Shown here: piece after piece, positions 1 through 64,000 of the stretch
How positions within the stretch are numbered: the first letter of the stretch is position 1
How the letters are laid out: each line of letters starts with the position of its first letter
Origin: a virus
Lineage: Duplodnaviria > Heunggongvirae > Uroviricota > Caudoviricetes > Straboviridae
Strand: one strand, 5' to 3'
DNA: 64,000 bases
Virus record (IMG/VR): IMGVR_UViG_3300011728_000017
Position numbers and translations under genes: made by a program
The notes under the pieces: model-generated
Told to the model about the DNA's origin: nothing
The model's database searches: none
The model's input: only the letters and a program-made list of their open reading frames with translations

Positions 1-2
1 CC

Positions 3-413
3 CGTGGTGAAAAGGGGATCTGTATTTTTGAAACCGGACTTGATTTAGGTCGTGAATCTGGTAAAACTAAAGGTGCGTTCGATATTATTAAAAACTCGAA
101 AGGTATTCTGAATATCTATATCGGGCATAGTTATCATGCGGCTAAAGATGCAGCACGTCAAAACGCAGATACTGATTTAATTAATAAAGGTATTGAAGCG
201 TATTATCCTGAATTGATTATTTTGCCGAAAGGTACTGAGGATACATTTTTCCGTGGAAGGTCTTTCGATTACCAGGCGGTGAATATTATTCTTGATGAAT
301 GCGATTACTCTTATAAACAAAGAATGGAACTCGCAAATACCGTTTCATTATGTATGAGAAGCAATAATAAACATCCATACCCGTTCATCCATATTATTCG
401 TCTGGGTATGTAA
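3..413 (+). CDS. 3' end of an upstream gene, partial and of unknown function; frame 3 is open from the window start to the TAA at 411-413
   Basis: Continuous ORF from position 3; the ORF track only reports the 213..413 sub-ORF, which starts on TTG. Confidence 0.45.
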   Translation, partial: RGEKGICIFETGLDLGRESGKTKGAFDIIKNSKGILNIYIGHSYHAAKDAARQNADTDLINKGIEAYYPELIILPKGTEDTFFRGRSFDYQAVNIILDECDYSYKQRMELANTVSLCMRSNNKHPYPFIHIIRLGM

Positions 414-456
414 AAATTTAAGGGAACGAATTCCCGTTCCCTTCAAAGGAAATTCT

Positions 457-1830
457 ATGAAATATGTTATCGACACAAATGTTTTGATCAGTAACCCCTA
501 TTCAATTTATTCTTTCGTTGAACCCGACACAGAGATTATTATCACTGCTGCAACCCTGGGTGAATTGGACCATCTTAAAACGAAAGAAAAGACTTCCCGT
601 GAAGCTCGTTTAGTAAGCAAACTGCTTTCAAAGATTATTTTCGGGCGTAGTTATAAAGAAATTTCCACCACTGGCGTTTCGTTGCATGACACGAACCCGG
701 TGATCCCCGAATCCGTGACATTGCGTGTCGCTGATTGCAACTCTAAAGAATTCCCAATTGACCAACAGGACGCGCGTATTATCGCTACCTGTATTCAGGA
801 AAATGCTGTACTCATTACCCGCGATCTGAATATGATGCTGATTGCAATGTCACAGGGTTGCGAAACTCTGCCGTATACCGGGGATGATACAATTAAAGAT
901 TCCGATGTTCTGTATTCCGGGGTGATTGAAATCCCTGATTTCTGGAACGTGGTGAATGTTGATCGTTATGTGTATGCCGATGGCTATCACGCCGACGTTG
1001 CTGTTATTTCATACCAGACAAATGACGGACCGTGCCTTAACGAATTTGACCTGTATCCGAACCAGTATATTTTTGACGGTGATGAAGTAGTTGGTAAGGT
1101 TATCCGTGCGAATGAATACGATCTGGAAGTGCTTCCGGTTAAGAATGAACAGCTACTTAAACGCAAGCTGATGAAGTCTATCACCCCGCGTGATGGTTAT
1201 CAGGGCGCTGTTGTAGACAGCATGATGAACGACGATACAGACGTTGTGTCAATCCTGGGTAGTGCTGGATCCGGCAAAACAATGCTTGCTGTTTCTACTG
1301 CAATGCACTTGATTAACGCAGGCCATTATGCTAACTTGCTCTACGTAAAAGCTGATAGCCCGTTATCCGGTGAAATCGGATTCCTGCCCGGTACGTTAGG
1401 CGAAAAACTGCGTCCTTCCATCGAACCTTGCATGACCAGTCTGAATATCTTGTTTAAGGATAATCCAGAGTCGGAAAAATACATCGAAGGTCTGATCGAA
1501 AAAGAAGTAGTTCAGTTCCCCAGCCTTTATTATTTCCGTGGTCGTTCTATCGGACACCCTGATCCGGGTAAAGGATCCATTCTGATTGTTGATGAATGTC
1601 AAAACCTAAGTAATCATGAAATGAAATCAATCGTTTCCCGTTGCGGTGAGAATACTTTACTGGTACTATGCGGGAACATTAACCAGATTGATAACCCACG
1701 AAACACCGCCGTTAATAACGGTTTCGTTTATGCGGTTGAAAAGTTCAAAGAGTATGAACATGCCAGCCATATCATTCTGAAAACTGTTTATCGTTCTCGT
1801 CTTGCTGCTTTTGTGGAAGACAACTTTTAA
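457..1830 (+). CDS. phoH: PhoH-like ATPase with N-terminal PIN domain
   Basis: Walker A GSAGSGKT, DEcQN Walker B-like VDECQN, N-terminal PIN-like acidic residues; RBS aaggaaa upstream; T4-like phages encode PhoH. Confidence 0.85.
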   Translation: MKYVIDTNVLISNPYSIYSFVEPDTEIIITAATLGELDHLKTKEKTSREARLVSKLLSKIIFGRSYKEISTTGVSLHDTNPVIPESVTLRVADCNSKEFPIDQQDARIIATCIQENAVLITRDLNMMLIAMSQGCETLPYTGDDTIKDSDVLYSGVIEIPDFWNVVNVDRYVYADGYHADVAVISYQTNDGPCLNEFDLYPNQYIFDGDEVVGKVIRANEYDLEVLPVKNEQLLKRKLMKSITPRDGYQGAVVDSMMNDDTDVVSILGSAGSGKTMLAVSTAMHLINAGHYANLLYVKADSPLSGEIGFLPGTLGEKLRPSIEPCMTSLNILFKDNPESEKYIEGLIEKEVVQFPSLYYFRGRSIGHPDPGKGSILIVDECQNLSNHEMKSIVSRCGENTLLVLCGNINQIDNPRNTAVNNGFVYAVEKFKEYEHASHIILKTVYRSRLAAFVEDNF

Positions 1831-1833
1831 TTA

Positions 1834-1852
1834 AGGGGCTTCGGCCCCTATA
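1834..1852 (+). terminator. GC stem-loop GGGGC-UUCG-GCCCC immediately after the phoH stop
   Basis: Perfect 5-bp GC stem with UUCG tetraloop; no strong U-tract, so it could be an RNA stability element rather than a terminator. Confidence 0.4.
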
Positions 1853-2034
1853 TGGAATATATTATGGTTACTGTTGTGAGTATTACACCAAAACAAGTTA
1901 CTTGTCGATGTGGCGCTGTTTTGTCCTACACCCCTCAAGATATTCAAGAGAAAGTATCAACTGATTACACGGGTGGGCGTGAGGTATATCGCGCGATCCA
2001 TTGCCCGGTTTGTGGTAAGGATGTTTGTGTATGA
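1852..2034 (+). CDS. Small zinc-ribbon protein (CxxC...CPVCG)
   Basis: 60-aa ORF with two Cys pairs (CRCG ... CPVCG). Confidence 0.5.
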   Translation: MEYIMVTVVSITPKQVTCRCGAVLSYTPQDIQEKVSTDYTGGREVYRAIHCPVCGKDVCV

Positions 2035-2321
2035 ATTTAAAACAACCTGAACTTGCTGTATGGTATGGCGCGATGCCTGAATCCAATGGCAAATCAAACT
2101 TTACCGTTATTCTGTATCGTAAAGATGGAAAGGTATATGACGGCATTACTATCGACCGTTCGGAATATCCTGACCGGGTACGATACGAAGCGGATCGTAT
2201 GCGTTATTTGATTGGTGAGATCAGCGAAGAACCCGATATTTTGGATTATGATGCGGATAAACATAGCGGGTATCATGAAAGTGCATGGTTTAATGCGCTT
2301 ATGAGTAAGGGGAACGTGTAA
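2025..2321 (+). CDS. Hypothetical protein
   Basis: 98-aa ORF; ATGA-overlap translational coupling with both the upstream and downstream ORFs. Confidence 0.5.
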   Translation: MCMNLKQPELAVWYGAMPESNGKSNFTVILYRKDGKVYDGITIDRSEYPDRVRYEADRMRYLIGEISEEPDILDYDADKHSGYHESAWFNALMSKGNV

Positions 2322-2875
2322 TGGAAAATCGGTATATTGTTTTGAAGCAAACCGATGTTGATGCTGCTCTCGATAATAGCGAGAAACTTGAACTTTCTTC
2401 ACTAATGATGAAAGTATACAAAAAGCGCATTGAAAGTAAAAAACCTTTGGAAGCGGTTGTTGTTGAATCCGATTGGCCTGAATATGCGCCAACTTGCCGG
2501 GCGATTGAAAAACGTATTGAACGTGAAACTAAACTAAGTACAATGGAACAAATGTTTGGCAAGGGCGAATTCTTTACACATTTCTATGTAATTGAAACCC
2601 CTCGTGGTATTTTCCTGGTAAACTCGGATGCTCATAGCGTTAGCCGTCTGCGAAATTATAGTGGGTATCAGTACCGCGCAATTACGAGCGTTGATGGTTC
2701 ATACGATCCTAACGTGATTTTGAAAACTGGCTGGAGTACCGGATTTGGTATGGTTGTTAAGGTGAATAGTGTTGATATAGTCAATTGCTACGAACCTAAT
2801 CGGCTAAATGGGATAGGTGAAAAGCTGATTGCTTTCATGGAAGAACAGATTCGAGTAGCCAAAAATTATGAGTAA
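2321..2875 (+). CDS. Hypothetical protein
   Basis: 184-aa ORF; coupled start (gtaATGg overlaps the upstream stop). Confidence 0.55.
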   Translation: MENRYIVLKQTDVDAALDNSEKLELSSLMMKVYKKRIESKKPLEAVVVESDWPEYAPTCRAIEKRIERETKLSTMEQMFGKGEFFTHFYVIETPRGIFLVNSDAHSVSRLRNYSGYQYRAITSVDGSYDPNVILKTGWSTGFGMVVKVNSVDIVNCYEPNRLNGIGEKLIAFMEEQIRVAKNYE

Positions 2876-2880
2876 ATAAT

Positions 2881-2908
2881 AAGAGGGGTGATTCTGCCCC
2901 TCTTGTTT
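2881..2908 (+). terminator. Stem-loop gaggggtgattctgcccctc followed by a T-tract
   Basis: Inverted repeat plus ttgtttt after the stop at 2875. Confidence 0.5.
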
Positions 2909-2921
2909 TAAAGGTATTACA

Positions 2922-3548
2922 ATGAAGAAAATTTTATTAGCGGCTTGTATTTTCTTATGCTCTTTTGCAAGCCACGCACAAACTGATCCACTGGGCGACT
3001 TTATATCGACGTTGCCACTTCAAAAAGCGACATATCCAACCGAAATTAAAAAGAGCGCACCTGGATATCTTCGGGAATTAAACACCCTGAAACCAGAACA
3101 AAAGAAAGTTCTGGAGTATGCTTTGAAAGTCGGAAACGACTATAATATTAAAAACGCTAAACCTGCGGAATCAGAAAAAGCTAAACGTCTCGGATATCAT
3201 TTAGCGGCTATTGCATGGATCGAAACACGGGCGTGTTTGGATACCGGAAAAGGCAAACCCGGTCACAAATCATATGGGTGCTGGCAGGTCACTGTTAATA
3301 GTGCATCAGCGACAATGGATAAATCATATCCCAAACGTGTAGTAATCAAAAAGCTGGAAACTCTGAAAGGTGGATCTAAGTACGCGATCCATGCTCTTGA
3401 ATACTGGCTTGATTATCATAATGGCAACATGCAGAAAGCACTAGCCAGCTACAACGCCGGGTTCAAGTACAACAGCCAGGAGGCCAGGAAGTATGCGCGT
3501 ATGGTAGAGCGCACGGCTAAGGCACTGGAAGAACACCGGATAATTTAA
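2922..3548 (+). CDS. Secreted lytic transglycosylase-like protein (SLT domain)
   Basis: Signal peptide MKKILLAACIFLCSFASHA; SLT-like motifs IAWIETRA (catalytic E), GCWQV (GLMQ-like), ASYNAGFKY (AYNAG). Confidence 0.55.
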   Translation: MKKILLAACIFLCSFASHAQTDPLGDFISTLPLQKATYPTEIKKSAPGYLRELNTLKPEQKKVLEYALKVGNDYNIKNAKPAESEKAKRLGYHLAAIAWIETRACLDTGKGKPGHKSYGCWQVTVNSASATMDKSYPKRVVIKKLETLKGGSKYAIHALEYWLDYHNGNMQKALASYNAGFKYNSQEARKYARMVERTAKALEEHRII

Positions 3549-3552
3549 AACA

Positions 3553-3612
3553 AAGCCCTTGACTTCGGTCAGGGGCTTTTGCTATCTTACACACAGGAAA
3601 ACAAAACGGTGG
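3553..3612 (+). promoter_or_regulatory. PeSL-like cassette: stem-loop gcccTTGACttcgGTCAGGGGc with -35 TTGACT inside the stem, -10 TATCTT, then the leader box
   Basis: Same architecture as 9645, 18749 and 59945; followed by a small ORF at 3620. Confidence 0.6.
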
Positions 3613-3619
3613 ATTTATT

Positions 3620-3766
3620 ATGAGTGAACTGATTCTGAACGAAACCAAACGTATTCTGTTTAAAGCGGGTTCTTACCGTGTGGAAACTCCAAAAGGCAAT
3701 ACTTCGAAATGGAGTATGAACGACTGGATCAATTATATTGACGTAAACGGGGAGTGGGTACAATGA
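3620..3766 (+). CDS. Small hypothetical protein (48 aa)
   Basis: ATG at 3620 directly after the promoter cassette; stop overlaps the next ORF start (ATGA). Confidence 0.35.
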   Translation: MSELILNETKRILFKAGSYRVETPKGNTSKWSMNDWINYIDVNGEWVQ

Positions 3767-4200
3767 GCGATTCGCATAAGCTGTTTGTGGCCTGTGATGT
3801 ATCAAAGGCGCTGGAGATCTACGGTCATGTGATGATGCATATTAAAAAGCTTCACAGAAACCGCAAAGAAGACCTGATCATGCAGTACGGGGATTATTAC
3901 AATATCCCTGAACATATCCGCCAAAACCTGAAAGCCCCTGTCGTCATATCATATGATATGGATTCGTTTGCGCTTGTATTCGGAATGGGTATCGGGGAAG
4001 AAGAACGTAAAATTTTTATGTCTCATGTTTGCTCAACCGATTATAAAGAGTATCATGACGGTCAAAAGATTGTTTTCCATATCGGTGCTTTCGGTGAACA
4101 TGAAAATATCATGAACGTCGTAAAAGAATGCCTGATCCAATGGGGCGACGTGTGGGAATGTGACGAATCCGTTTCTTTGAAATTTAATAAGGTAAACTAA
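3763..4200 (+). CDS. Hypothetical protein
   Basis: ATG 3763 (MSDSHKLF...), 145 aa. Confidence 0.55.
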   Translation: MSDSHKLFVACDVSKALEIYGHVMMHIKKLHRNRKEDLIMQYGDYYNIPEHIRQNLKAPVVISYDMDSFALVFGMGIGEEERKIFMSHVCSTDYKEYHDGQKIVFHIGAFGEHENIMNVVKECLIQWGDVWECDESVSLKFNKVN

Positions 4201-4790
4201 TGACTCTTCAAGAACAAATTGCTGAAATCGATGTAAAGATTAATAGTCTGAATCAAAAAATGACGCCGTTGCAGCAAAAGAAATCCTCGCTTATTCGCAT
4301 GAAGGATAAGTTGAAAGATGAACTTGATAAGCAAAACGTCGAAGCTATTCGAAAAGAGTCAAAAGAAAAGCAAGCGGAATACTTTATCAATGCGGTAGGT
4401 GGCGGAATGTATACTTATGATGCATTCAAAAAATTCCTTACCGAAGAGACAGCTTTAGCGTTGGACTGCACCTATCGATCTGGCTGTAGACAGTTCCGGT
4501 TGCGTATTGCGATGCATCAGGACAAATCAAACCTGGAATCGGTGTATGAAAGTATTCTGTTCTTTATGCCGATGCTCAAGCCGAATGACGATAGTGTGAT
4601 TGAATTTGATATCATGGAAGAATCGCTTTCTTATCATCAATCGTATTATCTGAATTACGATCTTGATGATGGATACTGGGCGGTAACAAGTGGGGGTAGG
4701 TCTAAACTACACAAAAATAAAGATCTGAAATATGTCCTTTCAAAAATCTGTGAAGAGTTATATTATATCCCGGTCGGAGAAGAGGAATAA
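4200..4790 (+). CDS. Hypothetical protein with N-terminal coiled coil
   Basis: 196-aa ORF; taATG overlap with the upstream stop. Confidence 0.55.
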   Translation: MTLQEQIAEIDVKINSLNQKMTPLQQKKSSLIRMKDKLKDELDKQNVEAIRKESKEKQAEYFINAVGGGMYTYDAFKKFLTEETALALDCTYRSGCRQFRLRIAMHQDKSNLESVYESILFFMPMLKPNDDSVIEFDIMEESLSYHQSYYLNYDLDDGYWAVTSGGRSKLHKNKDLKYVLSKICEELYYIPVGEEE

Positions 4791-4791
4791 A

Positions 4792-5109
4792 ATGAAAAAG
4801 ATTATTTTGGCTTTATGTGGTTTAACAATGACTGTCCATGCTGATGATCGCATTGATGCGTTGTGCAAAGGAAAGGATATTGTAAAACCTTCTGTATGCG
4901 TCCAGGTGATTAAAGAACAGCTTGATGCTGCCTATGTATGGGGCGAAGAGAATGCGCACCTTATAAAGCGCCTCAAGCTGGCAAAACGCGAAGAATTTCT
5001 CCAGTCTGAACCTATGCTGAGATTATGCAAATCAGCGCCGGATCAGGCCAGATGTGAAATGTTTCGTTCATACCTTTTAGAAGAATATAACGCGGGGATT
5101 GGCCTGTAA
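4792..5109 (+). CDS. Secreted hypothetical protein
   Basis: ATG 4792, signal peptide MKKIILALCGLTMTVHA, 4 Cys. Confidence 0.5.
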   Translation: MKKIILALCGLTMTVHADDRIDALCKGKDIVKPSVCVQVIKEQLDAAYVWGEENAHLIKRLKLAKREEFLQSEPMLRLCKSAPDQARCEMFRSYLLEEYNAGIGL

Positions 5110-5211
5110 TGAGTATCGGGTATTTGATTTTGGCTGGTATTGTTTGTATTATTGGCCTTCTGGTGATTTGCTTCCGTTCACAAATGGATGATTACGATAA
5201 TGATTATTGAA
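5109..5211 (+). CDS. Small hydrophobic membrane peptide (33 aa)
   Basis: MSIGYLILAGIVCIIGLLVICF..., single TM; too short for the ORF track. Confidence 0.3.
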
Positions 5212-5667
5212 GAAGTAAAAGGAAATGCGGTAACGATGCATCTTGAAGGTAAAGGACATCTGATCCACGGGTGTAACTGTCATTGTGCTATGGGGAAAGG
5301 GATCGCTAAAGAAGTTAAAAGCCGGATCCCGATGGCATATCGGGTTGATCAATACACCGTCAGGGGCGACCGGAATAAACTGGGAACCTGTTCCGTGTGG
5401 AACGAAAACGGCGTATATGTATTCAATGCCTATACCCAGTATAATTTCAACAGTAAAACGCCTGATGTTGATTACGACGCTATTGCAAAGTGTTTTGAAA
5501 ATGCAGTAGAATTCTGTAAGAACAAAAACTCAACCCTTCCGATCATTACGCCTTTAATTGGTGCTGGTTTGGCTGGCGGCGACTGGGTTAAAATTCGGGC
5601 AATTATTGAAAAGGCAACTGATGATTACCCGGTAATCGTGGTTCACTTCGATCCGAATAAGGTTTGA
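5188..5667 (+). CDS. Macro-domain-like protein (putative ADP-ribose binding/hydrolase)
   Basis: N-terminal HGCNCHCAMGKGIAKEV (macro NAAN..GGG..AI-like) and ITPLIGAGLAGG (macro P-x-I-x-x-G-x-x-G loop). Confidence 0.5.
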   Translation: MITIMIIEEVKGNAVTMHLEGKGHLIHGCNCHCAMGKGIAKEVKSRIPMAYRVDQYTVRGDRNKLGTCSVWNENGVYVFNAYTQYNFNSKTPDVDYDAIAKCFENAVEFCKNKNSTLPIITPLIGAGLAGGDWVKIRAIIEKATDDYPVIVVHFDPNKV

Positions 5668-5668
5668 T

Positions 5669-5845
5669 TATGACGCCTCTACAAAAATCAAAACTGAATA
5701 ATCCGGTTGACCGATACGCCGATATGCGTCAGGAATGGTTTGACTGTCCTTTTGATAATGAAAAATCGAAAGAATGCGCATTAAAAGCAACTGCTGCATT
5801 CGATAGTATTGTTTATTATATTCAAGAATTGGTGGAGGAGTAATG
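5669..5845 (+). CDS. Small hypothetical protein (58 aa)
   Basis: ATGA-coupled to the upstream ORF; below the ORF-track threshold. Confidence 0.3.
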
Positions 5846-6052
5846 CGCCATCAAGAACTAAAATTACTAAAAGCAAAACTAAAAGACCTGGGTGAACTTC
5901 ATCAGGATTATGAAAAAGAAGATGATCCTGATTCCCGTTCAATGAATATGAGTATGATTAATGATGCTGTTGCTGATATAATCGATTTCGTTGAAAAGGA
6001 AATTGAAGACGCCGTGTATGATGCATTATTAGAGCAAGCGAAACATGATTAA
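5843..6052 (+). CDS. Hypothetical acidic protein
   Basis: 69-aa ORF, coupled start. Confidence 0.45.
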   Translation: MRHQELKLLKAKLKDLGELHQDYEKEDDPDSRSMNMSMINDAVADIIDFVEKEIEDAVYDALLEQAKHD

Positions 6053-6287
6053 CCATAATGAAAAACTAAACGAATCGATCAAACAAAGAGCATTGAAGGC
6101 TATTTCCATGTATGGGGATCTTCGCTGGTGTAATGCTAAAATCTGTGGGTGTCTGGGTTGTGTTAACCATTCAATGTCAAAAGAAGAATACAATATTGCG
6201 TTGACGATCCCGGAAGTAAAAGAAGCAATTCAAAAAAGAAAAGAAAGAAAAGGGGATCTTATCTTCCCTGCATGGATGACGGAATAG
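6045..6287 (+). CDS. Hypothetical Cys-rich protein
   Basis: 80 aa, CNAKICGCLGCVNHS. Confidence 0.45.
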   Translation: MINHNEKLNESIKQRALKAISMYGDLRWCNAKICGCLGCVNHSMSKEEYNIALTIPEVKEAIQKRKERKGDLIFPAWMTE

Positions 6288-6296
6288 GAAATCCGA

Positions 6297-6677
6297 ATGA
6301 GTAGAACTTACCGAAATAAGTATACCCCTCATATTCATGCATATGAATTTGAACTGGTGAAATTTTCCCGGTTCTATATGAAATCCGGTCATTGTCCGTT
6401 AGGGTATCGCTGGTATACGATCAACGGGGAACACAAAGCAGGGCTTGATGTAATCCGGGTTTTGAATAGCCGTGGGCGAGACGGAACCAAATCACACGGC
6501 AATACAAAACACCTCATCAATAACTCTGTTAAAAAGATTGATTCCCGTGTGCGTATCAAACTGAACCAGGAATTAAAACGTATGCGTTCCGGTAATATCG
6601 GCTGGGATGAACACTACGAAAACCACAATAAAATTAGAATGGCTGAACGTGGCTATCGATTTTATGATTTGAGTTAA
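6297..6677 (+). CDS. Hypothetical basic protein
   Basis: 126-aa ORF with RBS ggaa upstream. Confidence 0.5.
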   Translation: MSRTYRNKYTPHIHAYEFELVKFSRFYMKSGHCPLGYRWYTINGEHKAGLDVIRVLNSRGRDGTKSHGNTKHLINNSVKKIDSRVRIKLNQELKRMRSGNIGWDEHYENHNKIRMAERGYRFYDLS

Positions 6678-6700
6678 GGGGCGAAAGCCCCTTTTTAACA
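6678..6700 (+). terminator. Rho-independent terminator GGGGCGAAAGCCCC + TTTT
   Basis: GAAA-tetraloop hairpin followed by a T-tract. Confidence 0.6.
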
Positions 6701-6763
6701 TTTGTTTCTAAATATAGTCAGAAACAGGGTTATTGTATCCCTGTAGGTATTCAGAGAAAGATC

Positions 6764-7072
6764 ATGAATATTAAGCGACTATTACAAACATCCACACTTC
6801 TGTTTCTTTTGTCGCCTGTACATGCATTTGCAGATACACCGGAACGGCTAGTTCCGGTTGAATTTGATCAATATATCAACGCTGCATTACGTGTGTATAA
6901 GGCAACAATTCCCCCTAGCATCAACACCAGTGAATTGTTTTACGATTTCATGGAAAGGAAATGGCAACAGAAACAGTGTACCGCCGAAAAGGAATGTCTT
7001 AATTTAGGGATGCGGGTAGCTACAGAATTTGCCAACAACTATCATACAAGGGATAACAATGCAGACCTTTAA
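6764..7072 (+). CDS. Secreted hypothetical protein
   Basis: Signal peptide MNIKRLLQTSTLLFLLSPVHAFA. Confidence 0.5.
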   Translation: MNIKRLLQTSTLLFLLSPVHAFADTPERLVPVEFDQYINAALRVYKATIPPSINTSELFYDFMERKWQQKQCTAEKECLNLGMRVATEFANNYHTRDNNADL

Positions 7073-7439
7073 ACAACTAACAGAACGTGAATCCGTTGAT
7101 GTGGATACGTTCATTGGCCTATGTCTGATGTCGGTTACGTATATGCACAGTGCGCATTTCGCTACAAGATCCTACGCACAGCATAAAGCGTTTGAAGAGT
7201 TCTATAAAGAAATGACTGAACTTGTCGATAAATTCACCGAAACAAATATAGGCATTACCGGAACGTATAAACCTGTATTAAAAACTGAAAATAATATTGA
7301 CACTGTGGAGTATTTGCGTAGAATAGCAGTCACAGGAGAGGAAATATATAAAACCGTTGATACATCACTTCAAAGTATCATCGATGAAATAAAAGTTCTC
7401 TGCTATCAAACGATATACAAAATCACGCATTTCGCGTAA
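7059..7439 (+). CDS. Hypothetical protein (start uncertain, 7029 or 7059)
   Basis: ORF 7029..7439; internal ATG 7059 (MQTFKQL) avoids overlap with the previous ORF. Confidence 0.45.
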   Translation: MQTFKQLTERESVDVDTFIGLCLMSVTYMHSAHFATRSYAQHKAFEEFYKEMTELVDKFTETNIGITGTYKPVLKTENNIDTVEYLRRIAVTGEEIYKTVDTSLQSIIDEIKVLCYQTIYKITHFA

Positions 7440-7461
7440 CTTAATTTAATATGGATATATA

Positions 7462-8376
7462 ATGAATCTGAATTCTATCGTATCAAACCCAAAGAAAACT
7501 TCCATCATTGCTCTGGCTGTAGTTGCTGCATTGTGGTTGGTGCCAAACGCATATACCATCGTACAAGACGGCACTGTTAAAACACAGACCTTCATGGGTA
7601 AAGTTTCGCCAAACCCTGTGATGCCCGGTTTCCACCTGGTAAACCCGCTGGCTGATTTTGATACGTTCAGCACGAAAGATATTGCAATGAAATTTGATAA
7701 ATTGCAGATTCCATCCCAGGATAAATTTAAATCCACTGTGGATATGACTGTGATGTTGCAGTTCGATGGTAGCAAAGCCCCGATCAACCGTATCAACGCG
7801 GGTAGTCAGGATCAGGCGCTTGATAAGTACGTAACTGAAAAACTGCTTTCAACCGTTCGTGAGTTCGGGAAATCGGTTCCTAAAGCGCAAGATCTGTTTG
7901 ATTCAAAAGTTCAAAGCCAGTTGCAGACTGCGATCCAACAGGAAGTTGAAGATTATGCGCGTCCATACGGGTACACCGTTAAGCAAGTATTCCTGCAAGA
8001 CATTACCCTGCCGGAAGTAATCATGACTCAGGTAACGAATACAAAGATTCGTGAAGAACAGGTTAACGCCGAAAAAGCAGAACTTGCTAAGAAGAGAGAG
8101 ATTGCGCAGCAGCAAGTTGTAACTTCCATCGCGCAGAAAGAATCTCGTGCTAACGATGCACAGGCCAGTGAACGTGATGCTGATGCGCGTCTGTATGCTG
8201 CACAGAAAGAAGCAGAAGCGAACAACGCGCTGCAAAAAACAATCACTCCTGAAATGATTCGCTGGAAAGAACTTGATGTTCAAATGATCCGAGCGCAAAA
8301 ATACCAGGGCGGCGTACCGCAAACCGTAATGGGCGCGGATTACGAAGGCAAAGTGATTTTTGATTCTCGTAAATAA
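7462..8376 (+). CDS. SPFH/band-7 (prohibitin/HflC-like) membrane protein
   Basis: N-terminal TM, then an SPFH-like core (TIVQDG...GFHLVNP...), followed by a long Ala/Glu/Gln-rich coiled coil. Confidence 0.65.
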   Translation: MNLNSIVSNPKKTSIIALAVVAALWLVPNAYTIVQDGTVKTQTFMGKVSPNPVMPGFHLVNPLADFDTFSTKDIAMKFDKLQIPSQDKFKSTVDMTVMLQFDGSKAPINRINAGSQDQALDKYVTEKLLSTVREFGKSVPKAQDLFDSKVQSQLQTAIQQEVEDYARPYGYTVKQVFLQDITLPEVIMTQVTNTKIREEQVNAEKAELAKKREIAQQQVVTSIAQKESRANDAQASERDADARLYAAQKEAEANNALQKTITPEMIRWKELDVQMIRAQKYQGGVPQTVMGADYEGKVIFDSRK

Positions 8377-8383
8377 GATCACT

Positions 8384-8412
8384 AAAAGCCCCTTAACCGG
8401 GGCTTGATTTTT
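8384..8412 (+). terminator. Terminator aagcccctt-aacc-ggggctt + TTTTTTT
   Basis: Hairpin plus T7 run after the stop at 8376. Confidence 0.6.
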
Positions 8413-8430
8413 TTAACGAGAGAAAACCGA

Positions 8431-8532
8431 ATGAAACTACTAAAACAGATAGTAATGACTATTATCATTTCATTGATTTTTGGTTTTATTGGTGGTTTAA
8501 TGGGTGTTCTCATTATTGCATCTGTTTTATAA
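8431..8532 (+). CDS. Small hydrophobic membrane peptide (33 aa)
   Basis: MKLLKQIVMTIIISLIFGFIGGLMGVLIIASVL, single TM; upstream of NatV. Confidence 0.3.
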   Translation: MKLLKQIVMTIIISLIFGFIGGLMGVLIIASVL

Positions 8533-8558
8533 TTCCTTAACACAACGTGGAGTACGTT

Positions 8559-9620
8559 ATGAAGTACAAATTTGATAAAGCTGTCGTGATTGGCAGATTC
8601 CAACCTTTCCATAATGGTCATGCGAAGATGATCAGCGAAGCGCTGAAAGAATCCGAAAAGGTCTATATCCTGATCGGTTCCTCTAATGCATACCCTAATG
8701 TGATTAACCCGCTTACCGCCGCCGAACGTAAAAGAATGATCCTGCGTTGGATTGCGGTTAGCCTTAAATCCCACGAAACCGAACGAATTCAGTTCGCTGA
8801 AATTCCAGATTCGCTGTATAACGACGAAAAATGGAAATCAAATGTTCGCCTGGCGATTGATGAACAGAAAGGGGATCGGGTTGCTATCTATGGATTCTAT
8901 AAAGATAGCGATTCCTACTGGCTTAAAGCTTTCGGATGGGAACACCGCGCAGTATACCCTGTTCTGGGTAAAAAAGGCGGGTGTATCAATGCGACTGATC
9001 TTAGAAAGATTATTTTCGCACATAAAAACGGATGGGATAACGCTATCTCTGATTATGTTCCGCAAACCACTGTAGATTTCATTGATATCTGGATGCGGTC
9101 GGATAACTTCTGGCGTATCGAACATGAATCGCGGAAGTGGGAAAGCGAGTTAGAAAAATTCATGGGATATCCATACCCGGAAGCGTTGAACTGCTGTACG
9201 GCTGACAGTGTTGTGGTCTGTAATAACCATATTTTGCTGATCCGTCGTAAGTATGCCCCTGGTCAGGATGCTCTTGCTCTGCCCGGTGGACACAAAAACG
9301 CTAATGAAACGTTCCTGGACTGTGCGATTCGTGAACTGTTGGAAGAAGTGCGAATTAAAGTACCTGAAAAGGTTATTCGTGGTTCTATCCGCAATTCTAT
9401 GCTGTTCGATCATCCCCGTCGGTCTGCGTACTTCTCAAAACCGACTGTAGCGCAGTATATCAAGCTCGAACCAAACCCGGACGGTAGCCTACCCCGAATC
9501 ATGGGAGGCGCTGACGATGCGGCTGATGCGTTCTGGATGCCACTCCATGATGCTATCCGCAATCAAAACCAGTTCTTTGATGATCATTTCCAGATCATTA
9601 CTGCATTTACTGGTATCTGA
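8559..9620 (+). CDS. natV: Bifunctional nicotinamide-mononucleotide adenylyltransferase / Nudix ADP-ribose pyrophosphatase (NatV-like)
   Basis: N-terminal VIGRFQPFHNGH (HxGH NMNAT motif) and ISW-like region; C-terminal Nudix box GGHKNANETFLDCAIRELLEEV; RBS ggag upstream of ATG 8559. Confidence 0.85.
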   Translation: MKYKFDKAVVIGRFQPFHNGHAKMISEALKESEKVYILIGSSNAYPNVINPLTAAERKRMILRWIAVSLKSHETERIQFAEIPDSLYNDEKWKSNVRLAIDEQKGDRVAIYGFYKDSDSYWLKAFGWEHRAVYPVLGKKGGCINATDLRKIIFAHKNGWDNAISDYVPQTTVDFIDIWMRSDNFWRIEHESRKWESELEKFMGYPYPEALNCCTADSVVVCNNHILLIRRKYAPGQDALALPGGHKNANETFLDCAIRELLEEVRIKVPEKVIRGSIRNSMLFDHPRRSAYFSKPTVAQYIKLEPNPDGSLPRIMGGADDAADAFWMPLHDAIRNQNQFFDDHFQIITAFTGI

Positions 9621-9644
9621 TAAAAAAGTATTAGAAAACTCTTA

Positions 9645-9700
9645 AAAGCCCTTGACGAAAGTCAGGGGCTTTTGTTATTTTACCCGCATGGAAACGAACC
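9645..9700 (+). promoter_or_regulatory. PeSL-like cassette (stem-loop aagcccTTGACGaaagtcaggggctt, -10 TTATTT, GGAAACGAACC leader)
   Basis: Same architecture as the other cassettes. Confidence 0.6.
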
Positions 9701-9709
9701 GGATTGAAC

Positions 9710-10006
9710 ATGGATCCCAATCAAAAATTCCCTTATACACTCGTTAAACGTCCGTTATGGGCTGGCGGAAATCCTGTTTCACTTTGGCAGGTAATAGACG
9801 CTAATGAAGCTGTATTCGCGGATAAAGAAATATACGCAGTAGAATTAATCGATCTTGAAAACAGTATTATCGTTCTCGAAGATATTAAAACCAAAAAGAA
9901 ATATTCGTTGACTTCAAATGATGATTCCCGTAAATTCAACGTGTACTGGAAATCAAATAACGAATTCGAAAAGGAAACTGATAATGTTAATCCCATACTT
10001 TACTAA
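9710..10006 (+). CDS. Hypothetical protein
   Basis: ATG 9710 (MDPNQKF...); the ORF track starts on TTG at 9704. Confidence 0.5.
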   Translation: MDPNQKFPYTLVKRPLWAGGNPVSLWQVIDANEAVFADKEIYAVELIDLENSIIVLEDIKTKKKYSLTSNDDSRKFNVYWKSNNEFEKETDNVNPILY

Positions 10007-10508
10007 ACAACAAAAAGTCGATTCCCTTACTTTTATTAAACCTGGTGATATTGTTTCAATTCATACTGACGTTGATGTAAAAGATGGATTTCAAATTGTA
10101 TCTTTTGCATTAAGCGGTGACGCCAAAGCAATTACTTTGGTAAAAGATGATATTACTATTTTGTTCAAGATCGATAATGGCAATCGGGATTGTTTGTTGA
10201 TTAGTGACCGAATTGAACCATTTAAAATTACCGGAATGCGTAAAGGCGCTAAAGCTGTTTCGTTAGACGATTTTACATATAAGTCTTCGAAAATGAAACC
10301 GACGTTAATTCCTGTAGCACCGGGTGATATTCTGACGACCAACAATAAAAAATTCGTTGTTGAATTTATTGCCTCTGATGGTTCGATTGTTGCTAAAGTT
10401 GAAGGAAAAAGTCAGGCTAAAATGACAACTGAATGTGTCATGCTCAAGCATTCTGATGTTTCTCTCGTTAAAGCGCTGTATGAAGAAATCACCTGGAAAT
10501 GGAAATAA
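9984..10508 (+). CDS. Hypothetical protein
   Basis: ORF 9918..10508; internal ATG 9984 (MLIPYFTKQQ) minimises the overlap. Confidence 0.45.
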   Translation: MLIPYFTKQQKVDSLTFIKPGDIVSIHTDVDVKDGFQIVSFALSGDAKAITLVKDDITILFKIDNGNRDCLLISDRIEPFKITGMRKGAKAVSLDDFTYKSSKMKPTLIPVAPGDILTTNNKKFVVEFIASDGSIVAKVEGKSQAKMTTECVMLKHSDVSLVKALYEEITWKWK

Positions 10509-10513
10509 GAACA

Positions 10514-10786
10514 ATGAAAGTTAAGTCTGTATTGATGTCCGAAATTGTCAAAATTAATGGTCATGATTATTTTGTTGCAGAGATTAACACCAAAGGGAAC
10601 AGAGAGATCCTTGAACTGGATATTGTTAAACCTGCGGAAGGACAACCGCTAACGATTGAATACGTTCATAACACCAAAACAGGCGAAGTCTCGCATAACG
10701 GCGATAAAAGCATGGCTAGTAAACTAATTGATGTATTGCAGTTGTTTTTCTGTCAGAAATCATTAAAATGGAAATTATCTTACTAA
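10514..10786 (+). CDS. Hypothetical protein
   Basis: ATG 10514 (MKVKSVLMSEIV). Confidence 0.45.
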   Translation: MKVKSVLMSEIVKINGHDYFVAEINTKGNREILELDIVKPAEGQPLTIEYVHNTKTGEVSHNGDKSMASKLIDVLQLFFCQKSLKWKLSY

Positions 10787-10796
10787 GGAAAACAAA

Positions 10797-11198
10797 ATGA
10801 CTGATATTAGAGATTTAACTGATGTGAAGGCAGGCGATACCCTGTTTGATCCTGGCGAAAGTCGATATAATAACCGCAAACATGGTCAGCCTCGCCTTTT
10901 TCATGTTTTTAAAGTGGCACGTCAATATCTGTATGCTTCCACTGAGAAAGATGTTACAGACATTAAACACTGGTCGGTTGAAAAGGTTGACCGTAAAAGC
11001 GGATTGACTGCCGGATCTGGCGGTGGCTGGGGCGGGTTTTATTTGTATCGCAGTGAAGCGGTACATAGCGAAATTAAATACCGGGCGGAACTATGCGACA
11101 AGATCAGAAAAGAATTCGGTACTAATTCCGTTCGTGTTCCAGAAATTACTACCGACGAACTTCGTGGGATTGCAAAAACATTAGGGGTTGAATTTTGA
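10797..11198 (+). CDS. Hypothetical protein (Gly-rich patch SGGGWGGF)
   Basis: 133-aa ORF with RBS aaggaaa. Confidence 0.5.
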   Translation: MTDIRDLTDVKAGDTLFDPGESRYNNRKHGQPRLFHVFKVARQYLYASTEKDVTDIKHWSVEKVDRKSGLTAGSGGGWGGFYLYRSEAVHSEIKYRAELCDKIRKEFGTNSVRVPEITTDELRGIAKTLGVEF

Positions 11199-12193
11199 AA
11201 ATTGTAATGGAAACGGTATTCGGTTCCCATCTTTATGAACTGAACACACCAACAAGCGACAAGGATTATAAAGGGATCTTTCTCCCACATCCTCGCGATA
11301 TCCTGATGGGTACTGCACCGAAAACCATCGACACGTCAACGGGCAATAAAAACTCTAAAAACACCGTAGACGACGTTGATCGTCAGATGTATAGCCTGAC
11401 TAAGTTCATCAGCCTTGCGTGTGATGGTGACACCGTAGCGCTTGATATGCTTCATGCCGGGGATAACAAGCTACTGGCTAACTCTGAGATCTGGCAGTAT
11501 ATCCGCACTAACCGTAGCCGATTCTACACCACGGAATTAACTGGCCTGTTCGGTTATGTTCGTAAACAAGCCGCGAAATATGGCGTTAAAGGATCCCGAC
11601 TGGCTGCACTGCGCGAAGTGTATGACGTGTTGCAAAAAATCGACGATGCCCGCAAAATGAATCTCCCTCTTAATCTGGGGGAAGCGACTCACCGGGTTAA
11701 AGTTGGCGAAGTGTCGCATAAATTCCCAACTAACGAATTCTGCCGATTCACTCGTGACGAAACGCTGAAATCAGGTTGTCAGGACTTCTATGAAGTGCTG
11801 GGGCGTAAATTCCAATCCACGATCACAGTAGCGGAAATGAAAAAGTCCGTGTACAAGCTCTGGGATGAATACGGCGAACGCGCCCGACAAGCCGAAGCTA
11901 ACAACGGGATCGACTGGAAAGCGTTGTCTCATGCGTTGCGTGGCGGTATTCAGCTAATCCAGATCTATAAGCACGGTGATATCACATATCCTCTGCCGGG
12001 TAGCGCTTTCCTGAAACAGGTTAAAGCTGGTAATGTACCGTTTGCGACTGTACAGGAAGAACTTGAATCCGTTATGGGTGAAGTTGAACGCCTCGCGGCT
12101 GTTTCTAATTACCCGAAAGAAGTGGATCGTAAATTCTGGAATGATTTTATCGAACGTGTTTATTCTGAACACGTAGTGGGATATTACAAATGA
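11195..12193 (+). CDS. Predicted nucleotidyltransferase (minimal NTase / Pol-beta superfamily fold)
   Basis: N-terminal FGSHLYELNTPTSDKDYKG = GS-x(11)-SDxD NTase signature, with later acidic residues (DDVDRQ, DGDTVALD); the start is TTG 11195 or ATG 11207. Confidence 0.55.
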   Translation: MKIVMETVFGSHLYELNTPTSDKDYKGIFLPHPRDILMGTAPKTIDTSTGNKNSKNTVDDVDRQMYSLTKFISLACDGDTVALDMLHAGDNKLLANSEIWQYIRTNRSRFYTTELTGLFGYVRKQAAKYGVKGSRLAALREVYDVLQKIDDARKMNLPLNLGEATHRVKVGEVSHKFPTNEFCRFTRDETLKSGCQDFYEVLGRKFQSTITVAEMKKSVYKLWDEYGERARQAEANNGIDWKALSHALRGGIQLIQIYKHGDITYPLPGSAFLKQVKAGNVPFATVQEELESVMGEVERLAAVSNYPKEVDRKFWNDFIERVYSEHVVGYYK

Positions 12194-12714
12194 ATGATAT
12201 TCAAAAAACAGCGCTTACACTGATCAATGATAACGGCGGGAAATATGATTTCGGTGAACTGATCAATGGTATCAGGGCGCTGGAACATGTTAATTATAAC
12301 AAAGTAGTAGATGAATTACAGAAGTTGTTACAGCTTAAATTTATCACGGTTTATTTCCCGCAACCTTTGCAGTCTGCTAAACAATCTGTTGTTTTAACTG
12401 GTGCGGGTGCTGAACAACATCGCAAAAACATAAAAAGTCAAGAAGTGCGTACAATTGATGATATGGATCGCGCAATCGTTCTTAACCCAGGTTCATCACA
12501 TGAAATTACGTTGAGTGATTACATAGATCATAAAATCAAAGAAGCGCTGAACAATCTTCGTTTATCCGTGGATACCCATTCTAAATCAAATTACGTCGGG
12601 TGTAATGGAGAAGGCGGAATGCATCAGGATTCGACTGTAGTGAAAATCCAGTTGCTCGCTGATATTGCTGATGAAGAATACCTTATCAGCGAAACTGATT
12701 TTGAGATCGGCTAA
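12190..12714 (+). CDS. Hypothetical protein, translationally coupled to the NTase
   Basis: ATGA overlap with the upstream gene. Confidence 0.5.
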   Translation: MNDIQKTALTLINDNGGKYDFGELINGIRALEHVNYNKVVDELQKLLQLKFITVYFPQPLQSAKQSVVLTGAGAEQHRKNIKSQEVRTIDDMDRAIVLNPGSSHEITLSDYIDHKIKEALNNLRLSVDTHSKSNYVGCNGEGGMHQDSTVVKIQLLADIADEEYLISETDFEIG

Positions 12715-12947
12715 TGGCTATCCTTTTTGATGTGATGTGTGGCGTGGTCGATGCTAAATTTTATCACCTAACCGACAACCAGCGTCGATTCATTAAAAAT
12801 AAAGTATCCAATATTATTCGACGTGCTAAACACGACGTGTATCATGTTTGGATTGATAACAAACCGATGTGTTATGCGCAGTATGCAGCAAACTACGATT
12901 TTAAAGTAGGTGAACATACGGTTTACGTACATATTCAGGTAGACTAA
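12714..12947 (+). CDS. Hypothetical small protein
   Basis: taATGg coupled start; 77 aa. Confidence 0.45.
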   Translation: MAILFDVMCGVVDAKFYHLTDNQRRFIKNKVSNIIRRAKHDVYHVWIDNKPMCYAQYAANYDFKVGEHTVYVHIQVD

Positions 12948-12972
12948 GCCCCTTCGGGGGCTTTTTATTTGG
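12946..12972 (+). terminator. Terminator aagcccc-ttcg-ggggctt + TTTTATTT
   Basis: UUCG hairpin plus T-tract. Confidence 0.6.
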
Positions 12973-12980
12973 GAGAAAGA

Positions 12981-13892
12981 ATGAGAATTATCGACCTATG
13001 CGCGGGTGTAGGTGGAGTCAGATTAGGGTTTCAACAGGCGTTTGGTGAAATCGAATGTCTTTTAACATCTGAGATTGATAGCCACGCGCAAGAAACATAC
13101 CGCAAAAACTTCGGGCCGGATAATATTCAAGGTGATATTTTCGCTATCAACGAAAATGATGTACCGGATCACGATATCCTGTTAGCCGGGTTCCCTTGTC
13201 AGGCTTTCAGTAAGGCCGGGAAGAAATTAGGTTTCAGCGATCCCCGTGGTACGATCTTCTTTGAGATCATGCGAATTATCCGCGCTAAAAAGCCCTCTGT
13301 GCTGTTTTTTGAAAACGTGCCTGACCTACTTACCCATGACGACGGGAACACGTTCAGGACGATTTACGGGCTTCTGGAGGGGGAAGGGTATGATGTGTAT
13401 TACCAGGTGCTAAACACGAAGGATTTTGGATTGCCCCAGCGAAGGAAGCGAGTCTTTATTGTTGCTTTCAGGGATCCTGTTTTCTTCTCGTTCCCGGTTC
13501 CTCCATGCACCCCAACCAGGGTAGGCGATCTGCTGGAAAGTGATGTAAGTGATTCATTCACTCTTACGGATAAGCTGTGGGCTGGCTTCCAGTACCGCAA
13601 GGAACGAAATAAGGCAAACGGTAAGGGTTTTGGCTATCAGTCCGTTACAGAGGATTCTGCGTATACCGCTACCCTGCCTGCCCAATATTGGAAAGACGGG
13701 GTGCAGTGTCTTGTATTGCAGGAAAGAAAGAACCCCAGAAGATTAACGCCTCGTGAATGTTTTCGTTTGCAGGGATTTCCTGAATCCTTTATTATTCCTG
13801 ATAGTAAAAAACAAGCGTACAAACAAGCCGGGAATTCTGTTTCGGTTCCTGTTATCCGTGCTATTGCTGAACAAATTAAGAAGGTTTTATGA
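12981..13892 (+). CDS. dcm: DNA (cytosine-5)-methyltransferase
   Basis: Motif I IDLCAGVGG, motif IV GFPCQAFS, ENV motif FFENVPDL, C-terminal target-recognition region and QAGNSV; RBS gggag upstream of ATG 12981. Confidence 0.88.
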   Translation: MRIIDLCAGVGGVRLGFQQAFGEIECLLTSEIDSHAQETYRKNFGPDNIQGDIFAINENDVPDHDILLAGFPCQAFSKAGKKLGFSDPRGTIFFEIMRIIRAKKPSVLFFENVPDLLTHDDGNTFRTIYGLLEGEGYDVYYQVLNTKDFGLPQRRKRVFIVAFRDPVFFSFPVPPCTPTRVGDLLESDVSDSFTLTDKLWAGFQYRKERNKANGKGFGYQSVTEDSAYTATLPAQYWKDGVQCLVLQERKNPRRLTPRECFRLQGFPESFIIPDSKKQAYKQAGNSVSVPVIRAIAEQIKKVL

Positions 13893-14146
13893 TGAAAATT
13901 ATTAAAGACCGTCCTGCTAATTCTGATTATGATTTTAAGATCAATCCCGCGTTTTCGGCGGAGGCACATAACCCAGTGATCCGGGCTGATGCTGATAATC
14001 CGGTATTCAAATGCGAAACTCAATCAAAGATGCTTTCGCCGGAAGCATGGAAACGGCTGAAGGAAGCGATTAACGCGCCTGCTGAACCTAGCCAGCAACT
14101 CATTGATTTGATGAACAGAAAACCCCGGTACGAAAAAAGTTTTTAA
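13889..14146 (+). CDS. Hypothetical protein
   Basis: ATGA-coupled to dcm. Confidence 0.45.
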   Translation: MMKIIKDRPANSDYDFKINPAFSAEAHNPVIRADADNPVFKCETQSKMLSPEAWKRLKEAINAPAEPSQQLIDLMNRKPRYEKSF

Positions 14147-14149
14147 AAA

Positions 14150-14205
14150 GTGTTTGACCAGTCCGAAAAGTGTGGTATCTTACCCATACCGAAACGGAAC
14201 TGAGG
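14150..14205 (+). promoter_or_regulatory. Early-type promoter (-35 TTGACC, -10 TATCTT) with a CGAAACGGAAC leader box; no GC stem-loop in this copy
   Basis: Shares the -10 and leader motif with the PeSL cassettes. Confidence 0.5.
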
Positions 14206-14213
14206 ATTGAAAA

Positions 14214-14498
14214 ATGACTTATAACGAATTGCTGGCTGGTTTCCCTGGTGTTGGTGCGAAATACAATCTTCTGAAAGATTATAAAAATACCAAACCAGAA
14301 GACATTGAGTATTTGCTGGTTGAAGTTCGTTGTGGTGATTATTACTCTTGCTTCTACTGGGGCCGTTCTTTCTCTTACTGCCTGTTTGGTTCTAAGTTCA
14401 TGTCTGAAACTATGATTGAACAGAAAGAAACCCTGAAAGCGAATAACCCAGATTTCTACACTTTCGCAGAGTCAGTTAAAAACCTCTTCGGTCACTAA
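14214..14498 (+). CDS. Hypothetical protein
   Basis: 94-aa ORF with RBS gagg. Confidence 0.5.
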   Translation: MTYNELLAGFPGVGAKYNLLKDYKNTKPEDIEYLLVEVRCGDYYSCFYWGRSFSYCLFGSKFMSETMIEQKETLKANNPDFYTFAESVKNLFGH

Positions 14499-14503
14499 TT
14501 TAA

Positions 14504-14526
14504 ACCCCCGCTTCGGCGGGGTAGTT
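14504..14526 (+). terminator. Terminator cccccgc-ttcg-gcgggg
   Basis: UUCG hairpin after the stop. Confidence 0.5.
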
Positions 14527-14586
14527 ACGAAAATTTAAATGATTCAATTATCCGCCCCTCTGGGGCATTTTTGCATGGACAAAAAT

Positions 14587-14847
14587 ATGACTTTTACGGT
14601 TGAATATGGTTACGACGAAGGTAATTCACTTAAATGCGCCTCTGAGTATTTGCAGGACTGCATTGATTATGTCAACCAGGATCCATCATTTCCTACGGTT
14701 GCTAAAATCGTGGTCTTCTCTATCTGGGAAAATAAAAAGCGTACCATGGTAGCTAGTTTTGACGGATGGCGGGGCGATGGGCTGGATGGTAACAAAAAGT
14801 TTGAATTCACTGATAAAGAAATTAATAATAGCTGGGGTAAATTTTGA
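14587..14847 (+). CDS. Hypothetical protein, paralog 1 of a tandem pair
   Basis: MTFTVEYGYDEGN...; shares FTVE..D.GN...AS..LQ.CID.VN....FP.VA...F..W.N with the next ORF. Confidence 0.5.
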   Translation: MTFTVEYGYDEGNSLKCASEYLQDCIDYVNQDPSFPTVAKIVVFSIWENKKRTMVASFDGWRGDGLDGNKKFEFTDKEINNSWGKF

Positions 14848-15119
14848 TTTTTACGGTTGAGCGACAGTTTGATTACGATAAAGGGAATATGCTTTTAGCA
14901 AGCAACTCTCTTCAAAAATGCATTGATGTAGTTAACAATTATGAGTTTTTCCCGGATGTTGCTGATGAACTTTGTTTTTCGGTATGGGATAACGATACGT
15001 TAATTAGCACTTCCATTATCAATGGACATCGGCAAGAAGAATATTGGGGCGTTGAACATACTGGCCCTGTAACTTATGATGAAGTAATGAAATATATGGT
15101 GAAAAATGAAAAACTCTGA
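14844..15119 (+). CDS. Hypothetical protein, paralog 2 of a tandem pair
   Basis: IFTVERQFDYDKGN...; the start codon is probably non-ATG (TTG). Confidence 0.45.
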   Translation: MIFTVERQFDYDKGNMLLASNSLQKCIDVVNNYEFFPDVADELCFSVWDNDTLISTSIINGHRQEEYWGVEHTGPVTYDEVMKYMVKNEKL

Positions 15120-15438
15120 TGTGATTATTTGCGCATTAATGCCTAAATATGAATTAGGTGAAGGGCTTCCGTTTACTCAATATCTGGATATCCCGGTTAA
15201 TGTTTATGGTGTTCGTAAGAAACTCGAACATCTTGGACTGAACATGATTGATTTTATGTTAGTCAAAATTAACCAATCGACACCTTATTACGGACTCGCG
15301 GTAGATTTGGAGAATTCTAAATTTGAAACTGCTGATGAAGTAATGCAAGATGTATGCAGCAAATTGAATATTGAATACGACCAATATAAATTAGCAGAAA
15401 TTTTTAACGACGTAATGACAAAAAACCGAATCAAATAA
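15106..15438 (+). CDS. Hypothetical protein
   Basis: 110-aa ORF, coupled. Confidence 0.45.
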   Translation: MKNSDVIICALMPKYELGEGLPFTQYLDIPVNVYGVRKKLEHLGLNMIDFMLVKINQSTPYYGLAVDLENSKFETADEVMQDVCSKLNIEYDQYKLAEIFNDVMTKNRIK

Positions 15439-15453
15439 TTAATAGAGAAAATA

Positions 15454-17658
15454 ATGACTATTTCAAATATCGAATTTAAAAATGCTGTAGCAAAACCTAC
15501 CCCTACCAACCACGTATTTGTATGTGACGTTTCTGGTTCGATGTATAACGAACTTCCGCGTATCCGTACACATCTGAAAAATAATCTGGCTACTCTGGTA
15601 AAACCTAACGATACCGTATCGATCCTGTATTTTGCCAGCAAAGGCCAATATGGTTCTGTATTCGTCGGTGAGAAGATTAAAACGATCTCCGACCTGTCTG
15701 GTATCAATGATGCTATCGACCGCTTCCTGCGTCCTACAGGCTGTACTGGCTTTGTCGAACCGCTTAACCTTGCCGTACAGGTAGCAACCGATCTACAGGC
15801 CGACAATGGCAATCTGAACAGCCTTATTTTCCTGACCGATGGTTATGATAACTGCTGGCGTACCGACGATATTCTCAAAGCATGTTCCGCGCTTCCGCTT
15901 GCGTTTAATAATATTGCTTTCCTGGAATACGGTTATTATGTAAACCGTCCTCTTCTGGAAAAAATGGCAGAAGCAACAAACGCACTGCATAAATTCGTTG
16001 AAGGTTTCGATCAATATGAACCTGCGTTTAACGATATTATTAGCGCACAGACTTCCGCGCGAATTGAAGTAAATGTTGGTGATGCGACTCATGCAATTTA
16101 TATTGATGAAGGTCGTGTTTATGTTGTTAATGCCGCAAATGGTATTGCTCTGATCCCGGAACATATTAAAAACGTTTGGGCTATCGGTGAAAACGCTATT
16201 AACGATGTTGACTCATTTGATCCGGTAAATGACCAACAGGTATTATATGTTGTGCTTTATCATGCGCTGCAAACAATGAATCCTGATCTGGCGTGGAAGG
16301 TTCTGAAAAAAGTGGGCGACGTGCGACTGATTAAGGCGTATGATAACTGCTTTACAAAACAGGATTATTCAAACGCTAAAGATCTGATTTCAAGCTGTGT
16401 TGTTGATCCAGCGCAACGCCTGGTAGACGGTGTTGATTACAATATGGTTCCAGACGAAAACGCATTCACCCTGGTTGATGCTCTTGAACTGCTGGCAGAA
16501 TCTGACACCGAAATCGATCTGAGTTCTCCTCATTGGGCTTACAACCGTACCGGGCGTGTGCGTACCCAGAAAGACGATACCACGCTTGATGAACTGTCTG
16601 CACAGATCGCGAATGCATCGACCGCAGAAGAACGGAAAGAACTGGCGGCTAAAATGGTTGATTACGAAGTGTGGAAACCAGAATTTAACCAGACCACAAC
16701 AAAAGTTTCACTGAAACATTTAGTGGGCAACAGTTCCCGTCCGAATATTTCGATTAATACGGATCTGGCTGGGTATGTTGAAATTCCTGCTGGCTATCGT
16801 CAGAAATTTGGTTTGCCGAAACAAATCGAAACCAAACAGGTGCGAAACTTTACCATTGTCAAAGACGGTATTGTTAACGTGAAACAGTTGCCTCTGGAAA
16901 CTGATATTCAGACGCTTAAAAATCTCCGTGCTTCTGGCCTGACAATTAAGCCTCTGGAAAAAATCGGTGAAGATCGTATGTCGGTTCTGGTTGATTTTAC
17001 CAGTCTTCCGCTGATTAACCGGGCCATGACACGCGGGATCTCTGGTAAAGAGTATGTTACCGACTGTGTTCATCTGGAAGTGCTGAAAGCACGTCAGAAG
17101 GTGCTTAAATTCCTTCGTGATGGTTCTATCGGTCGTGGTAATGCTAAAGGACTCGCGGAACTGTACGGTGAAGATGCTGCTACCTGGTTATCTGAACAGG
17201 GTATTCGTGATTACGGTTTCTCTCCTAAAGTAAGCACCGGGGAATCTACCGATGTTTATATGTCGAAAGAGCTAAACGTAAAAATTAAGGGTGCTAGTTC
17301 TCTTCCGGCTGTTGCGGCAACTGTTAAAAAACGTGACGAAAATAAGAAGAAGCTTAACGCTGCTGACCAGATGATTATTTTTGCTTACGATTCTGTACAA
17401 AAGGAAATTAAAGAGCTTGACAAGGATCAACTCGTCAAGTATCTTGAAGTTGAGACACGAAATGCGATCAACTCCGTTCGTTCTCTTAATAACCGCCTTT
17501 CTCGCGTTATGTATGGTATTGTCGTTGGTCATGCGTGGTTCGCAGATCTCGACTTCGAAGAAACCGAAGTAACTGTACCCGGCAAGGAAGTGAACGAATT
17601 CTTCAAAGATGATTTTGTTTGTTCTATCGTCCTGGAAGAGAAAGAAATTAAAATTTGA
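15454..17658 (+). CDS. von Willebrand factor A (vWA) domain protein, 734 aa
   Basis: N-terminal MIDAS DVSGSM (DxSxS), T/D residues (FLTDGYDN) and Rossmann-like alternation; long C-terminal region of unknown function. Confidence 0.7.
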   Translation: MTISNIEFKNAVAKPTPTNHVFVCDVSGSMYNELPRIRTHLKNNLATLVKPNDTVSILYFASKGQYGSVFVGEKIKTISDLSGINDAIDRFLRPTGCTGFVEPLNLAVQVATDLQADNGNLNSLIFLTDGYDNCWRTDDILKACSALPLAFNNIAFLEYGYYVNRPLLEKMAEATNALHKFVEGFDQYEPAFNDIISAQTSARIEVNVGDATHAIYIDEGRVYVVNAANGIALIPEHIKNVWAIGENAINDVDSFDPVNDQQVLYVVLYHALQTMNPDLAWKVLKKVGDVRLIKAYDNCFTKQDYSNAKDLISSCVVDPAQRLVDGVDYNMVPDENAFTLVDALELLAESDTEIDLSSPHWAYNRTGRVRTQKDDTTLDELSAQIANASTAEERKELAAKMVDYEVWKPEFNQTTTKVSLKHLVGNSSRPNISINTDLAGYVEIPAGYRQKFGLPKQIETKQVRNFTIVKDGIVNVKQLPLETDIQTLKNLRASGLTIKPLEKIGEDRMSVLVDFTSLPLINRAMTRGISGKEYVTDCVHLEVLKARQKVLKFLRDGSIGRGNAKGLAELYGEDAATWLSEQGIRDYGFSPKVSTGESTDVYMSKELNVKIKGASSLPAVAATVKKRDENKKKLNAADQMIIFAYDSVQKEIKELDKDQLVKYLEVETRNAINSVRSLNNRLSRVMYGIVVGHAWFADLDFEETEVTVPGKEVNEFFKDDFVCSIVLEEKEIKI

Positions 17659-17659
17659 T

Positions 17660-17682
17660 AAAGCCCTCCGGGGCTTTTTGGA
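17660..17682 (+). terminator. Hairpin aagccc-tccg-gggctt + TTTT
   Basis: Lies after the vWA stop. Confidence 0.5.
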
Positions 17683-17689
17683 GGAACTT

Positions 17690-18277
17690 ATGGGAAACTC
17701 TGAATACACACTGACAAGCGGCGACATCCTTTATTTCATGGATCGCGAGGGTTATAGAAACTCACGTCCTGAAAATATAGGCGCTCACGCTCAATACCCA
17801 TCATACGTTGTGGTTGGTGCGCGTCACTTCTCCCCTGATGGAGATCACCACTATTCACTGTTGGGCATTAAGCGTCAGGGCGGGGCGATAAGAGAAAGCG
17901 AAGCTAAATTCTTTAACCGTGTTGGCGAACTGCATGATCTGGATTACGACCAGAAAGAAGTAAAGGCAGATCCTTATTACTTCTCCCGGTTGTATGCATC
18001 AGGTGAATTCTGCATTATCCCTGAGTTCCTTAAACGCACATTGATTTCACTGTCTACTTACTTTCCACATGTGGAAAAGAATAAAACCAGAATCGGTGAA
18101 TTGATGGGCAAAGAAACATTAACACCATCAGAAAGTATGGAAGTAAGTCTGTATATGATGCGTAATGCATACCTGGAGTTGCTACAGTCTAATAAAGGCA
18201 ATGTAACCAAAGCGACCGAAGGTATGATGAATATGATGGTTCAGACTTCCCGAAATATGACTAAGAAGGTACTCTAA
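17690..18277 (+). CDS. Hypothetical protein
   Basis: ATG 17690 (MGNSEYTL) with RBS ggagg. Confidence 0.5.
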   Translation: MGNSEYTLTSGDILYFMDREGYRNSRPENIGAHAQYPSYVVVGARHFSPDGDHHYSLLGIKRQGGAIRESEAKFFNRVGELHDLDYDQKEVKADPYYFSRLYASGEFCIIPEFLKRTLISLSTYFPHVEKNKTRIGELMGKETLTPSESMEVSLYMMRNAYLELLQSNKGNVTKATEGMMNMMVQTSRNMTKKVL

Positions 18278-18278
18278 A

Positions 18279-18302
18279 GAATAAGCCCTCTCTACAGGGC
18301 TT
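18279..18302 (+). terminator. Hairpin aagccctctctacagggctt
   Basis: Inverted repeat after the stop. Confidence 0.45.
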
Positions 18303-18456
18303 CATTTAGGTAATCTTTATGACCAAACTTGTTATTTGTTATAAATGTTTACATGTATACGACCACAACACAGCACCCAAAACAAAAACAAAAAGACTCT
18401 CAATAAAAGAAGTCGAATGTCCGAAGTGTAAGTGCAAAGTTTGTTTAGGATGAACA

Positions 18457-18741
18457 ATGATTACTATTGTGTATTACGATGAATATGAAAGTGAGTATTC
18501 AGAAAAGTCAGGTAGCTTTCAAGAAGCGATTAGCGATAGCAGTATTCTAACCGTAACCGAAAATCTGACTGATTCGATCAAAGCTGTAGAAAAACATCAA
18601 AAAGAAAACGAAGATAGTGACATTGATTACTATTTCCAGTTCTGGAATGCGGGTGAACAATGTTCCGCCGTGCGTATCGGTGGCCCCATCCAGGATCATC
18701 TTGAAGAACTGAACCAGCATCTGAAATCTTTTTTGCATTAA
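18457..18741 (+). CDS. Hypothetical acidic protein
   Basis: 94-aa ORF. Confidence 0.45.
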   Translation: MITIVYYDEYESEYSEKSGSFQEAISDSSILTVTENLTDSIKAVEKHQKENEDSDIDYYFQFWNAGEQCSAVRIGGPIQDHLEELNQHLKSFLH

Positions 18742-18748
18742 TTACATC

Positions 18749-18805
18749 AAGCCCCTTGACGAAAGTCTGGGGCTTTTGCTATATTACACACATGGAAACG
18801 AAATG
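18749..18805 (+). promoter_or_regulatory. PeSL-like cassette (aagccccTTGACGaaagtctggggctt, -10 TATATT, ACACACATGGAAACGAAATG leader)
   Basis: Archetypal copy. Confidence 0.6.
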
Positions 18806-19042
18806 ATGAACGGGGAACTGAAAATGAAAGCAAAAATGATGAAATTCGCAAAAGACTGGAACAACGGCGCGGTAATCGGTAACAGCTACATCATCGTTGA
18901 TATCAACTGCGTTGCTCTGGAAGGTGCGAATGTTCTCGAAGTTCCTCGTTATGAAATGGTTGAGGCCGCAGAACGGGCTAAAGAGTTAAACGGCTATGTC
19001 TTCCACATCATCGACGCAGTAAACAACGCTCTGGGGAAATAA
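18803..19042 (+). CDS. Hypothetical protein
   Basis: ATG 18803 (MMNGELK) directly after the leader box. Confidence 0.5.
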   Translation: MMNGELKMKAKMMKFAKDWNNGAVIGNSYIIVDINCVALEGANVLEVPRYEMVEAAERAKELNGYVFHIIDAVNNALGK

Positions 19043-19138
19043 AATGAAAAAACTTTTAATCACCAGACTCTGTATCGCACATAAAGATGCGATAATTCAG
19101 GAAATGAAAGTAAACGAATTAAGGGCAAAACAATCAAA

Positions 19139-19372
19139 ATGAACAGTGTTTATATTATCGAAGAAACGATCATCAAACCCGACGGCGGTGTATACGAAAA
19201 GAATATTGTATGTGCTGCACTGAACGAAGAAGAAGCAAAGCACAAAACGAAATACCTGAATGAAAATGTAGTAGTCAATCAGACATACGCCGGGTATCAT
19301 GTTGCTTACGACTGGAAAGCGATTAGTTTAGAAACCCGTCCATCATGGTTATTCGATCTTAAAAAGGGGTGA
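19139..19372 (+). CDS. Hypothetical protein
   Basis: 77-aa ORF. Confidence 0.45.
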   Translation: MNSVYIIEETIIKPDGGVYEKNIVCAALNEEEAKHKTKYLNENVVVNQTYAGYHVAYDWKAISLETRPSWLFDLKKG

Positions 19373-19875
19373 GTATGAAATACGTTCGCGGCGGTATCAT
19401 GGCATTGTTGCTGAAAGAAGTAGAAGAGGGTAGCGCACAGAATCGCCAGCCGGGTAAAAAACTTTGGCGTGTTAAGATCGGCGGGGAACTGATCGGATTC
19501 ATCCAAACCGGATGGTCACTCAACAAGCGTTACAAATACACCGCCACTTCTACGCGCGGTCATGAATATGACTCTTGTCAGAACTTCATGAAAGCGCTTT
19601 CTCAGTTCATCAGCCCTGCTATCGACGCGATTGATCGTCAGGGAATGAAAGAACGTGCGTATGTCGGGAAGGTAGGCGCAACCAATTATTCTGATTTCCA
19701 TTTCCTGATTGAAGAAGCGCGATATGATGGACAGGATGAAGTTTGTTCCTATGCCCTCCGGTCGGAAGAAGTGATTAAGTCATATAACGGGCCATCGGTA
19801 ACACCGAAATACCAGGTTATTACCACGTTCGAGCTTCGCTATCAGATTTTGATGGGATTGATGGTCGTAGAATGA
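19369..19875 (+). CDS. Hypothetical protein
   Basis: 168-aa ORF with RBS aagggg. Confidence 0.5.
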   Translation: MSMKYVRGGIMALLLKEVEEGSAQNRQPGKKLWRVKIGGELIGFIQTGWSLNKRYKYTATSTRGHEYDSCQNFMKALSQFISPAIDAIDRQGMKERAYVGKVGATNYSDFHFLIEEARYDGQDEVCSYALRSEEVIKSYNGPSVTPKYQVITTFELRYQILMGLMVVE

Positions 19876-19876
19876 A

Positions 19877-19899
19877 AAAAGCCCCAGAAGGGGCTTTAA
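19877..19899. terminator. Bidirectional terminator aaaaaagcccc-agaa-ggggcttt between convergent genes
   Basis: Hairpin flanked by A-run and T-run; sits between the + gene ending at 19875 and gp25 ending at 19896. Confidence 0.6.
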
Positions 19900-20288
19900 G
19901 AGGACGAAAGCTGTAGTTTAATACGTTCTACTTCTTCCGGTTCGTCAATGATGCTGTAATAGATCGTTACCTGTACACTGTTATTATCGTAATCTGGAAC
20001 AACCTCCACATTAAGATTATAAACCCTGGGTTCGTATGTCCTGATTGCCGAAACAATAGATGTACGAACTGATTCTGCTGTAAGCGGGTTCATGTTCTCA
20101 AAGATCTGATCTCCGATATCACAACCAAAACTACTATCAAAAGGCCGGGTGCCTTTCTGGGTCGTTACGATACCGATCAGGCTATTCCTGACGGCAGAAA
20201 CGCCTTTAGATGCAGCCACATCCCTGTTCCAGTCTCGTGTAAGATTTGGCTCTATATCGCTATAGAGCAACCTGATATTAATCGCCAT
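19896..20288 (-). CDS. 25: Baseplate wedge protein gp25 (GpW/lysozyme-like fold)
   Basis: 130 aa; recalled similarity to T4 gp25 (size 132 aa); sits in a baseplate gene cluster. Confidence 0.8.
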   Translation of the reverse strand: MAINIRLLYSDIEPNLTRDWNRDVAASKGVSAVRNSLIGIVTTQKGTRPFDSSFGCDIGDQIFENMNPLTAESVRTSIVSAIRTYEPRVYNLNVEVVPDYDNNSVQVTIYYSIIDEPEEVERIKLQLSSS

Positions 20289-20842
20289 TATCCAACCACC
20301 TTTAAAAACGCCTGTAAGCCACGCATAGAGACGATGGACTCATGCCCACACGAACACCTTACCGGAATGTTTGAAACCAATGCAGGCTGTTCCAGCGCCT
20401 CCAGAATCGATTTAAAAACGTGATAGTCGATGCTATCAAGCACAGCTTCTTTTTCCGATTCCTTACAGTCTTCCCATTGGATTTGTTCGCCGTCGATAAC
20501 AACGAAATCGATTAATTCAGGTATGGTTTCGTCTCCGGTAATATACGGATGCACCGAAACTTTCATATCATCACCGAAAACACTTTCTTTGAATTCTTCC
20601 ACCATCACCGCATTGCGGTTTAGTTCAAACTCAATTACCTTTTTGCATTCAGGGCAATCGATCTGTGCTTTGACACTTTCTTTATTCAGGGAATCATACA
20701 TCGCCATTAAATGAACGTATTCTTTCTGATGCTTATACAGCGTACCGGATTCAACAATAAAGTCTTTATCAGATGGATCTATTGTCAATGGTCTGTATGT
20801 CACTCCGTATTGTGGAATAAATTTTGTTTTGTGTTTACGCAT
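20288..20842 (-). CDS. 26: Baseplate hub subunit gp26
   Basis: 184 aa; position and size match T4 gp26; Cys pairs CPEC...CSCG. Confidence 0.65.
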   Translation of the reverse strand: MRKHKTKFIPQYGVTYRPLTIDPSDKDFIVESGTLYKHQKEYVHLMAMYDSLNKESVKAQIDCPECKKVIEFELNRNAVMVEEFKESVFGDDMKVSVHPYITGDETIPELIDFVVIDGEQIQWEDCKESEKEAVLDSIDYHVFKSILEALEQPALVSNIPVRCSCGHESIVSMRGLQAFLKVVG

Positions 20843-21578
20843 TCTCTTTAGCCTTTCGCTTTAATTCTTCCGCAAGCAACGCAACGTAAATTGAACGTTC
20901 CATAGGGCTTGCATCCATAATAGATCCGATATGTATATTATTCTTATTTAGCAAATAGTTGGTTTTATAGAATTCATTCAGATCGGATTTATTAAACAGA
21001 ATAGTGAACAGGGTAAGGAGACTTGAAAAATCATTATCCTTCACCACAACATGACAAGATTTGGTTATCATTTCCATAATCTTTTCTATGTCGTCGATCT
21101 CGATCATATCCATGATACTGTTTTTAGTGAATGTATCCAGCCCACTCCATTCGTACCGGGTTCCGTCGTAAATGACATAGGAAAGACATTCGAGCAAGTC
21201 AGACGCTTCCAGGTGACGTTTACGCGGGAAATTAAACCCTAATACAATATTCTCTGCGATCTGATATTCGTTCTGCAAATCATAATCCGTGATATGCATG
21301 AAACCCTCGCTGGTTCCTTTTTTGGATTTCATATAGATCTTAATTGCATTCTTACCGAACGAAGAACAGTAAACCCTGGTGAAAATATATTCCTGTTCTG
21401 TTTTGGAATATCCCGGATAAAGAATATCAAGAACTTCATCCAGCATTGCGAGTTTTTCTTTTGGTGGCTTTCCTTCCATGTCTGCGCTGGTTAAAAGAAA
21501 ACTTAAATGATCTCTTACAGTGAACATCGGAAAGCGTTTAATTCCGCTGGGTAATTTAACCCTGATTACATCTATCAT
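20835..21578 (-). CDS. 51: Baseplate hub assembly catalyst gp51
   Basis: 247 aa against 249 aa for T4 gp51; lies within the hub cluster. Confidence 0.6.
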   Translation of the reverse strand: MIDVIRVKLPSGIKRFPMFTVRDHLSFLLTSADMEGKPPKEKLAMLDEVLDILYPGYSKTEQEYIFTRVYCSSFGKNAIKIYMKSKKGTSEGFMHITDYDLQNEYQIAENIVLGFNFPRKRHLEASDLLECLSYVIYDGTRYEWSGLDTFTKNSIMDMIEIDDIEKIMEMITKSCHVVVKDNDFSSLLTLFTILFNKSDLNEFYKTNYLLNKNNIHIGSIMDASPMERSIYVALLAEELKRKAKENA

Positions 21579-21605
21579 ATTAACCTCAAAAGGGGCTTTC
21601 GCCCC

Positions 21606-22469
21606 TTACTTACCTGTTACTAATGTACGGGCCGCGATTGCAGCACCTTCGATCATTGATTGTTTGAATCCATCCCATCCTTCGAGATCTGCATCTACGA
21701 TCCATGCGGTCTTATATGCAAAATCAACCGTGAACGTCCATATTTCGTTATTGCTTTCATAGGACAACTCAGGGCTGCTCACCTTCACAGGTAGACACTT
21801 CTGGAAGACATACGTACTGTGCGGAACACCGTCACGATTATGTAAGTTAACCTGTATTGCGCTGGTTACTTCATCGATAAACGCATATTGTCCGGTAACA
21901 TCATCACGGATCGCGGAAATCCATTCGTTAAAGATTTTCAGGTTCCGGGCTTCCGAGTCAACGCGAAACGTCATTGACAATTCGCTGTTCTCCGGTCGGG
22001 TGAATCTGATCTGGGGTACACCGCTATTATAAACGTATTCATACCCGATTGTTTTACCCGGTAGCTGCACGCTCATAATACTAAGGCCCAGATTATACAT
22101 CATCTTGTCGCGGAATTCGGTCAGCAATTTACCATATACGCTATCACCAAACAATGAAGTAACAAGGCGAGGACTTAACGCCCCCATTACCTTGCTGAAT
22201 CCGGTTTTGTTTAATGACATAATCGCCTTATCAACGGTATGTGTAAGTAACTTACTCACGCCTCCGGTAATTGCATTCATGAATTCATTAGGGTTATTTG
22301 CGTTAATCGCCCCGATGGTTCCATTAACTAATGAATCCCTGACATTACCTATTGTGCTATCAAGGATCCGGGATGCGGGGCTTGTTGCAAAAACAATACT
22401 AAACAGATTGCTTCGTTGAAAGTCTCTGTTAGCCATCCCTGATAAAAATTCATCTACGCTATAAAACAT
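21606..22469 (-). CDS. 54: Baseplate tail-tube initiator gp54
   Basis: N-terminus MFYSVDEFLSGMANRDFQRSNLFSIVFATSP matches T4 gp54 MYSLEEFNNQAINADFQRNNMFSCVFATTP. Confidence 0.85.
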   Translation of the reverse strand: MFYSVDEFLSGMANRDFQRSNLFSIVFATSPASRILDSTIGNVRDSLVNGTIGAINANNPNEFMNAITGGVSKLLTHTVDKAIMSLNKTGFSKVMGALSPRLVTSLFGDSVYGKLLTEFRDKMMYNLGLSIMSVQLPGKTIGYEYVYNSGVPQIRFTRPENSELSMTFRVDSEARNLKIFNEWISAIRDDVTGQYAFIDEVTSAIQVNLHNRDGVPHSTYVFQKCLPVKVSSPELSYESNNEIWTFTVDFAYKTAWIVDADLEGWDGFKQSMIEGAAIAARTLVTGK

Positions 22470-22478
22470 ATCTTCCCC

Positions 22479-23546
22479 TTATTGGTCGAATATTGAGTTC
22501 TGTCTCATATCGATCAGTTCAACAAACTGAATTTCAATTTCAACAGCTATTGGGGTATTTGGTGATTCTCTCAGGGTATTTACAATATTATCCATTGAAC
22601 GTCCGAAACGCACAGAACTAATACCTGCTGGCCCGAAAGTAGAATGGGGAAAGCGAAGACCTTCACCAGTCTGGAAATCACGAATAAACCACACAGGAGG
22701 CGCTTTAATAACCTCTACATTAGAGAGGAAATCGACTGCATTGTTTGCTATACCTCCTTTGAATGATTCAGGGGTTGATAGTGTCGTATCAGGTGAAATA
22801 AAATTATTCAGATAAGATGCAAGTTCGTTATAGCCAGTTTTAATCAATCCAGCAACTTCTTGCGGTGTTCCTGTGGACGTTGTTCCATACCCTAATACAG
22901 TAAACAGATAATAAATCTTGATCAGTTCCAACAGATCATTCCGGTTTTCAATTACAAACGTGTTGTAATACATCTTGCTTCGTTTATCAGAACCCTGGAA
23001 CGCTGATTTAGTACCAACGTCCAGTGCTTCACGACGATCCGCGAGAAGATCCGTTGCTTTGTCTACAGCACCCCACACCATGTTAGACGCAACACGGGAA
23101 AGACCTTTTGAAAGAATCCCGTCACTTGCATCCTGATAACGGTGCGAGTTAATTTCATTGTCGTTCACAGAACGCGGCAATAGAATCTGACATATCGGGT
23201 TCAATGCTCCCATATTGCGAGTATTCAGCATCTGTTTAAACTTAACGTTCCCTGTCATTGAACTTAGGATCTGACGCGGATTCTGTGCTGCTTCTCGTAA
23301 CGATCTCAGGTTGTCTTTACTACCGGGAGTAAGACCGCCAGAAAAATCATACGCAGTAAACAGAAGGCCGTTATTATACAGGCTTGATGCGTTATATGCG
23401 TTATCGATACCCGCAGCACGTTGTGACGGGAATTCCGCCGTTACTGTAGTGTTTGATATTTTACTTGCAGCCGAAGTTCCCGCAGAGGGAACCCCAACTT
23501 TTTTATATACTAATGATGTTACTTCATCAATAACTGAAATTTTCAT
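22479..23546 (-). CDS. 48: Baseplate tail-tube cap gp48
   Basis: 355 aa (T4 364); position between gp29 and gp54. Confidence 0.75.
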   Translation of the reverse strand: MKISVIDEVTSLVYKKVGVPSAGTSAASKISNTTVTAEFPSQRAAGIDNAYNASSLYNNGLLFTAYDFSGGLTPGSKDNLRSLREAAQNPRQILSSMTGNVKFKQMLNTRNMGALNPICQILLPRSVNDNEINSHRYQDASDGILSKGLSRVASNMVWGAVDKATDLLADRREALDVGTKSAFQGSDKRSKMYYNTFVIENRNDLLELIKIYYLFTVLGYGTTSTGTPQEVAGLIKTGYNELASYLNNFISPDTTLSTPESFKGGIANNAVDFLSNVEVIKAPPVWFIRDFQTGEGLRFPHSTFGPAGISSVRFGRSMDNIVNTLRESPNTPIAVEIEIQFVELIDMRQNSIFDQ

Positions 23547-23555
23547 ATTAATTCC

Positions 23556-25319
23556 TTAACCAATCATTACCAATGGTTTAATTTCTGTTCGCTGAACCGA
23601 CTGAACTACGGTATTATTAACTGTCTTCTGGTTGACCTGGACATTACTTGCCTGTTGAGCTTGCAACTTGTTCTGTTTATTCTCAGGAGGCGTTTCAATA
23701 ACTTTACTGGTTTCTGGAACCGCGAAAGTTTTATTTTGCCAGTCTTCCAGAATTTTCCCGTAGCGATTTTTATCATCTTCCGAAAGTAGTTTCTGATTGT
23801 TTTTCTCTTCAAGAGATTCGAGGATCTTTTCCATTTTCTTCGTATCATCTTTCGAGATATCTTCTTTATCAACAAACTCTTCCGCTTCGTCCATTTCATT
23901 GCGAGCTTGACGATGTACTTTTTTCTGTGCTGCTTTTTCTGCATCGGCTTTAGCAACACGTTCCCGGTTGCGCTGGTTTTCTGCATCAGTTTCAGCTTTA
24001 AGTGCGTTTTTATCTTTCTTGATCAGATCGTTTTGCTTCTCAAGTTCTTTTGTTGCTTCCTTCTGAATATTCATTAGTTCGCGATTAGCTTCTAATCTAT
24101 CCAAGTCTGCTTGCGTCTTTTTCTTATCGTCCAGTTGTGCCATCTGGTTATATGAATTAGCACCCCGCCAGCTTTGAGAAGTATTAACAGACGTGGCAAC
24201 TTTTCGCGTTGCTTCGGCTTCTTTTTCTCTCTGTTTAGCAAGATCATCTTCACGGATCATCAACATATCATCAGTGGTGATATCCATTCCTGATTTCTGT
24301 TTATCGCGCAACGCAGAAAGTTTCATGGATCTGCCTGCATCCTTGATTGTATCCGACCCGGTGTATTCACCTAACGCCGCAATGATAGTACCGATACCTT
24401 CGGTTATCGCAACCTTAATCGTATCACCCAGTAATTTCATTGGTTCGATAAACAGATCTTTGAGAGAATTCCCCAGATCATCCATTTTAAAGTTTTTCAG
24501 ACCTTCGTCGATGGATTCAACTATATCCTGCACCTTACCGAAATAAGATCCGAATAGTTTTTTTGATGATTCTCCGCCTTTTAATATATCATTAAACCAG
24601 TTTTTAATTGCCTGCCCAATTACTTCAATACCCAGAACAAGACTACCAATTATCAATGTCCATTTTGTAAATTTAGTAATTGCTTCGATAGAATAACCGA
24701 TAAAACGAGAAAGCAATGAAGAAGTAATATCTTTGATATCGGATAATGAAGACAGCATTTTATCAGCGACAATGCTGTTTTTCTTTTCCCTGTCTTTTCG
24801 ATCTTTATCGTCTAATGATTCTTCCTGTTCTTCTACAGGACGCGGTTCTGATTCAGGAATAGGAATAGGCACTTTTTTATAGATAGCGATCATTTGGAGC
24901 ATTGATTCGGCGATGCTCTGTACACTGCTTTCAATCTTGCCTAATGATTCCGTGCCTGGGTTAACAGTAACAGAGTTATCGACCTGTGAATTACTGTTAT
25001 CAGTCAGAGAAGGTGGACGCAATGGGCCAACAAAATCTACTGTCTGTTCTGCTACTGGCCCGGTTTCCTGTTCATATTTGTCCTTGAATCCGTCGAACTT
25101 TTCTTTAAACTTCTCTTCGAAAGACTGGATCCCATCCTTGATCCCCATTGTGTTTAATGCGGTTTCAAGGGTGTTGTTATTAATGTCTTTCAGTTCGTTC
25201 ATCGATGCATTATCAAGGGATGCAACGACTTTTCTAGCTCTTGAATCTGTTATTGCCTGTTTACCCTGTGCGAGCTTCCGGCGTTGTTCTTCGTTGTAAT
25301 ATGGATTTGCCATAATCAT
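23556..25319 (-). CDS. 29: Baseplate hub / tail-length determining protein gp29
   Basis: 587 aa (T4 590) with a central Lys/Glu-rich coiled coil; synteny 28-29-48-54. Confidence 0.8.
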   Translation of the reverse strand: MIMANPYYNEEQRRKLAQGKQAITDSRARKVVASLDNASMNELKDINNNTLETALNTMGIKDGIQSFEEKFKEKFDGFKDKYEQETGPVAEQTVDFVGPLRPPSLTDNSNSQVDNSVTVNPGTESLGKIESSVQSIAESMLQMIAIYKKVPIPIPESEPRPVEEQEESLDDKDRKDREKKNSIVADKMLSSLSDIKDITSSLLSRFIGYSIEAITKFTKWTLIIGSLVLGIEVIGQAIKNWFNDILKGGESSKKLFGSYFGKVQDIVESIDEGLKNFKMDDLGNSLKDLFIEPMKLLGDTIKVAITEGIGTIIAALGEYTGSDTIKDAGRSMKLSALRDKQKSGMDITTDDMLMIREDDLAKQREKEAEATRKVATSVNTSQSWRGANSYNQMAQLDDKKKTQADLDRLEANRELMNIQKEATKELEKQNDLIKKDKNALKAETDAENQRNRERVAKADAEKAAQKKVHRQARNEMDEAEEFVDKEDISKDDTKKMEKILESLEEKNNQKLLSEDDKNRYGKILEDWQNKTFAVPETSKVIETPPENKQNKLQAQQASNVQVNQKTVNNTVVQSVQRTEIKPLVMIG

Positions 25320-25885
25320 TCACCCACGATGATATTAAGCCCTTTAACAGTTTTCCCTTTATGCATAATGTAAACTTCCGGGAGTATACCGCGTTTTACT
25401 TCGTCACGTTCATGACGGTAAAGGCTGTTGATTAGTTGTATACGTTTGTCGTCGGTCAGTTCAATTTCTTCGCCGTCAACTTTTGCAGATTCGAGCATTT
25501 CAAATAAGTTATCGCGGAACATCACAGGTTTGAATTTCAACTGGATATTATCGAAAGTGAATTCATATTTTGCTTCGCTGATCTTCATTTCATCCAGGTT
25601 AACACCCAGTTCAGCTAATTTTTTGGATGCTTTATCATTGTTGTGGTAATGAAGATGAATTAAAAGAAATTCGGTTTCCGCCGTGGTTAATTCCCGTGGT
25701 GCGATTTCACCCACGATATAATTCATGATCTCGACTGGAGTCGTTAACGTTTTTAATTTGACGAAATGACGATACGACAATTTGGGTATCGTGACTTTTT
25801 CGCCAGTAGGAAGATACACGATCTTATTTTTCTTGTTCTGGATATCCAGTCGCGTAACCATAAATTTATCAAGATTGTTTTTCAT
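25316..25885 (-). CDS. 28: Baseplate hub distal subunit gp28
   Basis: 189 aa (T4 177); directly upstream of and coupled to gp29. Confidence 0.65.
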   Translation of the reverse strand: MKNNLDKFMVTRLDIQNKKNKIVYLPTGEKVTIPKLSYRHFVKLKTLTTPVEIMNYIVGEIAPRELTTAETEFLLIHLHYHNNDKASKKLAELGVNLDEMKISEAKYEFTFDNIQLKFKPVMFRDNLFEMLESAKVDGEEIELTDDKRIQLINSLYRHERDEVKRGILPEVYIMHKGKTVKGLNIIVGE

Positions 25886-25948
25886 TTTCGCCTCAAATAG
25901 AATCCCTATATTTACTATTTAGTAAATAGAACATTAAGGGAGGATTTT

Positions 25949-27028
25949 ATGTCCAGAGTTATCAATCGGATTACATCGATTAAAATGTTTCCAACCTATG
26001 AACATTATACAGGGAATTCATATACTGAACTTCTCCCGGCGCTGGTTTCATTCAGTGAGAAAACAACAATCAACGGTTCTTCTGAAACCCTGATGCAGAT
26101 CTATGACGACCAGTTGTTATATACGTTAGCAAAGAATCCAATCATTCAGGTTTCGTTCCAGTACAATGAGACATTAGAACAGCATTACTACGGGCTGCTG
26201 TACTCGAACGTCGATACCGATGAAATGAACCGTTCTGTGTTGCGCCTGAACCTTTCTCCGGTGCATACGGTGTTCAGGCGTAAGTTTGCCCGGTCGTTCA
26301 GTAATAACGCCGCAGACACGATTACAGAGTGTATGACAGCACTATATGACAACATGAAGAAGATCATGCCTAAGCTTGATGCGTCGAACGTGCGTATTCC
26401 TCCATCATGCCTTAGTGGATATTATAAAGACGTATTCAACTTCATCCGGGATAACGGACAATGCGTGGAGTCGTCGGACTTCTGTTATCTGTGGGAAGAT
26501 GGTTCCGGGATCTACCTGAAAAGCCATACCGAGATCCTTGCACAGCAACCACTCAAAGGATATAAGTTCAACGCGGATAACCCGTTTATAGGCGATACAA
26601 TCGCGTTTACCAAAGCGGAATATATCACGTATAAAGACAACACATCGTTGCTTGCCGATTCCAGTTTTTTCAGTTTTTCAATGACTGATAAGAAACTATA
26701 TGGTGATATTCTGGCTAATACAGATCTGGAAAACTCATGGATCGTGATGAACCGGAACGCGGTATATGATACAAACTTTCAGAACCCGGATAAATCTGGA
26801 GTACCTTTCCAGGCTGCTAAATGTCTTGCTCTTTCGAGTTATGAAAAGCGGATTAAGTTTGATATCAATCAGGGCAGGATGGATGTAAAGGTAGGGGCAT
26901 TGATCGAGATACACGGGGATCAGTATTCAGGAAAATACATGATTGTTGAATGTACGAGGGATGTGTCTAAAGATTTCCACCTGCAAACAATTGAATGCGT
27001 ACAGGTGGCGGAATTGGTTGCGGCTTAG
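25949..27028 (+). CDS. 27: Baseplate hub subunit gp27
   Basis: MFPTYEHYTGNSYTELL...LMQIYDDQ...IIQVSFQ resembles T4 gp27 LFDSYDAWSNNRFVEL...MLQFYDSK...IIQISVAN; it is divergent from gp28 here. Confidence 0.7.
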   Translation: MSRVINRITSIKMFPTYEHYTGNSYTELLPALVSFSEKTTINGSSETLMQIYDDQLLYTLAKNPIIQVSFQYNETLEQHYYGLLYSNVDTDEMNRSVLRLNLSPVHTVFRRKFARSFSNNAADTITECMTALYDNMKKIMPKLDASNVRIPPSCLSGYYKDVFNFIRDNGQCVESSDFCYLWEDGSGIYLKSHTEILAQQPLKGYKFNADNPFIGDTIAFTKAEYITYKDNTSLLADSSFFSFSMTDKKLYGDILANTDLENSWIVMNRNAVYDTNFQNPDKSGVPFQAAKCLALSSYEKRIKFDINQGRMDVKVGALIEIHGDQYSGKYMIVECTRDVSKDFHLQTIECVQVAELVAA

Positions 27029-27396
27029 GCCGTCTCTTCCTGATAGCCCATGAACAAATCAAATACGTTATGATTTGGCTTTCTACGGGCTTTCAGGATG
27101 TTTTCGTAGTTCTCGCGGGGCATTTCCACCATGAAACACTTCTGACGTGCTGTAGCGCTTTCTACGAGCTTAAACAGGTCATCTTCTGTGTAGTCTTTAT
27201 CTTTTTCGAGTTCGACGATTACACATTGCCACATTTCAGGATCCGCAGTTCGCTGAATCTGGATCAGGTTGGCATTTTTCATGCCCAGATTATGCGCCAG
27301 CATTTCGTGAACGAATTCCATATCTTCCGATTCATAACGGATCTCATGGCCTTCCCAGCGAATCAAACGGATAGTTTTACTTAATTCTTTTCTCAT
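27025..27396 (-). CDS. Hypothetical protein
   Basis: 123-aa ORF, coupled to the upstream gene. Confidence 0.45.
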   Translation of the reverse strand: MRKELSKTIRLIRWEGHEIRYESEDMEFVHEMLAHNLGMKNANLIQIQRTADPEMWQCVIVELEKDKDYTEDDLFKLVESATARQKCFMVEMPRENYENILKARRKPNHNVFDLFMGYQEETA

Positions 27397-27857
27397 TCTT
27401 TGATCTCAATATCTGGGTTATCGCAGCACTTACCAACGTAAACACAACGCCCACAATTACGACACCTGATTTCCGGGAATAAATTAGCTGATGTTCTTTG
27501 TGCCATTACCGATTCGATAAATTTACGCGCAGTAGAAACAGCTTCATTTACTTCGGCTTCGATATACATCGGTTCAAAGCTACCCATCATATCAATTTCG
27601 AAAAGAATGATTTCTTCTTTGAACCTGTTTTCGCCTTTTTCCGGTTCTGGAGTTGGGAACAGTAAAGTAGACGGGATCGCGAAAACTGCTTTACCCCAAT
27701 CACACCCCGGCACTTCCTTAACTTCGGTGATCACTACACCTGCTTTGAGATATTCAAATTCTTTATCACGAATAAACCCATAATGATATTCGTACACACA
27801 TTTAGTAGCAAACGCGGGTTTAAGTCGGTAGGTCTTTCCAATACAAATCATTTCCAT
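27393..27857 (-). CDS. Hypothetical protein with C-terminal Cys cluster (CRNCGRCVYVGKCC)
   Basis: 154-aa ORF. Confidence 0.5.
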   Translation of the reverse strand: MEMICIGKTYRLKPAFATKCVYEYHYGFIRDKEFEYLKAGVVITEVKEVPGCDWGKAVFAIPSTLLFPTPEPEKGENRFKEEIILFEIDMMGSFEPMYIEAEVNEAVSTARKFIESVMAQRTSANLFPEIRCRNCGRCVYVGKCCDNPDIEIKE

Positions 27858-27870
27858 TATACCTTTAGTA

Positions 27871-28077
27871 TTAATTCAATTCCCCGACAAGTTCCATCGC
27901 CGCCTCAAGGGATTCAATTTCAAATTCAATATTGTCCATATGAAGAACTTTAATATCACCGAAGTAAACAGCAACTAAATTGCCTTCTGCATCGCGGATA
28001 ATGTAGGCACCATCAACTTCTTTAGCAATATGTTTCACTTTCATGTTCATGATGTGTTCCTTATTTGATAGGGGCAA
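27871..28077 (-). CDS. Hypothetical small protein
   Basis: 68-aa ORF. Confidence 0.4.
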   Translation of the reverse strand: MPLSNKEHIMNMKVKHIAKEVDGAYIIRDAEGNLVAVYFGDIKVLHMDNIEFEIESLEAAMELVGELN

Positions 28078-28106
28078 TATACCAGAATAAATTATTGAAT
28101 CAAGTT

Positions 28107-28343
28107 TTAAGCGTTAACTTCTTTCAGCCATTTGTTGTATCTGCATAACTGATTCTGCGCGGAATAATAACTTTCTTCACGGAAAGAAGAAGCACAGTAA
28201 ACCACGACCGGGATAGAAATACCGACTTCTGGTTTGTCGTCGAAAACGAACACCTGAATGTGTTCACGTTTTACGCGCGGTGACTTCATACCAGATACCA
28301 GCGCCAGGAAATCAGCCTTTTTCATCGCATGTGCCATTGACAT
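28107..28343 (-). CDS. Hypothetical protein (start at ATG 28343 just downstream of a PeSL cassette)
   Basis: ORF 28107..28571 is trimmed to the internal ATG (MSMAHAMKK), which has RBS ggag and sits downstream of the promoter at 28360..28420. Confidence 0.5.
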   Translation of the reverse strand: MSMAHAMKKADFLALVSGMKSPRVKREHIQVFVFDDKPEVGISIPVVVYCASSFREESYYSAQNQLCRYNKWLKEVNA

Positions 28344-28359
28344 AATTCGTTCTCCATTC

Positions 28360-28420
28360 AGTGTTTCGTTTCGATGTGTGTAAGATAACAAAAAGCCTCC
28401 TGCGATGCAAGAGGCTTGAT
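28360..28420 (-). promoter_or_regulatory. PeSL-like cassette on the - strand (stem-loop aagcctcTTGCATcgcaggaggctt, -10 TATCTT, ACACACATCGAAACGAAAC leader)
   Basis: A 54-bp segment is identical to 29773..29828. Confidence 0.6.
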
Positions 28421-28446
28421 GAAGAAAAATCGATATTTTATTAATT

Positions 28447-28755
28447 TTATTCAGCGTGGTCAAAAACCCATTTACGACGTTTTTCGTTAAGGTGGGCTTC
28501 GTTAGATGATGTTTCATCGATGTATGATCGATCCCCTTCTTTCGGGCGGTTGAAAGGAATATCCATATCAAGTCCAGCTTTCCTGAATTGGTCTTCCATT
28601 TCTTCGAGCAGTATTGAATCGATATTATGTTTTATGCACCACATCAAAAGACTGGAACATAGTCCGTTAAAACGGGAAAAGCTAGGATGCGGAAGCGCAC
28701 CATTTTTAAGCCATAAAGCATAATCCCAGTAAAAGAGTTTTAAATTTTCGCTCAT
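28447..28755 (-). CDS. Paralog A of the small-protein family ending RRKWVFDHAE
   Basis: MSENLKLFYWDYALWLKNG...EAHLNEKRRKWVFDHAE; about 60% identical to 28784..29092. Confidence 0.6.
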   Translation of the reverse strand: MSENLKLFYWDYALWLKNGALPHPSFSRFNGLCSSLLMWCIKHNIDSILLEEMEDQFRKAGLDMDIPFNRPKEGDRSYIDETSSNEAHLNEKRRKWVFDHAE

Positions 28756-28783
28756 TGTGAATTCCTAAATGTTTCAAAAATGC

Positions 28784-29092
28784 TTATTCAGCGTGGTCAA
28801 AAACCCATTTACGGCGTTTTTCGTTAAGGTGGGCTTCGTCGGATGATGTTTCTTCGGTGTATCTACGTTCCTCTGTAAATAAACTATTGAAAGGGATATC
28901 CTCATCAAGACCAGCATTTATAAACTGTTCAATCATTTCGCCAAAAATTGTTTCAGCCACGTCGTTCACCACACACCATCTTAGTAAACTGGTACATAAC
29001 CCAAAGCCACGACTGAAACAAAGATGTTCTTCGGCACCAGTTTTCAACCATAAAGCATACTCCCGGTAAAAGAGTTTTAAATCTTCGCTCAT
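28784..29092 (-). CDS. Paralog B of the small-protein family ending RRKWVFDHAE
   Basis: MSEDLKLFYREYALWLKTG...EAHLNEKRRKWVFDHAE. Confidence 0.6.
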   Translation of the reverse strand: MSEDLKLFYREYALWLKTGAEEHLCFSRGFGLCTSLLRWCVVNDVAETIFGEMIEQFINAGLDEDIPFNSLFTEERRYTEETSSDEAHLNEKRRKWVFDHAE

Positions 29093-29115
29093 TATAAATC
29101 CCTCACAAATATGTT

Positions 29116-29415
29116 TTAGAACTGCAAAGCTTTTTTATCATTGATTGCTGTTTTAAGCTTCTCGCGGTTAACTGTTACAGTTTCACAATCAGCACCGAAA
29201 CCAGTTTTCCAGCTAACCAGGACTTCGCCTGATGATTTAACCTGGAATTCTTTTTTGCCGAACAGAGCAACACCGAACAACTTACGCTGGTCATCAGCAC
29301 TCATACGAACCCACTGGTTTTCAATATTCAGCAACGCCATTACTTCGAAGAAGTTAATGAAGTCGTAATTACCTTTGTGGTCGATCCATGCTGGTACAGT
29401 GAATAAGTTTTTCAT
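29116..29415 (-). CDS. Hypothetical protein
   Basis: 99-aa ORF downstream of the PeSL at 29428..29482. Confidence 0.5.
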   Translation of the reverse strand: MKNLFTVPAWIDHKGNYDFINFFEVMALLNIENQWVRMSADDQRKLFGVALFGKKEFQVKSSGEVLVSWKTGFGADCETVTVNREKLKTAINDKKALQF

Positions 29416-29427
29416 GGCAATTCCTCC

Positions 29428-29482
29428 GGTTCGCTTGATGTGTGTATCCTATCAAAACCCCTTGCACTTGGCAAGGGGTTCA
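29428..29482 (-). promoter_or_regulatory. PeSL-like cassette (stem-loop aaccccTTGCCAagtgcaaggggtt, -10 GATAGGATA region, ACACACATCAAGCGAACCGG leader)
   Basis: Variant copy. Confidence 0.5.
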
Positions 29483-29487
29483 ATCAA

Positions 29488-29754
29488 TTATTCTTCTTTG
29501 AAGCAAAGTTCTACTTCAACGTTAACTAAGCAGATTGCGATATCCCATGAATCGGCAACCGGATCGTATACTGCTTTATCTTCATCTGCGACCGGGAGAG
29601 CAACAACCCAGCCATCAACAACACGTTTAACCCGAAGTCTTTCAAATAATGCAACCGCGTTGCCCAGTGATTCACCACCGTTAGCCAGCTTTTCAAAACG
29701 CGCTACATCTACCAGGTTGATTACTTTACCTTCCAGATCTTTATTGACGTTCAT
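29488..29754 (-). CDS. Hypothetical protein (start ATG 29754, MNVNKDLEG)
   Basis: ORF 29488..29802 is trimmed to the ATG with RBS aaggaac, which lies after the PeSL leader. Confidence 0.5.
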   Translation of the reverse strand: MNVNKDLEGKVINLVDVARFEKLANGGESLGNAVALFERLRVKRVVDGWVVALPVADEDKAVYDPVADSWDIAICLVNVEVELCFKEE

Positions 29755-29769
29755 AGTGATGTTCCTTTT

Positions 29770-29830
29770 TGCTGTTTCGTTTCGATGTGTGTAAGATAAC
29801 AAAAAGCCTCCTGCGATGCAAGAGGCTGTT
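29770..29830 (-). promoter_or_regulatory. PeSL-like cassette, a near-identical copy of 28360..28420
   Basis: 54-bp perfect direct repeat. Confidence 0.6.
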
Positions 29831-29846
29831 TTAGCAAAAAGTGCTA

Positions 29847-30197
29847 TTATTCTGCGTGGTCAAAAACCCATTGGCGACGTTTTTTGTTCAGATATGATGT
29901 GTGTCGCATAACTTCGGAAGAATAAGAATTCATACGATCATTTCTGTCAGCACTATTGAATGGGAAATCCTCACTTAGTCCGGCGTTAACAAATTGGCGG
30001 CTCATTTCGTAGGTTATAGTTGAGATTTTTTTATTTTCGCTCAACCACCTAATCAGGCATATACAAAGCCCGTCAAATCTCCTGAATGAAGTATGTTCAG
30101 GAGCGCCGTCATTAAGCCAGTTTGCATATTCCCGATAAAATTGTTTCAGTTCTTCACTCATTTCCATAATATATTCACCTTTCAAATTATAGTTCAA
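29847..30197 (-). CDS. Paralog C of the small-protein family (ends RRQWVFDHAE)
   Basis: ...LKQFYREYANWLNDGAPEHTSF...SYLNKKRRQWVFDHAE. Confidence 0.55.
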   Translation of the reverse strand: MNYNLKGEYIMEMSEELKQFYREYANWLNDGAPEHTSFRRFDGLCICLIRWLSENKKISTITYEMSRQFVNAGLSEDFPFNSADRNDRMNSYSSEVMRHTSYLNKKRRQWVFDHAE

Positions 30198-30223
30198 TGA
30201 AATGCCCCCGAAGGGGCATTTTC

Positions 30224-30478
30224 TTATCTCATTCTTAATTTAGTGACAGTTACCAGGTTTTTCGCGTGGGCTTTACAGGCTTCCGGGAGGCTGCTTTTCT
30301 CTGCGCTGTGCTGACGGAGCAACCACTTGAACATCCCTTCCAGGCTACCGTTGCTGTAGTGGACAACGTTTTCAACAATCAGGGTGATATCGTCGCCGTC
30401 TTTAACCAGCACCATACGACCGTTCATTACATGAGAGATAATCTGGTCGTTGTGGAAGTCATTGATTGTTCTAGCCAT
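30224..30478 (-). CDS. Hypothetical protein (start ATG 30478, MARTINDF)
   Basis: ORF 30224..30559 is trimmed to the ATG with RBS aggaacg after the PeSL leader. Confidence 0.5.
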   Translation of the reverse strand: MARTINDFHNDQIISHVMNGRMVLVKDGDDITLIVENVVHYSNGSLEGMFKWLLRQHSAEKSSLPEACKAHAKNLVTVTKLRMR

Positions 30479-30489
30479 TTTCGCGTTCC

Positions 30490-30550
30490 TTTCTCGTTTC
30501 GTCTTGATGTGTGTAATATAACAAAACCCCTCACCATAGGCAAGGGGTTT
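30490..30550 (-). promoter_or_regulatory. PeSL-like cassette (stem-loop aaccccTTGCCTatggtgaggggtt, -10 TATATT, ACACACATCAAGACGAAACGAG leader)
   Basis: Lies immediately downstream of the ligase gene. Confidence 0.55.
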
Positions 30551-30568
30551 CTTTAACAAAAAGTGCTA

Positions 30569-32164
30569 TTAAAACAGATCAGCAAAAACATCATGGATAT
30601 CATTGGGTTGTGACTTATCCCAACGAATCTTTTTGATGATTGGAAGGAAGAAACTGTATTCCGGTTCACCGGGTTTGCGGGTTTTTGAAGTCTGCAAACC
30701 ATCAACTTCCATTTCGACGATTGCCCCGATGTACATATCTTTGCTTCCCATGATGAATTCACGATCTAACCACCCGCGTTCAGTCAGCGGAATATATTCA
30801 CGGGTAACGCCATCATTAGCATAACGGTAATCAGTATCAGTCAGGCCGGATCCGGTATTCGTCCTTGCTTCCCCTGACAAATCCTCTACCACAAATCCGC
30901 CGATTTTATTAGGATCTTTGGTATGCGGATAAACATCAACGATTCGCAGATCGATTGGTGTTTTATTTTTTAGTTTAACCTGGTCGGCTACACGCGAATC
31001 TTTCCAGAAGAAATGCGTATTTTTCAGAATAGAACCTTCTTTACCTTCATTCCGGTAATCGTTGTAATCCTTTTTGGCTTCCGCAAAATTGTACACCAGT
31101 TTAGAAGGAATCAACTGAATATTCGTTACGCCGATTGCAGCAAGCGCACCTTCCAGAATACTAAATCGGTCGCAGTATGGAGCGGTAGAAACTTTATCGA
31201 CATAATACTGATCGTACTGAATAAGATCCCATACCTGGAATACAATATTTTTCTGTTCTTCTTCGGAAATAGTTCCTTTCAGGGATTTGTTTACAATCCC
31301 ATTACCTTCTTCACGTTTCGCCTCTGCTTTATCTTCTTCCGGCGTCGAAGGACGGATGATACCGGAGCCAGAATCAGCCAGTTCAGGAAGTACATCATCA
31401 TCCATAAAGCTATCAAGGCTAAACGGGATAGTTTTGATATCTGTGAATAAAGCAATGGCTTCTTCATCGGTCATGCGTCCTGTTGACATCAGTCGTTGGT
31501 CAGATTCAACTGCCACAACAGGCCCGTTGATATAAATTAGTTCACCATCCAGCACATAATCACAGCCCAGATAATCACGCAGTTTACGCAGCGATGTATC
31601 AAGATCGGTAAGTCCGGTATATTCATTACCTGCGCGGGATACTTTGCGAATGTAGCTTTCTACCAGATCCGCCATACAACGCGCCCCATCAGCCTTTAAT
31701 TGAGAGTAAGCCGGGTAAACGATACGTTTTAAGGCTTTCTCACTAAACGCCGTAGCGAGGCATTGAGGCTGTTCTGGGATAAGGTTTTTCCATACCCGAT
31801 TTGGTATGGTTGTACCCGCACCGCATTCCAGATCGCGGTTAATGATGCGGCGCAATACTTCCCGATCACGTTCATTAACCAGTGACGCAACTTTGCGCAA
31901 ATGATCGCGAGCATCATTACCCGTTAACTGACGAGTAGAAAGCTTGTTGATTATTTGCGATATTGCCCATGAAAGGGAATGAGTTTCATCGGGATATTGA
32001 TCAAACTCAGTAGGAAACTTTTTAACATGGAACATAATCTGTTTATTGTAAGTGATACAAAAGATATGTTTCAGTAAATCATTATCCTTGTGCTTATGCA
32101 GAATCGATTCTTTTTGTTTTGTTTTGAGTGTTGATGCTAGTTCATCAAGAATTGCTAAAATCAT
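30569..32164 (-). CDS. 30: ATP-dependent DNA ligase gp30
   Basis: Adenylation motif I KADGARC (T4 ligase has KADGAR); 531 aa against 487 for T4. Confidence 0.88.
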   Translation of the reverse strand: MILAILDELASTLKTKQKESILHKHKDNDLLKHIFCITYNKQIMFHVKKFPTEFDQYPDETHSLSWAISQIINKLSTRQLTGNDARDHLRKVASLVNERDREVLRRIINRDLECGAGTTIPNRVWKNLIPEQPQCLATAFSEKALKRIVYPAYSQLKADGARCMADLVESYIRKVSRAGNEYTGLTDLDTSLRKLRDYLGCDYVLDGELIYINGPVVAVESDQRLMSTGRMTDEEAIALFTDIKTIPFSLDSFMDDDVLPELADSGSGIIRPSTPEEDKAEAKREEGNGIVNKSLKGTISEEEQKNIVFQVWDLIQYDQYYVDKVSTAPYCDRFSILEGALAAIGVTNIQLIPSKLVYNFAEAKKDYNDYRNEGKEGSILKNTHFFWKDSRVADQVKLKNKTPIDLRIVDVYPHTKDPNKIGGFVVEDLSGEARTNTGSGLTDTDYRYANDGVTREYIPLTERGWLDREFIMGSKDMYIGAIVEMEVDGLQTSKTRKPGEPEYSFFLPIIKKIRWDKSQPNDIHDVFADLF

Positions 32165-32759
32165 TTAATTTCTCTTCAATATCAAACCATGTTTTTACCA
32201 CATGATGCGGGGCTTTAGGTTTATCACGTTCACCACGGATCATATGGAATAAAGGCAACTGACTCATGACATTATGACAATCATCTAAATTCACAGCGAG
32301 ATCATCAATAAAGCAAACAAGACGATCCCCGTATTTCGCTTTTGCGTCAAGATAGCGATGTGTCTTTGATTCATTATGATTAACAACACAGACTTCTTTA
32401 AACGCAGAAGGGAAAAGCGTATTCAGGTTAGCAATACGGTTTAAACTTGCGGCGGGAGTCGTACCCAGGGCCGTTACAGCCACGAAATCATATTTTATTT
32501 TCAGACGGTTGATTACCTGCAATGCATCGTCATACGCGCTTAGATAGCGAATAAACGAGCTATTGTTATATTCTTCCATCAGGATTTTGGCTAATTGATC
32601 GTTACAGCCGAAGATATCAGTCAGGGATCGGAATCGTTCATCAGAAATCATTTCAAGCGCAACATCAGTAGGCATATTATGCTTCGAAAGGAAGAAAGCA
32701 AGCCCGGACTGCCATTTAATCGAAACACCATCAATATCGGTAAGGATTACAGGTTTCAA
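32145..32759 (-). CDS. HAD-superfamily phosphatase, possibly 5'(3')-deoxyribonucleotidase-like
   Basis: N-terminal ILTDIDGVSIKW (DxDG[VT] HAD motif I). Confidence 0.5.
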   Translation of the reverse strand: MKPVILTDIDGVSIKWQSGLAFFLSKHNMPTDVALEMISDERFRSLTDIFGCNDQLAKILMEEYNNSSFIRYLSAYDDALQVINRLKIKYDFVAVTALGTTPAASLNRIANLNTLFPSAFKEVCVVNHNESKTHRYLDAKAKYGDRLVCFIDDLAVNLDDCHNVMSQLPLFHMIRGERDKPKAPHHVVKTWFDIEEKLNDFSNS

Positions 32760-32977
32760 GATAAAACCTCATACCGATCAAAGAACAGTTTACTTTTAAA
32801 CGCATTCAATTCTGCGAGGAAATACTCACGTTCAAATTCACGATAATACTCAAACTCAATACACAGCATATCATCGTTAGTTACGCCAATACCCACGATA
32901 TCCTGATGATATCTTTTAGCGCGTTCCAGAACAAAAGGATCGAGATCCGAACAATCGAAATAAATTACATAACTCAT
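32756..32977 (-). CDS. Hypothetical small protein
   Basis: 73 aa, coupled. Confidence 0.4.
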   Translation of the reverse strand: MSYVIYFDCSDLDPFVLERAKRYHQDIVGIGVTNDDMLCIEFEYYREFEREYFLAELNAFKSKLFFDRYEVLS

Positions 32978-33186
32978 ATATACTCAATATTATCTAAATT
33001 AATCTCTTCTGATGCATTTTCCATCATCATTACAAAACAGTCTTCAACGGATTCATCTTCGGCACGTACAACGACAACCATATAAGGCCCATGTGCTTCA
33101 ATTTCCACAATAGTCATGTGACATTGTTTGATTCTTTCCAGCACAATAGGATGTACTGCGAGAATATCAAAAGTGAGTCTGATCAT
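32974..33186 (-). CDS. Hypothetical small protein
   Basis: 70 aa, coupled. Confidence 0.4.
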   Translation of the reverse strand: MIRLTFDILAVHPIVLERIKQCHMTIVEIEAHGPYMVVVVRAEDESVEDCFVMMMENASEEINLDNIEYI

Positions 33187-33449
33187 TACTTACCTTTATA
33201 CATATAACATGCTGCGAACGAAGGATTATCGATATCAAGTTTTTCAAAAACAATATCACCGGATGCGCATTTTCTGACGTAGCTCTCAATAACATTCATG
33301 CTACTCGCGCCAATTGTGACGTAATAAACGCCTGCTTTATAAATAACACCCATAATCAGGGTTGAACTTAATGTACCCTGCGCATAAAGCAACGCAAGAG
33401 GGTTAACGTTGCCTTTAAAAAGAAAAGCGCACTCTACTCTTTCACTCAT
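33186..33449 (-). CDS. Hypothetical small protein
   Basis: 87 aa, coupled. Confidence 0.4.
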   Translation of the reverse strand: MSERVECAFLFKGNVNPLALLYAQGTLSSTLIMGVIYKAGVYYVTIGASSMNVIESYVRKCASGDIVFEKLDIDNPSFAACYMYKGK

Positions 33450-33952
33450 AATAATTCCCTTAACCGGGTTAACTGACCAACAAATTCACGTTCAGTCAGT
33501 ACCGTTTCATTAGTTTTATTTTTGCCCATTGAATGTGTCAATGTTGCCTTTCCAGTCGCTTTTAATGCACGTCTGAAACCGTCATTAAGGATTATCGCAT
33601 TATACGCATTCGTAATCAAATTTTGATACGCTTCCGAATCGCGATGAACGGGAACACCTTTCCAGTAAAGGGTTTGATCCCTCCACCAGTTTTTCTTTTT
33701 ACCTTTGAACTTCGCGGCCTTGCCTACCAGAGTACAGACATACGCCTGCATATCAGGATTGCTAAATTTGAGGCTTTGTAAAAAGCCCTCCATCGATGCG
33801 CATTGCACCCCGTCGAACGTAAACGGATGCGGGGAGAAGTTGCTTAATGCATTTGAAGGGTAAGAGTTACCGGATCCGATGTCCATTATGACAACATCCC
33901 CATTACCATTAACCCGCCTGCGACACATCCCAGGAGGAAATAGGCGATACAC
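33446..33952 (-). CDS. NADAR (YbiA-like) domain protein
   Basis: LSNFSPHPFTFDGVQCASMEGFLQSLKF (YbiA FSNWYPAPFELDGVTY..SEQY..AQK), KATGKATLTH (TGDATLVE) and a C-terminal ...QLTRLRELL. Confidence 0.7.
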   Translation of the reverse strand: MYRLFPPGMCRRRVNGNGDVVIMDIGSGNSYPSNALSNFSPHPFTFDGVQCASMEGFLQSLKFSNPDMQAYVCTLVGKAAKFKGKKKNWWRDQTLYWKGVPVHRDSEAYQNLITNAYNAIILNDGFRRALKATGKATLTHSMGKNKTNETVLTEREFVGQLTRLRELL

Positions 33953-33973
33953 AAGAAAATTGATTCACTCGCT

Positions 33974-34129
33974 TTCATTACGGGATTCCTTCTTTCCTTG
34001 TTGACGTGCGTGTTTACGACCAGCACGTACCAGTGAATCATAGTACGGACGTTTACGATCAATATTGTCAGTGCGGTAAGCTTTACCGAAATGACTTGTT
34101 TTGAATCCGTAATATTTCATGATGTCACC
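33974..34129 (-). CDS. Small basic hypothetical protein (51 aa)
   Basis: MKYYGFKTSHFGKAYRTDNIDRKRPYYDSLVRAGRKHARQQGKK...; below the ORF-track threshold. Confidence 0.3.
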
Positions 34130-34344
34130 CAGCATACTAATGCAATAGATACGAGGATTGTTACCACATCTACTGTTTCGATATTAATCACTCTTCGACC
34201 TCATAAGGTTTATGAAGGCCACGCGCCGGATCATAACGGTCGTAAGTCGTACCGTTGGTGGATGCTTTGATCGAAATACTGTCACGACAACGCCAGTGAA
34301 CCCGTGCCGCCCGTATTTCGTTAATTTTGCCAGCAATAAACTTT

Positions 34345-34719
34345 TTAATGAATTTCAATTGTAACCCCTAATGATAAAAGTAAGGCAGAAAGAAGCAGGA
34401 TAGTTAGAATTAAAGCCAGAGTCAATTTATAGCTGGATAAAATACTCGACTTTTCTTCAACAGGAGTTTCTTTAAACTCATATCTAGAATAACCAATCTC
34501 ATATCCATTTCCAGAAGGATCAGCCATTAAATCGGCGGCTAGTTTATCATAATCATCGCATTTGATGATAAGACAAGTAATCAATGGATACGGAGAATCT
34601 GGTGGCCCCGGCCATGCATTTTGATGAACAATTTTGGCATCGTTCGTTAATATAGTCTTGTAATCTTCGGTAGTGATTTCTCTGTAGAATGTAAAAGCAG
34701 TGCCGAATGGACTATTCAT
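34345..34719 (-). CDS. Hypothetical protein with C-terminal TM helix
   Basis: 124-aa ORF. Confidence 0.45.
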   Translation of the reverse strand: MNSPFGTAFTFYREITTEDYKTILTNDAKIVHQNAWPGPPDSPYPLITCLIIKCDDYDKLAADLMADPSGNGYEIGYSRYEFKETPVEEKSSILSSYKLTLALILTILLLSALLLSLGVTIEIH

Positions 34720-34950
34720 TTAATCACCAACCTTAAAAATATTTCCGTATGAATCATAATAAGCGCCGATTTTCTTCAAGAAATCATCAGCCCTTTCAGG
34801 GGAACGGGAAAAGATAGCAATCCGATATCCTACAAACTCACGATAAACCGTTACAGGAGAAATACTGGATATACTCTGTTTGAATTCCCGTATACGTGCC
34901 ATGAATTCAAGTGGCAATTCTTGTTCATTATATTCCAGAATATATCTCAT
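34720..34950 (-). CDS. Hypothetical small protein
   Basis: 76 aa, coupled. Confidence 0.4.
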   Translation of the reverse strand: MRYILEYNEQELPLEFMARIREFKQSISSISPVTVYREFVGYRIAIFSRSPERADDFLKKIGAYYDSYGNIFKVGD

Positions 34951-35168
34951 TAATCACATCTCTCATAATTAACGGTTACTGTACGCTCGTATACACGCGC
35001 GAAAAATCGGATATCAGGATGTGTTGCGGTGTTCTTCGCAATATAAGCATCTTCTTCACTATCCCAACCAGCAGCATTAAAATCACTATTGGAAAGAAAG
35101 AGAGTACCGAAGAAATCACGTTTAACAAACTGATCCCCGACCATCATAATATAATCTTTAGTTGTCAT
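34950..35168 (-). CDS. Hypothetical small protein
   Basis: 72 aa, coupled. Confidence 0.4.
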   Translation of the reverse strand: MTTKDYIMMVGDQFVKRDFFGTLFLSNSDFNAAGWDSEEDAYIAKNTATHPDIRFFARVYERTVTVNYERCD

Positions 35169-35359
35169 CGAATCACCTTAAACGGAGCACCGAAATTAGG
35201 ATCCAGATTGAATTCATCAATGATATCGCCGTCTTTTGTTTTAACGGTCGCTTCCATTTGAATATCTGTGTATTCAATAATTACCATACCATCCCAATGA
35301 GGAAATTCTTTCAACCAATCAGATTCAACCGGAGTAATCTTATCACCTACTTTAAACAT
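35165..35359 (-). CDS. Hypothetical small protein
   Basis: 64 aa, coupled. Confidence 0.4.
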   Translation of the reverse strand: MFKVGDKITPVESDWLKEFPHWDGMVIIEYTDIQMEATVKTKDGDIIDEFNLDPNFGAPFKVIR

Positions 35360-35361
35360 AA

Positions 35362-35652
35362 TTAAGCCCTCACTTCCACAACACGGCGTTTTCTTACGAC
35401 TAATACATCATGAATGCCTTTATTATTGCAACGGCTGGTTTTCAGGGTTTCAGTACGACGACCGAGAACCAAAGTTTTAACTTCAACCGGAGCAACAGCG
35501 ATAACCACAACAGCAGCCCAACGAGAGCCAACGGCTTTATCAGTACCCAGATCGATTACAGCAGCGGTATTTTTACCAGCGGCTTTAACGTAAGCACGAG
35601 CTTCACGACGGGTATTGAAACAAACCAGGTCTTTCATGTTGTATGCTTTCAT
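35362..35652 (-). CDS. Hypothetical protein
   Basis: 96-aa ORF downstream of the promoter at 35680..35730. Confidence 0.4.
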   Translation of the reverse strand: MKAYNMKDLVCFNTRREARAYVKAAGKNTAAVIDLGTDKAVGSRWAAVVVIAVAPVEVKTLVLGRRTETLKTSRCNNKGIHDVLVVRKRRVVEVRA

Positions 35653-35679
35653 GATGTATTTCCTTTTAAAAATTAGTCA

Positions 35680-35730
35680 TTTCGTTTCTGTGTGGGTACA
35701 GTAACAATAAACCAATTTCCTGTCAATAAG
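35680..35730 (-). promoter_or_regulatory. Early-type promoter (-35 TTGACA, ACACAGAAACGAAATG leader) on the - strand
   Basis: Shares the leader box with the PeSL cassettes; the stem-loop terminator is separate, at 35756..35792. Confidence 0.45.
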
Positions 35731-35755
35731 ACTTTTCTACTATTTTCAAAAAAGA

Positions 35756-35792
35756 AAAAGCCGTTACCCCTGAAAGAGATAACGGCTTGATT
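35756..35792 (-). terminator. Rho-independent terminator (aagccgttatctctttcaggggtaacggctt + TTTTTCTTTTTT on the - strand)
   Basis: Long hairpin plus U-tract after the gene at 35793..36065. Confidence 0.65.
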
Positions 35793-36065
35793 TTAATACT
35801 TTTCTTCTGGCTGGAACACAGCACGACACGCCCACATCGACGCTTCTTTTAACTTGTCTTTGGCAACGCGGATCTGATGAACACGTTCAAACAGGTTATC
35901 CAATTCATCAGAGGGCAAATCGGCACCAGTAACATACGCATGATTAAACTTTTCATCAAGATCATTCAGGATTGCACCCAGCGCATTTTCTGCATCTTTA
36001 ATGAGATTTACTGTTGACACTTTTTCTACGGTGTGTGGCTTATAGCCTTTGATATCTTCGATCAT
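35793..36065 (-). CDS. Hypothetical protein
   Basis: 90-aa ORF. Confidence 0.45.
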   Translation of the reverse strand: MIEDIKGYKPHTVEKVSTVNLIKDAENALGAILNDLDEKFNHAYVTGADLPSDELDNLFERVHQIRVAKDKLKEASMWACRAVFQPEEKY

Positions 36066-36067
36066 AA

Positions 36068-36634
36068 TTAACCTTTAATATAATAACGGAACGGGTTGAT
36101 ATGGAATGAAAGCATTGCACGATCCAGACCTTTCGGATCGGTTACTTCCTGTTTCAGTTTCCACCCGAAATAAACACGTAAACAGAACTGCACTTTGCCG
36201 ATCTTCAACCACGGCTTATAGACGAACAATCCCCAGGCCGAATCATTCCACATCAACAAATAACCGTGTCGTGTGGTATCTGAACCGCCTTCTGTTTTTG
36301 GGTTGCCTTTCCAGTAGAAAGCACTGGTTGCTTCACGTCCTAAAACGTTGTATGCGAAGTTATAAGCCTTGTTACGCCATAACCAACCCACACGCTGCAT
36401 GTACTCCCCGAAAGCCCCGAAATGGTATCTGATATCGTTCCAGCGCCTTATATGACCACCATCACCATCAATCGGGTTATCAAAGGTTTCCATCCATCTG
36501 AAACCAACTGGAAGATGTTTAGTTTTATCGCTGTAGAATGGCACCACAAACGGAGCCAGCAGGATAGCCAGAACACCAGTGATAATATCCAGGGGAACCA
36601 ATAACAGCCAACTAGCATATTTTAAATAACGCAT
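36068..36634 (-). CDS. Hypothetical membrane protein
   Basis: N-terminal TM (LLLVPLDIITGVLAILLAPFVVPF), Trp-rich; 188 aa. Confidence 0.5.
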   Translation of the reverse strand: MRYLKYASWLLLVPLDIITGVLAILLAPFVVPFYSDKTKHLPVGFRWMETFDNPIDGDGGHIRRWNDIRYHFGAFGEYMQRVGWLWRNKAYNFAYNVLGREATSAFYWKGNPKTEGGSDTTRHGYLLMWNDSAWGLFVYKPWLKIGKVQFCLRVYFGWKLKQEVTDPKGLDRAMLSFHINPFRYYIKG

Positions 36635-36644
36635 TCCCTACCCT

Positions 36645-36675
36645 TATAAAAAAGGCTATCCGAAGATAGCCTGAT
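36645..36675 (-). terminator. Terminator for the tRNA/small-RNA transcript (aggctatcttcggatagcct + TTTTTT on the - strand)
   Basis: UUCG hairpin plus U6. Confidence 0.6.
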
Positions 36676-36690
36676 GTTTAATCGAATTGA

Positions 36691-36819
36691 TGGGCTGGAA
36701 GTTTCTTTACTTCACCCCGCATTCCGGGGAACCTATTACCGGATACCAACAGAGCCTATCCCTTGAGATATGGTTGCATATTCCGAACCATTTAACCGCG
36801 TTGCGCTAGAACCCTAATT
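36691..36819 (-). ncRNA. Candidate structured stable RNA at the 3' end of the tRNA cluster (not foldable as a tRNA)
   Basis: On the - strand there are four or five consecutive stem-loops (ATGGTT/AACCAT, GGATA/TATCC, CCCCG/CGGGG, GAAGT/ACTTC) and no ORF; the T4 tRNA cluster likewise carries stable RNAs C and D. Confidence 0.35.
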
Positions 36820-36895
36820 TGGAGCAAGTGAAGAGACTCGAACTCTCAACAATCTGGATGGAAACCAGATATTCTACCAATTGAACTACACTTGC
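36820..36895 (-). tRNA. tRNA-Gly (anticodon UCC)
   Basis: Cloverleaf: acceptor GCAAGTG/CACTTGC, anticodon arm TCTGG-TTTCCAT-CCAGA, T-arm GAGAG-TTCGAGT-CTCTT, 3' CCA encoded. Confidence 0.75.
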
Positions 36896-36900
36896 GCATT

Positions 36901-36978
36901 TGGTGGCCCTTCCCGTGATTCGAACCGGGAACCTAACAATTATGAGTCGTTTGCTCTAACCAGTTGAGCTAAAGGGCC
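36901..36978 (-). tRNA. tRNA with CAU anticodon (Met or Ile-lysidine type)
   Basis: Acceptor GGCCCTT/AAGGGCC, D-arm GCTC..GAGC, anticodon loop CTCATAA, GGTTCGAATC T-loop (one bulge), 3' CCA encoded. Confidence 0.65.
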
Positions 36979-36984
36979 GAATTT

Positions 36985-37233
36985 TTAGAACTTGCTGCGA
37001 TAGAATTTAGCAACAACTTCGGGAACTGGTTTTGCGTATTTACATACGTCTTCATACTCGACAACGTATTTTGTCACTTCATCATTACGCGAGTCAAGTT
37101 TATTTTTAGTGGAATCGATGATCATTGCAGCCATCACATCAATACGCGCCGGGGCTTCGTCGATATCACCGGAGTTGAACAGTTCAGCGCCAAATTTAAC
37201 GGTTTCGGCAATAATAGATTGAATAGTTTTCAT
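36985..37233 (-). CDS. Hypothetical protein
   Basis: 82-aa ORF. Confidence 0.45.
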   Translation of the reverse strand: MKTIQSIIAETVKFGAELFNSGDIDEAPARIDVMAAMIIDSTKNKLDSRNDEVTKYVVEYEDVCKYAKPVPEVVAKFYRSKF

Positions 37234-37241
37234 AGTTTTTC

Positions 37242-37583
37242 TCAGATATTATAAATTGCTTGTACAGATTTGTAATGCGCAGTCACATATTTAGTATGTT
37301 TTTGCTTTGCTTCATCTTCGGTGATTACACCAGTAACCAGATCAGGATCAGGAACGTTAGCCATATGCGCATGAGGCAAAGGAACTTTCTTACCCAGCAG
37401 AAGTTTAGCCATATCTTCCGGCACTTCACTACCTACCGAAACCACCGTACCAAAACTAGGCTGTTCGCCCGTCTGACGATACCCAACCACAATACCACTT
37501 TCAGAAACGATTTCTGAACCTTGAGGACGTGCGGTCACTTCAATAACTACATATTCAAAGGATGCTTGTACTTTGAGAGACAT
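37242..37583 (-). CDS. 31: Head-assembly co-chaperonin gp31 (GroES analogue)
   Basis: 113 aa (T4 gp31 111); EYVVIEV...SESGIVVG...VVSVGSEVPE parallels T4 GEYVILVSEP..ESGLIIGK..VHSVGPDVPE. Confidence 0.75.
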   Translation of the reverse strand: MSLKVQASFEYVVIEVTARPQGSEIVSESGIVVGYRQTGEQPSFGTVVSVGSEVPEDMAKLLLGKKVPLPHAHMANVPDPDLVTGVITEDEAKQKHTKYVTAHYKSVQAIYNI

Positions 37584-37586
37584 ATA

Positions 37587-38159
37587 TTACTCATTGTTGC
37601 TTGTTATAATTTTGCTGAAATCGATATTCAATTCACAGCGTTCCATTTTATCAATCGTGATATGTCTGCCGATGTTTTTAATCCATTCGTCATTACCACG
37701 ATCATATTTATCCAGATAAACTATACGACCTAATGCGCTATGTGCTGCGTAAAGTTCAAGATGCTTTGCACAGTTAGGGCAAGGACTGGCAGTAGTATAA
37801 AGAGTTGCGTTTCTTAATTCAACTCCATCTAAATGAGCATTCATAATTACCCGCATTTCTGCGTGAATCTCATTATCGTTCGACCATGCAGAGTGAGCAG
37901 GGCGATGAACTGCTTTTAATTTCCCTTCTTCATTCAACATATGTGAACACACATGAGAACATACATTCTTGCGTTTATTATGAAATTCATTGTCGCGCAT
38001 AGAAGGAATATCGTTATAGGCCATCGCGACGATCTCACCATTCATTTCCAACAGAGCGCCAACTCTCGTAGAAATACAAGGAGATTCTTGTGAAAACTGA
38101 ACCGCGTATGACATAAGAGTTTTATCTTTATTAGTAATCATTTCGGAATCCAGAAGCAA
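37587..38159 (-). CDS. cd: dCMP deaminase
   Basis: Zinc-binding HAEMRVI ... PCPNCAK motifs; 190 aa (T4 Cd 193). Confidence 0.85.
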   Translation of the reverse strand: MLLDSEMITNKDKTLMSYAVQFSQESPCISTRVGALLEMNGEIVAMAYNDIPSMRDNEFHNKRKNVCSHVCSHMLNEEGKLKAVHRPAHSAWSNDNEIHAEMRVIMNAHLDGVELRNATLYTTASPCPNCAKHLELYAAHSALGRIVYLDKYDRGNDEWIKNIGRHITIDKMERCELNIDFSKIITSNNE

Positions 38160-38413
38160 TCGATAGAGAAAACGATCTCAAACATCTTTTTATCGTCGTT
38201 CCATTCTGTTCTTACGTCAATTCCACCAAAATTTAATTTATGCGTCAATCTTTTATCAAAAGATTCTGCGATAATAGTTCGAATCATTTTGTTGATATCG
38301 GTAAACGAAACACGGTAATCAGAAGGAATATCGGAATAATAACATTCGATGTTACTATCCTTCATAATTTGCATGAATACTATGTTCAGTGGATTTTGAT
38401 CCAGTGTAATCAT
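38138..38413 (-). CDS. Hypothetical small protein
   Basis: 91 aa. Confidence 0.4.
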   Translation of the reverse strand: MITLDQNPLNIVFMQIMKDSNIECYYSDIPSDYRVSFTDINKMIRTIIAESFDKRLTHKLNFGGIDVRTEWNDDKKMFEIVFSIDCFWIPK

Positions 38414-38763
38414 TTGTCGCCCATCTTACGCAATAAAGCACGAACGAATTCAGGGTTAGCCATAACTTTGTAATTTGAACCGGATTTAGTTGTTACCATT
38501 ACAACGCTTTGATCTTCGCTGATATCATATTCTACTACAGGACTGGTCATGATATCAATTTTAGTTCCTTCAAGAAATCCAAATACGCCGCCATCATAAC
38601 GCCCGTAATCTTCATCCATTAAAACAGGATCAACGATAGTATGTTTAATTCTCAAAACAGGTTCAACAATAGTATGTTTAATTGTCATAATAAGGACGCC
38701 AATTAACTTGATTAAATAAATCCCATTCGATGTGGAATTCTTGTTCGGTTTTAAATCCGTCAA
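38410..38763 (-). CDS. Hypothetical protein
   Basis: 117 aa, with internal tandem repeat HTIVEPVLRIKHTIVDPVL. Confidence 0.4.
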   Translation of the reverse strand: MTDLKPNKNSTSNGIYLIKLIGVLIMTIKHTIVEPVLRIKHTIVDPVLMDEDYGRYDGGVFGFLEGTKIDIMTSPVVEYDISEDQSVVMVTTKSGSNYKVMANPEFVRALLRKMGDK

Positions 38764-38959
38764 TTAGATTACCGCTAATAATCCGGCAATTAAATGATCT
38801 GCCCCCATTGGGTTGAAGATTAACGCCATATGCGGCGGGTAATCTATTCACCAGTTCATCGCAAAATTTTTGCAGATATTCGCGCAATTCGTGAGGGGTA
38901 TTGATTACAACTTTATCGTATGCAGGCCCGTTATACGGAATCCTTTCAAATCCAATCAT
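38678..38959 (-). CDS. Hypothetical small protein
   Basis: 93 aa; overlaps the previous ORF, so the start is uncertain. Confidence 0.35.
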   Translation of the reverse strand: MIGFERIPYNGPAYDKVVINTPHELREYLQKFCDELVNRLPAAYGVNLQPNGGRSFNCRIISGNLIDGFKTEQEFHIEWDLFNQVNWRPYYDN

Positions 38960-39015
38960 AATTTCTCCTTGTTGCGGGTAATTTACATCACCCGCATATT
39001 CAAGTCAAATCTATT

Positions 39016-39891
39016 TTAAAAATCACCGTAGTTAACTTGCAGACACGGGATTCCATTCATTCGCCACATACCAACAACACTATCGCGATCATCAACCGCC
39101 AGAACTGGACGATATTTAGCCATAATCTTTTCGGTCAAAATTTGTTCTTTGATTTCGATATCGTGTCGATGATCACCTTCTGGACGCATAAAGAAATCAT
39201 CCCATTCAAGACCAAACCGTTTGAGACTAGCAATAGTATCGTGACGACATTGCTGGGTATCTTCCCGGCCTGTAGCAATAACGATTTTCTTACCCTCATT
39301 GCGGTACATCTGCAAAAGTTCCTGGATATGGTAGTTTGCAGGATCGTCGATTACTTTCGTGAAATCATACGGGCTGCGATCACCGATAATCGTTAATGTT
39401 CCATCCACGTCAAAGATCACACATTCAGGCAGGTCAGGATCCATGAAATCTACAGCCGGAATCCACCCTCTACGCAGTCGATATAGTTTATACATATCCC
39501 AGAGACGACTAACAGGCAACGCCTCTATACCGCGCTTATGGTTGCGTCTTAGCAGTTCGACAATAGACACATCAAAGAACTGTTTATGGAAACTCGCTTT
39601 GTACAGTTCTGCGATCTGCTTCCATTTGATTAAATCTTTTTCATGCAGGTTGGTATCATGAACAATGACGTTTTTACCGCTTGTCAGGGCAACTACAACC
39701 GCTTCCTGTTGAATCCTGTTCATGATCTCTTCTTTTTCTTTAGTGAACTTGTAATTCTCAAGACCACCATAAAGAGTTGCGCGAATATCATCGCGGGAAA
39801 CCAGTAAAGTGTTTCCTGATTGTTTGGCTTCTTCTTTCGCCCATGTAGATTTCCCGCTACCCGCCACGCCAATAGTAATAGTCAACTTCAT
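39016..39891 (-). CDS. pseT: Polynucleotide 5'-kinase / 3'-phosphatase
   Basis: N-terminal kinase P-loop GVAGSGKST; C-terminal HAD phosphatase motif VIFDVDGTL; 291 aa (T4 301). Confidence 0.88.
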   Translation of the reverse strand: MKLTITIGVAGSGKSTWAKEEAKQSGNTLLVSRDDIRATLYGGLENYKFTKEKEEIMNRIQQEAVVVALTSGKNVIVHDTNLHEKDLIKWKQIAELYKASFHKQFFDVSIVELLRRNHKRGIEALPVSRLWDMYKLYRLRRGWIPAVDFMDPDLPECVIFDVDGTLTIIGDRSPYDFTKVIDDPANYHIQELLQMYRNEGKKIVIATGREDTQQCRHDTIASLKRFGLEWDDFFMRPEGDHRHDIEIKEQILTEKIMAKYRPVLAVDDRDSVVGMWRMNGIPCLQVNYGDF

Positions 39892-40082
39892 TTCACAATC
39901 TCGTATTCAACAACATAATTTTCGTTATTGTATTTTCCAATAAGATTAAATTCATGATCGTGTTCAGTAACAATCCACAACCCCGGTTTATCTAATACTT
40001 TATAAGTTTTACCAGGGATAATATCATAGAAAAATGAATCGATTATTTTGACTTGCATTTTTCCGCATACCCCAGAGTACAT
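39888..40082 (-). CDS. Hypothetical small protein
   Basis: 64 aa. Confidence 0.4.
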   Translation of the reverse strand: MYSGVCGKMQVKIIDSFFYDIIPGKTYKVLDKPGLWIVTEHDHEFNLIGKYNNENYVVEYEIVK

Positions 40083-40357
40083 AGAACATTATCCGTCTGA
40101 TCATTTTTCCGTTTAACGTCATTCAGCCAGCTACGGAAGATCAGAGAATCATTGTATGACAGAGCAACGTAAGGATTGCCATCATAAGGCATCACCAGAT
40201 ATTGCTTACCGTCGATCTCCCGGAGATCTGCAACCACCTTCCACTTCACCTGAACAGGATTGACCTTAGCAGGCAGAACAGGCAAGACCTTTTCCGGTAC
40301 TTTTTCAGCACAACCAGCCAGAAGCAATCCAACGACAAAAGCCATAGCAATTCTCAT
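40043..40357 (-). CDS. Outer-membrane lipoprotein, o-spanin candidate
   Basis: Lipobox LLLAGC after the signal peptide; overlaps the upstream i-spanin-like gene; position is analogous to T4 pseT.2. Confidence 0.55.
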   Translation of the reverse strand: MRIAMAFVVGLLLAGCAEKVPEKVLPVLPAKVNPVQVKWKVVADLREIDGKQYLVMPYDGNPYVALSYNDSLIFRSWLNDVKRKNDQTDNVLCTLGYAEKCKSK

Positions 40358-40677
40358 TTATCGAATTCCTTCATATACTCGTCGAACGATTTATTGATTT
40401 TGATTTCAACCAGACCGGGTTTCTCGAATAGAAGATGTTTCCGGCCTGCATCTTTCAGCAATTGCTGATCCGCTGCTTTGGCTTCGACATAATAAATCGT
40501 GTTTCCGGTATTGGTTTCTTTTACTGCTTTGATATCCTGATTCAGTTTCGTGATATCTTGTTTCAACTGATTGTTTTCTATCTTCGCGGAGACGGTCATA
40601 TAAAAGAGCGCCGCCAAAGACGACGCAACAATCAAAGGCCATACCAAAGAAGATAGCTTTGGAAAGGCTATATTCAT
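40354..40677 (-). CDS. Type-II inner-membrane protein with coiled coil, i-spanin candidate
   Basis: N-terminal TM, then a coiled coil (NNQLKQDITKLNQDIKAVKE); analogous to T4 pseT.3. Confidence 0.55.
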   Translation of the reverse strand: MNIAFPKLSSLVWPLIVASSLAALFYMTVSAKIENNQLKQDITKLNQDIKAVKETNTGNTIYYVEAKAADQQLLKDAGRKHLLFEKPGLVEIKINKSFDEYMKEFDK

Positions 40678-41822
40678 TTATATTCTTCCGGGTAATATTG
40701 ATCGCAATTTTTAACCATCGTTTCAATGATATCATCAACCAACTGTTGTTTGTCGGTATTAACGAAATAACGCATCATCGGCCCGAAAATGATTTTACCG
40801 TCTTGAGATAAATCAGAACTCAGAGCAACCGCGAAATCCTTACGAGATTTACCTTTGAGGGTTTCAATCGCAGTAAATGCTTTACTGGTAAGACGATTCA
40901 ATGAATCAAGGAACAGGTTTTCGAATGCATCAATTTTCTTTAAAGCAACGATATCATCAATGAATAACTGTTTCAAATCATCAACAGTATTTTCTGCGAT
41001 ATTCATGAACAGATCTTTATTGTTATTGATACTGTCTTTTGTGCGATGAAGATTCACATACCAGTTAGTTTTGATTTTGAAGAAACCAGTATCAGTTTTG
41101 ACTACATATCCTTCAAACCCAGTCATTTCATACACATCAGACACGAATTCTTCGAGACTGTCAAATATAACTGCTTCTTTCTTCACCAGATAACGACGCA
41201 GAATCGGATCATTAAACAGATCTTTATCACTGACGTATTCGCCTGTATCGTTATCACGAACGTTAAGGATCACAACACCCGGCTGTTCGTAGCCAATCAC
41301 TATACGGTTGCTTGGCGAAACATATTCCATGTTCACGGTATAACCATCTTTCACTAGCTCATACAGACGCGCCGCAAACTCAGGATCCTGATGAATCACC
41401 GACATTGCACACATAGCCTGGTCAGAGTTAACAGAGGCTTTTGATTTTGCGCCCAGATAACCGGAATCGTCGAACGTGGAGATCAGGGAACCATCTTCCT
41501 TGATCATAACACTCTCAATGCGCCCAATCTCAGCAGGAGCCTTTTCCAGTGCTTCCCATGCCTTTACTTCGGCATAGTTGAAAAACTTCGCCATAGGGCG
41601 ACTCAGGAGTTTTACAGGGGTATCGTTGTCCATCTGGAACATAATACCACGACATTCTAAAGCACCCGGTTTCAGCCAGTCCGAATATCCAGCCATCCGA
41701 TAAGAGAAAATGCGTACCGGGGTTTGCATCGGGGTTTTCTGGTCAACGAAAAAGAAAGAGTCGTTTTCAGCGCACAGATCAATTAACTGGTTATAAAGTT
41801 CTTCTTGTTTTTCACTCAACAT
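40674..41822 (-). CDS. rnlA: RNA ligase 1
   Basis: Alignable by recall to T4 Rnl1 (gp63): RIFSY..YSDWL.P.ALECRGIMF, KEDGSL (lysine-adenylation motif), EGYV; 382 aa against 374. Confidence 0.88.
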   Translation of the reverse strand: MLSEKQEELYNQLIDLCAENDSFFFVDQKTPMQTPVRIFSYRMAGYSDWLKPGALECRGIMFQMDNDTPVKLLSRPMAKFFNYAEVKAWEALEKAPAEIGRIESVMIKEDGSLISTFDDSGYLGAKSKASVNSDQAMCAMSVIHQDPEFAARLYELVKDGYTVNMEYVSPSNRIVIGYEQPGVVILNVRDNDTGEYVSDKDLFNDPILRRYLVKKEAVIFDSLEEFVSDVYEMTGFEGYVVKTDTGFFKIKTNWYVNLHRTKDSINNNKDLFMNIAENTVDDLKQLFIDDIVALKKIDAFENLFLDSLNRLTSKAFTAIETLKGKSRKDFAVALSSDLSQDGKIIFGPMMRYFVNTDKQQLVDDIIETMVKNCDQYYPEEYK

Positions 41823-42174
41823 GCATTTTATTCCATTCAGGATTATATTTCTTTATCATTTGAATTTCGAATTCATGATAAAATTCTTCGTTATGAGTAG
41901 TCACCCATAACATAACGTTTTTCTGTTTACGGATCGCGGTTTCGAGACGACAGGTCTTGAGAATATTGCTGGGGTTGGCAACTTTCCAGTATTTTGAATT
42001 GCGGTAAGTATCCATCCGTCGCCATAAATCACGACATTTCCCAATATAAACTATTTCATTATCGATTTCGATGAAGTAGACGCAATTTGTATAATCGCCT
42101 CCCTTCACGAAATTTCGGTCAATTCTTTTATCCTTTCCCAGCGATAAAGGAAAACCAACTGCGTGTATCATCAT
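41812..42174 (-). CDS. denA: GIY-YIG endonuclease, endonuclease II-like
   Basis: CVYFIE...EIVYIGKCRDLWRRMDTYRN (GIY-YIG with conserved Arg); position between rnlA and nrdB as in T4. Confidence 0.6.
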   Translation of the reverse strand: MMIHAVGFPLSLGKDKRIDRNFVKGGDYTNCVYFIEIDNEIVYIGKCRDLWRRMDTYRNSKYWKVANPSNILKTCRLETAIRKQKNVMLWVTTHNEEFYHEFEIQMIKKYNPEWNKMHVE

Positions 42175-42231
42175 ATATCCAGCTTATTTACCCAGAAGAA
42201 GGGGTTAATACCCCTTCGATATCATATTTTA

Positions 42232-43422
42232 TTAACTACGACGCATGTATTTTGATTGCCATTTTGAATATGCTTCATCGCTGATTTCCGTATTCAGGTT
42301 CCCTACCAGATAAGAACTCACTTCTACTTCTTGCGGAGCAACCTGGAGATTATCGCTACTCAGGTATTTTTTCATCCACGGATACGGGTTTTCAGTAATA
42401 CCGTAAGGAGAGATTAACCCTACTGATCGCATTCTCTGATCGGCAAGATGTTTAATATAAGCGGTCGTTGATTTCAGAGAAACGTTATCAACTTCACCCA
42501 CATCAAAAAGATGTTCCGCCCATTCGATTTCCTGATCAACTACTTCCACGAAAATCTTAATGGCTTCATCTTGATATTCTTTTGCGATCTGTTCCATTTC
42601 TGGATCGTCTTTACCCATCTGCATTAAACGAATAATACTTTGGGTTGACTTCTGGTGTAATGCTTCGTCACGGGCAATCAGGCGCATGATCTTAGCGTTA
42701 CCTTCCATAATTCCCAGTTCAGCGAAATTGAAGGTGAAACTAAACGACACGTAAAAACGAATTGCTTCGAGAGCGTTCACTGCATGTAAGCAGAGATACA
42801 GAGCGATTTTACATTTAGTCATTTGCTCTTTGTGTTCAGCTTTAAAACTAACCACAGCTTCATGCGTATCAGAATAACCGTGTTCTTTCAGACGTTCAAT
42901 TTTCAGCGAAATATTTTTCAGTTCATGACATTTTGCAATCAGGTCATCATAATAATGAGTGATTGATGCAGCACGTTTCATGATAGCCGGGTTATTCACG
43001 ATCCGGTCGAATTCTTTAGCCGGGTCAATATGCAGGTTTCGCTGAATATGGGTATAGCTGCGACTATGGATTGTTTCGCTGAATGCCCATGTAGTGATCC
43101 AGTTTTCTAGCGACACATCAGAACAGATATCAAGAAACGCCTTAATTGGTGCGCGTCCTTGTACAGTATCAAGCAATGTCTGATATTGCAAATTAGAATC
43201 GAAAATAATTTTCCATTCAGGAGACAATTTATCATATTGCATCCGATCAATCGCCAGTGGGATTTCTTCTGGACGCCAGAAAAATGATAATTGTTTTTCG
43301 GTCAGACTTTCAAATACAGAGTGTTTCTGTGATTCATATCGTGCAACCCCTAATTCTTCACCAAAAAACATAGGTTGTTCAAGGTGATTTAAATCCGGGC
43401 TAGTGTTCATTACTGTAGACAT
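42232..43422 (-). CDS. nrdB: Ribonucleotide reductase beta subunit
   Basis: Di-iron/tyrosyl radical motifs (WAFSETIHSRSYTHI, EALH); 396 aa, no intron interruption. Confidence 0.9.
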   Translation of the reverse strand: MSTVMNTSPDLNHLEQPMFFGEELGVARYESQKHSVFESLTEKQLSFFWRPEEIPLAIDRMQYDKLSPEWKIIFDSNLQYQTLLDTVQGRAPIKAFLDICSDVSLENWITTWAFSETIHSRSYTHIQRNLHIDPAKEFDRIVNNPAIMKRAASITHYYDDLIAKCHELKNISLKIERLKEHGYSDTHEAVVSFKAEHKEQMTKCKIALYLCLHAVNALEAIRFYVSFSFTFNFAELGIMEGNAKIMRLIARDEALHQKSTQSIIRLMQMGKDDPEMEQIAKEYQDEAIKIFVEVVDQEIEWAEHLFDVGEVDNVSLKSTTAYIKHLADQRMRSVGLISPYGITENPYPWMKKYLSSDNLQVAPQEVEVSSYLVGNLNTEISDEAYSKWQSKYMRRS

Positions 43423-43424
43423 AT

Positions 43425-43452
43425 TTTACCTATAAAAAGCCCCCAAACAGGG
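43425..43452 (-). terminator. Intercistronic hairpin aatgccccctgtttgggggcttt + TTT between nrdA and nrdB
   Basis: Inverted repeat plus U-run on the - strand; probably an attenuator rather than a full stop. Confidence 0.4.
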
Positions 43453-43465
43453 GGCATTAAATTAA

Positions 43466-45709
43466 TCAAATCTTACAACCGACACAATCATCTTCGGCTT
43501 CTTCTGTACCTTCACCGGAACCATCACGGGTATTATGGTAATACAGAGTTTTGACGCCGAAATAGTTAGCAAACAAAAGATCATCCAAACATTCTTCAAT
43601 CGCTACTTTTTTGTCAGGGAAATTCAGAGGATCGTAGTTGGTATTTGCTGAAATAGACTGATCAGTAAATTTCTGCATCACTGCAACGTGTGACAGATAT
43701 CCCTTATTTCCACGTTTTGCAATATCCCACAACAGATCATAAAAATCAAGTTGGTCATTCTGGTTAGGAACAACCTGGTTATACGTACCATCTTTAGAAG
43801 ATTTAACGCTTACCAGACCGCGAGGCGGTTCAATACCGTTGGTTGAGTTGCTAACCTGCGAACTACTTTCACACGGCATCAGAGCGGTAAGGGTTGAGTT
43901 GCGCAGACCATATTTTTTGATCTCACCACGCAGCCATTCCCAGTCACATTTATATGAAGGTGCAGCCAGTTCATCGACATTTTTGTTATACCAGTCGATA
44001 GGCAACAGACCTTTAGCATATTTTGTTTCGTGATACAGACCACATGCGCCGCGTTCTTTCGCCAACTCATTAGAAGCAACCAGAAGGTTAAATTGCAGTG
44101 CTTCCATCAGGCCGTGAACATCATCGCAGTATTTTTCCGAGTAATCAAGGTAATTACTGGCTAACCATGATGCATAGTTAGTAATGCCCACACCCAGAGA
44201 TCGACGTAATTTAGCCTTTAACGCGGCCTCTACGGGGTAATCCTGGTAATCCAGCAGATTATCAAGGGCGCGAACTGCAACGCGCGACAGGTGCGGAAAT
44301 TCGCTTATATCAGCGTTATCCAGCACGATAGCCATCAGCGTACACAGGCCAATTTCCCCGGCTAACTTATCTTTATCATCAAGCGGATCCGTTGGTAGCG
44401 TAATTTCCAGACACAGGTTCGACATTCGAACAGGAACAGCAAAACTACCTTGCTGGTTCACTTCGTCAACGTTGTAGATATAGATACGTCCTGTCTGTGC
44501 GCGTTCCTGCATCATCAGGCTGAACAATTCACGGGCTTTAATACGCTTTTTACGAATAGCCGGATCTTTTTCCAGTTGTGTATACAGTTTTTCAAATGCA
44601 TCAGCATCACGGAAATACAGATCGTATAATTCACCGTTGGCAACTTCTGGACTGAATAAAGTGATATAATCGTTATTCATCAAACGACGATACATTAAAT
44701 CGCTAATCTGAACACCGTAATCAAGGTGACGAATGCGGTTATCATCAACCCCTTTATTATTTTTCAGAACCAGTAAGGATTCAACTTCCAGATGCCAGAT
44801 CGGATAATAAGCAGTCGCAGCACCGCCACGAACACCACCCTGTGAACAGGATTTAACCGCCGTCTGAATATGTTTCCAGAATGGAATTACCCCGGTATGT
44901 ACAGCTTCACCACCACGAATTTTAGAACCCATTGCCCGGATCCGGCCTGCATTAACACCGATACCAGCACGTTGTGAAATGTATTTCACGATTGCCGACG
45001 TAACCGCGTTAATAGAATCAAGGCTATCACCGGATTCCATCACGACGCAACTACTAAACTGACGGGTTGGGGTACGAACACCGGACATAATCGGAGTTGG
45101 TAAAGACAGTTTACGATCAGAGATTGCGTTATAGAAATCCACGACGTGATTAAAGGCCATTAGTGTACGCGGTTCATCCTGGTGCAGACACATCGCAATA
45201 AGCATAAAGGCATATTGAGGAGTTTCGAAAATATCACCACTGGTACGATCCTGAACCAGATATTTCCCCATCAATTGCTGAACACCCGCATACGAGAATT
45301 CAAAATCTTTATCGTGGTTAATTTTCTCTTCGAAAAACTTAATATCATCAGGAGTCCATTTCGTAAGGATCTCTTTGTCGTATTTTCCTGACTCAACCAT
45401 TTTCACAATATGATCATAAAACGGAATTGGTTCAAACTGACCATATACATGTTTACGCAGTGCGAACATTTCGAGATTTGCTGATACATATTGCCAGTCT
45501 GGTTCATTGACAGAAATACGATCCGCTGCATACTTAATAGCGAGTCGTTGAACCTGGTTAGTTGTCATTCCATCGCGGATCAGATCAATAACATCATCAA
45601 CAAACTTATCTACATTAATATTGCGGCCTTCCGATGCCCAATTTAATACTTTATACAGCTTTTCTTTATAAAACGCCTGACTTACGCCAGAAGACTTAAT
45701 TAAATTCAT
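43466..45709 (-). CDS. nrdA: Ribonucleotide reductase alpha subunit
   Basis: 747 aa; ATP-cone N-terminus, catalytic Cys motifs, C-terminal CVGCKI-type tail. Confidence 0.9.
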   Translation of the reverse strand: MNLIKSSGVSQAFYKEKLYKVLNWASEGRNINVDKFVDDVIDLIRDGMTTNQVQRLAIKYAADRISVNEPDWQYVSANLEMFALRKHVYGQFEPIPFYDHIVKMVESGKYDKEILTKWTPDDIKFFEEKINHDKDFEFSYAGVQQLMGKYLVQDRTSGDIFETPQYAFMLIAMCLHQDEPRTLMAFNHVVDFYNAISDRKLSLPTPIMSGVRTPTRQFSSCVVMESGDSLDSINAVTSAIVKYISQRAGIGVNAGRIRAMGSKIRGGEAVHTGVIPFWKHIQTAVKSCSQGGVRGGAATAYYPIWHLEVESLLVLKNNKGVDDNRIRHLDYGVQISDLMYRRLMNNDYITLFSPEVANGELYDLYFRDADAFEKLYTQLEKDPAIRKKRIKARELFSLMMQERAQTGRIYIYNVDEVNQQGSFAVPVRMSNLCLEITLPTDPLDDKDKLAGEIGLCTLMAIVLDNADISEFPHLSRVAVRALDNLLDYQDYPVEAALKAKLRRSLGVGITNYASWLASNYLDYSEKYCDDVHGLMEALQFNLLVASNELAKERGACGLYHETKYAKGLLPIDWYNKNVDELAAPSYKCDWEWLRGEIKKYGLRNSTLTALMPCESSSQVSNSTNGIEPPRGLVSVKSSKDGTYNQVVPNQNDQLDFYDLLWDIAKRGNKGYLSHVAVMQKFTDQSISANTNYDPLNFPDKKVAIEECLDDLLFANYFGVKTLYYHNTRDGSGEGTEEAEDDCVGCKI

Positions 45710-45734
45710 ATTATACCTATTAAAAAAGGCGGTA

Positions 45735-46595
45735 TTACACCGCCATTTTCGCCGTTAACTTACCATGATGATTATAATCTTTTAGTTTAATCGAATCAAA
45801 GAAACTTTGATCCAAATCAAGTAAGCTATTTACCTTCGGCATTTCGAGAGTTGGAAGCGGTAGCGGGGCGCGTTCAGGTTTCAGCAATTCTTTTGCCTGT
45901 TCAAGTGCATTGTTATAGATATGCACATCGCCACCCGTCCAAACCAGATCACCGACTTCAAGATCGCAAATTGAAGCAATGATGTGCGTCAACAGAGCGT
46001 ATGAAGCGATATTAAACGGTAAACCCAGGAACACATCAACGCTTCGTTGATACCACTGGAGAGACAGTTTCCCGTCGATTACAACGAACTGGAAGAAACA
46101 GTGACACGGACGCAAGGCCATTCGATCCAGGTCAACAGGGTTCCATGCGGAAACGATAATACCGCGATCATCTGGAGTCTGTTTCAGTTGGTCAATGACT
46201 CTTTGGATCTGGTCTACGCCTCCAACATCACTATAGAAACTAGAACCAAACGAGCGCCATTGATGCCCGTAAACTGGCCCCAGATAACCGCTATTGTAAC
46301 CCAGTGCCTTAGCCTGATTCTCGTAGTTATCATCCCAGATAGTGCGCTTATCGCTATCATTGCCCCATGTCATTTCGCGCAGTTTTTCGACGTTAGTTGA
46401 ACCCGACAGGAACCATTGCAACTCATGCTTACATGGTTTGAAAAATAGCTGTTTGCTGGTTGTTGCCGGGAAACCTTCTTGCAGGTTCCATCGGGCTTGC
46501 ATACCGAATGCGCGTAAAGTACCTACACCAGTACGATCCGTTGATGGTTTGCCATAACATAATACATTTTCAATAATTTCTAAATACTGCTTCAT
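45735..46595 (-). CDS. td: Thymidylate synthase
   Basis: MKQYLEIIENV start; active-site region LPPCH-like (ALRPCHCFFQF); contiguous, no intron. Confidence 0.88.
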   Translation of the reverse strand: MKQYLEIIENVLCYGKPSTDRTGVGTLRAFGMQARWNLQEGFPATTSKQLFFKPCKHELQWFLSGSTNVEKLREMTWGNDSDKRTIWDDNYENQAKALGYNSGYLGPVYGHQWRSFGSSFYSDVGGVDQIQRVIDQLKQTPDDRGIIVSAWNPVDLDRMALRPCHCFFQFVVIDGKLSLQWYQRSVDVFLGLPFNIASYALLTHIIASICDLEVGDLVWTGGDVHIYNNALEQAKELLKPERAPLPLPTLEMPKVNSLLDLDQSFFDSIKLKDYNHHGKLTAKMAV

Positions 46596-47164
46596 TTCTT
46601 TTTCCAACGTTCTACGTAATATTCTGACACTGTTTCATTTTCCACCTTAATACGATTATCTTTCATACTGGTACATTCATAAACATCCGAATCTATTTCA
46701 AGCATTCTGAATTCAATCTTTATATCCGATTCAAATTCACGACCGAATTTAGGAAAGATAAACGACATAACCAGTTCGTCAGCAATATTATACTTAATTG
46801 CTTCCTCAATCAAACTTTTCCCGCCGATAATTGAAATATCCTGATCGGGGTAAGAGTTTCGTACAGCATCCAGTGTAGTCGCCAGATTTCCACCGGAAAG
46901 CACCATATCAGCCGTTTTCCCGTCTTTCGTGCGAATATGTTCACCTTTGGAAGACAACACGACGTGAGGCCGTCCAGGAAGTTTACCGGGCAATGAAAGG
47001 AAAGTTGCGGATCCCATCACCAGAACTGTATCTTTTGTTTCTGCTTTGAAGTGTTTCAGTTCTTCTGGAACATTCCAGGGTAACGAGCCTTTATTGCCGA
47101 AATGGTAATCATCGGAACAATACTTAGGAATACCAATTGCAAAAACTAATTTAACTTTAGACAT
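46592..47164 (-). CDS. frd: Dihydrofolate reductase
   Basis: KLVFAIG...GSLPW...F...T start with GG motifs, 190 aa; coupled to td as in the T4 frd-td operon. Confidence 0.8.
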   Translation of the reverse strand: MSKVKLVFAIGIPKYCSDDYHFGNKGSLPWNVPEELKHFKAETKDTVLVMGSATFLSLPGKLPGRPHVVLSSKGEHIRTKDGKTADMVLSGGNLATTLDAVRNSYPDQDISIIGGKSLIEEAIKYNIADELVMSFIFPKFGREFESDIKIEFRMLEIDSDVYECTSMKDNRIKVENETVSEYYVERWKKK

Positions 47165-47397
47165 TATACACCGTATAAAAAATTTTCAATATTAGGGATT
47201 TCGTTTTCTACACAAACGAATGCGCGGGATTCGATAATAACACCATCTTTCCAAATATCAACTTCAATTAGATCGCTGATATTATCACTGGGGAATTCTT
47301 TAATGAACTGACTGCATGTTGCTAATGCTAAATTGGTTTCGTGTAACCCAACCACAATTAACGTATCGTATCCATTCGAAATTTGAATTGTTTTCAT
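47164..47397 (-). CDS. Hypothetical small protein
   Basis: 77 aa, coupled to frd. Confidence 0.4.
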   Translation of the reverse strand: MKTIQISNGYDTLIVVGLHETNLALATCSQFIKEFPSDNISDLIEVDIWKDGVIIESRAFVCVENEIPNIENFLYGV

Positions 47398-47404
47398 ATT
47401 TTAC

Positions 47405-47440
47405 TCAATAAAAAAGGACTGCCCTAAGACAGTCCTATTA
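47405..47440 (-). terminator. Hairpin aggactgtcttagggcagtcct plus T-run (read on the - strand)
   Basis: Sits between the J-domain gene and the downstream ORF. Confidence 0.45.
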
Positions 47441-47452
47441 TTACATTTTAAA

Positions 47453-49168
47453 TTAGTAAGTCAACTTCCAGAGCTTAATTGCTTCGTCTACACCTTCTTT
47501 AATTTCGTTCGGTGTTTTGCCCCGGCCTGCTTTAACCAACATCCCCAGCATTTTACGGATCGTGTTGTTCATTGCTGCTGCTTCACGATCCATTTCCGCC
47601 TGGTGAGCTTTATCAACGGCTGGTTCTTCTTTCTTCGCCGTAGTCGGTTTGGTAGGTTGTGCGCCTAATTCATCCTTACGGGCTTCTGGGGTTTTCTTCT
47701 GTTCCGCTTGTTTCTTGACGTGCGGTGCTGAATACTTCCCGGCTTTATAGTTGGCTTCCATTTGTTTCAACGTCTGACCGAAGATGTACCAGTCAGCAAT
47801 ACCGCGCAGTGCTTTAAGGGTATCAGCCATCAACGCAATGGTAGATCCGTCTGTCTTCTCGTCTACTTCAAATTTTAACCATTCGTTATGACGAATCCCG
47901 TCATGCTTGAATTCATAACTGCTGAATGTCCATACACCTTTACGGTTCACAACGTTACGCTGCATGTGGAGGGTAATTCCAGCACCGTTATCAAAGTGCC
48001 AGTAACGATCTGAACCACTCGCGCCCACTGCTTTCAGTGCGGAGAAATAATCTTCTTTACCGATACGGTTTACAGTGCGCTTTGGTTTCTCTTCCGGTTT
48101 CGGTGCTGCTTCATGAGCCGCCATACGTTTCACGAAAGAGGCGCTACGGTGTCCAGCGCTAAACTCTGCATACATCTTTTCAACCACGTTAACGATGGTC
48201 TGCGCGTCGTTTGGTTGCGCTTTTTGCAGTTCCTTGAAGGTGTCGATAATCATATCCAGACATGCACCTTCTTCATCTTCCAGCATCCATCCTTTCAGAC
48301 GTGCAACCGGGCGATATTTGTTCACCGCTGGTTCGATGATGTAGTTGAACACGTAAGATCCTTGACGCATCATAACCTGACGACCGAAATGCACCGTAAA
48401 TTTACCAACCGGAATAGAGATATTATCATCGCCGTTGCGGGTTGCGTTCAGGTGCTTGATAAACGCCAGCATATAATCCGCGCGTTTGTATTTCTGGTTT
48501 TTCTGTTCAGGACTGAAAATCTTTTTCAGTTTGATAGCCGGGAACAGGCTTTCAGGGGTGATCTTATCCGGGTTTTTACCCCACTGATATTCCCGACGTG
48601 CCATTTTGTGTTTTTTGGTTCCGACCAGAACATCAGTATCAACTGATACGTTACCCAGCGCAGATGCATCAGGAGACACTAAACCGCCGTTGCTTGATGG
48701 AGGCTGGCAGATAAAGTTAAAGTCAAACATCGCATCACCAGAACGGAATTTAAAGATCGCCTGTACGGTATGAGCGCCTTTAACCAGGTTATAAGTGAAA
48801 GTGGTTGGCTGGCCTGTGTGACTGGTGAAGTATTCCGCGAATTCCTGAGCGTTAAACTTAGTGCTGAAATAGTTCTTAGCGGTCACATGATACGCTTCTA
48901 ACTTTTCTTCCCATTCTTTTTTCTGCTGTGCATAACGTGCGCGAATATCACCTTGAGTTTCAGATCTGGCACCAGATGGGCCAGTTTTGGTCACTACGTC
49001 ATAAGCCTGGTTGATCTTCTGCATTAATTCAGTGCTACCACCGCGATCCGGGTGATTACGCAGAGAAGCGCGTTTAAAGAGTTTAGACATTTCAGCACTG
49101 GTTTCATTACCAGTTGCGCCTAAAACCTTCAACGCTTCCTGATATGTCATTTTGGATTCTGTAATCAT
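47453..49168 (-). CDS. J-domain (DnaJ-like) protein with a large C-terminal region of unknown function
   Basis: N-terminal J-domain: YQEALKVLG...LFKRASLRNHPDRGGS...MQKINQAYDVV (HPD motif); 571 aa. Confidence 0.7.
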   Translation of the reverse strand: MITESKMTYQEALKVLGATGNETSAEMSKLFKRASLRNHPDRGGSTELMQKINQAYDVVTKTGPSGARSETQGDIRARYAQQKKEWEEKLEAYHVTAKNYFSTKFNAQEFAEYFTSHTGQPTTFTYNLVKGAHTVQAIFKFRSGDAMFDFNFICQPPSSNGGLVSPDASALGNVSVDTDVLVGTKKHKMARREYQWGKNPDKITPESLFPAIKLKKIFSPEQKNQKYKRADYMLAFIKHLNATRNGDDNISIPVGKFTVHFGRQVMMRQGSYVFNYIIEPAVNKYRPVARLKGWMLEDEEGACLDMIIDTFKELQKAQPNDAQTIVNVVEKMYAEFSAGHRSASFVKRMAAHEAAPKPEEKPKRTVNRIGKEDYFSALKAVGASGSDRYWHFDNGAGITLHMQRNVVNRKGVWTFSSYEFKHDGIRHNEWLKFEVDEKTDGSTIALMADTLKALRGIADWYIFGQTLKQMEANYKAGKYSAPHVKKQAEQKKTPEARKDELGAQPTKPTTAKKEEPAVDKAHQAEMDREAAAMNNTIRKMLGMLVKAGRGKTPNEIKEGVDEAIKLWKLTY

Positions 49169-49238
49169 TTCCGTTCCTCAAATAAGAAAACCCACAACTC
49201 ATGTTATGGGTGTAATTTATCTTATTTAGCATTTGGAG

Positions 49239-49430
49239 TCAATAGATTTTTTCCAAAAACCAGTTAACGCTTTTGTTATTTTTGATCCTAATCAATTCAA
49301 CTGGATCATCTTTAAAGGCTTCTTCTATATCCTTCATCGTAACTATATGTTTTTGCTCATTATAATTACAATGAAGGTAAAAGCGTTCTATTTCCGGGGT
49401 TGTTTCAAGTTCAAACTGTCGTTCTAGCAT
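49239..49430 (-). CDS. Hypothetical small protein
   Basis: 63 aa, coupled to gp46. Confidence 0.4.
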   Translation of the reverse strand: MLERQFELETTPEIERFYLHCNYNEQKHIVTMKDIEEAFKDDPVELIRIKNNKSVNWFLEKIY

Positions 49431-51117
49431 TTTCTGTAATCGTACATTTTGTGAACCGTCCGACTTTCTGCATGATAATATGGCGGTCGAAATCTTGCGG
49501 ATCCAAGTCCTGGTGACTGATCACAATAAGATTCCCGTCAACACCATCAAGAAGAGTTTTAATTGCGTAGCTACCGTCTTTATCGAGTGGCCCATCAAAA
49601 ACTTCATCCAGTACCAGCAACGATAAATCAACTCCCGATACTTTACTTGTCACATCGCGCCACGTAAAGAGAATCGAAAGATTAATCCTTGCACGTTCTC
49701 CCTGACTAAAAGAAGTATATGTGAAATCATCCCGGCCTAACGATTTGATAGTTTCGTTAAATTCATCATCAAGCGTAAACTGATAATCCGCGCCTAACAG
49801 ATCAAGGTAATATGCGATCTGCTTGTTGAAGTAAGGAATATACCGTTTTACGATACTGGCCTTAACCCCGGAATCTTTCAACATATCCGAAACAATACCA
49901 CGATAATATTTTTCTTTAATATATCCGGCACGGTTTCCATCTAATTCATTTTCTTTTTGTTGCAGTTCAAGCACAGGACTTTCATCAATAACAACTTCCT
50001 GCTTTGCTGCTTCCATGATCGACTGAACACGTTTAGCATTATTAACTTCGTTTTGCAGGGTAGATTTCAGACCTTCATATTTTGATTTTAACCCGCGTAG
50101 CTTTTGCTGTTGCTGGATAATATCATTCATGATGTTCTGTAGTTCATCCTGTTTGGTTTTAATCAGGGTTAATCGTTGAGTACCATTTTTAATGTTCTCT
50201 GCGATTTCCTGCATACGCTCAGGAGTGGGGCTAATTGCTTGTTTACAGGCCGGACACTCACCACCGCGCTGATACATCACCTCAAGCTTTTTAAGCTGTT
50301 CCACGGTCATAGAAAGCCTGCTGAACCCATCACGTAGCTTGTTCAGGTTTTCGGTCTGGTCTTCGCCTGAAATGACGATTTCCGTGATCTCTCCCTGCAA
50401 CTGGGTTAGCTGTTCCTTGATCGTTTTAGCCGTCGCAACGTGGCTATCATAGATATCCTGGTATTGCTGAACGTTCTGGTTCGCTTTGGCTTTCTGTTCT
50501 GCGATGAATTTTTGATGTGTCTGGATCTGCTGCTGAACGTGACTGACCTGCATCGAAAGCGTATCAAGTTGCTGATTCACTCCACGCAGATAAGATTTAT
50601 TCAGTTTATCCATACTACTGATCACGGATAACGAAAGCAAATCCTCAACCAGTTTCCGGCGTTCAGGGGTTTTCAGTTCCATGAACGGAACATAACCAGC
50701 CGTACCCAAAACGATAACCTGTTTAAAGCCAACCAGGTTAAGATTCAGCATGTTTTCAAGTTGAGTCTGATAATCCCCGGCGCTTGCATCTTCTGCTAAT
50801 TTCTCGCCGTTCTTCCAGATCTCGAAAACTTTCGGTTTCTGTCCACGGACGATTTTGATTTCGTCTTTCCCGTATTCAAGAACCAGTTCCACAAGGCATT
50901 TCTTTTTGTTGGTGCTGTTTACCAGTTGACCAACTTTTAAATCACGGAATGACTTACCAAATAGGGCATAGGTCAGGGCTTCGATCATAGTGGATTTTCC
51001 TCCACCATTACGACCAGTGATTAATGTTTTCTTCGCCGTATCAAATTCAATTTCAATAGGTACATTACCCACTGAAAGAATATTTTGATACGTCAATTTC
51101 TTAAAATTTAGTTTCAT
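49411..51117 (-). CDS. 46: Recombination endonuclease subunit gp46 (SbcC/Rad50-like ATPase)
   Basis: Walker A GRNGGGKST; long coiled coil with CxxC zinc hook (CPACKQ); C-terminal signature and D-loop; 568 aa (T4 560). Confidence 0.88.
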   Translation of the reverse strand: MKLNFKKLTYQNILSVGNVPIEIEFDTAKKTLITGRNGGGKSTMIEALTYALFGKSFRDLKVGQLVNSTNKKKCLVELVLEYGKDEIKIVRGQKPKVFEIWKNGEKLAEDASAGDYQTQLENMLNLNLVGFKQVIVLGTAGYVPFMELKTPERRKLVEDLLSLSVISSMDKLNKSYLRGVNQQLDTLSMQVSHVQQQIQTHQKFIAEQKAKANQNVQQYQDIYDSHVATAKTIKEQLTQLQGEITEIVISGEDQTENLNKLRDGFSRLSMTVEQLKKLEVMYQRGGECPACKQAISPTPERMQEIAENIKNGTQRLTLIKTKQDELQNIMNDIIQQQQKLRGLKSKYEGLKSTLQNEVNNAKRVQSIMEAAKQEVVIDESPVLELQQKENELDGNRAGYIKEKYYRGIVSDMLKDSGVKASIVKRYIPYFNKQIAYYLDLLGADYQFTLDDEFNETIKSLGRDDFTYTSFSQGERARINLSILFTWRDVTSKVSGVDLSLLVLDEVFDGPLDKDGSYAIKTLLDGVDGNLIVISHQDLDPQDFDRHIIMQKVGRFTKCTITENARTTV

Positions 51118-51397
51118 TTAAAATCCGTTCACAAATTTTGGTAATCAAGTCCATGATCTGTAAATCAACCATCGCCCGGATCGTATCATCATCCATATAT
51201 TCCATCATAGCGAAAGACCATGTATGTGATGAATGCCAGTTATTTTTCGTTAAGGTAATACATACAGATTCAGGATTTGATTTTGCTTCGGGGAAAGAGT
51301 TCCCCGAAAACGCAATAATATATTCAAATCCCAGAATCTTTAATAAGGTAGCATAACGAAAATTTTCACCGAATAACTCAGTATAAATTTTACGCAT
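51101..51397 (-). CDS. Hypothetical protein between gp47 and gp46
   Basis: 98 aa, overlaps both neighbours by a few nt. Confidence 0.45.
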   Translation of the reverse strand: MRKIYTELFGENFRYATLLKILGFEYIIAFSGNSFPEAKSNPESVCITLTKNNWHSSHTWSFAMMEYMDDDTIRAMVDLQIMDLITKICERILNETKF

Positions 51398-52421
51398 TTA
51401 CCGCCTCTGTATGAAGTGACTGGATAAGTTTTTTGATCTCTGCTTTATCTTCGTCACTATGGTTCATGTTATCGACATATTTTATCATCAATGAATAAGA
51501 TGATTCAATTTCAAAATCCGTATCAATATCCGATTCAGATTTAAGATTGTCGATAACACTCAGTTCATGGACGACTTTTTCAAGTTCAGTCTGGAACTTC
51601 GGAAGATCGTTATCAATGGAGTTAATGATCAACCTGACTGACGTATTTTTATACTGTGAGAGATCTACATCTTTTTGAGCCGGATAAACGATTCGACGAT
51701 GGCTAATATCCGGGTTAGCAATAAACGTTAACTCTGATTTAGCATTGAACTGATAAAAACCCCTGGTTTCCTCTTCATCGTTTGCACTCATTGTCAGAGG
51801 CGTACCGATGTAGAATACGTTATCACCTTCGTTAGCATGGTGATAATGACCGGAAAATACACGCTGATATTTTTTGAGGAAATCAGGTTCCAGACCATGA
51901 TCCGATTTACTGTTTTTGTAGAAATAATACCCGGACAGTTCGAAGTGACCTAAACAGAATTCAGATTTACTGCTTTTGATATAATCAAAGACTCTTTGCG
52001 CGTTCTCTTCACAAATCCACGGAATCAGGTCAATCCATCGTTGATTATCGTTTTCATCCCAGATTTCCACGGTTTCCGGTTCATCAACGACACGAAACCA
52101 TTCGTACTGTGAGAGGAGTTCACGCGGGGCATTAGGCCGGATCTTGTTTTTAAACTGCGTATCGTGATTGCCGACCAGAACATACATGGTTATCCTTGCT
52201 TCTGCAAGCAACGGAACCAGTTTTTCACGAACGAAATTCATCGTGGTCTGCGTGGTAGCTTTTCGAACGTCGAAAAAATCACCTGACTGAAAAACAGTAT
52301 CAATCTTGTTGGCCTTACAATATTCAACCATCTGTTTGAAGACGCGATAAAGATTGTCTTCGTTCCACTGATTGTCATTGCGCAACCCGGCGTGTAAATC
52401 GCCAACTAAAACGTAACTCAT
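51390..52421 (-). CDS. 47: Recombination endonuclease subunit gp47 (SbcD/Mre11-like phosphoesterase)
   Basis: Calcineurin-like motifs (LVGDLHAG, GDFFD, GNHD, GHYH); 343 aa (T4 339). Confidence 0.88.
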   Translation of the reverse strand: MSYVLVGDLHAGLRNDNQWNEDNLYRVFKQMVEYCKANKIDTVFQSGDFFDVRKATTQTTMNFVREKLVPLLAEARITMYVLVGNHDTQFKNKIRPNAPRELLSQYEWFRVVDEPETVEIWDENDNQRWIDLIPWICEENAQRVFDYIKSSKSEFCLGHFELSGYYFYKNSKSDHGLEPDFLKKYQRVFSGHYHHANEGDNVFYIGTPLTMSANDEEETRGFYQFNAKSELTFIANPDISHRRIVYPAQKDVDLSQYKNTSVRLIINSIDNDLPKFQTELEKVVHELSVIDNLKSESDIDTDFEIESSYSLMIKYVDNMNHSDEDKAEIKKLIQSLHTEAVNA

Positions 52422-52423
52422 AA

Positions 52424-52450
52424 TATCCCTTTAAAGCCCCGGAAGAGGGG
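52424..52450 (-). terminator. Hairpin aagcccctcttccggggcttt
   Basis: Inverted repeat between the upstream ORF and gp47. Confidence 0.4.
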
Positions 52451-52451
52451 C

Positions 52452-52802
52452 TTATTTCTGCTGATGTCGTGCGGTGGCCTGTGCGTAAACTTCACGCAAT
52501 GCGTTTACAGATGATTTCCACATTTCATCAATCAGTTCTTCGGTATATGGCTGTTTGAGGATATCGCGCATTTTCTTGATCGCATAACAGTATTGCTCTT
52601 TGTTATTATCAAATAACGCTTCCTGTGCATGATTATGAAGTCGTTTCCATTCGCGACGATTCTTTTTCAGGAATTTTTCTGCTTGTCGCATTGCCTGGTT
52701 GTAGACTGGGGTATTGGAAAGTTCTTCGATCTGTTCATTCCGGTCAGAAACCACCATCTTTTGATGTTCTTCATTTTTCAGTTTTTCAATTTCATCGTGC
52801 AT
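52452..52802 (-). CDS. Hypothetical protein
   Basis: 116 aa. Confidence 0.45.
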   Translation of the reverse strand: MHDEIEKLKNEEHQKMVVSDRNEQIEELSNTPVYNQAMRQAEKFLKKNRREWKRLHNHAQEALFDNNKEQYCYAIKKMRDILKQPYTEELIDEMWKSSVNALREVYAQATARHQQK

Positions 52803-53013
52803 TGTATGTAATCTCCATGATCATACTGTCAACATTAATCTGGTATTCTGCTGTTCCATCTTCCAGAACAATATCAGGATCCCGAATATTCAGAGGATCG
52901 ATTATTACCGGAAGACCTAGCTCTTTCATTTTTAATTTTACGAAGTAAGGGAGTAATTCAATTTCTTCGTCTGCTTCTTTATACAGGGTTGACAGATCAA
53001 TTTCAAGTTTCAT
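52792..53013 (-). CDS. Hypothetical small protein
   Basis: 73 aa. Confidence 0.4.
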   Translation of the reverse strand: MKLEIDLSTLYKEADEEIELLPYFVKLKMKELGLPVIIDPLNIRDPDIVLEDGTAEYQINVDSMIMEITYNAR

Positions 53014-53540
53014 AAGAACATTTCCAAAGTTGGGTAAGCAATCTCTTCTGGTTTCTCTTTTACCTTAAAGGCGGTTGCTTCATACTGGTTTAATTTATCG
53101 TGGATGTCCTGAATAAATGTTTGATCTGCAATAAGGTTTAAATCTTCATCTTCACTATCATACAAATGTTCAAGAAAGTATTTGTGTTTCTTAGCGTTTT
53201 CTTTCTTTTCGTACAGGATACGGGTTACGTATGCCCTCCAACACGCCTGGTTGATGTAGCCGTACACGTTGGTGTATTTGGTTTCATCGAAGTTGTGTAA
53301 CCCGGCGATAGTAGCGCAAATTCCATCGTCAATCATATCGAGCTTCCAGTCTTCGGAATAACGATTGAAGTTGTAACGACGGGCTAACCCGTGGGCAATA
53401 TTCATGATCGCGATACCTAATTCATCAGGCATTTTTCGATCATCGGTTTCACGAATCTGTTTCTTCCATTCACAAAGGATAGGATACAGTTTTTCATTAT
53501 CTGCATAAATGTTAGTAGACATTGTTATTATAATCTCCAA
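53010..53540 (-). CDS. 55: Late-transcription sigma factor gp55
   Basis: 176 aa (T4 gp55 185); recalled similarity; RBS ggag. Confidence 0.7.
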   Translation of the reverse strand: MEIIITMSTNIYADNEKLYPILCEWKKQIRETDDRKMPDELGIAIMNIAHGLARRYNFNRYSEDWKLDMIDDGICATIAGLHNFDETKYTNVYGYINQACWRAYVTRILYEKKENAKKHKYFLEHLYDSEDEDLNLIADQTFIQDIHDKLNQYEATAFKVKEKPEEIAYPTLEMFL

Positions 53541-53851
53541 GTTGATAAAACCATTATATAGAATCTAAAACATGAATTCAAATTAACATCCAATATTATT
53601 TAAAAGATTATTCTTAATGAAAACAACGCGAAGCGTTTCCGTGAGCGAAGCGAAACGGATAGTTTAAATATCTTTATTTGATTAAATTTTAATCCAAAAT
53701 GTCCACTTTTCTCTATATATAGATATATATTAATAAAAATAGACATCCCTAATCCTGTTCACTCACTTCGTTCGTGAATTTCGCTTCGCTCAAAGATTTG
53801 ACTTTCATTTTTCTATCAATATAATCGATTCAAAATTAACGAGGATAAACT

Positions 53852-54790
53852 ATGAGTTCAATGACCAGTCTATTTTCTAACCTGAATTCACTGATGCAGG
53901 ATGAAGATAGCGTTGATGATGTGATGGTAGTAGACATTTCAAACCTTTCTATTGCTACTATTATGAACAATTTCACCCCGAAAACTCAGAATGAGATTAA
54001 TATTTCGACGATTCGCCATATCGTTCTTGATACGATCCGTCATAACGTTCAAAAGTTTAAAGGTGAATACCCTGATGTTGTTTTAGCTTTCGATGATAAT
54101 AAGTATTGGCGACGTGATCGGGCGTGGTATTACAAGAAAAAACGTAAAATCGAACACGAAACGAGCGATTGGGATTGGGATCGCTTGAATAGTTTCCTTC
54201 ACCCTGTGTATGATGAACTCCGCCAAATCCTTCCGTATCGCTCTCTCCGTGTTGATTACGCAGAGGCAGATGATATCATTGGTGTTGTGACGAAAACTGC
54301 TGTAGCCGCCGGAAAACGTGTTCTAATCGTGGCTGCTGATGGTGACTTTATCCAGCTACAGAAATACAGTGGCGTGGTTCAGTGGTCGCCTACCCAGAAG
54401 AAGTACGTTAAACCGAAATTCGGTTCCCCGCGTAACGATCTGCGTATGAAAATCATCAAGGGTGATGCAAAAGACAGTATCGCCTGTATTAAAATGCGTA
54501 ACGATTATATTGTGACTAAAGTTGCTGGCGAACGTGCGCCACAAATTCGGGCCAATGAATTAGAAAAATGGCTTGAACTTGACGACCCCACTACAGATAT
54601 GAATAATGAATGGGCGTTACGATATAAAGAAAATGAAATTATGCGTGACCTTGATTTTATTCCGCAAGACATTGCAAATAATATTAACGATGCGTATAAT
54701 GCACCGAAACAAGGCAATAAAGCCAAAATGGAAAAATATTTCATGGAAATGAAATTGATCCGTATGTTTGATAAAATGAGTGATTTTTAA
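53852..54790 (+). CDS. rnh: RNase H (FEN-1 family 5'-3' exonuclease)
   Basis: Motifs YWRRD..YKKKR, EADDIIGV, DGDFIQL, KGD.KD match T4 RNase H; 312 aa (T4 305). Confidence 0.88.
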   Translation: MSSMTSLFSNLNSLMQDEDSVDDVMVVDISNLSIATIMNNFTPKTQNEINISTIRHIVLDTIRHNVQKFKGEYPDVVLAFDDNKYWRRDRAWYYKKKRKIEHETSDWDWDRLNSFLHPVYDELRQILPYRSLRVDYAEADDIIGVVTKTAVAAGKRVLIVAADGDFIQLQKYSGVVQWSPTQKKYVKPKFGSPRNDLRMKIIKGDAKDSIACIKMRNDYIVTKVAGERAPQIRANELEKWLELDDPTTDMNNEWALRYKENEIMRDLDFIPQDIANNINDAYNAPKQGNKAKMEKYFMEMKLIRMFDKMSDF

Positions 54791-54799
54791 AGGTAAAAT

Positions 54800-55067
54800 T
54801 ATGAGCAAAGAATTTTTAGAATTAAACCCTGACGTTGCTAAACAAGTTATGGATCTGATCAAAGATACCAGCAATATTACTACCATGCTGGAAGGTGAGA
54901 AGGCCAAAATTAAAGACAATAAAACCCGCGCCAAAACTGAATTTGGTATCGACGGTAAAACCTTCGGTAAACTGTTTAAGCTGTACCACAACCAGGCGCG
55001 TGAACAGTACGAAGAAGAGAATACAGAACTTCTCGAAATGTACGACGTGATCGTTAAGGCTAAATGA
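54800..55067 (+). CDS. dsbA: dsDNA-binding late-transcription enhancer, DsbA-like
   Basis: Position after rnh as in T4; FGIDGKTFGKLFKLYHN...ELLEMYD recalled as similar to the T4 DsbA C-terminus. Confidence 0.5.
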
Positions 55068-55315
55068 TGTCTATTGGTAATAAGACCGAAGTAGGGCTGT
55101 ATATCGAGAATCTTGCAGTCTCTGAAAATATTACCTATATGGAAGCAACAATTCAGTGGATGGATGAAAATAATATCGAATACACGATGTTGAATAAAGT
55201 AATCCCCCGTGCTATCATCGACAAAATAAGTAATGAAGCTATCGACGGTAATATGTTGCGTCCTTCTGTTGCACTTAACCATAAGTCAACCCAAACCCTG
55301 GACGATTTCATGTGA
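55064..55315 (+). CDS. 33: Late-promoter transcription accessory protein, gp33-like
   Basis: IDKISNEAIDGNMLRPSV resembles the T4 gp33 C-terminal region; syntenic position rnh-dsbA-33-59-32. Confidence 0.5.
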   Translation: MMSIGNKTEVGLYIENLAVSENITYMEATIQWMDENNIEYTMLNKVIPRAIIDKISNEAIDGNMLRPSVALNHKSTQTLDDFM

Positions 55316-55983
55316 GATTTAAAACCCCGTTTGTAGGTGATGAAGGGAATTCCCATCTTAAACCAATCGCGGTGTATAAGCTGTATCTGGTGATGAAAAA
55401 CCATTTTTCCGGCAGATATGACGCAATAAAATACAGATGGGAGATCAAGATCACTGATGCCGCATTTGAAAAACGTAAAGACAGATATTTTTTCGCTAAA
55501 TTATCTGAACGCTTTACTTTTAAGGAAATATACTTTATATTCCTTTCAAATATGATTGCCAACCCGGATTTCTGGGTTGGTGATATAAACGAAGATAGTA
55601 TTGTGTTTTATCGTCAATATATTGGAAAATTGAGACGAATTGATAATATTTTCGTGGATGATGTAAAAAGCCTGTATGAATTTTCACGGATGAAAGATTT
55701 ACCCCTTTCCCAGATATTCCAATATAGCCTCAAATCCTCCACCTCGTATATCAGTAAACTCGTACAGTCAGGAGTTATTTCTTACGAAACTCTCTTGATT
55801 CTGGATTCGTTTTTATCCATCATAAATAAGCATGATGAAATCGCGAATGATTTCGTTTGGCATGAATTTAGTAAAAAACTGAACGCATACAAAAAAATAG
55901 TAGAAATCAGTCAAGAAGAAATCAGCAAATACAAAACTTTAATGAAACAAACCTTAATTAAATTAAACGAGATAAATAAATGA
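55312..55983 (+). CDS. 59: Helicase loader gp59
   Basis: VYKLYLVMKNHFSGRYDAIKYRWEIKITDAAFEKRKDRYFFAKLSE closely parallels T4 gp59. Confidence 0.9.
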   Translation: MRFKTPFVGDEGNSHLKPIAVYKLYLVMKNHFSGRYDAIKYRWEIKITDAAFEKRKDRYFFAKLSERFTFKEIYFIFLSNMIANPDFWVGDINEDSIVFYRQYIGKLRRIDNIFVDDVKSLYEFSRMKDLPLSQIFQYSLKSSTSYISKLVQSGVISYETLLILDSFLSIINKHDEIANDFVWHEFSKKLNAYKKIVEISQEEISKYKTLMKQTLIKLNEINK

Positions 55984-56954
55984 GTATTTTTAAACGTCAA
56001 GACCCAACCAAATTACAAGAACAAGTTGCAGCGCTGAAAGGTTCCGGCGGCTATCAGAAAGACGAGAAAGAATGGCGTCTGAATACCGATAGTAATAAAA
56101 ATGGATCTGCTGTAATTCGTTTCCTCCCTCCACGTTCCGATGATGAACTGGCCTTTGTTAAACTGATTAGCCACTCATTCAAGAAAAATAACAAATGGTA
56201 TATCAACAACTGTACCGCTACTCATGGCGATTACGACAGTTGCCCGGTATGTCAGTATATTTCTGAAAACGATCTGTATGAAAAAGCTAAAGCCAATAAA
56301 GGCGGCGAAGCTGATAAACTGAATGCACTGCTGGCACGTAAAACAAGCTACTGGGCGAATATTCTGGTTGTACGCGATCCTTCTAATCCAGATAATAACG
56401 GCAAAGTCTTTAAATTCCGTTTCGGTAAATCCATCATGGATAAAATCACCGCGAAACTGAAAGGCGATGAAGAACTGGGTATTGCTGGCGTTAACGTTAC
56501 CTGTCCGTTTGGCGGCATGAACCTGACCCTGAAATGCAAAGACAAAGGCGGTTGGGCTAACTACGACGATAGCGCATTTGATAGCGTTTCTGAAATCAAA
56601 GATATCAACGAAGAAGCTACACAGAAAGCAATCTTTGAAGGTATGAGCGATCTTCGTCCGATTAATGCACCAGACCAGTTCAAACCTAAAGCCGACCTCC
56701 TGAAAGTGTTTAACGGCGTTATGGGCGGGGCTTTACTGGGTGGCGCGGCGGCTAGTGCTTCTGCTGACCTGGATAAAGAACTTAGCGGTTTCGATCAGGA
56801 ACTGGCTGAATTCAACCAGACCAAAGACACTAAGGTATCCGGCGGCGTTTCCAACGTGAGCACAAGTTCTGTACCAGACGACAAAGACGATGTTCCGTTT
56901 GATGTTGGTTCCGGTTCCGGTGATGAAGATCTTGATGCACTGCTGAACTTCTAA
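55980..56954 (+). CDS. 32: Single-stranded DNA-binding protein gp32
   Basis: AVIRFLP, HGDYDSCPVCQYIS (zinc site), KTSYWANILVV, KVFKFRFGK match T4 gp32; acidic C-terminal tail. Confidence 0.92.
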   Translation: MSIFKRQDPTKLQEQVAALKGSGGYQKDEKEWRLNTDSNKNGSAVIRFLPPRSDDELAFVKLISHSFKKNNKWYINNCTATHGDYDSCPVCQYISENDLYEKAKANKGGEADKLNALLARKTSYWANILVVRDPSNPDNNGKVFKFRFGKSIMDKITAKLKGDEELGIAGVNVTCPFGGMNLTLKCKDKGGWANYDDSAFDSVSEIKDINEEATQKAIFEGMSDLRPINAPDQFKPKADLLKVFNGVMGGALLGGAAASASADLDKELSGFDQELAEFNQTKDTKVSGGVSNVSTSSVPDDKDDVPFDVGSGSGDEDLDALLNF

Positions 56955-56972
56955 GTTATTTGTGGGGCTTCG
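56952..56972 (+). terminator. GGGGC-UUCG-GCCCC hairpin + ATTTT after gp32
   Basis: Same hairpin sequence as at 1834 and 63038. Confidence 0.5.
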
Positions 56973-56994
56973 GCCCCATTTTAAAGAGTATATT

Positions 56995-57261
56995 ATGTCC
57001 GACGAACAGAACTCCTATGTAGCCCATTTGAATAAGATCCGTAAACTTTGGGTTGCTGCTATTCCAGAAGAAAAGAAAGCGGAATTGAAAACCTTCACCA
57101 AAGAAGAACGTTTAATTAAATATCAGAAAATCGACCAAGATATTTTTGACTTGAATATTAAACTTCTCCATAATGAACGTCAGAAACAAGGCAAGGTAAA
57201 TACCGACGCTGTTTTGAATGATGCGGTAAATTTAGTAATTACAAACTTAGAAATTAATTGA
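56995..57261 (+). CDS. Hypothetical protein upstream of gp45
   Basis: ATG 56995 (MSDEQNSY); 89 aa. Confidence 0.45.
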   Translation: MSDEQNSYVAHLNKIRKLWVAAIPEEKKAELKTFTKEERLIKYQKIDQDIFDLNIKLLHNERQKQGKVNTDAVLNDAVNLVITNLEIN

Positions 57262-57277
57262 AATATATAGGCTGAAT

Positions 57278-57943
57278 ATGAAATTCTCGAAACAAACTAT
57301 TGATATCCTGAAAAACTTCTCCCAGATCAACTCTTCCATCATGCTAACCAAAGGTTCGTTTATTATGACGAAAACCCTGAATAGCGTGGTATATGCAGAA
57401 GCACAAATTCCTGATGTGATTGATGAAGATGTCGGGATTTATGATCTGAACTCCTTCCTGAATATGCTGAACGTCGTGGGCGTGGATTCTGAAATCCAGC
57501 ATGATATTACCACTGGTGAAATTATCATTCGTGGCGATAAAATGAAAATCGTCGAACGTTCCGCAGATCCAACCACGATTGTGAAACCGAAAAAACGTCT
57601 GGAAATGCCTGTTGCTGATCTGATTTTCCAAATCACTTCAAACGATTTTGAGAAACTGATCAAAGCATCACGAATGATGAAACTCACTAATCTGTCAGTG
57701 AGTCCAATCAACGGCAAACTGGTAATGACTGCCAACAGTAAAGAAAGTGCTTCTACATTCTCTGTTGAAGTTGGCGACTATGAAGGCGATAATGTTTTCA
57801 ACTTCGATATGAAAATTGATAACCTGCTTTTCATCAACAGCGATTACAAAGTAGAAATTTCCTCGAAAGGTGCTGCTAAGTTTTCCTCTGATAACGGCGT
57901 TTCATACGTAGTAGTTCTGGAATCAACCAGTAAGTTTCAATAA
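57278..57943 (+). CDS. 45: Sliding clamp gp45
   Basis: MKFSKQTIDILKNFSQINSSIMLTKGSFIMTK against T4 MKLSKDTTALLKNFATINSGIMLKSGQFIMTR. Confidence 0.92.
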   Translation: MKFSKQTIDILKNFSQINSSIMLTKGSFIMTKTLNSVVYAEAQIPDVIDEDVGIYDLNSFLNMLNVVGVDSEIQHDITTGEIIIRGDKMKIVERSADPTTIVKPKKRLEMPVADLIFQITSNDFEKLIKASRMMKLTNLSVSPINGKLVMTANSKESASTFSVEVGDYEGDNVFNFDMKIDNLLFINSDYKVEISSKGAAKFSSDNGVSYVVVLESTSKFQ

Positions 57944-57995
57944 TTAATTTATGAACAAGGAGGCTAATAGCCTCCTTTATTTTGAAGGTAATATT

Positions 57996-58994
57996 ATGCA
58001 AATTAGCGACAATGTAGAACTGATCGAAACCAAATACGGTAAAATTTCCCGCTCTCCTGATGAATTCATGTGGGATCAGCGTTATCGTCCTACCATCCTG
58101 GAAGAATGTATTATCCCGGCTTCTGATAAGAAAATCATGGAAGGGATCATTAAGAACGGTCGTATCGATAATATGACTCTGGTTTCTGATTCTCCGGGTA
58201 CTGGTAAAACCACACTCGCACTGGTGCTGGCTAAAGCGGTTGATGCGGAAGTGCTGTTTGTGAACGGTTCTGATTGTAAAGTCGATTTTATCCGCAACAC
58301 TCTCGATCCGTTTGCCTCAAGCATGACCATGAAGAAAGGCGGGAAAATCATCCTGATCGATGAATTCGACCGACCTGGACTAGCAGAAGCACAGAAGCAC
58401 ATGCGTAGCTTTATTGAAGCGTACAGCAAGACCTGCTCAGTTGTCGTGACCGCTAACAACATCAACGGTATCCACGAAGCGCTGTTGTCGCGTTGCCCTC
58501 CGATTAAGTTCGGTAGCCCTTCACAGGAAGAACGTGTTGCCCTGATGAAGCAGATGATTATGCGTTGTTTTGGTATCCTTGATATCGAGCAAATCGAGTA
58601 TGATCGCAAGGTTGTTGCTGCTTTCGTTCAGAATCATTACCCGGACGCGCGATCCATTGTCAAGGCTATTGGTCGTTACGCTAAACAAGGTAAAATTGAT
58701 GCCGGGATCCTGACCGAAATTATCGGTAGCGATCTGGCCGGGGTTATTGAAATGCTCAAAGCGAAAAACTTTAAAGGTCTTCGCACGGAAGCAATCAAGT
58801 ATGCGCCGGAATACGAAACTTTCGTTGGTCGTCTGACTGAATCAATTTACCCAAAAGTCACTAATGAATCCAAAGTTTCTCTGATCCAGACCATCGGTGA
58901 AAATAACGCACAGTACGGACTTGCAGCAAATAAAGAAGTTCATCTTCAATATCTTCTGATGAATCTGATGTTTGGCCTTGCCTGGGAGGAATAA
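57996..58994 (+). CDS. 44: Clamp-loader large subunit gp44 (AAA+)
   Basis: Walker A SPGTGKTT, DEFD, SRC motif (LSRCPPIKF); ATG 57996 after an RBS-containing hairpin (aaggaggctaatagcctcctt), which is a possible RegA operator. Confidence 0.88.
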   Translation: MQISDNVELIETKYGKISRSPDEFMWDQRYRPTILEECIIPASDKKIMEGIIKNGRIDNMTLVSDSPGTGKTTLALVLAKAVDAEVLFVNGSDCKVDFIRNTLDPFASSMTMKKGGKIILIDEFDRPGLAEAQKHMRSFIEAYSKTCSVVVTANNINGIHEALLSRCPPIKFGSPSQEERVALMKQMIMRCFGILDIEQIEYDRKVVAAFVQNHYPDARSIVKAIGRYAKQGKIDAGILTEIIGSDLAGVIEMLKAKNFKGLRTEAIKYAPEYETFVGRLTESIYPKVTNESKVSLIQTIGENNAQYGLAANKEVHLQYLLMNLMFGLAWEE

Positions 58995-59566
58995 TGAGCT
59001 TATCCGCTTTCCTTGACGAAGAAGAATTATCCCCGCATGAAATGGCATGGCGGTCTAAAGACTGGGATGCGGTGGAAGAACTGACGAAGGAATACACCAA
59101 GAGTAAAGAGAATACTTTGTTTATGGTTCTGGATCAGTTGAATGATGGTAAGAAACGCCTGAACATTTCCGGGCTTGATACCTATGATAAGTTCTTTATT
59201 GACAATGCAATGAGTCAGCACGTTGACACGATGATCCCTGCTTATGTCATGAATCTGATTGGTTCGGGGTTATCTGACCAGGCGCATTTTGATTATTATC
59301 TCCATTCCGTGCGCAAGGGTAGACGCTCAGGCGCATGGGCAAAACTTTCTTACGACTGGGAAGAAAAGATTATTCTTCGTATCCTCGAAAGCAAGTACGG
59401 TATAAATACAAGAAATGCAATGGAGTATTACGAAGAACTCAAAGAGATTAATAAACTCGAAGAGTGGAAACGTAAAAACGTCAAAGTTGCGTTGTCTGTA
59501 TTGGGTGATGTTGTCAAAAATAAAACCGATCAGAAAAAGGTTGAGAAAATTATACAAAAATGGTAG
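58994..59566 (+). CDS. 62: Clamp-loader small subunit gp62
   Basis: MSLSAFLDEEELSPHEMAWRSKDW against T4 MSLFKDDIQLNEHQVAWYSKDW. Confidence 0.88.
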   Translation: MSLSAFLDEEELSPHEMAWRSKDWDAVEELTKEYTKSKENTLFMVLDQLNDGKKRLNISGLDTYDKFFIDNAMSQHVDTMIPAYVMNLIGSGLSDQAHFDYYLHSVRKGRRSGAWAKLSYDWEEKIILRILESKYGINTRNAMEYYEELKEINKLEEWKRKNVKVALSVLGDVVKNKTDQKKVEKIIQKW

Positions 59567-59572
59567 ATACTT

Positions 59573-59941
59573 ATGAATATGTTAGAGATTCAACTTAGTG
59601 ACGATGATAGCTTTCTGAAAATCCGCGAGACGCTTACCCGGATCGGCATCGCCAATAATAAAACTAAAACCCTGTGGCAAAGCGCACACATTCTGCAAAA
59701 ACAAGGCAAATACTTCATTGTCCACTTCAAAGAACTCCTCCGCCTGGACGGTCGTCATACGGATATGGACAAGGATGATGAATTGCGCCGTAATAACATC
59801 GCCCGGTTGCTCGAAGAGTGGGGGATGTTAAAGATTTTAACCCCGGTAGAGTTTGCCGAAGAAAATACTTTCAGAGTATTGACACACGCGCAAAAGTCTG
59901 ATTGGAAATTGCAGTACAAATATAAAATCGGTAATAAATGA
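59573..59941 (+). CDS. regA: Translational repressor RegA
   Basis: FLKIRETLTRIGIANNK...FIVHFKELLRLDGR against T4 FLKVKETLTRMGIANNK...YIVHFKEMLRMDGR. Confidence 0.9.
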   Translation: MNMLEIQLSDDDSFLKIRETLTRIGIANNKTKTLWQSAHILQKQGKYFIVHFKELLRLDGRHTDMDKDDELRRNNIARLLEEWGMLKILTPVEFAEENTFRVLTHAQKSDWKLQYKYKIGNK

Positions 59942-59944
59942 TCC

Positions 59945-60005
59945 TAAACCCTTGACTTTGGTCAGGGGTTTTTTGTATATTAGGGGTGTTGAAACGAAAC
60001 GGGAT
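59945..60005 (+). promoter_or_regulatory. PeSL-like cassette (aaacccTTGACTttggtcaggggttt + TTTT, -10 TATATT, GTTGAAACGAAACGGG leader)
   Basis: Same architecture as the other cassettes. Confidence 0.55.
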
Positions 60006-60021
60006 TAATGAGGAATATATT

Positions 60022-60339
60022 ATGAAAATCAAAGATATTTTGAATGAACTGAATAACCCGAATGTGTTTGAAAATTATTTCATCACCAGACGCGAAGTCG
60101 AAGAAATGATTCTGTCTTTGACCTGCAATCTGACCGATAGCCGCACTGTTAATTATGCGCGTGAAAACTTCCCTAAGTTTTATGAAGAAATGATTCCCGA
60201 ATATAAAAAGTTTCGTGATGCGATTAAGGATTGTGATATGCCGATTCATTTGACACTGACCGAGAAAACCATTGTAATGATGGGAAACGCATACGATGCG
60301 TTTAAAGAAAGAATGGAGAACATGGAATTTAATGAATGA
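60022..60339 (+). CDS. Hypothetical protein between regA and gp43
   Basis: ATG 60022 (MKIKDILNEL); 105 aa; overlaps the gp43 start. Confidence 0.5.
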   Translation: MKIKDILNELNNPNVFENYFITRREVEEMILSLTCNLTDSRTVNYARENFPKFYEEMIPEYKKFRDAIKDCDMPIHLTLTEKTIVMMGNAYDAFKERMENMEFNE

Positions 60340-63031
60340 GTTTTATCTAGCAGTCGAACAAAACAGAAACTTGATTTTTGAACGTTTCATTGATTCCAAC
60401 GGAAACGAACAAATAAGAAAAACCGAGTATAAGCCGACGATGTTTCAACACGCTATGGCAGGTGTTGAAACTCCTTACAAGGATATCTACGGTAAAAACT
60501 GCATTAAGAAAGAATTTGATACGATAAAGGATGCGCGAAACTGGATGCAGCGCATGAAAGATGTTGGCATGGAAGCTTTAGGGATGGACGATTTCCGCCT
60601 GGCTTACATTTCTGATAATTATCGTGGTGAGATTGATTATAACCGCGATAAAATCCGCATTGCTTCCCTTGATATCGAAGTTACCGCGCCTGAATTCCCG
60701 GATCCCCGTGACGCAAAATATGAAATCGATGCAATCACTCATTATGATAGCGTCGAAGATATTTTTTATGTTTACGACCTACTGGGCGAAGGGATGGACG
60801 AATGGAAAAAATCAAAAGTCGATACAGATGATATTCCGGCTGAATATCTGGACAAGATTGAATATCGTTCTTTCCTTTCTGAAAAATCATTACTGTCTGC
60901 GTATATTAAAGACTGGCGACAACGTACCCCTGTTATTGTTACAGGCTGGAACTCAGACCGATTCGATATCGCTTATATCATTACGCGCTATCTGAAAGTA
61001 TTCGGTGAAAACGTCGTTAAGTTCTTTAGCCCGTTTGGGCGCGTCACAGCCCGTACATCGACCGATAACTACGGTAACGAGCAATTGGGTTACGATATCG
61101 CTGGCGTTGCTCAGATGGACGGCATGGCGCTTTATAAGAAGTTTGCTTTTACTCCGCAACCATCTTATTCTCTGGGTGCTATTGCAGAATATGAAACCGG
61201 GAAAACAAAAGTTGATTATGAAGGTTCCCTGTCTGAATTAAGACAAATGGATCACCAGAAATATATCACGTATAACATCGTTGACGTTCTGCGTGTACTT
61301 GATATCGATGGTAAACGAAACTTTATTGAACTGGTTCTGTCTGTTGCTTATTACGCCAAGATTAACTTCCCTGGGGTAATGAGTCCGTTAAAAACATGGG
61401 ATGCGATCATTTATAATTCTCTCAGAGAAGAGAAAAAAGTAATCCCGGAAAACAAGAATCATATTAAGACACCGTATGAAGGTGCATATGTTAAAGAACC
61501 TGTTATTAGCGCATACCGCTATATTATTAGTTTCGACTTAACAAGCCTGTATCCTTCTATTATTCGCCAGGTAAATATCAGTCCTGAAACTATTGTTGCT
61601 TCTTTCGCGGTTCGCCCACTGGAAGAGTACATTAATAAAACCGCACCACGTCCGAGCGATGAATATAGCTGTTCACCTAACGGATGGATGTTCAAACGTG
61701 ACGTTAAAGGCGTGATTCCAGTCGAGATCAAGAAAGTATTTGATCAGCGTAAGATGTGGAAGAAGCGCATGATGGCGGCGGAACGTAACCTTGAACTGAT
61801 TAAACACGAACTTGAACATCTGACAGATTCACACAGTCAAATGATCAACCCTGATTTCGAGTTTTATGATGATTTCAGCGATGAATCAAAAGCTGTACTG
61901 AAAACACTTACTAAGCAAATGCTTAAAGCTGTTAAGAAAGTTTGTGAGAAGAAAATAGCACAGGCGAACACTGCACAGCTTAACCGTAAGATCAGTATCA
62001 ACAGCCTTTATGGTGCCCTGGGTAACGAACACTTCCGTTACTTTGATATTCGAAACGCTTCTGCAATCACGATGTTTGGTCAGTTGGCTATTCAGTGGAT
62101 CGAGCGAAAAGTAAATGAATATCTGAACCGCACCTGTAAAACCGAAGATGTTGAATACGTCCGATATTGTGATACTGACTCCATCTATGTCTGTGTGGAT
62201 AACGTGTTTAATATGGTCGGCGGTGAATCCAGATTCAGGGATAATAACCATTGGGTTGACTTCATGGATAAATTCGCAAGGGAACGTATGGAGCCTGCAA
62301 TCGACGAGGCTTATCGCGAACTGTGTGAATACATGAACAACGTCGAACACCTGATGTTTATGGATCGTGAAATTATCTCCGGGCCTCCTCTGGGTTCGAA
62401 AGGTATGGGTAGCTTCTGGACGGCTAAAAAACGATACGCGGCTAACGTGTGGGATTCAGAAGGAACCCGCTTCGAGAAACCGAAGATCAAAATCATGGGC
62501 ATGGAAACCCAGCGATCCAGTACCCCAACAGCGGTTAAAACGTTCCTGAAAGAAGGTGTGCGGCGAATTCTCCAGGAAGGCGAAGAATCCCTACAGGAAC
62601 AGTTTAAAGCCTTCGAGGTGGAATATAAGGCGATGGACTACCGGGAAATTGCGGGTGTTTCGTCTGCGAATAATATTTCAAAGTATAACGATGGTAATGG
62701 GTATCCGATTAAAGGAACTCCGAACCATATCAAAGGTGTTTTATTCTTCAACAGGTTTACCCGTGGTATTGATGGCGTAACGCCTATCATGGAAGGTGAA
62801 AAAGTTATGATCCTTCCGTTGAAAGATAAAAACCCGTGGATGTCTGATTGTATTTCATGGCAGTCAGGAACACGTCTACCGCAGGCAATTGAATCAGATA
62901 TTCTTAAATGGGTTGATTATTCAGGAATGTTTGAAAAACATGTTGTGAGTCCATTGAAAACGATGACCGACGCCTGTAAAATAGATTACGAAAAACGAGC
63001 ATCACTAAATGATTTATTTGGTGACTGGTAA
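60332..63031 (+). CDS. 43: DNA polymerase gp43 (family B, with 3'-5' exonuclease)
   Basis: Start MNEFYLAVEQ against T4 MKEFYISIET; exo motifs, SLYPSIIRQVNISPET, YGDTDS-like YCDTDS and KKRY are all conserved. Confidence 0.95.
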   Translation: MNEFYLAVEQNRNLIFERFIDSNGNEQIRKTEYKPTMFQHAMAGVETPYKDIYGKNCIKKEFDTIKDARNWMQRMKDVGMEALGMDDFRLAYISDNYRGEIDYNRDKIRIASLDIEVTAPEFPDPRDAKYEIDAITHYDSVEDIFYVYDLLGEGMDEWKKSKVDTDDIPAEYLDKIEYRSFLSEKSLLSAYIKDWRQRTPVIVTGWNSDRFDIAYIITRYLKVFGENVVKFFSPFGRVTARTSTDNYGNEQLGYDIAGVAQMDGMALYKKFAFTPQPSYSLGAIAEYETGKTKVDYEGSLSELRQMDHQKYITYNIVDVLRVLDIDGKRNFIELVLSVAYYAKINFPGVMSPLKTWDAIIYNSLREEKKVIPENKNHIKTPYEGAYVKEPVISAYRYIISFDLTSLYPSIIRQVNISPETIVASFAVRPLEEYINKTAPRPSDEYSCSPNGWMFKRDVKGVIPVEIKKVFDQRKMWKKRMMAAERNLELIKHELEHLTDSHSQMINPDFEFYDDFSDESKAVLKTLTKQMLKAVKKVCEKKIAQANTAQLNRKISINSLYGALGNEHFRYFDIRNASAITMFGQLAIQWIERKVNEYLNRTCKTEDVEYVRYCDTDSIYVCVDNVFNMVGGESRFRDNNHWVDFMDKFARERMEPAIDEAYRELCEYMNNVEHLMFMDREIISGPPLGSKGMGSFWTAKKRYAANVWDSEGTRFEKPKIKIMGMETQRSSTPTAVKTFLKEGVRRILQEGEESLQEQFKAFEVEYKAMDYREIAGVSSANNISKYNDGNGYPIKGTPNHIKGVLFFNRFTRGIDGVTPIMEGEKVMILPLKDKNPWMSDCISWQSGTRLPQAIESDILKWVDYSGMFEKHVVSPLKTMTDACKIDYEKRASLNDLFGDW

Positions 63032-63037
63032 ATGATC

Positions 63038-63058
63038 GGGGGCTTCGGCCCCTTTAAT
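63038..63058 (+). terminator. GGGGC-UUCG-GCCCC hairpin + TTTAATTT after gp43
   Basis: Third copy of this hairpin. Confidence 0.5.
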
Positions 63059-63102
63059 TTGAGAGAAATATATTATGAGAAAATACAAACCGGAAAAATT
63101 AA

Positions 63103-64000
63103 ATGTCAAAAGCACTACTGAAAAAATTAATCAAAAACTCGAATAACGACTCAACTGCTGTATTATCTGAAAGTACCGTTTTTAATAACATCACCAAAAC
63201 CCGAACCCGTGTACCGATCCTGAACTTTGTTCTGTCTGGTTCCTTTGATGGTGGTTTGACTTCTGGCCTGACGTTGTTTGCTGGCCCGTCAAAACACTTT
63301 AAATCGAATCTGGGGCTGCTGACTGTTGCTGCATACCTGAAATCGGATCCTGACGCTGTATGCCTGTTCTACGATTCAGAAAAAGGCGTTACTAAGTCTT
63401 ATCTGAAATCAATGGGCGTTGATCCTGATCGTGTGGTGTATACCCGTATCACGACCGTTGAACAGCTTCGTAACGATGTTGTTTCGCAGTTGGATAGTCT
63501 GGAACGTGGTGACAAAGTGATCGTGTTCGTTGATTCCGTGGGCAACACTGCAAGTAAAAAAGAACTGAAAGATGCTCTGGAAGATAACGACAAGCAGGAT
63601 ATGACCCGCGCTAAGGCGCTAAAAGGTATGTTCCGTATGGTAACACCTTACCTGTCTGATCTTGATATTCCGATGGTCTGTATTTGTCATACCTACGAAA
63701 CTCAGGAAATGTACAGCAAATCGGTTATTTCCGGCGGTACTGGTCTGATTTATTCCGCAGACACCGCGATCATTATCGGTAAACGTCAGGTGAAAGAAGG
63801 AACCGAAGTTACTGGTTATGATTTTATTCTGAACGTGGAGAAATCCCGTTTCATCAGAGAAAAATCCAAATTCCCTCTTCATGTAACTTATGAGGGCGGT
63901 ATCAGTATGTACTCCGGGTTGCTGGATCTTGCTCAGGAAGTCGGTTTTGTTGTTAAACCTAAAAATGGTTGGTATGCTCGCGCATTCCTGGATGAAGAAA
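63103..64000 (+). CDS. uvsX: RecA-like recombinase UvsX (partial, runs off the window end)
   Basis: MGVDPDRVVYTRITTVEQLRNDVVSQLD...CICHTYETQEMYSK...FVVKPKNGWYARAFLDEE aligns with T4 UvsX; Walker A region GPSKHFKS. Confidence 0.9.
   Translation, partial: MSKALLKKLIKNSNNDSTAVLSESTVFNNITKTRTRVPILNFVLSGSFDGGLTSGLTLFAGPSKHFKSNLGLLTVAAYLKSDPDAVCLFYDSEKGVTKSYLKSMGVDPDRVVYTRITTVEQLRNDVVSQLDSLERGDKVIVFVDSVGNTASKKELKDALEDNDKQDMTRAKALKGMFRMVTPYLSDLDIPMVCICHTYETQEMYSKSVISGGTGLIYSADTAIIIGKRQVKEGTEVTGYDFILNVEKSRFIREKSKFPLHVTYEGGISMYSGLLDLAQEVGFVVKPKNGWYARAFLDEE

Follow-up and report, generated by a model that had tools for sequence, protein, structure and literature searches.

The window, as we call the whole stretch of 64,000 nucleotides analyzed here, comes from one of the T4-like phages (Straboviridae), namely of the RB43/JC221 type. 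The focal cassette lies on its + strand, where a hairpin begins 8 nt past the stop of ORF 18457-18741 and a start codon opens a gene for 72 aa (18824-19042) that matches phrog_9636, a family of unknown function. The cassette is composed of the following features.

18749..18826, + strand: focal cassette with hairpin, promoter, leader and start codon (HMM E = 1.4e-08)
18749..18775, + strand: GC-rich terminator-like hairpin AAGCCCCTTGACGAAAGTCTGGGGCTT, then TTTG (MFE -16.2 kcal/mol)
18756..18761, + strand: -35 TTGACG, within the hairpin 5' arm and loop; spacer 18
18777..18785, + strand: extended -10 TGC-TATATT, the TG being the end of the terminator T-tract
18786..18794, + strand: discriminator and start region ACACACATG
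18795..18804, + strand: leader box GAAACGAAAT, putatively +4 to +13 of the transcript

By analogy with the annotated starts of the T7 promoters A1 and A3 (ccAtcgag and cAtgaaacga), transcription of the focal cassette would start at A18792, the 7th nt after the -10.

Ten cassette copies in the window

The original prediction had listed ten such cassettes, all of which are present within a few bases of their predicted positions. A profile HMM trained on JC221 and RB43 copies alone, with no window sequence in training, recovered nine of them (E = 1.4e-10 to 9e-4) and gave no other significant match in the window. For the tenth copy (29413-29481) the profile gave E = 4.8. Hairpin, promoter and ACACACAT are retained in this copy, whereas its box is degenerate (AAGCGAACCG). 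Besides the focal cassette, the set consists of the following copies and associated features.

3552..3622, + strand: cassette with hairpin 3552-3579, -35 TTGACT 3559-3564, -10 TATCTT 3583-3588 and ATG 3620 (HMM E = 9e-4)
3598-3607, + strand: degenerate box AAAACAAAAC of the 3552-3622 cassette
9643..9712, + strand: cassette with hairpin 9643-9674, -35 9652-9657, -10 TATTTT 9676-9681, box GAAACGAACC 9691-9700 and ATG 9710
14154..14216, + strand: cassette without overlapping hairpin, with -35 TTGACC 14154-14159, -10 TATCTT 14176-14181, box GAAACGGAAC 14191-14200 and ATG 14214 (HMM E = 8e-8)
59946..60024, + strand: cassette with hairpin 59946-59971, -35 59952-59957, -10 59976-59981, box GAAACGAAAC 59991-60000 and ATG 60022
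35650..35726, - strand: cassette without overlapping hairpin, with -35 TTGACA 35721-35726, -10 TACTGT 35698-35703, box GAAACGAAAT 35679-35688 and ATG 35652 (HMM E = 2e-5)
35758..35788, - strand: separate terminator-like hairpin of 14 pairs with T-tract, about 30 nt upstream of the -35 of the 35703 promoter
30476..30551, - strand: cassette with hairpin 30523-30551, -35 TTGCCT 30538-30543, -10 30515-30520, box AAGACGAAAC 30496-30505 and ATG 30478
29752..29831, - strand: cassette with hairpin 29801-29831, -35 TTGCAT 29816-29821, -10 29793-29798, box GAAACGAAAC 29774-29783 and ATG 29754 (HMM E = 1.4e-10)
29413..29481, - strand: degenerate cassette with hairpin 29455-29481, -35 TTGCCA 29469-29474, -10 TAGGAT 29446-29451, ACACACATC and ATG 29415 (HMM only E = 4.8)
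29427-29436, - strand: box position AAGCGAACCG of the degenerate 29413-29481 cassette
28341..28421, - strand: cassette with hairpin 28389-28421, -35 TTGCAT 28405-28410, -10 28382-28387, box GAAACGAAAC 28363-28372 and ATG 28343

All ten copies have TTGAC or TTGC at the -35, a spacer of 16-18 nt and TANNNT at the -10, and TGn precedes the -10 in nine of them. The -10 had been described as TAT(A/C)TT throughout; TAT(A/C/T)TT holds for eight copies, and TAGGAT and TACTGT occur in one each. The first genes behind the cassettes encode 48-105 aa, and their products match PHROG families of unknown function in nine cases and none in the tenth. The cassette at 59946-60024, the discriminator of which is G-rich (AGGGGTGTT), heads a unit running into a 911-aa ORF (60296-63031) that aligns with the JC221 DNA polymerase region, and the one at 30476-30551 follows ORF 30569-32164, which aligns with the JC221 DNA ligase. 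The latter cassette is preceded by AATAGCACTTTTTGTTAAAG, and that at 29752-29831 by AATAGCACTTTTTGCTAAA.

The exact 9-mer GAAACGAAA, found in five of the ten copies, occurs 5 times in the window against 1.55 expected. With a -10 at fixed distance (TANNNT-N9-GAAACGAAA, at most one mismatch), 8 matches were observed against 1.1 expected, and none of 100 shuffles reached 8. Seven of these matches correspond to copies of the original list, and the remaining one (59452), within ORF 58994-59566, is without promoter context.

Terminator-like hairpins and overlapping promoters

Eight of the ten copies are true composites, in which a GC-rich hairpin carries the -35 in its 5' arm and a T-tract ending in TG leads into the extended -10. 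The original prediction had placed such a stem in every copy, and it is absent from the two that were given in brackets (14150-14205 and 35680-35730; here 14154-14216 and 35650-35726). The hairpins of the eight composites have MFE values of -16 to -22 kcal/mol in a ViennaRNA-based scan, and an independent terminator scan of 27500-36500 ranked three cassette hairpins and the 35788 hairpin highest. The TTG of the -35 lies in the hairpin 5' arm in these eight copies and also in 32 of the 32 related copies examined. Stem pairs were tabulated from individual folds anchored on this TTG; a MAFFT alignment of the hairpins was ungapped and out of register and was left unused. Across the 32 copies, compensatory changes were found at stem positions -5, -4, -2, +3 and +4, each with several Watson-Crick pair types and with both sides changed (GC/CG/AT; CG/TA; AT/CG), and the entire outer stem is inverted in the Certrevirus copy (GGGG...CCCC). 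Additionally, the TG of the extended -10 is kept in 28 related hairpin-promoters (T in 28/28, G in 23/28). These results bear out the proposed overlap of an upstream terminator-like hairpin with the next σ70-type promoter.

The cassettes resemble intrinsic (Rho-independent) terminators in having a GC-rich hairpin of 9-14 pairs, followed at once by a T-tract and starting 5-25 nt past the stop of an upstream ORF on the same strand. They differ from them in that the same DNA also forms a promoter -35, spacer and extended -10, and in their short T-tract (4-5 T, then G); termination is predicted. The cassettes do not match a MotA-dependent T4 middle promoter, as the TTGAC/TTGC elements stand at the σ70 -35, 16-18 nt from the -10, and are not a Mot box (TGCTT) near -30. 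RB43-type phages were reported without motA (PMC1524935), and the "putative middle promoter" of the KP15 record is the name of a MEME class.

Position, conservation, and composition of the leader box

The GAAAC box starts 9 nt past the -10 in all ten window copies, with ACACACAT directly following the -10, and not as a conserved segment 6-8 nt further on as first described. The same 9-nt offset was found in nearly all JC221 and RB43 copies, with 7-8 nt in a few degenerate matches. The box-to-ATG distance varies from 9 to 26 nt among the ten window copies, and the box does not run into the RBS, as had been supposed. Nor is it invariant: the full 10-mer GAAACGAAAC is exact in three window copies and has one difference in four and two in two, and the copy at 29451 is degenerate.

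In 28 hairpin-promoters picked without regard to their downstream sequence, information amounts to 0.35-1.4 bits through the box and decays afterwards. Among eight positional pairs of the window and JC221, identity is 94% in the -10, 89% in the discriminator, 90% in the box and 46% in the next 10 nt. The box is therefore conserved on par with the promoter hexamers, with a sharp fall right behind it. It is also retained where the discriminator has been swapped (AGGGGTGTT, GTATTCATC, ACTTACATC), and both box-bearing promoters without a hairpin and hairpin-promoters without a box occur. As expected of an initial-transcribed or downstream promoter element, the box holds a fixed distance from the -10, whichever gene follows.

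Almost no structure is predicted for the leaders (MFE 0 to -2.1 kcal/mol), which consist of 47% A and 14% U. Selection on composition alone (purine-rich, U-poor) would need no specific 10-mer with conserved G's; this specificity hints at recognition by some factor and counts against the escape role proposed below. Targets of RegB/S1 (GGA with an A-rich tail, PMC1702504) were set aside, since they concern the SD region and not the box; JC221 and the first 100 kb of RB43 also carry no annotated regB. Rfam covariance models at the gathering threshold gave no match in five box-bearing lambdoid loci. No relevant paper turned up in literature searches for GAAACGAAAC in phages or for ATCGAAACGAAA, none of the studies searched describes GAAACGAAAC as a recurrent element, and none was found to report start sites for RB43-type genera.

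Comparison with PeSLs and mosaic junctions

Promoter-early stem-loops (PeSLs) were described in RB49/phi1 and later in PST/T4 and nt-1/KVP40 (Arbiol et al. 2010, PMC2839356; Comeau et al. 2014, PMC4122927). The window cassettes share with them the character of repeated intergenic composites with an upstream stop codon, an AT-rich stretch, σ70-like -35 and -10 elements and a GC-rich stem-loop, a small ORF without known function whose SD and start codon lie at the 3' end, and a location where near relatives differ in gene content. Point by point, σ70-like hexamers with a 16-18 nt spacer stand intergenically in the orientation of the downstream gene in 10 of 10 copies, and the upstream stop lies in an AT-rich stretch with the SD and start of a small ORFan behind. 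The stem-loop overlaps the -35 in eight copies, is replaced by a separate upstream hairpin in one and is absent from one (14176), a pattern that we judge to agree with PeSLs. Every PeSL feature that can be tested in silico thus agrees with the likeness originally proposed.

The likeness to RB49/phi1-type PeSLs in particular is partial. RB49 PeSLs have the same leader motif as the window cassettes, so that a search of RB49 for the box was positive, whereas the window phage is of the RB43/JC221 type, a group mentioned in neither PMC2839356 nor PMC4122927. The overlap of stem-loop and -35 is one of five published PeSL sub-classes. The hairpin geometry of the window differs from the commonest RB49 form; as a rule, its -35 lies inside the 5' arm and a T-tract follows. 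With this geometry each such copy resembles a complete intrinsic terminator, the tail of which gives the TG of the extended -10. The PeSL papers list no conserved element between -10 and SD, and neither the leader box nor its occurrence outside T4-like phages appears in them.

Homology to JC221 breaks at the cassettes 9676, 28387 and 29798, in agreement with the placement of PeSLs in hyperplastic regions and at indels or replacements; these breakpoints are given as individual junctions, the events being too few for a formal enrichment test. At 9643-9712, homology stops within or just past the box (HSP end 9697) and the downstream gene differs. At 28341-28421, only the 27-nt stretch from -10 to box (TATCTTACACACATCGAAACGAAACAC) is clearly common, an island between largely dissimilar flanks. 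JC221 has nothing equivalent to the segment 27866-29541, in which the cassettes 28387 and 29451 lie, and the cassette at 3552-3622 is 100% identical to its JC221 ortholog. Mapped crossovers of RB49 fall between the -10 and the ATG or SD. In E. coli, PeSLs of RB49 were able both to drive lacZ and to terminate transcription, and T4-type recombination is stated to need no more than short homology; promoter and terminator activity and recombination mini-circles were shown for the RB49/phi1 elements only (PMC2839356). Taken together, the ten sites are very probably PeSL-type terminator/promoter cassettes. As such they fit the published PeSL concept, and the leader box is the new part.

Occurrence of the box in other phages and in bacterial genomes

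The motif ATCGAAACGAAAC was found 9 nt after the -10 in KP15 and in RB49 PeSLs (with an offset of 7-11 nt in RB49), and also in T1-like phages, which have cassettes of about 100 nt in common with RB43-like phages, including an upstream AATAGCAC...TTG(C/T)TAAA element. A Certrevirus phage has it in a single copy upstream of an unrelated gene. Among the T4-like sequences compared, nothing significantly homologous to that gene was found (best E = 0.002 over 37 residues), so a joint transfer of cassette and gene is unsupported for this copy.

Lambdoid prophages carry the motif as well, in pL promoters flanked by operators. Among these are the annotated pL of phi80 (-10 TTTAAT) and the putative pL of HK639 (-10 TATCTT), in both of which ATCGAAACGAAAC follows 6 nt later, the offset seen in the window. 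Unlike the window cassettes, these promoters belong to temperate phages, are operator-controlled and lack an overlapping hairpin. The phi80 leader runs into nutL and that of HK639 into a putL-like antiterminator RNA, with the first gene hundreds of nt away; in phi80, the -10 stands 416 nt upstream of gene N with nut sites between. In T7, promoter A3 has GAAACGA 9 nt after the -10 (annotated start cAtGAAACGA), at the offset of the cassettes, and A1 starts with ATCGA as the cassettes do; the common core is only 7 nt with A3 and 5 nt with A1. Like the cassettes, A1 and A3 are σ70 early promoters of a virulent phage, and strong coliphage early promoters of the T5 N25 type may be comparable too. 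In promoters of this kind, output depends on the sequence between +1 and about +20 (Kammerer et al. 1986, cited in PMC5961368; PMC12464699).

A motif search yielded more than 120 stretches in viral contigs and 27 in 596 Gb of bacterial and archaeal genomes. Twenty-one of the 27 are without promoter context, about 17 being expected by chance in our own estimate assuming uniform composition; the other six comprise two Enterobacter prophages and four stretches on phage-like contigs. A BLAST search of all complete E. coli genomes with a 50-nt T4-type leader gave no match, a weak negative given the short query. Part of the cross-family evidence comes from searches with the exact box and shows its presence in those families, not its degree of conservation. 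Box conservation may partly reflect gene conversion and horizontal spread, not selection.

Proposed function of the cassettes and alternative roles of the box

In the eight full copies, a stretch of about 75 nt would have three roles. In the RNA of the upstream gene, the GC-rich hairpin and U-tract would act as an intrinsic terminator or attenuator. As DNA, the hairpin 5' arm and loop would give the -35 (TTGAC/TTGC), and the 3' arm and T-tract the 16-18 nt spacer, with the TG at the tract end entering the extended -10 (TGnTATNTT), so that host σ70 RNA polymerase would restart transcription there. The new transcript would probably start at the A of CAT(C/G), 7 nt past the -10, and begin with AUC-GAAACGAAAC, giving a purine-rich, almost U-free and unstructured leader at a variable distance from the SD of a small early gene.

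We propose that the box is an initial-transcribed part of the promoter, one whose position is set by the -10 and which host RNA polymerase reads. Its anchoring to the -10 and its distribution over phi80, T1-like phages, Certrevirus and T7 A3 favour such a promoter-linked element read by host machinery. Most likely, the box would be selected for productive escape from a very strong promoter, with an open 5' leader as a further result. Published rules for initial-transcribed sequences state that purine content correlates with productive yield, that T's in the first ~7 nt and TG or TA steps near +5/+6 slow escape, and that GA or GG favour it (PMC5961368). A single T (+2) is present in the box, TG is absent, and positions +4 to +7 read GAAA. 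Its CG steps at +3/+4 and +8/+9 count against a role in escape, as CG steps near +5/+6 are mildly unfavourable in two of three contexts, and the rules themselves are weak and dependent on promoter context (PMC5961368). We therefore put forward promoter escape as a tentative role, with chances a little short of even. The segment from -10 to box, the longest near-identical patch among the copies, may also be a site of homologous recombination that swaps downstream genes in PeSL-type shuffling. The complete proposal, in which PeSL-type cassettes carry the box both as an escape-aiding initial-transcribed part and as a recombination patch, seems to us somewhat more probable than its negation.

Rather unlikely is an action of the box in RNA, as a 5'-terminal leader that stabilizes the mRNA (a poor RppH/RNase E substrate) or serves as a ribosome standby or enhancer. 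The unstructured, A-rich and U-poor leaders would suit this, degenerate copies stay A-rich (AAAACAAAAC, AAGCGAACCG), a stereotyped ACAGACAAAAGGAAC SD region stands behind the box in many copies, and a cassette that has to express arbitrary inserted genes would be well served by a standard open leader. However, a purely compositional role would not conserve an exact sequence, and spacing to the SD and start codon varies (9-26 nt), while in phi80 the -10 stands 416 nt from N with nut sites between. This spacing rules out an RBS-linked translational enhancer in general, and with the anchoring to the -10 and the occurrence in T1-like phages and Certrevirus it argues against the translational control of the first gene that the original prediction had considered. 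In T7 A3, moreover, the box keeps its 9 nt from the -10 and not its distance from the RNA 5' end (+3 there, against a probable +4 elsewhere), which points to positioning at the DNA or polymerase level.

Similarly unlikely is the idea that AUC-GAAACGAAAC is a specific early-transcript leader that spreads horizontally among enterobacterial phages, a portable promoter module whose function would go beyond a favourable base composition. It would then be a recognition element at the transcript 5' end or the downstream promoter edge, recognized either by the RNA polymerase of the host or by one of its RNA- or DNA-binding factors, and acquired or converged on by pseudo-T-even Straboviridae, T1-like Drexlerviridae, Certrevirus, phi80/HK639-type lambdoids and, partly, T7.

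We regard as improbable a site at +4 to +13 for a trans-acting DNA- or RNA-binding protein of phage or host that times early transcription, be it by shutting it off, by pausing it or in another way, for example as an early-to-later switch in T4-like phages without MotA. The 10-mer consists of two GAAAC pentamers with conserved G's, which goes beyond compositional bias, and the box survives changes of the discriminator. KP15 annotators placed these promoters in a separate MEME class, "putative middle promoter", and σ70-like promoters without a box exist in the same genome, so that two promoter classes could differ in regulation. Among T4-like phages, the box was seen in the RB43 and RB49 types, groups reported without MotA and middle promoters (PMC1524935; PMC3486835). 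Against this, it also occurs in lambdoid pL, in T1-like phages and, as a single copy, in Certrevirus, and uninfected E. coli already supports promoter activity of RB49 PeSLs whose leaders resemble the box (PMC2839356). With the box in unrelated phage families, a common phage-encoded regulator is unlikely, and a regulator, if any, should be host-encoded. We know of no enterobacterial operator consensus that fits the box well, and on inspection neither Hfq (ARN)n nor Rho YC-dimer sites, Cra/PurR-type operators or NAD-capping start-site rules were, to our knowledge, a good fit. Of the regulator site suggested originally, a T4-like-specific version is thus disfavoured, and a host-read, promoter-linked element is preferred.

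It is equally improbable, in our judgement, that the box has no function of its own and is kept by cassette spread and recombinational homogenization, hitch-hiking beside the -10. Mosaic junctions do lie at or beside the box, RB49 crossovers were mapped to the stretch from -10 to ATG, and T4-type recombination requires short homology only (PMC2839356); the cassettes of about 100 nt common to T1-like and RB43-like phages, and the Certrevirus cassette before a gene without significant homologue in the T4-like sequences compared, also agree with spread. However, conservation is position-specific: the base that separates CAT from the box varies, and identity drops abruptly behind the box, and the box persists where both the discriminator and the downstream sequence are replaced. 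T7 A3 has only the core in common, at the same offset. Transcripts of lambdoid pL are still led by the box behind upstream promoter/operator modules of many unrelated types; as these loci were chosen for the box, this shows only that it coexists with diverse modules.

Biological significance

With these terminator/promoter composites, the PeSL picture comes to include a large T4-like clade of the RB43, KP15 and GAP161 types, which covers many therapeutic phages of Klebsiella, Enterobacter and Cronobacter, and the window offers concrete gene swaps with junctions inside the cassette. These results are useful for the annotation of phage promoters, since records of the KP15 type now label such sites as middle promoters, and the cassette is a possible compact terminator-promoter-leader part for synthetic biology. 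If it is true that an initial-transcribed sequence of 10-13 nt spans the early promoters of several unrelated phage families, the part of a strong σ70 promoter that lies past the start site would hold reusable information.

Genome type and anatomy of the cassettes

The window is a portion of a T4-like phage genome (Straboviridae), with genes running rightward at about 1-20 kb and 54-64 kb and leftward in between. Its nearest record is Yersinia phage JC221, with 84-87% nucleotide identity across the aligned parts, followed by weaker matches to RB43, GAP161, KP15, and relatives; the phage is therefore of the RB43/JC221 type, not the RB49/phi1 type named in the original prediction. All ten predicted copies of a cassette composed of intergenic hairpin, promoter, and leader were found in place, and are designated here by their -10 coordinates:

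3583 (+), hairpin-bearing copy
9676 (+), hairpin-bearing copy
14176 (+), promoter and box, no overlapping hairpin
18780 (+), hairpin-bearing copy
59976 (+), hairpin-bearing copy
35703 (-), promoter and box, no overlapping hairpin
35758-35788, separate strong terminator-like hairpin belonging with the 35703 copy
30520 (-), hairpin-bearing copy
29798 (-), hairpin-bearing copy
29451 (-), hairpin-bearing copy
28387 (-), hairpin-bearing copy

The GC-rich hairpin (-16 to -22 kcal/mol) of eight copies starts 5-25 nt past the stop codon of the same-strand upstream gene. The -35 element (TTGACN or TTGCNN) is sited in the 5' arm and loop, and the 16-18 nt spacer consists of the 3' arm and TTTT(T)G; the GC stem overlapping the -35 element, predicted for every copy, is thus present in these eight and missing from 14176 and 35703. 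An extended -10 (TG two bases ahead of the hexamer) occurs in nine of the ten copies, and in 28 related hairpin-promoters the T was found in 28 and the G in 23. The -10, mostly TAT(A/C)TT, is followed by 9 nt, usually ACACACAT(C/G), then by the conserved 10-nt box, and 9-26 variable nucleotides with a Shine-Dalgarno (SD) sequence separate the box from the ATG of a small gene. These first genes, ten in all, have products of 48-105 aa, of which nine match function-unknown PHROG families and the other has no match.

The exact box GAAACGAAA was observed five times in the window (1.55 expected), and TANNNT-N9-GAAACGAAA with at most one mismatch eight times (1.1 expected), a number reached in none of 100 shuffles. 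To avoid circularity, a profile HMM of the T-tract end, -10, discriminator, and box was trained on 26 JC221 and RB43 copies only; it gave nine matches in the window (E 1.4e-10 to 9e-4), all among the ten predicted copies, and no significant match beyond them. The copy at 29413-29481 keeps the hairpin, promoter, and ACACACAT, with a degenerate box and E = 4.8.

When 27500-36500 was scanned independently by consensus, the four top-ranking terminator-like sites were the cassette hairpins at 30551, 28417, and 29827 and that at 35788. Selection acts on the cassette hairpin as a structure. A fold-based pair table, standing in for a formal covariation count (the MAFFT alignment was ungapped and out of register), comprised 32 non-identical folded copies from the window, JC221, RB43, a Certrevirus phage, and IMG/VR contigs, anchored on the -35 TTG. 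This TTG is paired in essentially all copies, and two to four kinds of Watson-Crick pair (GC/CG/AT, CG/TA, AT/CG), with both sides changed, occur at each of the stem positions -5, -4, -2, +3, and +4; the outer stem of the Certrevirus copy is flipped (GGGG...CCCC).

As predicted, the cassettes show every feature of promoter-early stem-loops (PeSLs) checkable in silico, and they are new PeSL members in a clade outside the coverage of the PeSL papers. Whole PeSLs of RB49 drove lacZ in uninfected E. coli, and termination by a PeSL stem-loop was about equal to that of rrnB T1 (PMC2839356). On the basis of these experiments and the anatomy, the cassette is very probably a terminator/promoter composite. 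Neither the PeSL papers nor the one on KP15 mention the leader box, and the promoter logos of Nolan et al. end at the start site. The box sequence was absent from the literature searched, which covers older phage work thinly, and an earlier description is possible.

Association of the box with the promoter

The box is part of the promoter, not of the ribosome-binding site. It begins 9 nt after the -10 in all ten window copies and in nearly all JC221 and RB43 copies, with offsets of 5-13 permitted. Across 28 hairpin-promoters chosen without regard to downstream sequence, information content was 0.35-1.4 bits per position in the box, zero at the base separating CAT from the box, and decaying past it. 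Window/JC221 identity over eight positional pairs was 94% in the -10, 89% in the discriminator, 90% in the box, and 46% in the following 10 nt. The box is kept despite a wholly different discriminator at 59976 (AGGGGTGTT) and with GTATTCATC or ACTTACATC in an IMG/VR contig. The hairpin and the box can each occur alone: the box stands without a hairpin at promoters such as JC221 24195, JC221 161341, and RB43 10877, and hairpin-promoters without the box lie at RB43 85863, 26337, and 3968.

Further σ70-like promoter candidates form a second set, with -10 elements (TATAAT, TAAATT, or TATATT) at 53820 (+), 53558 (-), 49219 (-), 38985 (-), and 28081 (-), some with A/T-rich upstream tracts; all lack the leader box. 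The divergent pair of this set, at about 53.6-53.8 kb, is conserved in JC221 and RB43.

Distribution of the box among phages

A 76-nt cassette used as blastn query matched 191 records of phages of the RB43, RB16, KP15, Miro, GAP161, and Margaery types, at one to eight places per record (mostly three to seven) among the records listed. In the KP15 GenBank record (NC_014036, 53494-59567), the sites are labelled 'putative middle promoter; discovered using MEME', and for one of them the hairpin itself is marked as a terminator; the KP15 paper gives no further analysis of these sites. The middle-promoter label is unsupported, as σ70-type -35 elements are present and a Mot box is absent.

The suggested search of RB49 found the motif in its PeSLs, e.g., TATAAT-ACACACATACC-GAAACGAAA-taGGAG and TAAGAT-ACTCCCATC-GAAACGAAAC-aaaGGAG, at 7-11 nt from the -10; the scans covered 50 kb of RB49 and 100 kb of RB43. 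The RB49 PeSLs (100001-150000, upstream of ORFs 185-228) have a very uniform end, (T)AGGAGAATCAAA(N)ATG, whereas the window cassettes mostly have AAAGGAAC. GGA with an A-rich tail, as in these RB49 ends, is the RegB/S1 target type in T4 (PMC1702504). RB49 has a divergent regB.

The pattern TATNTT-N6-ATCGAAACGAAAC was present in at least 120 IMG/VR stretches, and the matches listed include four contexts besides T4-like contigs; the survey demanded an exact box and therefore measures presence, not conservation, in those families. First, in many prophage-like contigs (44-53 kb) the promoters lie within repeated operator-like sequences of many differing types; a gene for a CI-like repressor lies on their other side, and a boxA-like nut leader follows downstream, joined in some contigs by an arginine-rich N-like ORF. 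Post-box leaders of the lambdoid prophage-like contigs L036, L038, L049, and L113 are of few conserved types (e.g., ATCGACAGCTGAGCGAAGTTAGCCAGCGGCGGACAGCAAGTCGCC-TGCTTTTTAACAA) and look like nutL or put-like antitermination regions; they matched no Rfam family at the gathering threshold. Second, T1-like contigs (L053, 100% identical to Escherichia phage ESCO41; L034, 96% to Salmonella phage slyngel) have hairpin, TATATT, box, and an AAAGGAA SD, with no TTG in the hairpin and no obvious -35 at the right distance. The third context is a siphovirus-like contig (L042/L086) to which nothing in the phage collection is closely related, and the fourth a Certrevirus contig.

A conserved element AATAGCAC...TTG(C/T)TAAA (i.e., AATAGCACTTTTTG(C/T)TAAA), which includes the stop codon(s) of the upstream gene, precedes two window cassettes (29832-29852 and 30552-30572, minus strand) and T1-like cassettes (L034, L053, and L083). 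Candidate roles include an UP element, an alternative -35, or another function.

Named phages of the lambdoid class also carry the motif: the annotated pL of phi80 (-35 TTGACC, -10 TTTAAT) is followed by TACTCC-ATCGAAACGAAAC, with nutL boxA beginning 65 nt and gene N 416 nt past the -10. The putative pL of HK639 (TATCTT) is followed by TAATCC-ATCGAAACGAAAC, upstream of a putL-like antiterminator RNA. In T7, the annotated E. coli promoter A3 starts at the A of cAtGAAACGAcag and has GAAACGA 9 nt after its TACGAT hexamer, and T7 A1 starts at ccAtcgagag. Pectobacterium phage PcCB7V (Certrevirus, Vequintavirinae) carries one complete cassette, and the gene downstream had no significant homologue among the T4-like sequences compared:

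PcCB7V cassette: GGGGTTGACTTCGGTCAGCCCC-TTTTGC-TATTCT-TACCCCATC-GAAACGAAAC-AGACAAAAGGAAC

As a control, the pattern was found in 27 stretches of 596 Gb of bacterial and archaeal genomes. For 21 of them there is no promoter context, against about 17 expected by chance on a rough uniform-composition estimate; of the remaining six, two are pL sites of Enterobacter prophages, three lie on a 178-kb phage-like contig, and one is on a Streptomyces contig of 244 bp. Given this contrast with the phage counts, the motif is enriched in enterobacterial phages and is no general bacterial promoter feature. The 178,077-bp contig (NZ_JBHSCL010000010.1, 'Flagellimonas marina', a marine Flavobacterium assembly) has three RB43-type cassettes (L157, L161, and L164) with a layout identical to those of enterobacterial T4-like phages, and it has the appearance of a complete RB43-like phage genome misplaced in that assembly by contamination or mis-binning. 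The 244-bp contig ('Streptomyces sp. P17', L169) holds sequence of the same kind.

Cassettes at mosaic junctions

In the mosaic of the window and JC221, the cassettes lie at the seams, an association based on a handful of junctions. At 9676, homology spans the upstream gene, hairpin, promoter, and box up to GAAACGA, and all beyond, including the gene, differs. At 28387, clear sharing is limited to the 27-nt TATCTTACACACATCGAAACGAAACAC between largely dissimilar flanks, and at 29798 homology begins at the upstream edge of the cassette. The segment 27866-29541 (1.7 kb) is a local hyperplastic region with several small leftward genes, no JC221 counterpart, and cassettes 28387 and 29451 inside; the 29798 cassette lies about 200 nt past its right end. 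These junction positions agree with the experimental mini-circle crossovers of RB49, which mapped between the -10 and the ATG or SD (PMC2839356).

Possible function of the box

Host RNA polymerase may read the box during initiation, above all because its distance to the -10 is fixed, and also because that to the first gene is variable or very long, and the phages carrying it share the polymerase, not regulators. If, on the model of T7 A1 and A3, the A of CAT is the start site, the RNA would begin AUCGAAACGAAAC. This putative start has 9 purines in 13 nt, one U (+2), no UG step, and GAAA at +4 to +7. In high-throughput work, productive yield correlated with purine content, escape was slower with T's in the first ~7 nt or TG/TA steps near +5/+6 and favoured by GA/GG near +6, and the initial-transcribed sequence (ITS) was able to shift output more than tenfold (PMC5961368). 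ITS rules are weak and context-dependent, and a compositional benefit alone is insufficient to explain a conserved 10-mer.

Where CATG replaces CATC, the transcript would begin with AUG and a tiny ORF: AUG GAA ACG AAA UGA at 18792-18806 (+) in the window and AUG AAA CGA CAG UGA in T7 A3 (371-385 of locus L142). Both would be leaderless, with four codons ending in UGA; the ATG form occurs in only two of the ten window copies.

The leaders are unstructured (0 to -2.1 kcal/mol). A role of the box in RNA stability or translation would agree with leader composition but is unlikely, as the spacing from box to ribosome-binding site varies, and the phi80 case and the unchanged offset from the -10 in T7 A3 also speak against it. 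That the box is the site of a trans-acting regulator is suggested by its sequence specificity and, among T4-like phages, by its presence in the two groups reported without MotA; however, a host factor would be needed to account for the box in unrelated phage families, and we consider such a site quite improbable. Pure hitch-hiking with recombination is in line with the junctions and with whole cassettes evidently having spread horizontally, yet it is equally doubtful, as the conservation profile is position-specific and the box survives a change of both neighbours. Instead, we infer that the box is an escape-favouring initial-transcribed element of a portable strong early promoter, and also a patch of homology for recombination.

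Follow-up and report, generated by a model that had tools for sequence, protein, structure and literature searches.

Two identical 55-bp segments found in the genome of an RB43-group T4-type phage are, as a whole, best explained as two copies of one PeSL-type cassette, which share a common origin and form repeats able to recombine; we give this reading a probability of roughly 0.8. The window, that is the whole stretch of 64,000 nucleotides that was analysed, contains the segments as direct repeats at 28362-28416 and 29773-29827, with a start-to-start spacing of 1411 bp. A previous sequence-only reading had reported a perfect direct repeat of 54 bp, and this 54-mer indeed occurs exactly twice (28363-28416 and 29774-29827 in plus-strand coordinates); one more shared T on the left extends it to 55 bp, and the positions originally given were wrong by 1 to 3 nt. 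None of 100 dinucleotide-preserving shuffled controls gave any 54-mer match, and the 55-bp repeat is the longest exact direct repeat of the window, the next being a 30-mer within paralogs A and B. Identity ends abruptly on both sides of the 55-mer, with 12 of the 21 adjoining nucleotides matching on the high-coordinate side, and no target-site duplications (a transposon-like signature) are visible in the flanks.

The two copies, called P2 and P1, bracket the module already described from the sequence, namely paralogs A and B plus two small genes (Y and X), all on the minus strand. The genes of the module and its surroundings are:

30569..32164, minus strand: ATP-dependent DNA ligase (gp30-like, PF01068), conserved left anchor of the hyperplastic region
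30224..30478, minus strand: gene g, 84 aa, phrog_16902
30204..30217, minus strand: hairpin GCCCCTTCGGGGGC after gene g
29847..30167, minus strand: paralog C, 106 aa, phrog_2510, upstream flank of the module
29488..29754, minus strand: gene X, 88 aa, phrog_7207, first gene of the bracketed module
29116..29415, minus strand: gene Y, 99 aa, without family match, sporadic distribution
28784..29092, minus strand: paralog B, 102 aa, phrog_2510
28447..28755, minus strand: paralog A, 102 aa, phrog_2510, 63% aa identity to B
28107..28343, minus strand: gene Z, 78 aa, phrog_14613, downstream flank, predicted to be expressed from P1

All 8 small proteins of the locus lack a Pfam match, and their PHROG matches are only to families of unknown function. 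Homologs of X are found in Yersinia phage JC221, Margaery, CfP1, RB43, Lw1, KP15, RB16 and KP27. Those of Y are limited to Klebsiella phage R4_1 and Enterobacter phage phiEap-3 (84-86% aa), with distant matches in Pseudomonas phages HRDY3 and Lu11; JC221_043, the JC221 gene after X, was compared with Y and is not homologous. Paralogs A and B have near-identical ends, with exact repeats of 30 and 25 nt, and a diverged middle.

The repeat is real and did not arise from the assembly of this record. The sequence comes from a JGI metagenome contig, and 55 bp exceeds common k-mer sizes, so that reads might have been collapsed or misjoined at such a short repeat, creating the repeat itself or a false segment order. 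The Logan graph does break there: a Logan contig of 1416 nt equals window positions 28387-29802 exactly, the length expected for a k=31 unitig stopping 30 nt inside each copy. However, an ENA metagenome scaffold from another sample (L002, 98.5% identical overall), assembled independently, has both 55-bp copies and unchanged gene order. Moreover, all four junctions have unique flanks running into intact ORFs with Shine-Dalgarno sites, and if C-P-Z were joined instead, with X...A as a piece of its own, X-Y-B-A would have no place in the genome. We consider an artefact extremely improbable.

Each copy can be divided into the following predicted elements:

29773..29827, minus strand: P2, upstream copy (in transcription sense) of the composite terminator/early-promoter core, between paralog C and gene X (exact match)
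29805..29827, minus strand: P2 hairpin AGCCTCTTGC-ATC-GCAGGAGGCT, then TTTTT; intrinsic-terminator-like, 10-bp stem (terminator scan and RNA fold)
29816-29821, minus strand: P2 -35, TTGCAT, inside the hairpin (read from the sequence)
29793..29801, minus strand: P2 extended -10, TGtTATCTT, 17 nt past the -35 (read from the sequence)
29773..29792, minus strand: P2 leader ACACACATCGAAACGAAACA (initial transcribed region), conserved, 20 nt; the repeat ends here
29762-29767, minus strand: Shine-Dalgarno AAGGAA beyond the P2 repeat end, then the ATG of X
28362..28416, minus strand: P1, downstream copy, between paralog A and gene Z (exact match)
28393..28417, minus strand: P1 hairpin, 11 bp, plus U-run (terminator scan, RNA fold)
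28405-28410, minus strand: P1 -35, TTGCAT (read from the sequence)
28382..28390, minus strand: P1 extended -10, TGtTATCTT (read from the sequence)
28362..28381, minus strand: P1 conserved leader; the repeat ends here
28350-28355, minus strand: Shine-Dalgarno GGAGAA beyond the P1 repeat end, then the ATG of Z

On the minus strand, the order in both copies is a -35 in the 5' arm of the hairpin, a 17-nt spacer, the extended -10 and the 20-nt leader. The terminator scan found in both a stem of 10-11 bp with 6 G-C pairs and a 3-nt loop, immediately followed by TTTTT; the P1 stem reaches 11 bp because the flanking A-T pairs too. Hairpin energies are -16 to -17 kcal/mol, and the context z-scores relative to shuffles are -3.6 and -4.9, the latter for the 85-nt P2 context. 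Both copies read TTGCAT-17-TATCTT with TG at -15/-14. As these hexamers are weak (consensus matches of 3/6 for the -35 and 4/6 for the -10, 7/12 together), both promoters fell below the 9/12 cut-off of our promoter scan and are absent from its list, which P3 and P' (see below) entered; the strength of P1 and P2 as promoters is accordingly presumed from the extended -10 and by analogy. The spacers that precede the cores begin at a TAA stop and are AT-rich, with 30 nt and 83% A+T between A and P1, and 19 nt and 68% A+T between C and P2. An Rfam scan of 27000-31000 returned a lone match, rnk_pseudo, which at 24.5 bits against a gathering score of 55 is sub-threshold and due to chance. From these features, P1 and P2 are predicted to be active both as promoters and as terminators.

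The identification of the repeats as PeSLs, already proposed in the sequence-only reading, was supported, by sequence criteria, in a comparison with the published definitions (PMC2839356, PMC4122927). P1 and P2 combine a terminator-type stem-loop, a sigma-70-like early promoter with 17-nt spacing, an AT-rich upstream region and a Shine-Dalgarno with start codon; they are intergenic, lie upstream of small genes of unknown function in a hyperplastic region, and indels between relatives end in or next to the cassettes. The same architecture is present at 7 hairpin-bearing sites of the window, on both strands and each time just upstream of an ATG, as well as in JC221, Margaery, CfP1, RB43, RB16, KP15, Lw1 and R4_1. 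Two diverged cassettes belong to the locus itself:

29426..29481, minus strand: P', diverged PeSL inside the module (hairpin 29456-29480, TTGCCA-17-TAGGAT); predicted to end the X unit and start the Y-B-A unit
30495..30551, minus strand: P3, PeSL after the DNA ligase gene (hairpin 30524-30550, TTGCCT-17-TATATT)

A counterpart of P' is located after X in CfP1 and RB43. An upstream element, TAATAGCACTTTTTG, is common to P2 and P3 and missing from P1, a mosaic pattern, whereas nearly every early promoter in this phage group has the leader in conserved form. The other cassette copies had been described as diverged, and indeed the other hairpin-bearing copies of the window are identical to the core at 31-41 of 55 positions in an ungapped comparison, against 55/55 for the P1-P2 pair. 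An exact scan of IMG/VR for the hairpin-promoter core gave 0 matches. In JC221, a 44-bp exact PeSL pair lies 9.5 kb apart at unrelated loci; therefore, perfect PeSL pairs are not unique to this locus.

We also looked at covariation in 15 hairpins of the family. In a hand-built alignment, in which a 9-bp stem was registered from each hairpin's own fold and which is thus biased towards pairing, 98.5% of the cells were paired, 3 of the 9 stem pairs had compensatory double changes, and the covariation score was reached by none of 500 shuffles. Unguided MAFFT and RNAalifold on the hairpins yielded no consensus structure, because loop and stem lengths differ. With this bias of the alignment, the compensatory changes suggest that the family hairpin is under selection.

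This architecture is consistent with a stop-and-restart model of transcription. The G+C-rich hairpin with its U-run would stop transcription coming from the upstream gene unit, and RNA polymerase with host sigma-70 would restart at the promoter whose -35 is in the 5' arm of the same hairpin. The resulting mRNA would begin with the conserved leader of 20 nt and continue through a Shine-Dalgarno into the next small early gene, which is X for P2 and Z for P1. Such cassettes would therefore cut the region into short, self-contained early transcription units, possibly g-C from P3, X from P2, Y-B-A from P'; and Z onwards from P1.

The locus lies between the DNA ligase and a baseplate hub gene, an interval whose gene content differs among JC221, Margaery, CfP1 and R4_1 and which is, by this comparison, hyperplastic. 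In the window the order is ligase-P3-g-C-P2-X-P'-Y-B-A-P1-Z. At least 18 listed Pseudotevenvirus records have Z immediately downstream of X; therefore, Y-B-A and the second cassette appear to be extra in the window. Margaery-type genomes have X, one promoter and then Z, and ligase-P-X where the window has ligase-P3-g-C-P2-X. Their promoter before Z, at the position of P1, shares the -10 and the leader and has no terminator-type hairpin upstream of the -10; the JC221 downstream promoter corresponding to P1 likewise has no such hairpin. The sole copy of the cassette at the JC221 locus is the PeSL upstream of the X homolog, the positional counterpart of P2, which is 51/55 identical and has the same hairpin. 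Furthermore, the g hairpin of JC221 is directly followed by a B-like paralog, and it is there that C-P2-X-P'-Y is inserted in the window. The start of B and the 18 nt upstream of it correspond to the JC221 g-to-par1 junction, and the synteny breakpoint is no more than about one base away from the 3' end of the g hairpin.

The units that vary among the known relatives are Y-B-A (P' to P1) and g-C (P3 to P2), and X is kept at this position in the examined relatives with this neighbourhood (Klebsiella phage R4_1 was not part of this check). The modular shuffling previously suggested for this locus is consequently supported as far as cassette-ended indels occur there, but the proposed P2-P1 module is not the unit that varies. 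L002 and the window have 4 differences in the 3.0-kb block holding the repeat, with flanks 2-4% diverged and two gene-sized indels at 32978-33465 that are not flanked by PeSLs. Scans anchored on proteins, with X in IMG/VR and with Z and X in JGI metagenomes, returned known, more distant phages or nothing, and thus no intermediates. A search for graded relatives with the ligase gave the source contig at 100% and its ENA twin, after which identity fell to 81% on a contig of 1.8 kb, so the lineage is sparsely represented; an exact look-up of the ligase had no match.

Because of the PeSL anatomy, the divergence of the other copies and the cassette-ended indels in relatives, a common origin of P1 and P2, by copying or conversion, is the only reasonable reading of these sequences. 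The direction and mechanism of copying we infer from the comparison with relatives. Both copies would descend from the cassette preceding X in relatives, and the second one would have arisen later than the divergence from the JC221 lineage and earlier than that from L002, when recombination changed the placement of the paralog genes with respect to X; the arrangement P-X-P'-Y-B-A-P of the window is a circular permutation of a JC221-type paralogs-P-X. Alternatively, within the same overall reading, the hairpin part of an older promoter of Z may have been overwritten by a short conversion patch. Whether P1 or P2 was the source appears ambiguous, because the bases flanking the core in P1 fit the JC221 copy better than those of P2. 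Single-event reconstructions were considered (tandem duplication with deletions, integration of a circle at the core, or insertion of a donor segment), and none was preferable with the genomes compared.

Orthologous PeSLs can be nearly identical: the X-associated cassette has 4/55 differences, and the PeSL at window position 3583 is 66/66 identical to its JC221 ortholog, in genomes about 83% identical. Cassettes therefore evolve slowly, and zero differences in 55 limit the age of the copy only to less than about 0.75 of the window-JC221 divergence (5% level). Of the initial suggestion of a recent duplication or ongoing gene conversion, copying or conversion agrees well with 55/55 identity in this pair alone, but "recent" is weakly constrained. 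Such near-identity of orthologs would also fit an old duplication held identical by purifying selection, the cassette being too constrained to change. We find this improbable, as 14-24 of 55 positions are different in other functional copies of this genome, so that selection does not demand this sequence, and the hairpin varies freely via compensatory changes. Moreover, JC221 has one copy only at the locus, making the duplication younger than that split.

Concerted evolution alone could also explain the identity: diverged PeSLs would have been present at both sites and a short gene-conversion patch would have homogenised them with no rearrangement. Such a patch would come from heteroduplex repair during recombination-dependent phage replication, and the identity would then be silent on how the module was assembled. 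In line with this, the tract of identity covers no more than 55 bp and its ends are sharp, the right one coinciding with the end of the leader conserved across copies; the near-identical ends of A and B suggest that conversion is active here; and the exact pair of JC221 joins loci that are otherwise unrelated. On the contrary, the left end of the tract is the hairpin base, beyond which 12/21 matches in an AT-rich spacer make no good anchor. In addition, the Margaery-type and JC221 downstream promoters have no such hairpin, leaving possibly nothing homologous to convert, and the gene order is really rearranged with respect to both JC221 and Margaery. We regard conversion without rearrangement as possible but rather unlikely.

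The position of the joints points to a further scenario, in which the hairpin itself directed the copying or joining of the core, through cleavage of a cruciform or stem-loop or through template switching at the stem base, and ordinary homologous recombination was not involved. This idea arises because two independent novel joints at the locus coincide with a hairpin base, exactly or to about one nucleotide: the left edge of the 55-bp identity is the first stem base, with no homology beyond, and the window/JC221 synteny break is at the 3' end of the g hairpin. Arbiol et al. speculated that PeSL hairpins may be recombination sites (PMC2839356). We hold the scenario to be unlikely; if it were true, PeSL hairpins would be recombination sites themselves and the conserved leader a second, homologous exchange arm.

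Returning to the two copies as homologous repeats, 55 bp would be long enough for phage homologous recombination to delete, duplicate or circularise the 1411-bp X-P'-Y-B-A segment. The homology requirement in T4 is under 50 bp, as cited by Arbiol et al., who demonstrated mini-circles produced by crossovers between flanking PeSLs, between the -10 and the ATG (PMC2839356). We infer that recombination between P1 and P2 may be ongoing. Deletion or duplication variants of the module had been proposed as something to look for in relatives: none was found between the identical copies, indels ending instead at other cassette pairs. Likewise, no deletion, duplication or circle variant between P1 and P2 was found in assemblies, the sole close relative, L002, having the parental structure. 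L002 is uninformative on the stability of the repeat because its whole 3-kb block is nearly identical to the window, and junction variants are unreadable from Logan unitigs because the repeat is longer than the k-mer of 31.

We compared the locus with known systems, as described in the accessible parts of each source. As in RB49/phi1 (Arbiol et al. 2010, PMC2839356), the PeSLs are intergenic composite cassettes in hyperplastic regions, with an AT-rich upstream, a G/C-rich stem-loop of terminator type that overlaps or adjoins a sigma-70-type promoter (17-nt spacing), and a Shine-Dalgarno and ATG of a small gene at the 3' side, and they flank genes of the presence/absence type. Also in common are direct cassette repeats bracketing 1-4 ORFs, a topology that here is known from sequence alone and that in RB49/phi1 gave mini-circles of 0.7-1.5 kb experimentally; PeSL activity was shown there with lacZ reporters (PMC2839356). 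The anatomy of P1 and P2 also agrees with the definition of Arbiol et al., whose stem-loop classes either cover the -35 or sit between the two boxes (PMC2839356). Unlike RB49/phi1, the lineage here is RB43/Pseudotevenvirus-like, the hexamers of the identical copies are weak (TTGCAT, TATCTT) and not near-consensus, and nearly all copies have the -35 within the hairpin's 5' arm. A strongly conserved leader of 20-30 nt (ACACACATCGAAACGAAACAG...) and a conserved post-stop element, TAATAGCACTTTTTGYTAAA, also characterise this group, and neither is mentioned in the accessible descriptions of the RB49/phi1 PeSLs (PMC2839356).

The PeSLs/PmSLs of T4/PST and KVP40/nt-1 (Comeau et al. 2014, PMC4122927) are similarly lineage-specific variants, clustered in hyperplastic regions and adjoining insertions, deletions and replacements between close relatives. 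Their stem-loop, unlike here, is upstream of the promoter, with consensus sequences TTTACW/TAYWAT and TTGYVH/TAWWAT, and no perfect 55-bp pair is highlighted for them in the accessible text (PMC4122927). The predicted early promoters of RB43, of the same phage group, are located upstream of novel ORFs (Nolan et al. 2006, PMC1524935), and their -35, which has a G at -33 and either G or C at -36 (C/G-TTG-A/C...), fits CTTGCA and CTTGAC here; as far as that study is accessible, promoters and terminators are described separately, with neither a hairpin-embedded composite nor a role in rearrangement (PMC1524935). In T4, patches of a few tens of bp recombine to give deletions and duplications (Singer et al. 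1982, Mosig et al. 1998, cited in PMC2839356). T4 deletion endpoints are often at GGGC/GCCC inverted-repeat motifs, resembling the hairpin-base breakpoints here, but those cases are laboratory deletion mutants, whereas our evidence is comparative only (cited in PMC2839356).

In conclusion, the cassette is a further example of the known PeSL type linked to gene shuffling and no new kind of element, and the locus leaves unchanged the picture of how early transcription is organised and accessory genes are shuffled in T4-type phages. With the phage or a close relative in culture, PeSL-mediated deletion or circle formation could conveniently be measured here by PCR. PeSLs, documented until now in RB49/phi1, T4/PST and KVP40/nt-1, are thereby described for the RB43-like (Pseudotevenvirus) branch as well, and the locus provides a clean natural example in which a cassette that is single in the nearest relative is present as two identical copies, together with a circular permutation of the neighbouring genes, a topology that is a prediction of the excision and re-insertion (mini-circle) model.

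The 54-mer pointed out by the sequence-only reading occurs exactly twice on the plus strand of the window (28363-28416 and 29774-29827), and one extra common T brings the perfect repeat to 55 bp (P1, 28362-28416, and P2, 29773-29827), with the copies spaced 1411 bp start to start and their identity ending abruptly at both edges. This is the longest exact direct repeat of the 64-kb window, the next longest being 30 and 25 nt at the 3' ends of paralog genes A and B, and a match to the 54-mer appeared in none of 100 dinucleotide-preserving shuffles. The window derives from a JGI contig of 175,246 nt; both 55-mers, in the same gene order, are also present in an ENA metagenome scaffold that was assembled independently (L002; 98.5% identity over 5.8 kb). 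In addition, a Logan contig of 1416 nt (L003, run SRR1749670) matches 28387-29802 exactly and ends 30 nt within each 55-bp copy, one per end; its length, 1356 unique bases plus 30 plus 30, fits a k=31 unitig bounded by the repeat. The repeat is therefore not peculiar to the window's own assembly.

All genes of the locus are on the minus strand, in the transcription order ligase, P3, g, hairpin, C, P2, X, P', Y, B, A, P1, Z and a 59-aa gene, where P3 and P' are further cassettes.

Genes of the repeat locus, in transcription order
32164-30569, minus, DNA ligase gene, upstream end of this order
30478-30224, minus, gene g, after P3
30217-30204, minus, hairpin between g and paralog C
30167-29847, minus, paralog C, upstream of P2
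29754-29488, minus, gene X, after P2
29415-29116, minus, gene Y, after P'
29092-28784, minus, paralog B, between Y and A
28755-28447, minus, paralog A, upstream of P1
28343-28107, minus, gene Z, after P1
28050-27871, minus, 59-aa gene, after Z

None of the eight small proteins around the repeat has a Pfam match, and all have PHROG matches of unknown function except Y, which has no PHROG match. Y (29116-29415, minus) is very patchily distributed: among 50,697 phage records, only Klebsiella phage R4_1 and Enterobacter phage phiEap-3 have close homologs (84-86% aa), and two Pseudomonas phages with records of 280-314 kb, Lu11 and HRDY3, give distant matches (35-38%). A, B and C belong to phrog_2510 (about 100 aa, function unknown), which has three copies in the window (28447-28755, 28784-29092 and 29847-30167, minus) and three in Yersinia phage JC221 (9579-9932, 10244-10555 and 10552-10893). 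The coding ends of these paralogs, N- and C-terminal, are nearly identical in nucleotides and their middles only about 60% identical, with exact repeats in the gene ends (30- and 25-mers in the window, a 42-mer in JC221); this pattern points either to exchange among the paralogs, by conversion or recombination, or to gene ends under unusually strong constraint.

The minus-strand sequence of the repeat is AGCCTCTTGCATCGCAGGAGGCT TTTTTG T TATCTT ACACACATCGAAACGAAACA. Its first 23 nt form a stable hairpin (10-11 bp stem, 3-nt loop) followed by a T-run, and a terminator scan found both at P1 and P2. TTGCAT occupies the 5' arm and loop, and TATCTT, preceded by TG, lies 17 nt downstream, together a predicted promoter of sigma-70 type whose -10 is extended. 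With 7/12 consensus matches the hexamers are weak, and the P1 and P2 promoters are absent from the output of a scan with a 9/12 cut-off, which the equivalent promoters of P3 and P' passed. A 20-nt leader closes the repeat, with gene-specific Shine-Dalgarno sites just after. Two papers (PMC2839356; PMC4122927) describe the PeSL as a sigma-70-like early promoter with a stem-loop serving as terminator, placed over the -35, over the -10 or between both. They give it AT-rich sequence on the upstream side, a Shine-Dalgarno site plus ATG on the downstream side, and a location in hyperplastic regions, mostly ahead of ORFans. By their anatomy P1 and P2 fit this definition, so that the earlier interpretation of the elements as PeSLs was right. 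The -35 form of the window (C/G-TTG-...) also agrees with the RB43 early-promoter consensus (PMC1524935). The nearest record is JC221 (83% identical across 77% of a 20-kb query), and the phage is a member of the RB43/Pseudotevenvirus-like group; the repeat is a PeSL of known type in an uncultivated RB43-like phage.

Seven hairpin-bearing sites of the same architecture are present in the window, on both strands, and the architecture of P1 and P2 recurs in JC221, Margaery, CfP1, RB43, RB16, KP15, Lw1 and R4_1.

Hairpin-bearing cassettes of the window
3583, 9676, 18780, plus, same architecture
28387, 29451, 29798, 30520, minus, same architecture

In 15 distinct family hairpins, pairing across the nine outermost stem pairs reaches 98.5%, and three stem pairs show compensatory double changes (A-U/G-C, C-G/G-C, C-G/U-A). 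The covariation score was reached by 0 of 500 shuffles, in an alignment registered by hand from each hairpin's own fold, which biases the test towards pairing. An unguided alignment of the family hairpins gave no consensus structure, and Rfam had nothing at the repeat locus.

P1 and P2 are identical at 55/55 positions, against 31-41/55 between their core and the other hairpin-bearing copies of the window, which match one another at 30-46 positions. A common origin of P1 and P2 by copying is therefore, on these comparisons, certain in practice. The cassettes evolve slowly, since the JC221 cassette upstream of the X homolog has the same hairpin and 4/55 differences from the core, and the window cassette at 3583 is identical to its JC221 counterpart at 66/66 positions. 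With 0 differences against 4 since the split, the age of the pair is bounded at less than about 0.75 of the window-JC221 divergence (5% level). Thus, of the proposed recent duplication or conversion, the copying holds while recency is only loosely constrained. JC221 has two exact 44-bp PeSL copies separated by 9.5 kb (L016/L017; record coordinates 33481 and 43030), and another of its AGCCTC-type cassettes, 35 kb away from the X-upstream one, matches that one at 52/66 positions (23553 and 58785); therefore, both long exact identity of cassettes and cassette subfamilies of very high identity at distant loci recur in the group.

L002 is uninformative on repeat stability because the whole block 28014-31042 is nearly identical to the window (only 4 differing sites in 3.0 kb, with flanks 2-4% diverged). 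This block takes in the entire variable region and one third of the ligase gene, at its 3' end; beyond it there are 71 differences in 1.9 kb (3.7%; 31043-32977) and, on the other flank (27930-28013), 8 in 84 nt. Its edges fall within the ligase and 59-aa genes, away from PeSLs, and the pattern suggests that lineages recently exchanged this block as a whole by homologous recombination.

Relatives gave a view of how the locus was rearranged. X and Z are adjacent, within about 615 bp, in at least 18 Pseudotevenvirus records among the matches listed, including Margaery, Maroon, Dev_CS701, vB_EcRAM-01 and the Cronobacter leB/leE/leN phages. Between X and Z, Margaery retains the left flank of P' (TAATTGA), followed by a single promoter that has no terminator-type hairpin upstream of its -10 and shares -10, leader and Z start with P1; so P'-Y-B-A and the P1 hairpin are extra in the window. 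On the other side, the order is ligase-PeSL-X in Margaery, ligase-PeSL-g-hairpin/promoter-X in CfP1 and ligase-P3-g-hairpin-C-P2-X in the window. P2 has the post-stop element TAATAGCACTTTTTG in common with P3 and not P1, and its hairpin, promoter and leader in common with P1 and not P3, a mosaic of P3-like and P1-like parts. In JC221, the g-hairpin is followed directly by a B-like paralog, more paralogs, a PeSL and X. The two orders break within about one base of the g-hairpin 3' end, where C-P2-X-P'-Y is interposed in the window; thus the window's P-X-P'-Y-B-A-P is the JC221-type order paralogs-P-X circularly permuted. Such an order, with the cassette duplicated at both ends, would be the expected remnant of excision and re-insertion, or of a tandem duplication then trimmed. 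The genomes compared do not reduce this history to a single event, and the source copy is ambiguous between P1 and P2; in single bases flanking the core P1 is closer to JC221 than P2, and P2 retains the position upstream of X. Two novel joints coincide with a hairpin base to within about one nucleotide. Two gene-sized indels also separate the window from L002 (32978-33182 and about 33446-33465), one a window-only 70-aa ORF (32974-33186, minus) with ATGA-type start/stop overlaps at both joints, the other about 209 nt extra in L002. PeSLs border neither of these indels, so genes are gained and lost here by another route as well.

Nearly every early promoter of the phage group (also recorded in L001, L005, L006, L007 and L009-L015) has the leader ACACACATCGAAACGAAACAG(A)CAAAAGGAAC, about 20-30 nt long, directly 3' of its -10. 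The leader is found even where a terminator hairpin is lacking, and in phages that share only about 75% identity. Its conservation exceeds promoter needs; candidate roles are translation, stability or service as the homologous arm for cassette recombination. The post-stop element TAATAGCACTTTTTGYTAAA, in which the stops TAA TAG stand in tandem with a T-run, directly follows unrelated genes upstream of the cassette hairpin; the canonical form is absent from P1. The available descriptions of RB49/phi1 PeSLs mention neither a conserved leader nor a post-stop element, whereas the window's group has both. Across its -10 box, the Margaery-type X-Z promoter carries an 11-nt inverted repeat, CGATGTGTGTA...TACACACATCG, and would correspond to a different PeSL subclass (stem-loop over the -10), where the window has the P2-type hairpin.

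Leader, post-stop element and inverted repeat
3583-3615, 9676-9710, 18780-18815, plus, leader, window
28362-28381, 29773-29792, 30495-30514, about 35680-35703, minus, leader, window
29835-29849, 30557-30571, minus, post-stop element, window
Three intergenic regions of R4_1 (L007) and about 9380-9400 of JC221 (L001), post-stop element
2680-2757 of Margaery (L005), about 6290-6340 of L015, about 5290-5330 of L010, inverted repeat spanning the -10

Each cassette would stop read-through from the preceding unit and then restart early transcription, giving the putative units P3:g-C, P2:X, P':Y-B-A and P1:Z onwards. Arbiol et al. (PMC2839356) cite a homology requirement of under 50 bp for T4-type recombination, and they observed mini-circles of 0.7-1.5 kb whose crossovers fell between the -10 and ATG of flanking PeSLs. 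As 55-bp direct repeats, P1 and P2 exceed this need, and a P1 x P2 deletion would leave C-P-Z, with X, Y, B and A lost. The proposal of the repeat as a recombination substrate thus stands as a potential, but ongoing recombination is unproven: no P1-P2 structural variant was found in the assembled IMG/VR, JGI metagenome and ENA sequences searched, which included one close relative (L002), and Logan unitigs are unable to reveal one because the 55-bp repeat is longer than k. X is kept at its position in JC221, Margaery, CfP1, RB43, Lw1, KP15, RB16 and KP27 (R4_1, whose ligase-to-hub interval has a different gene set, was left out), and many relatives do without Y, A and B; selection may therefore act against a P1 x P2 deletion, which would explain why natural variation runs via the P'/P1 and P3/P2 pairs instead. 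The least ordinary aspects of the locus are the two joints at hairpin bases and the group's leader and post-stop elements, which are strongly conserved.
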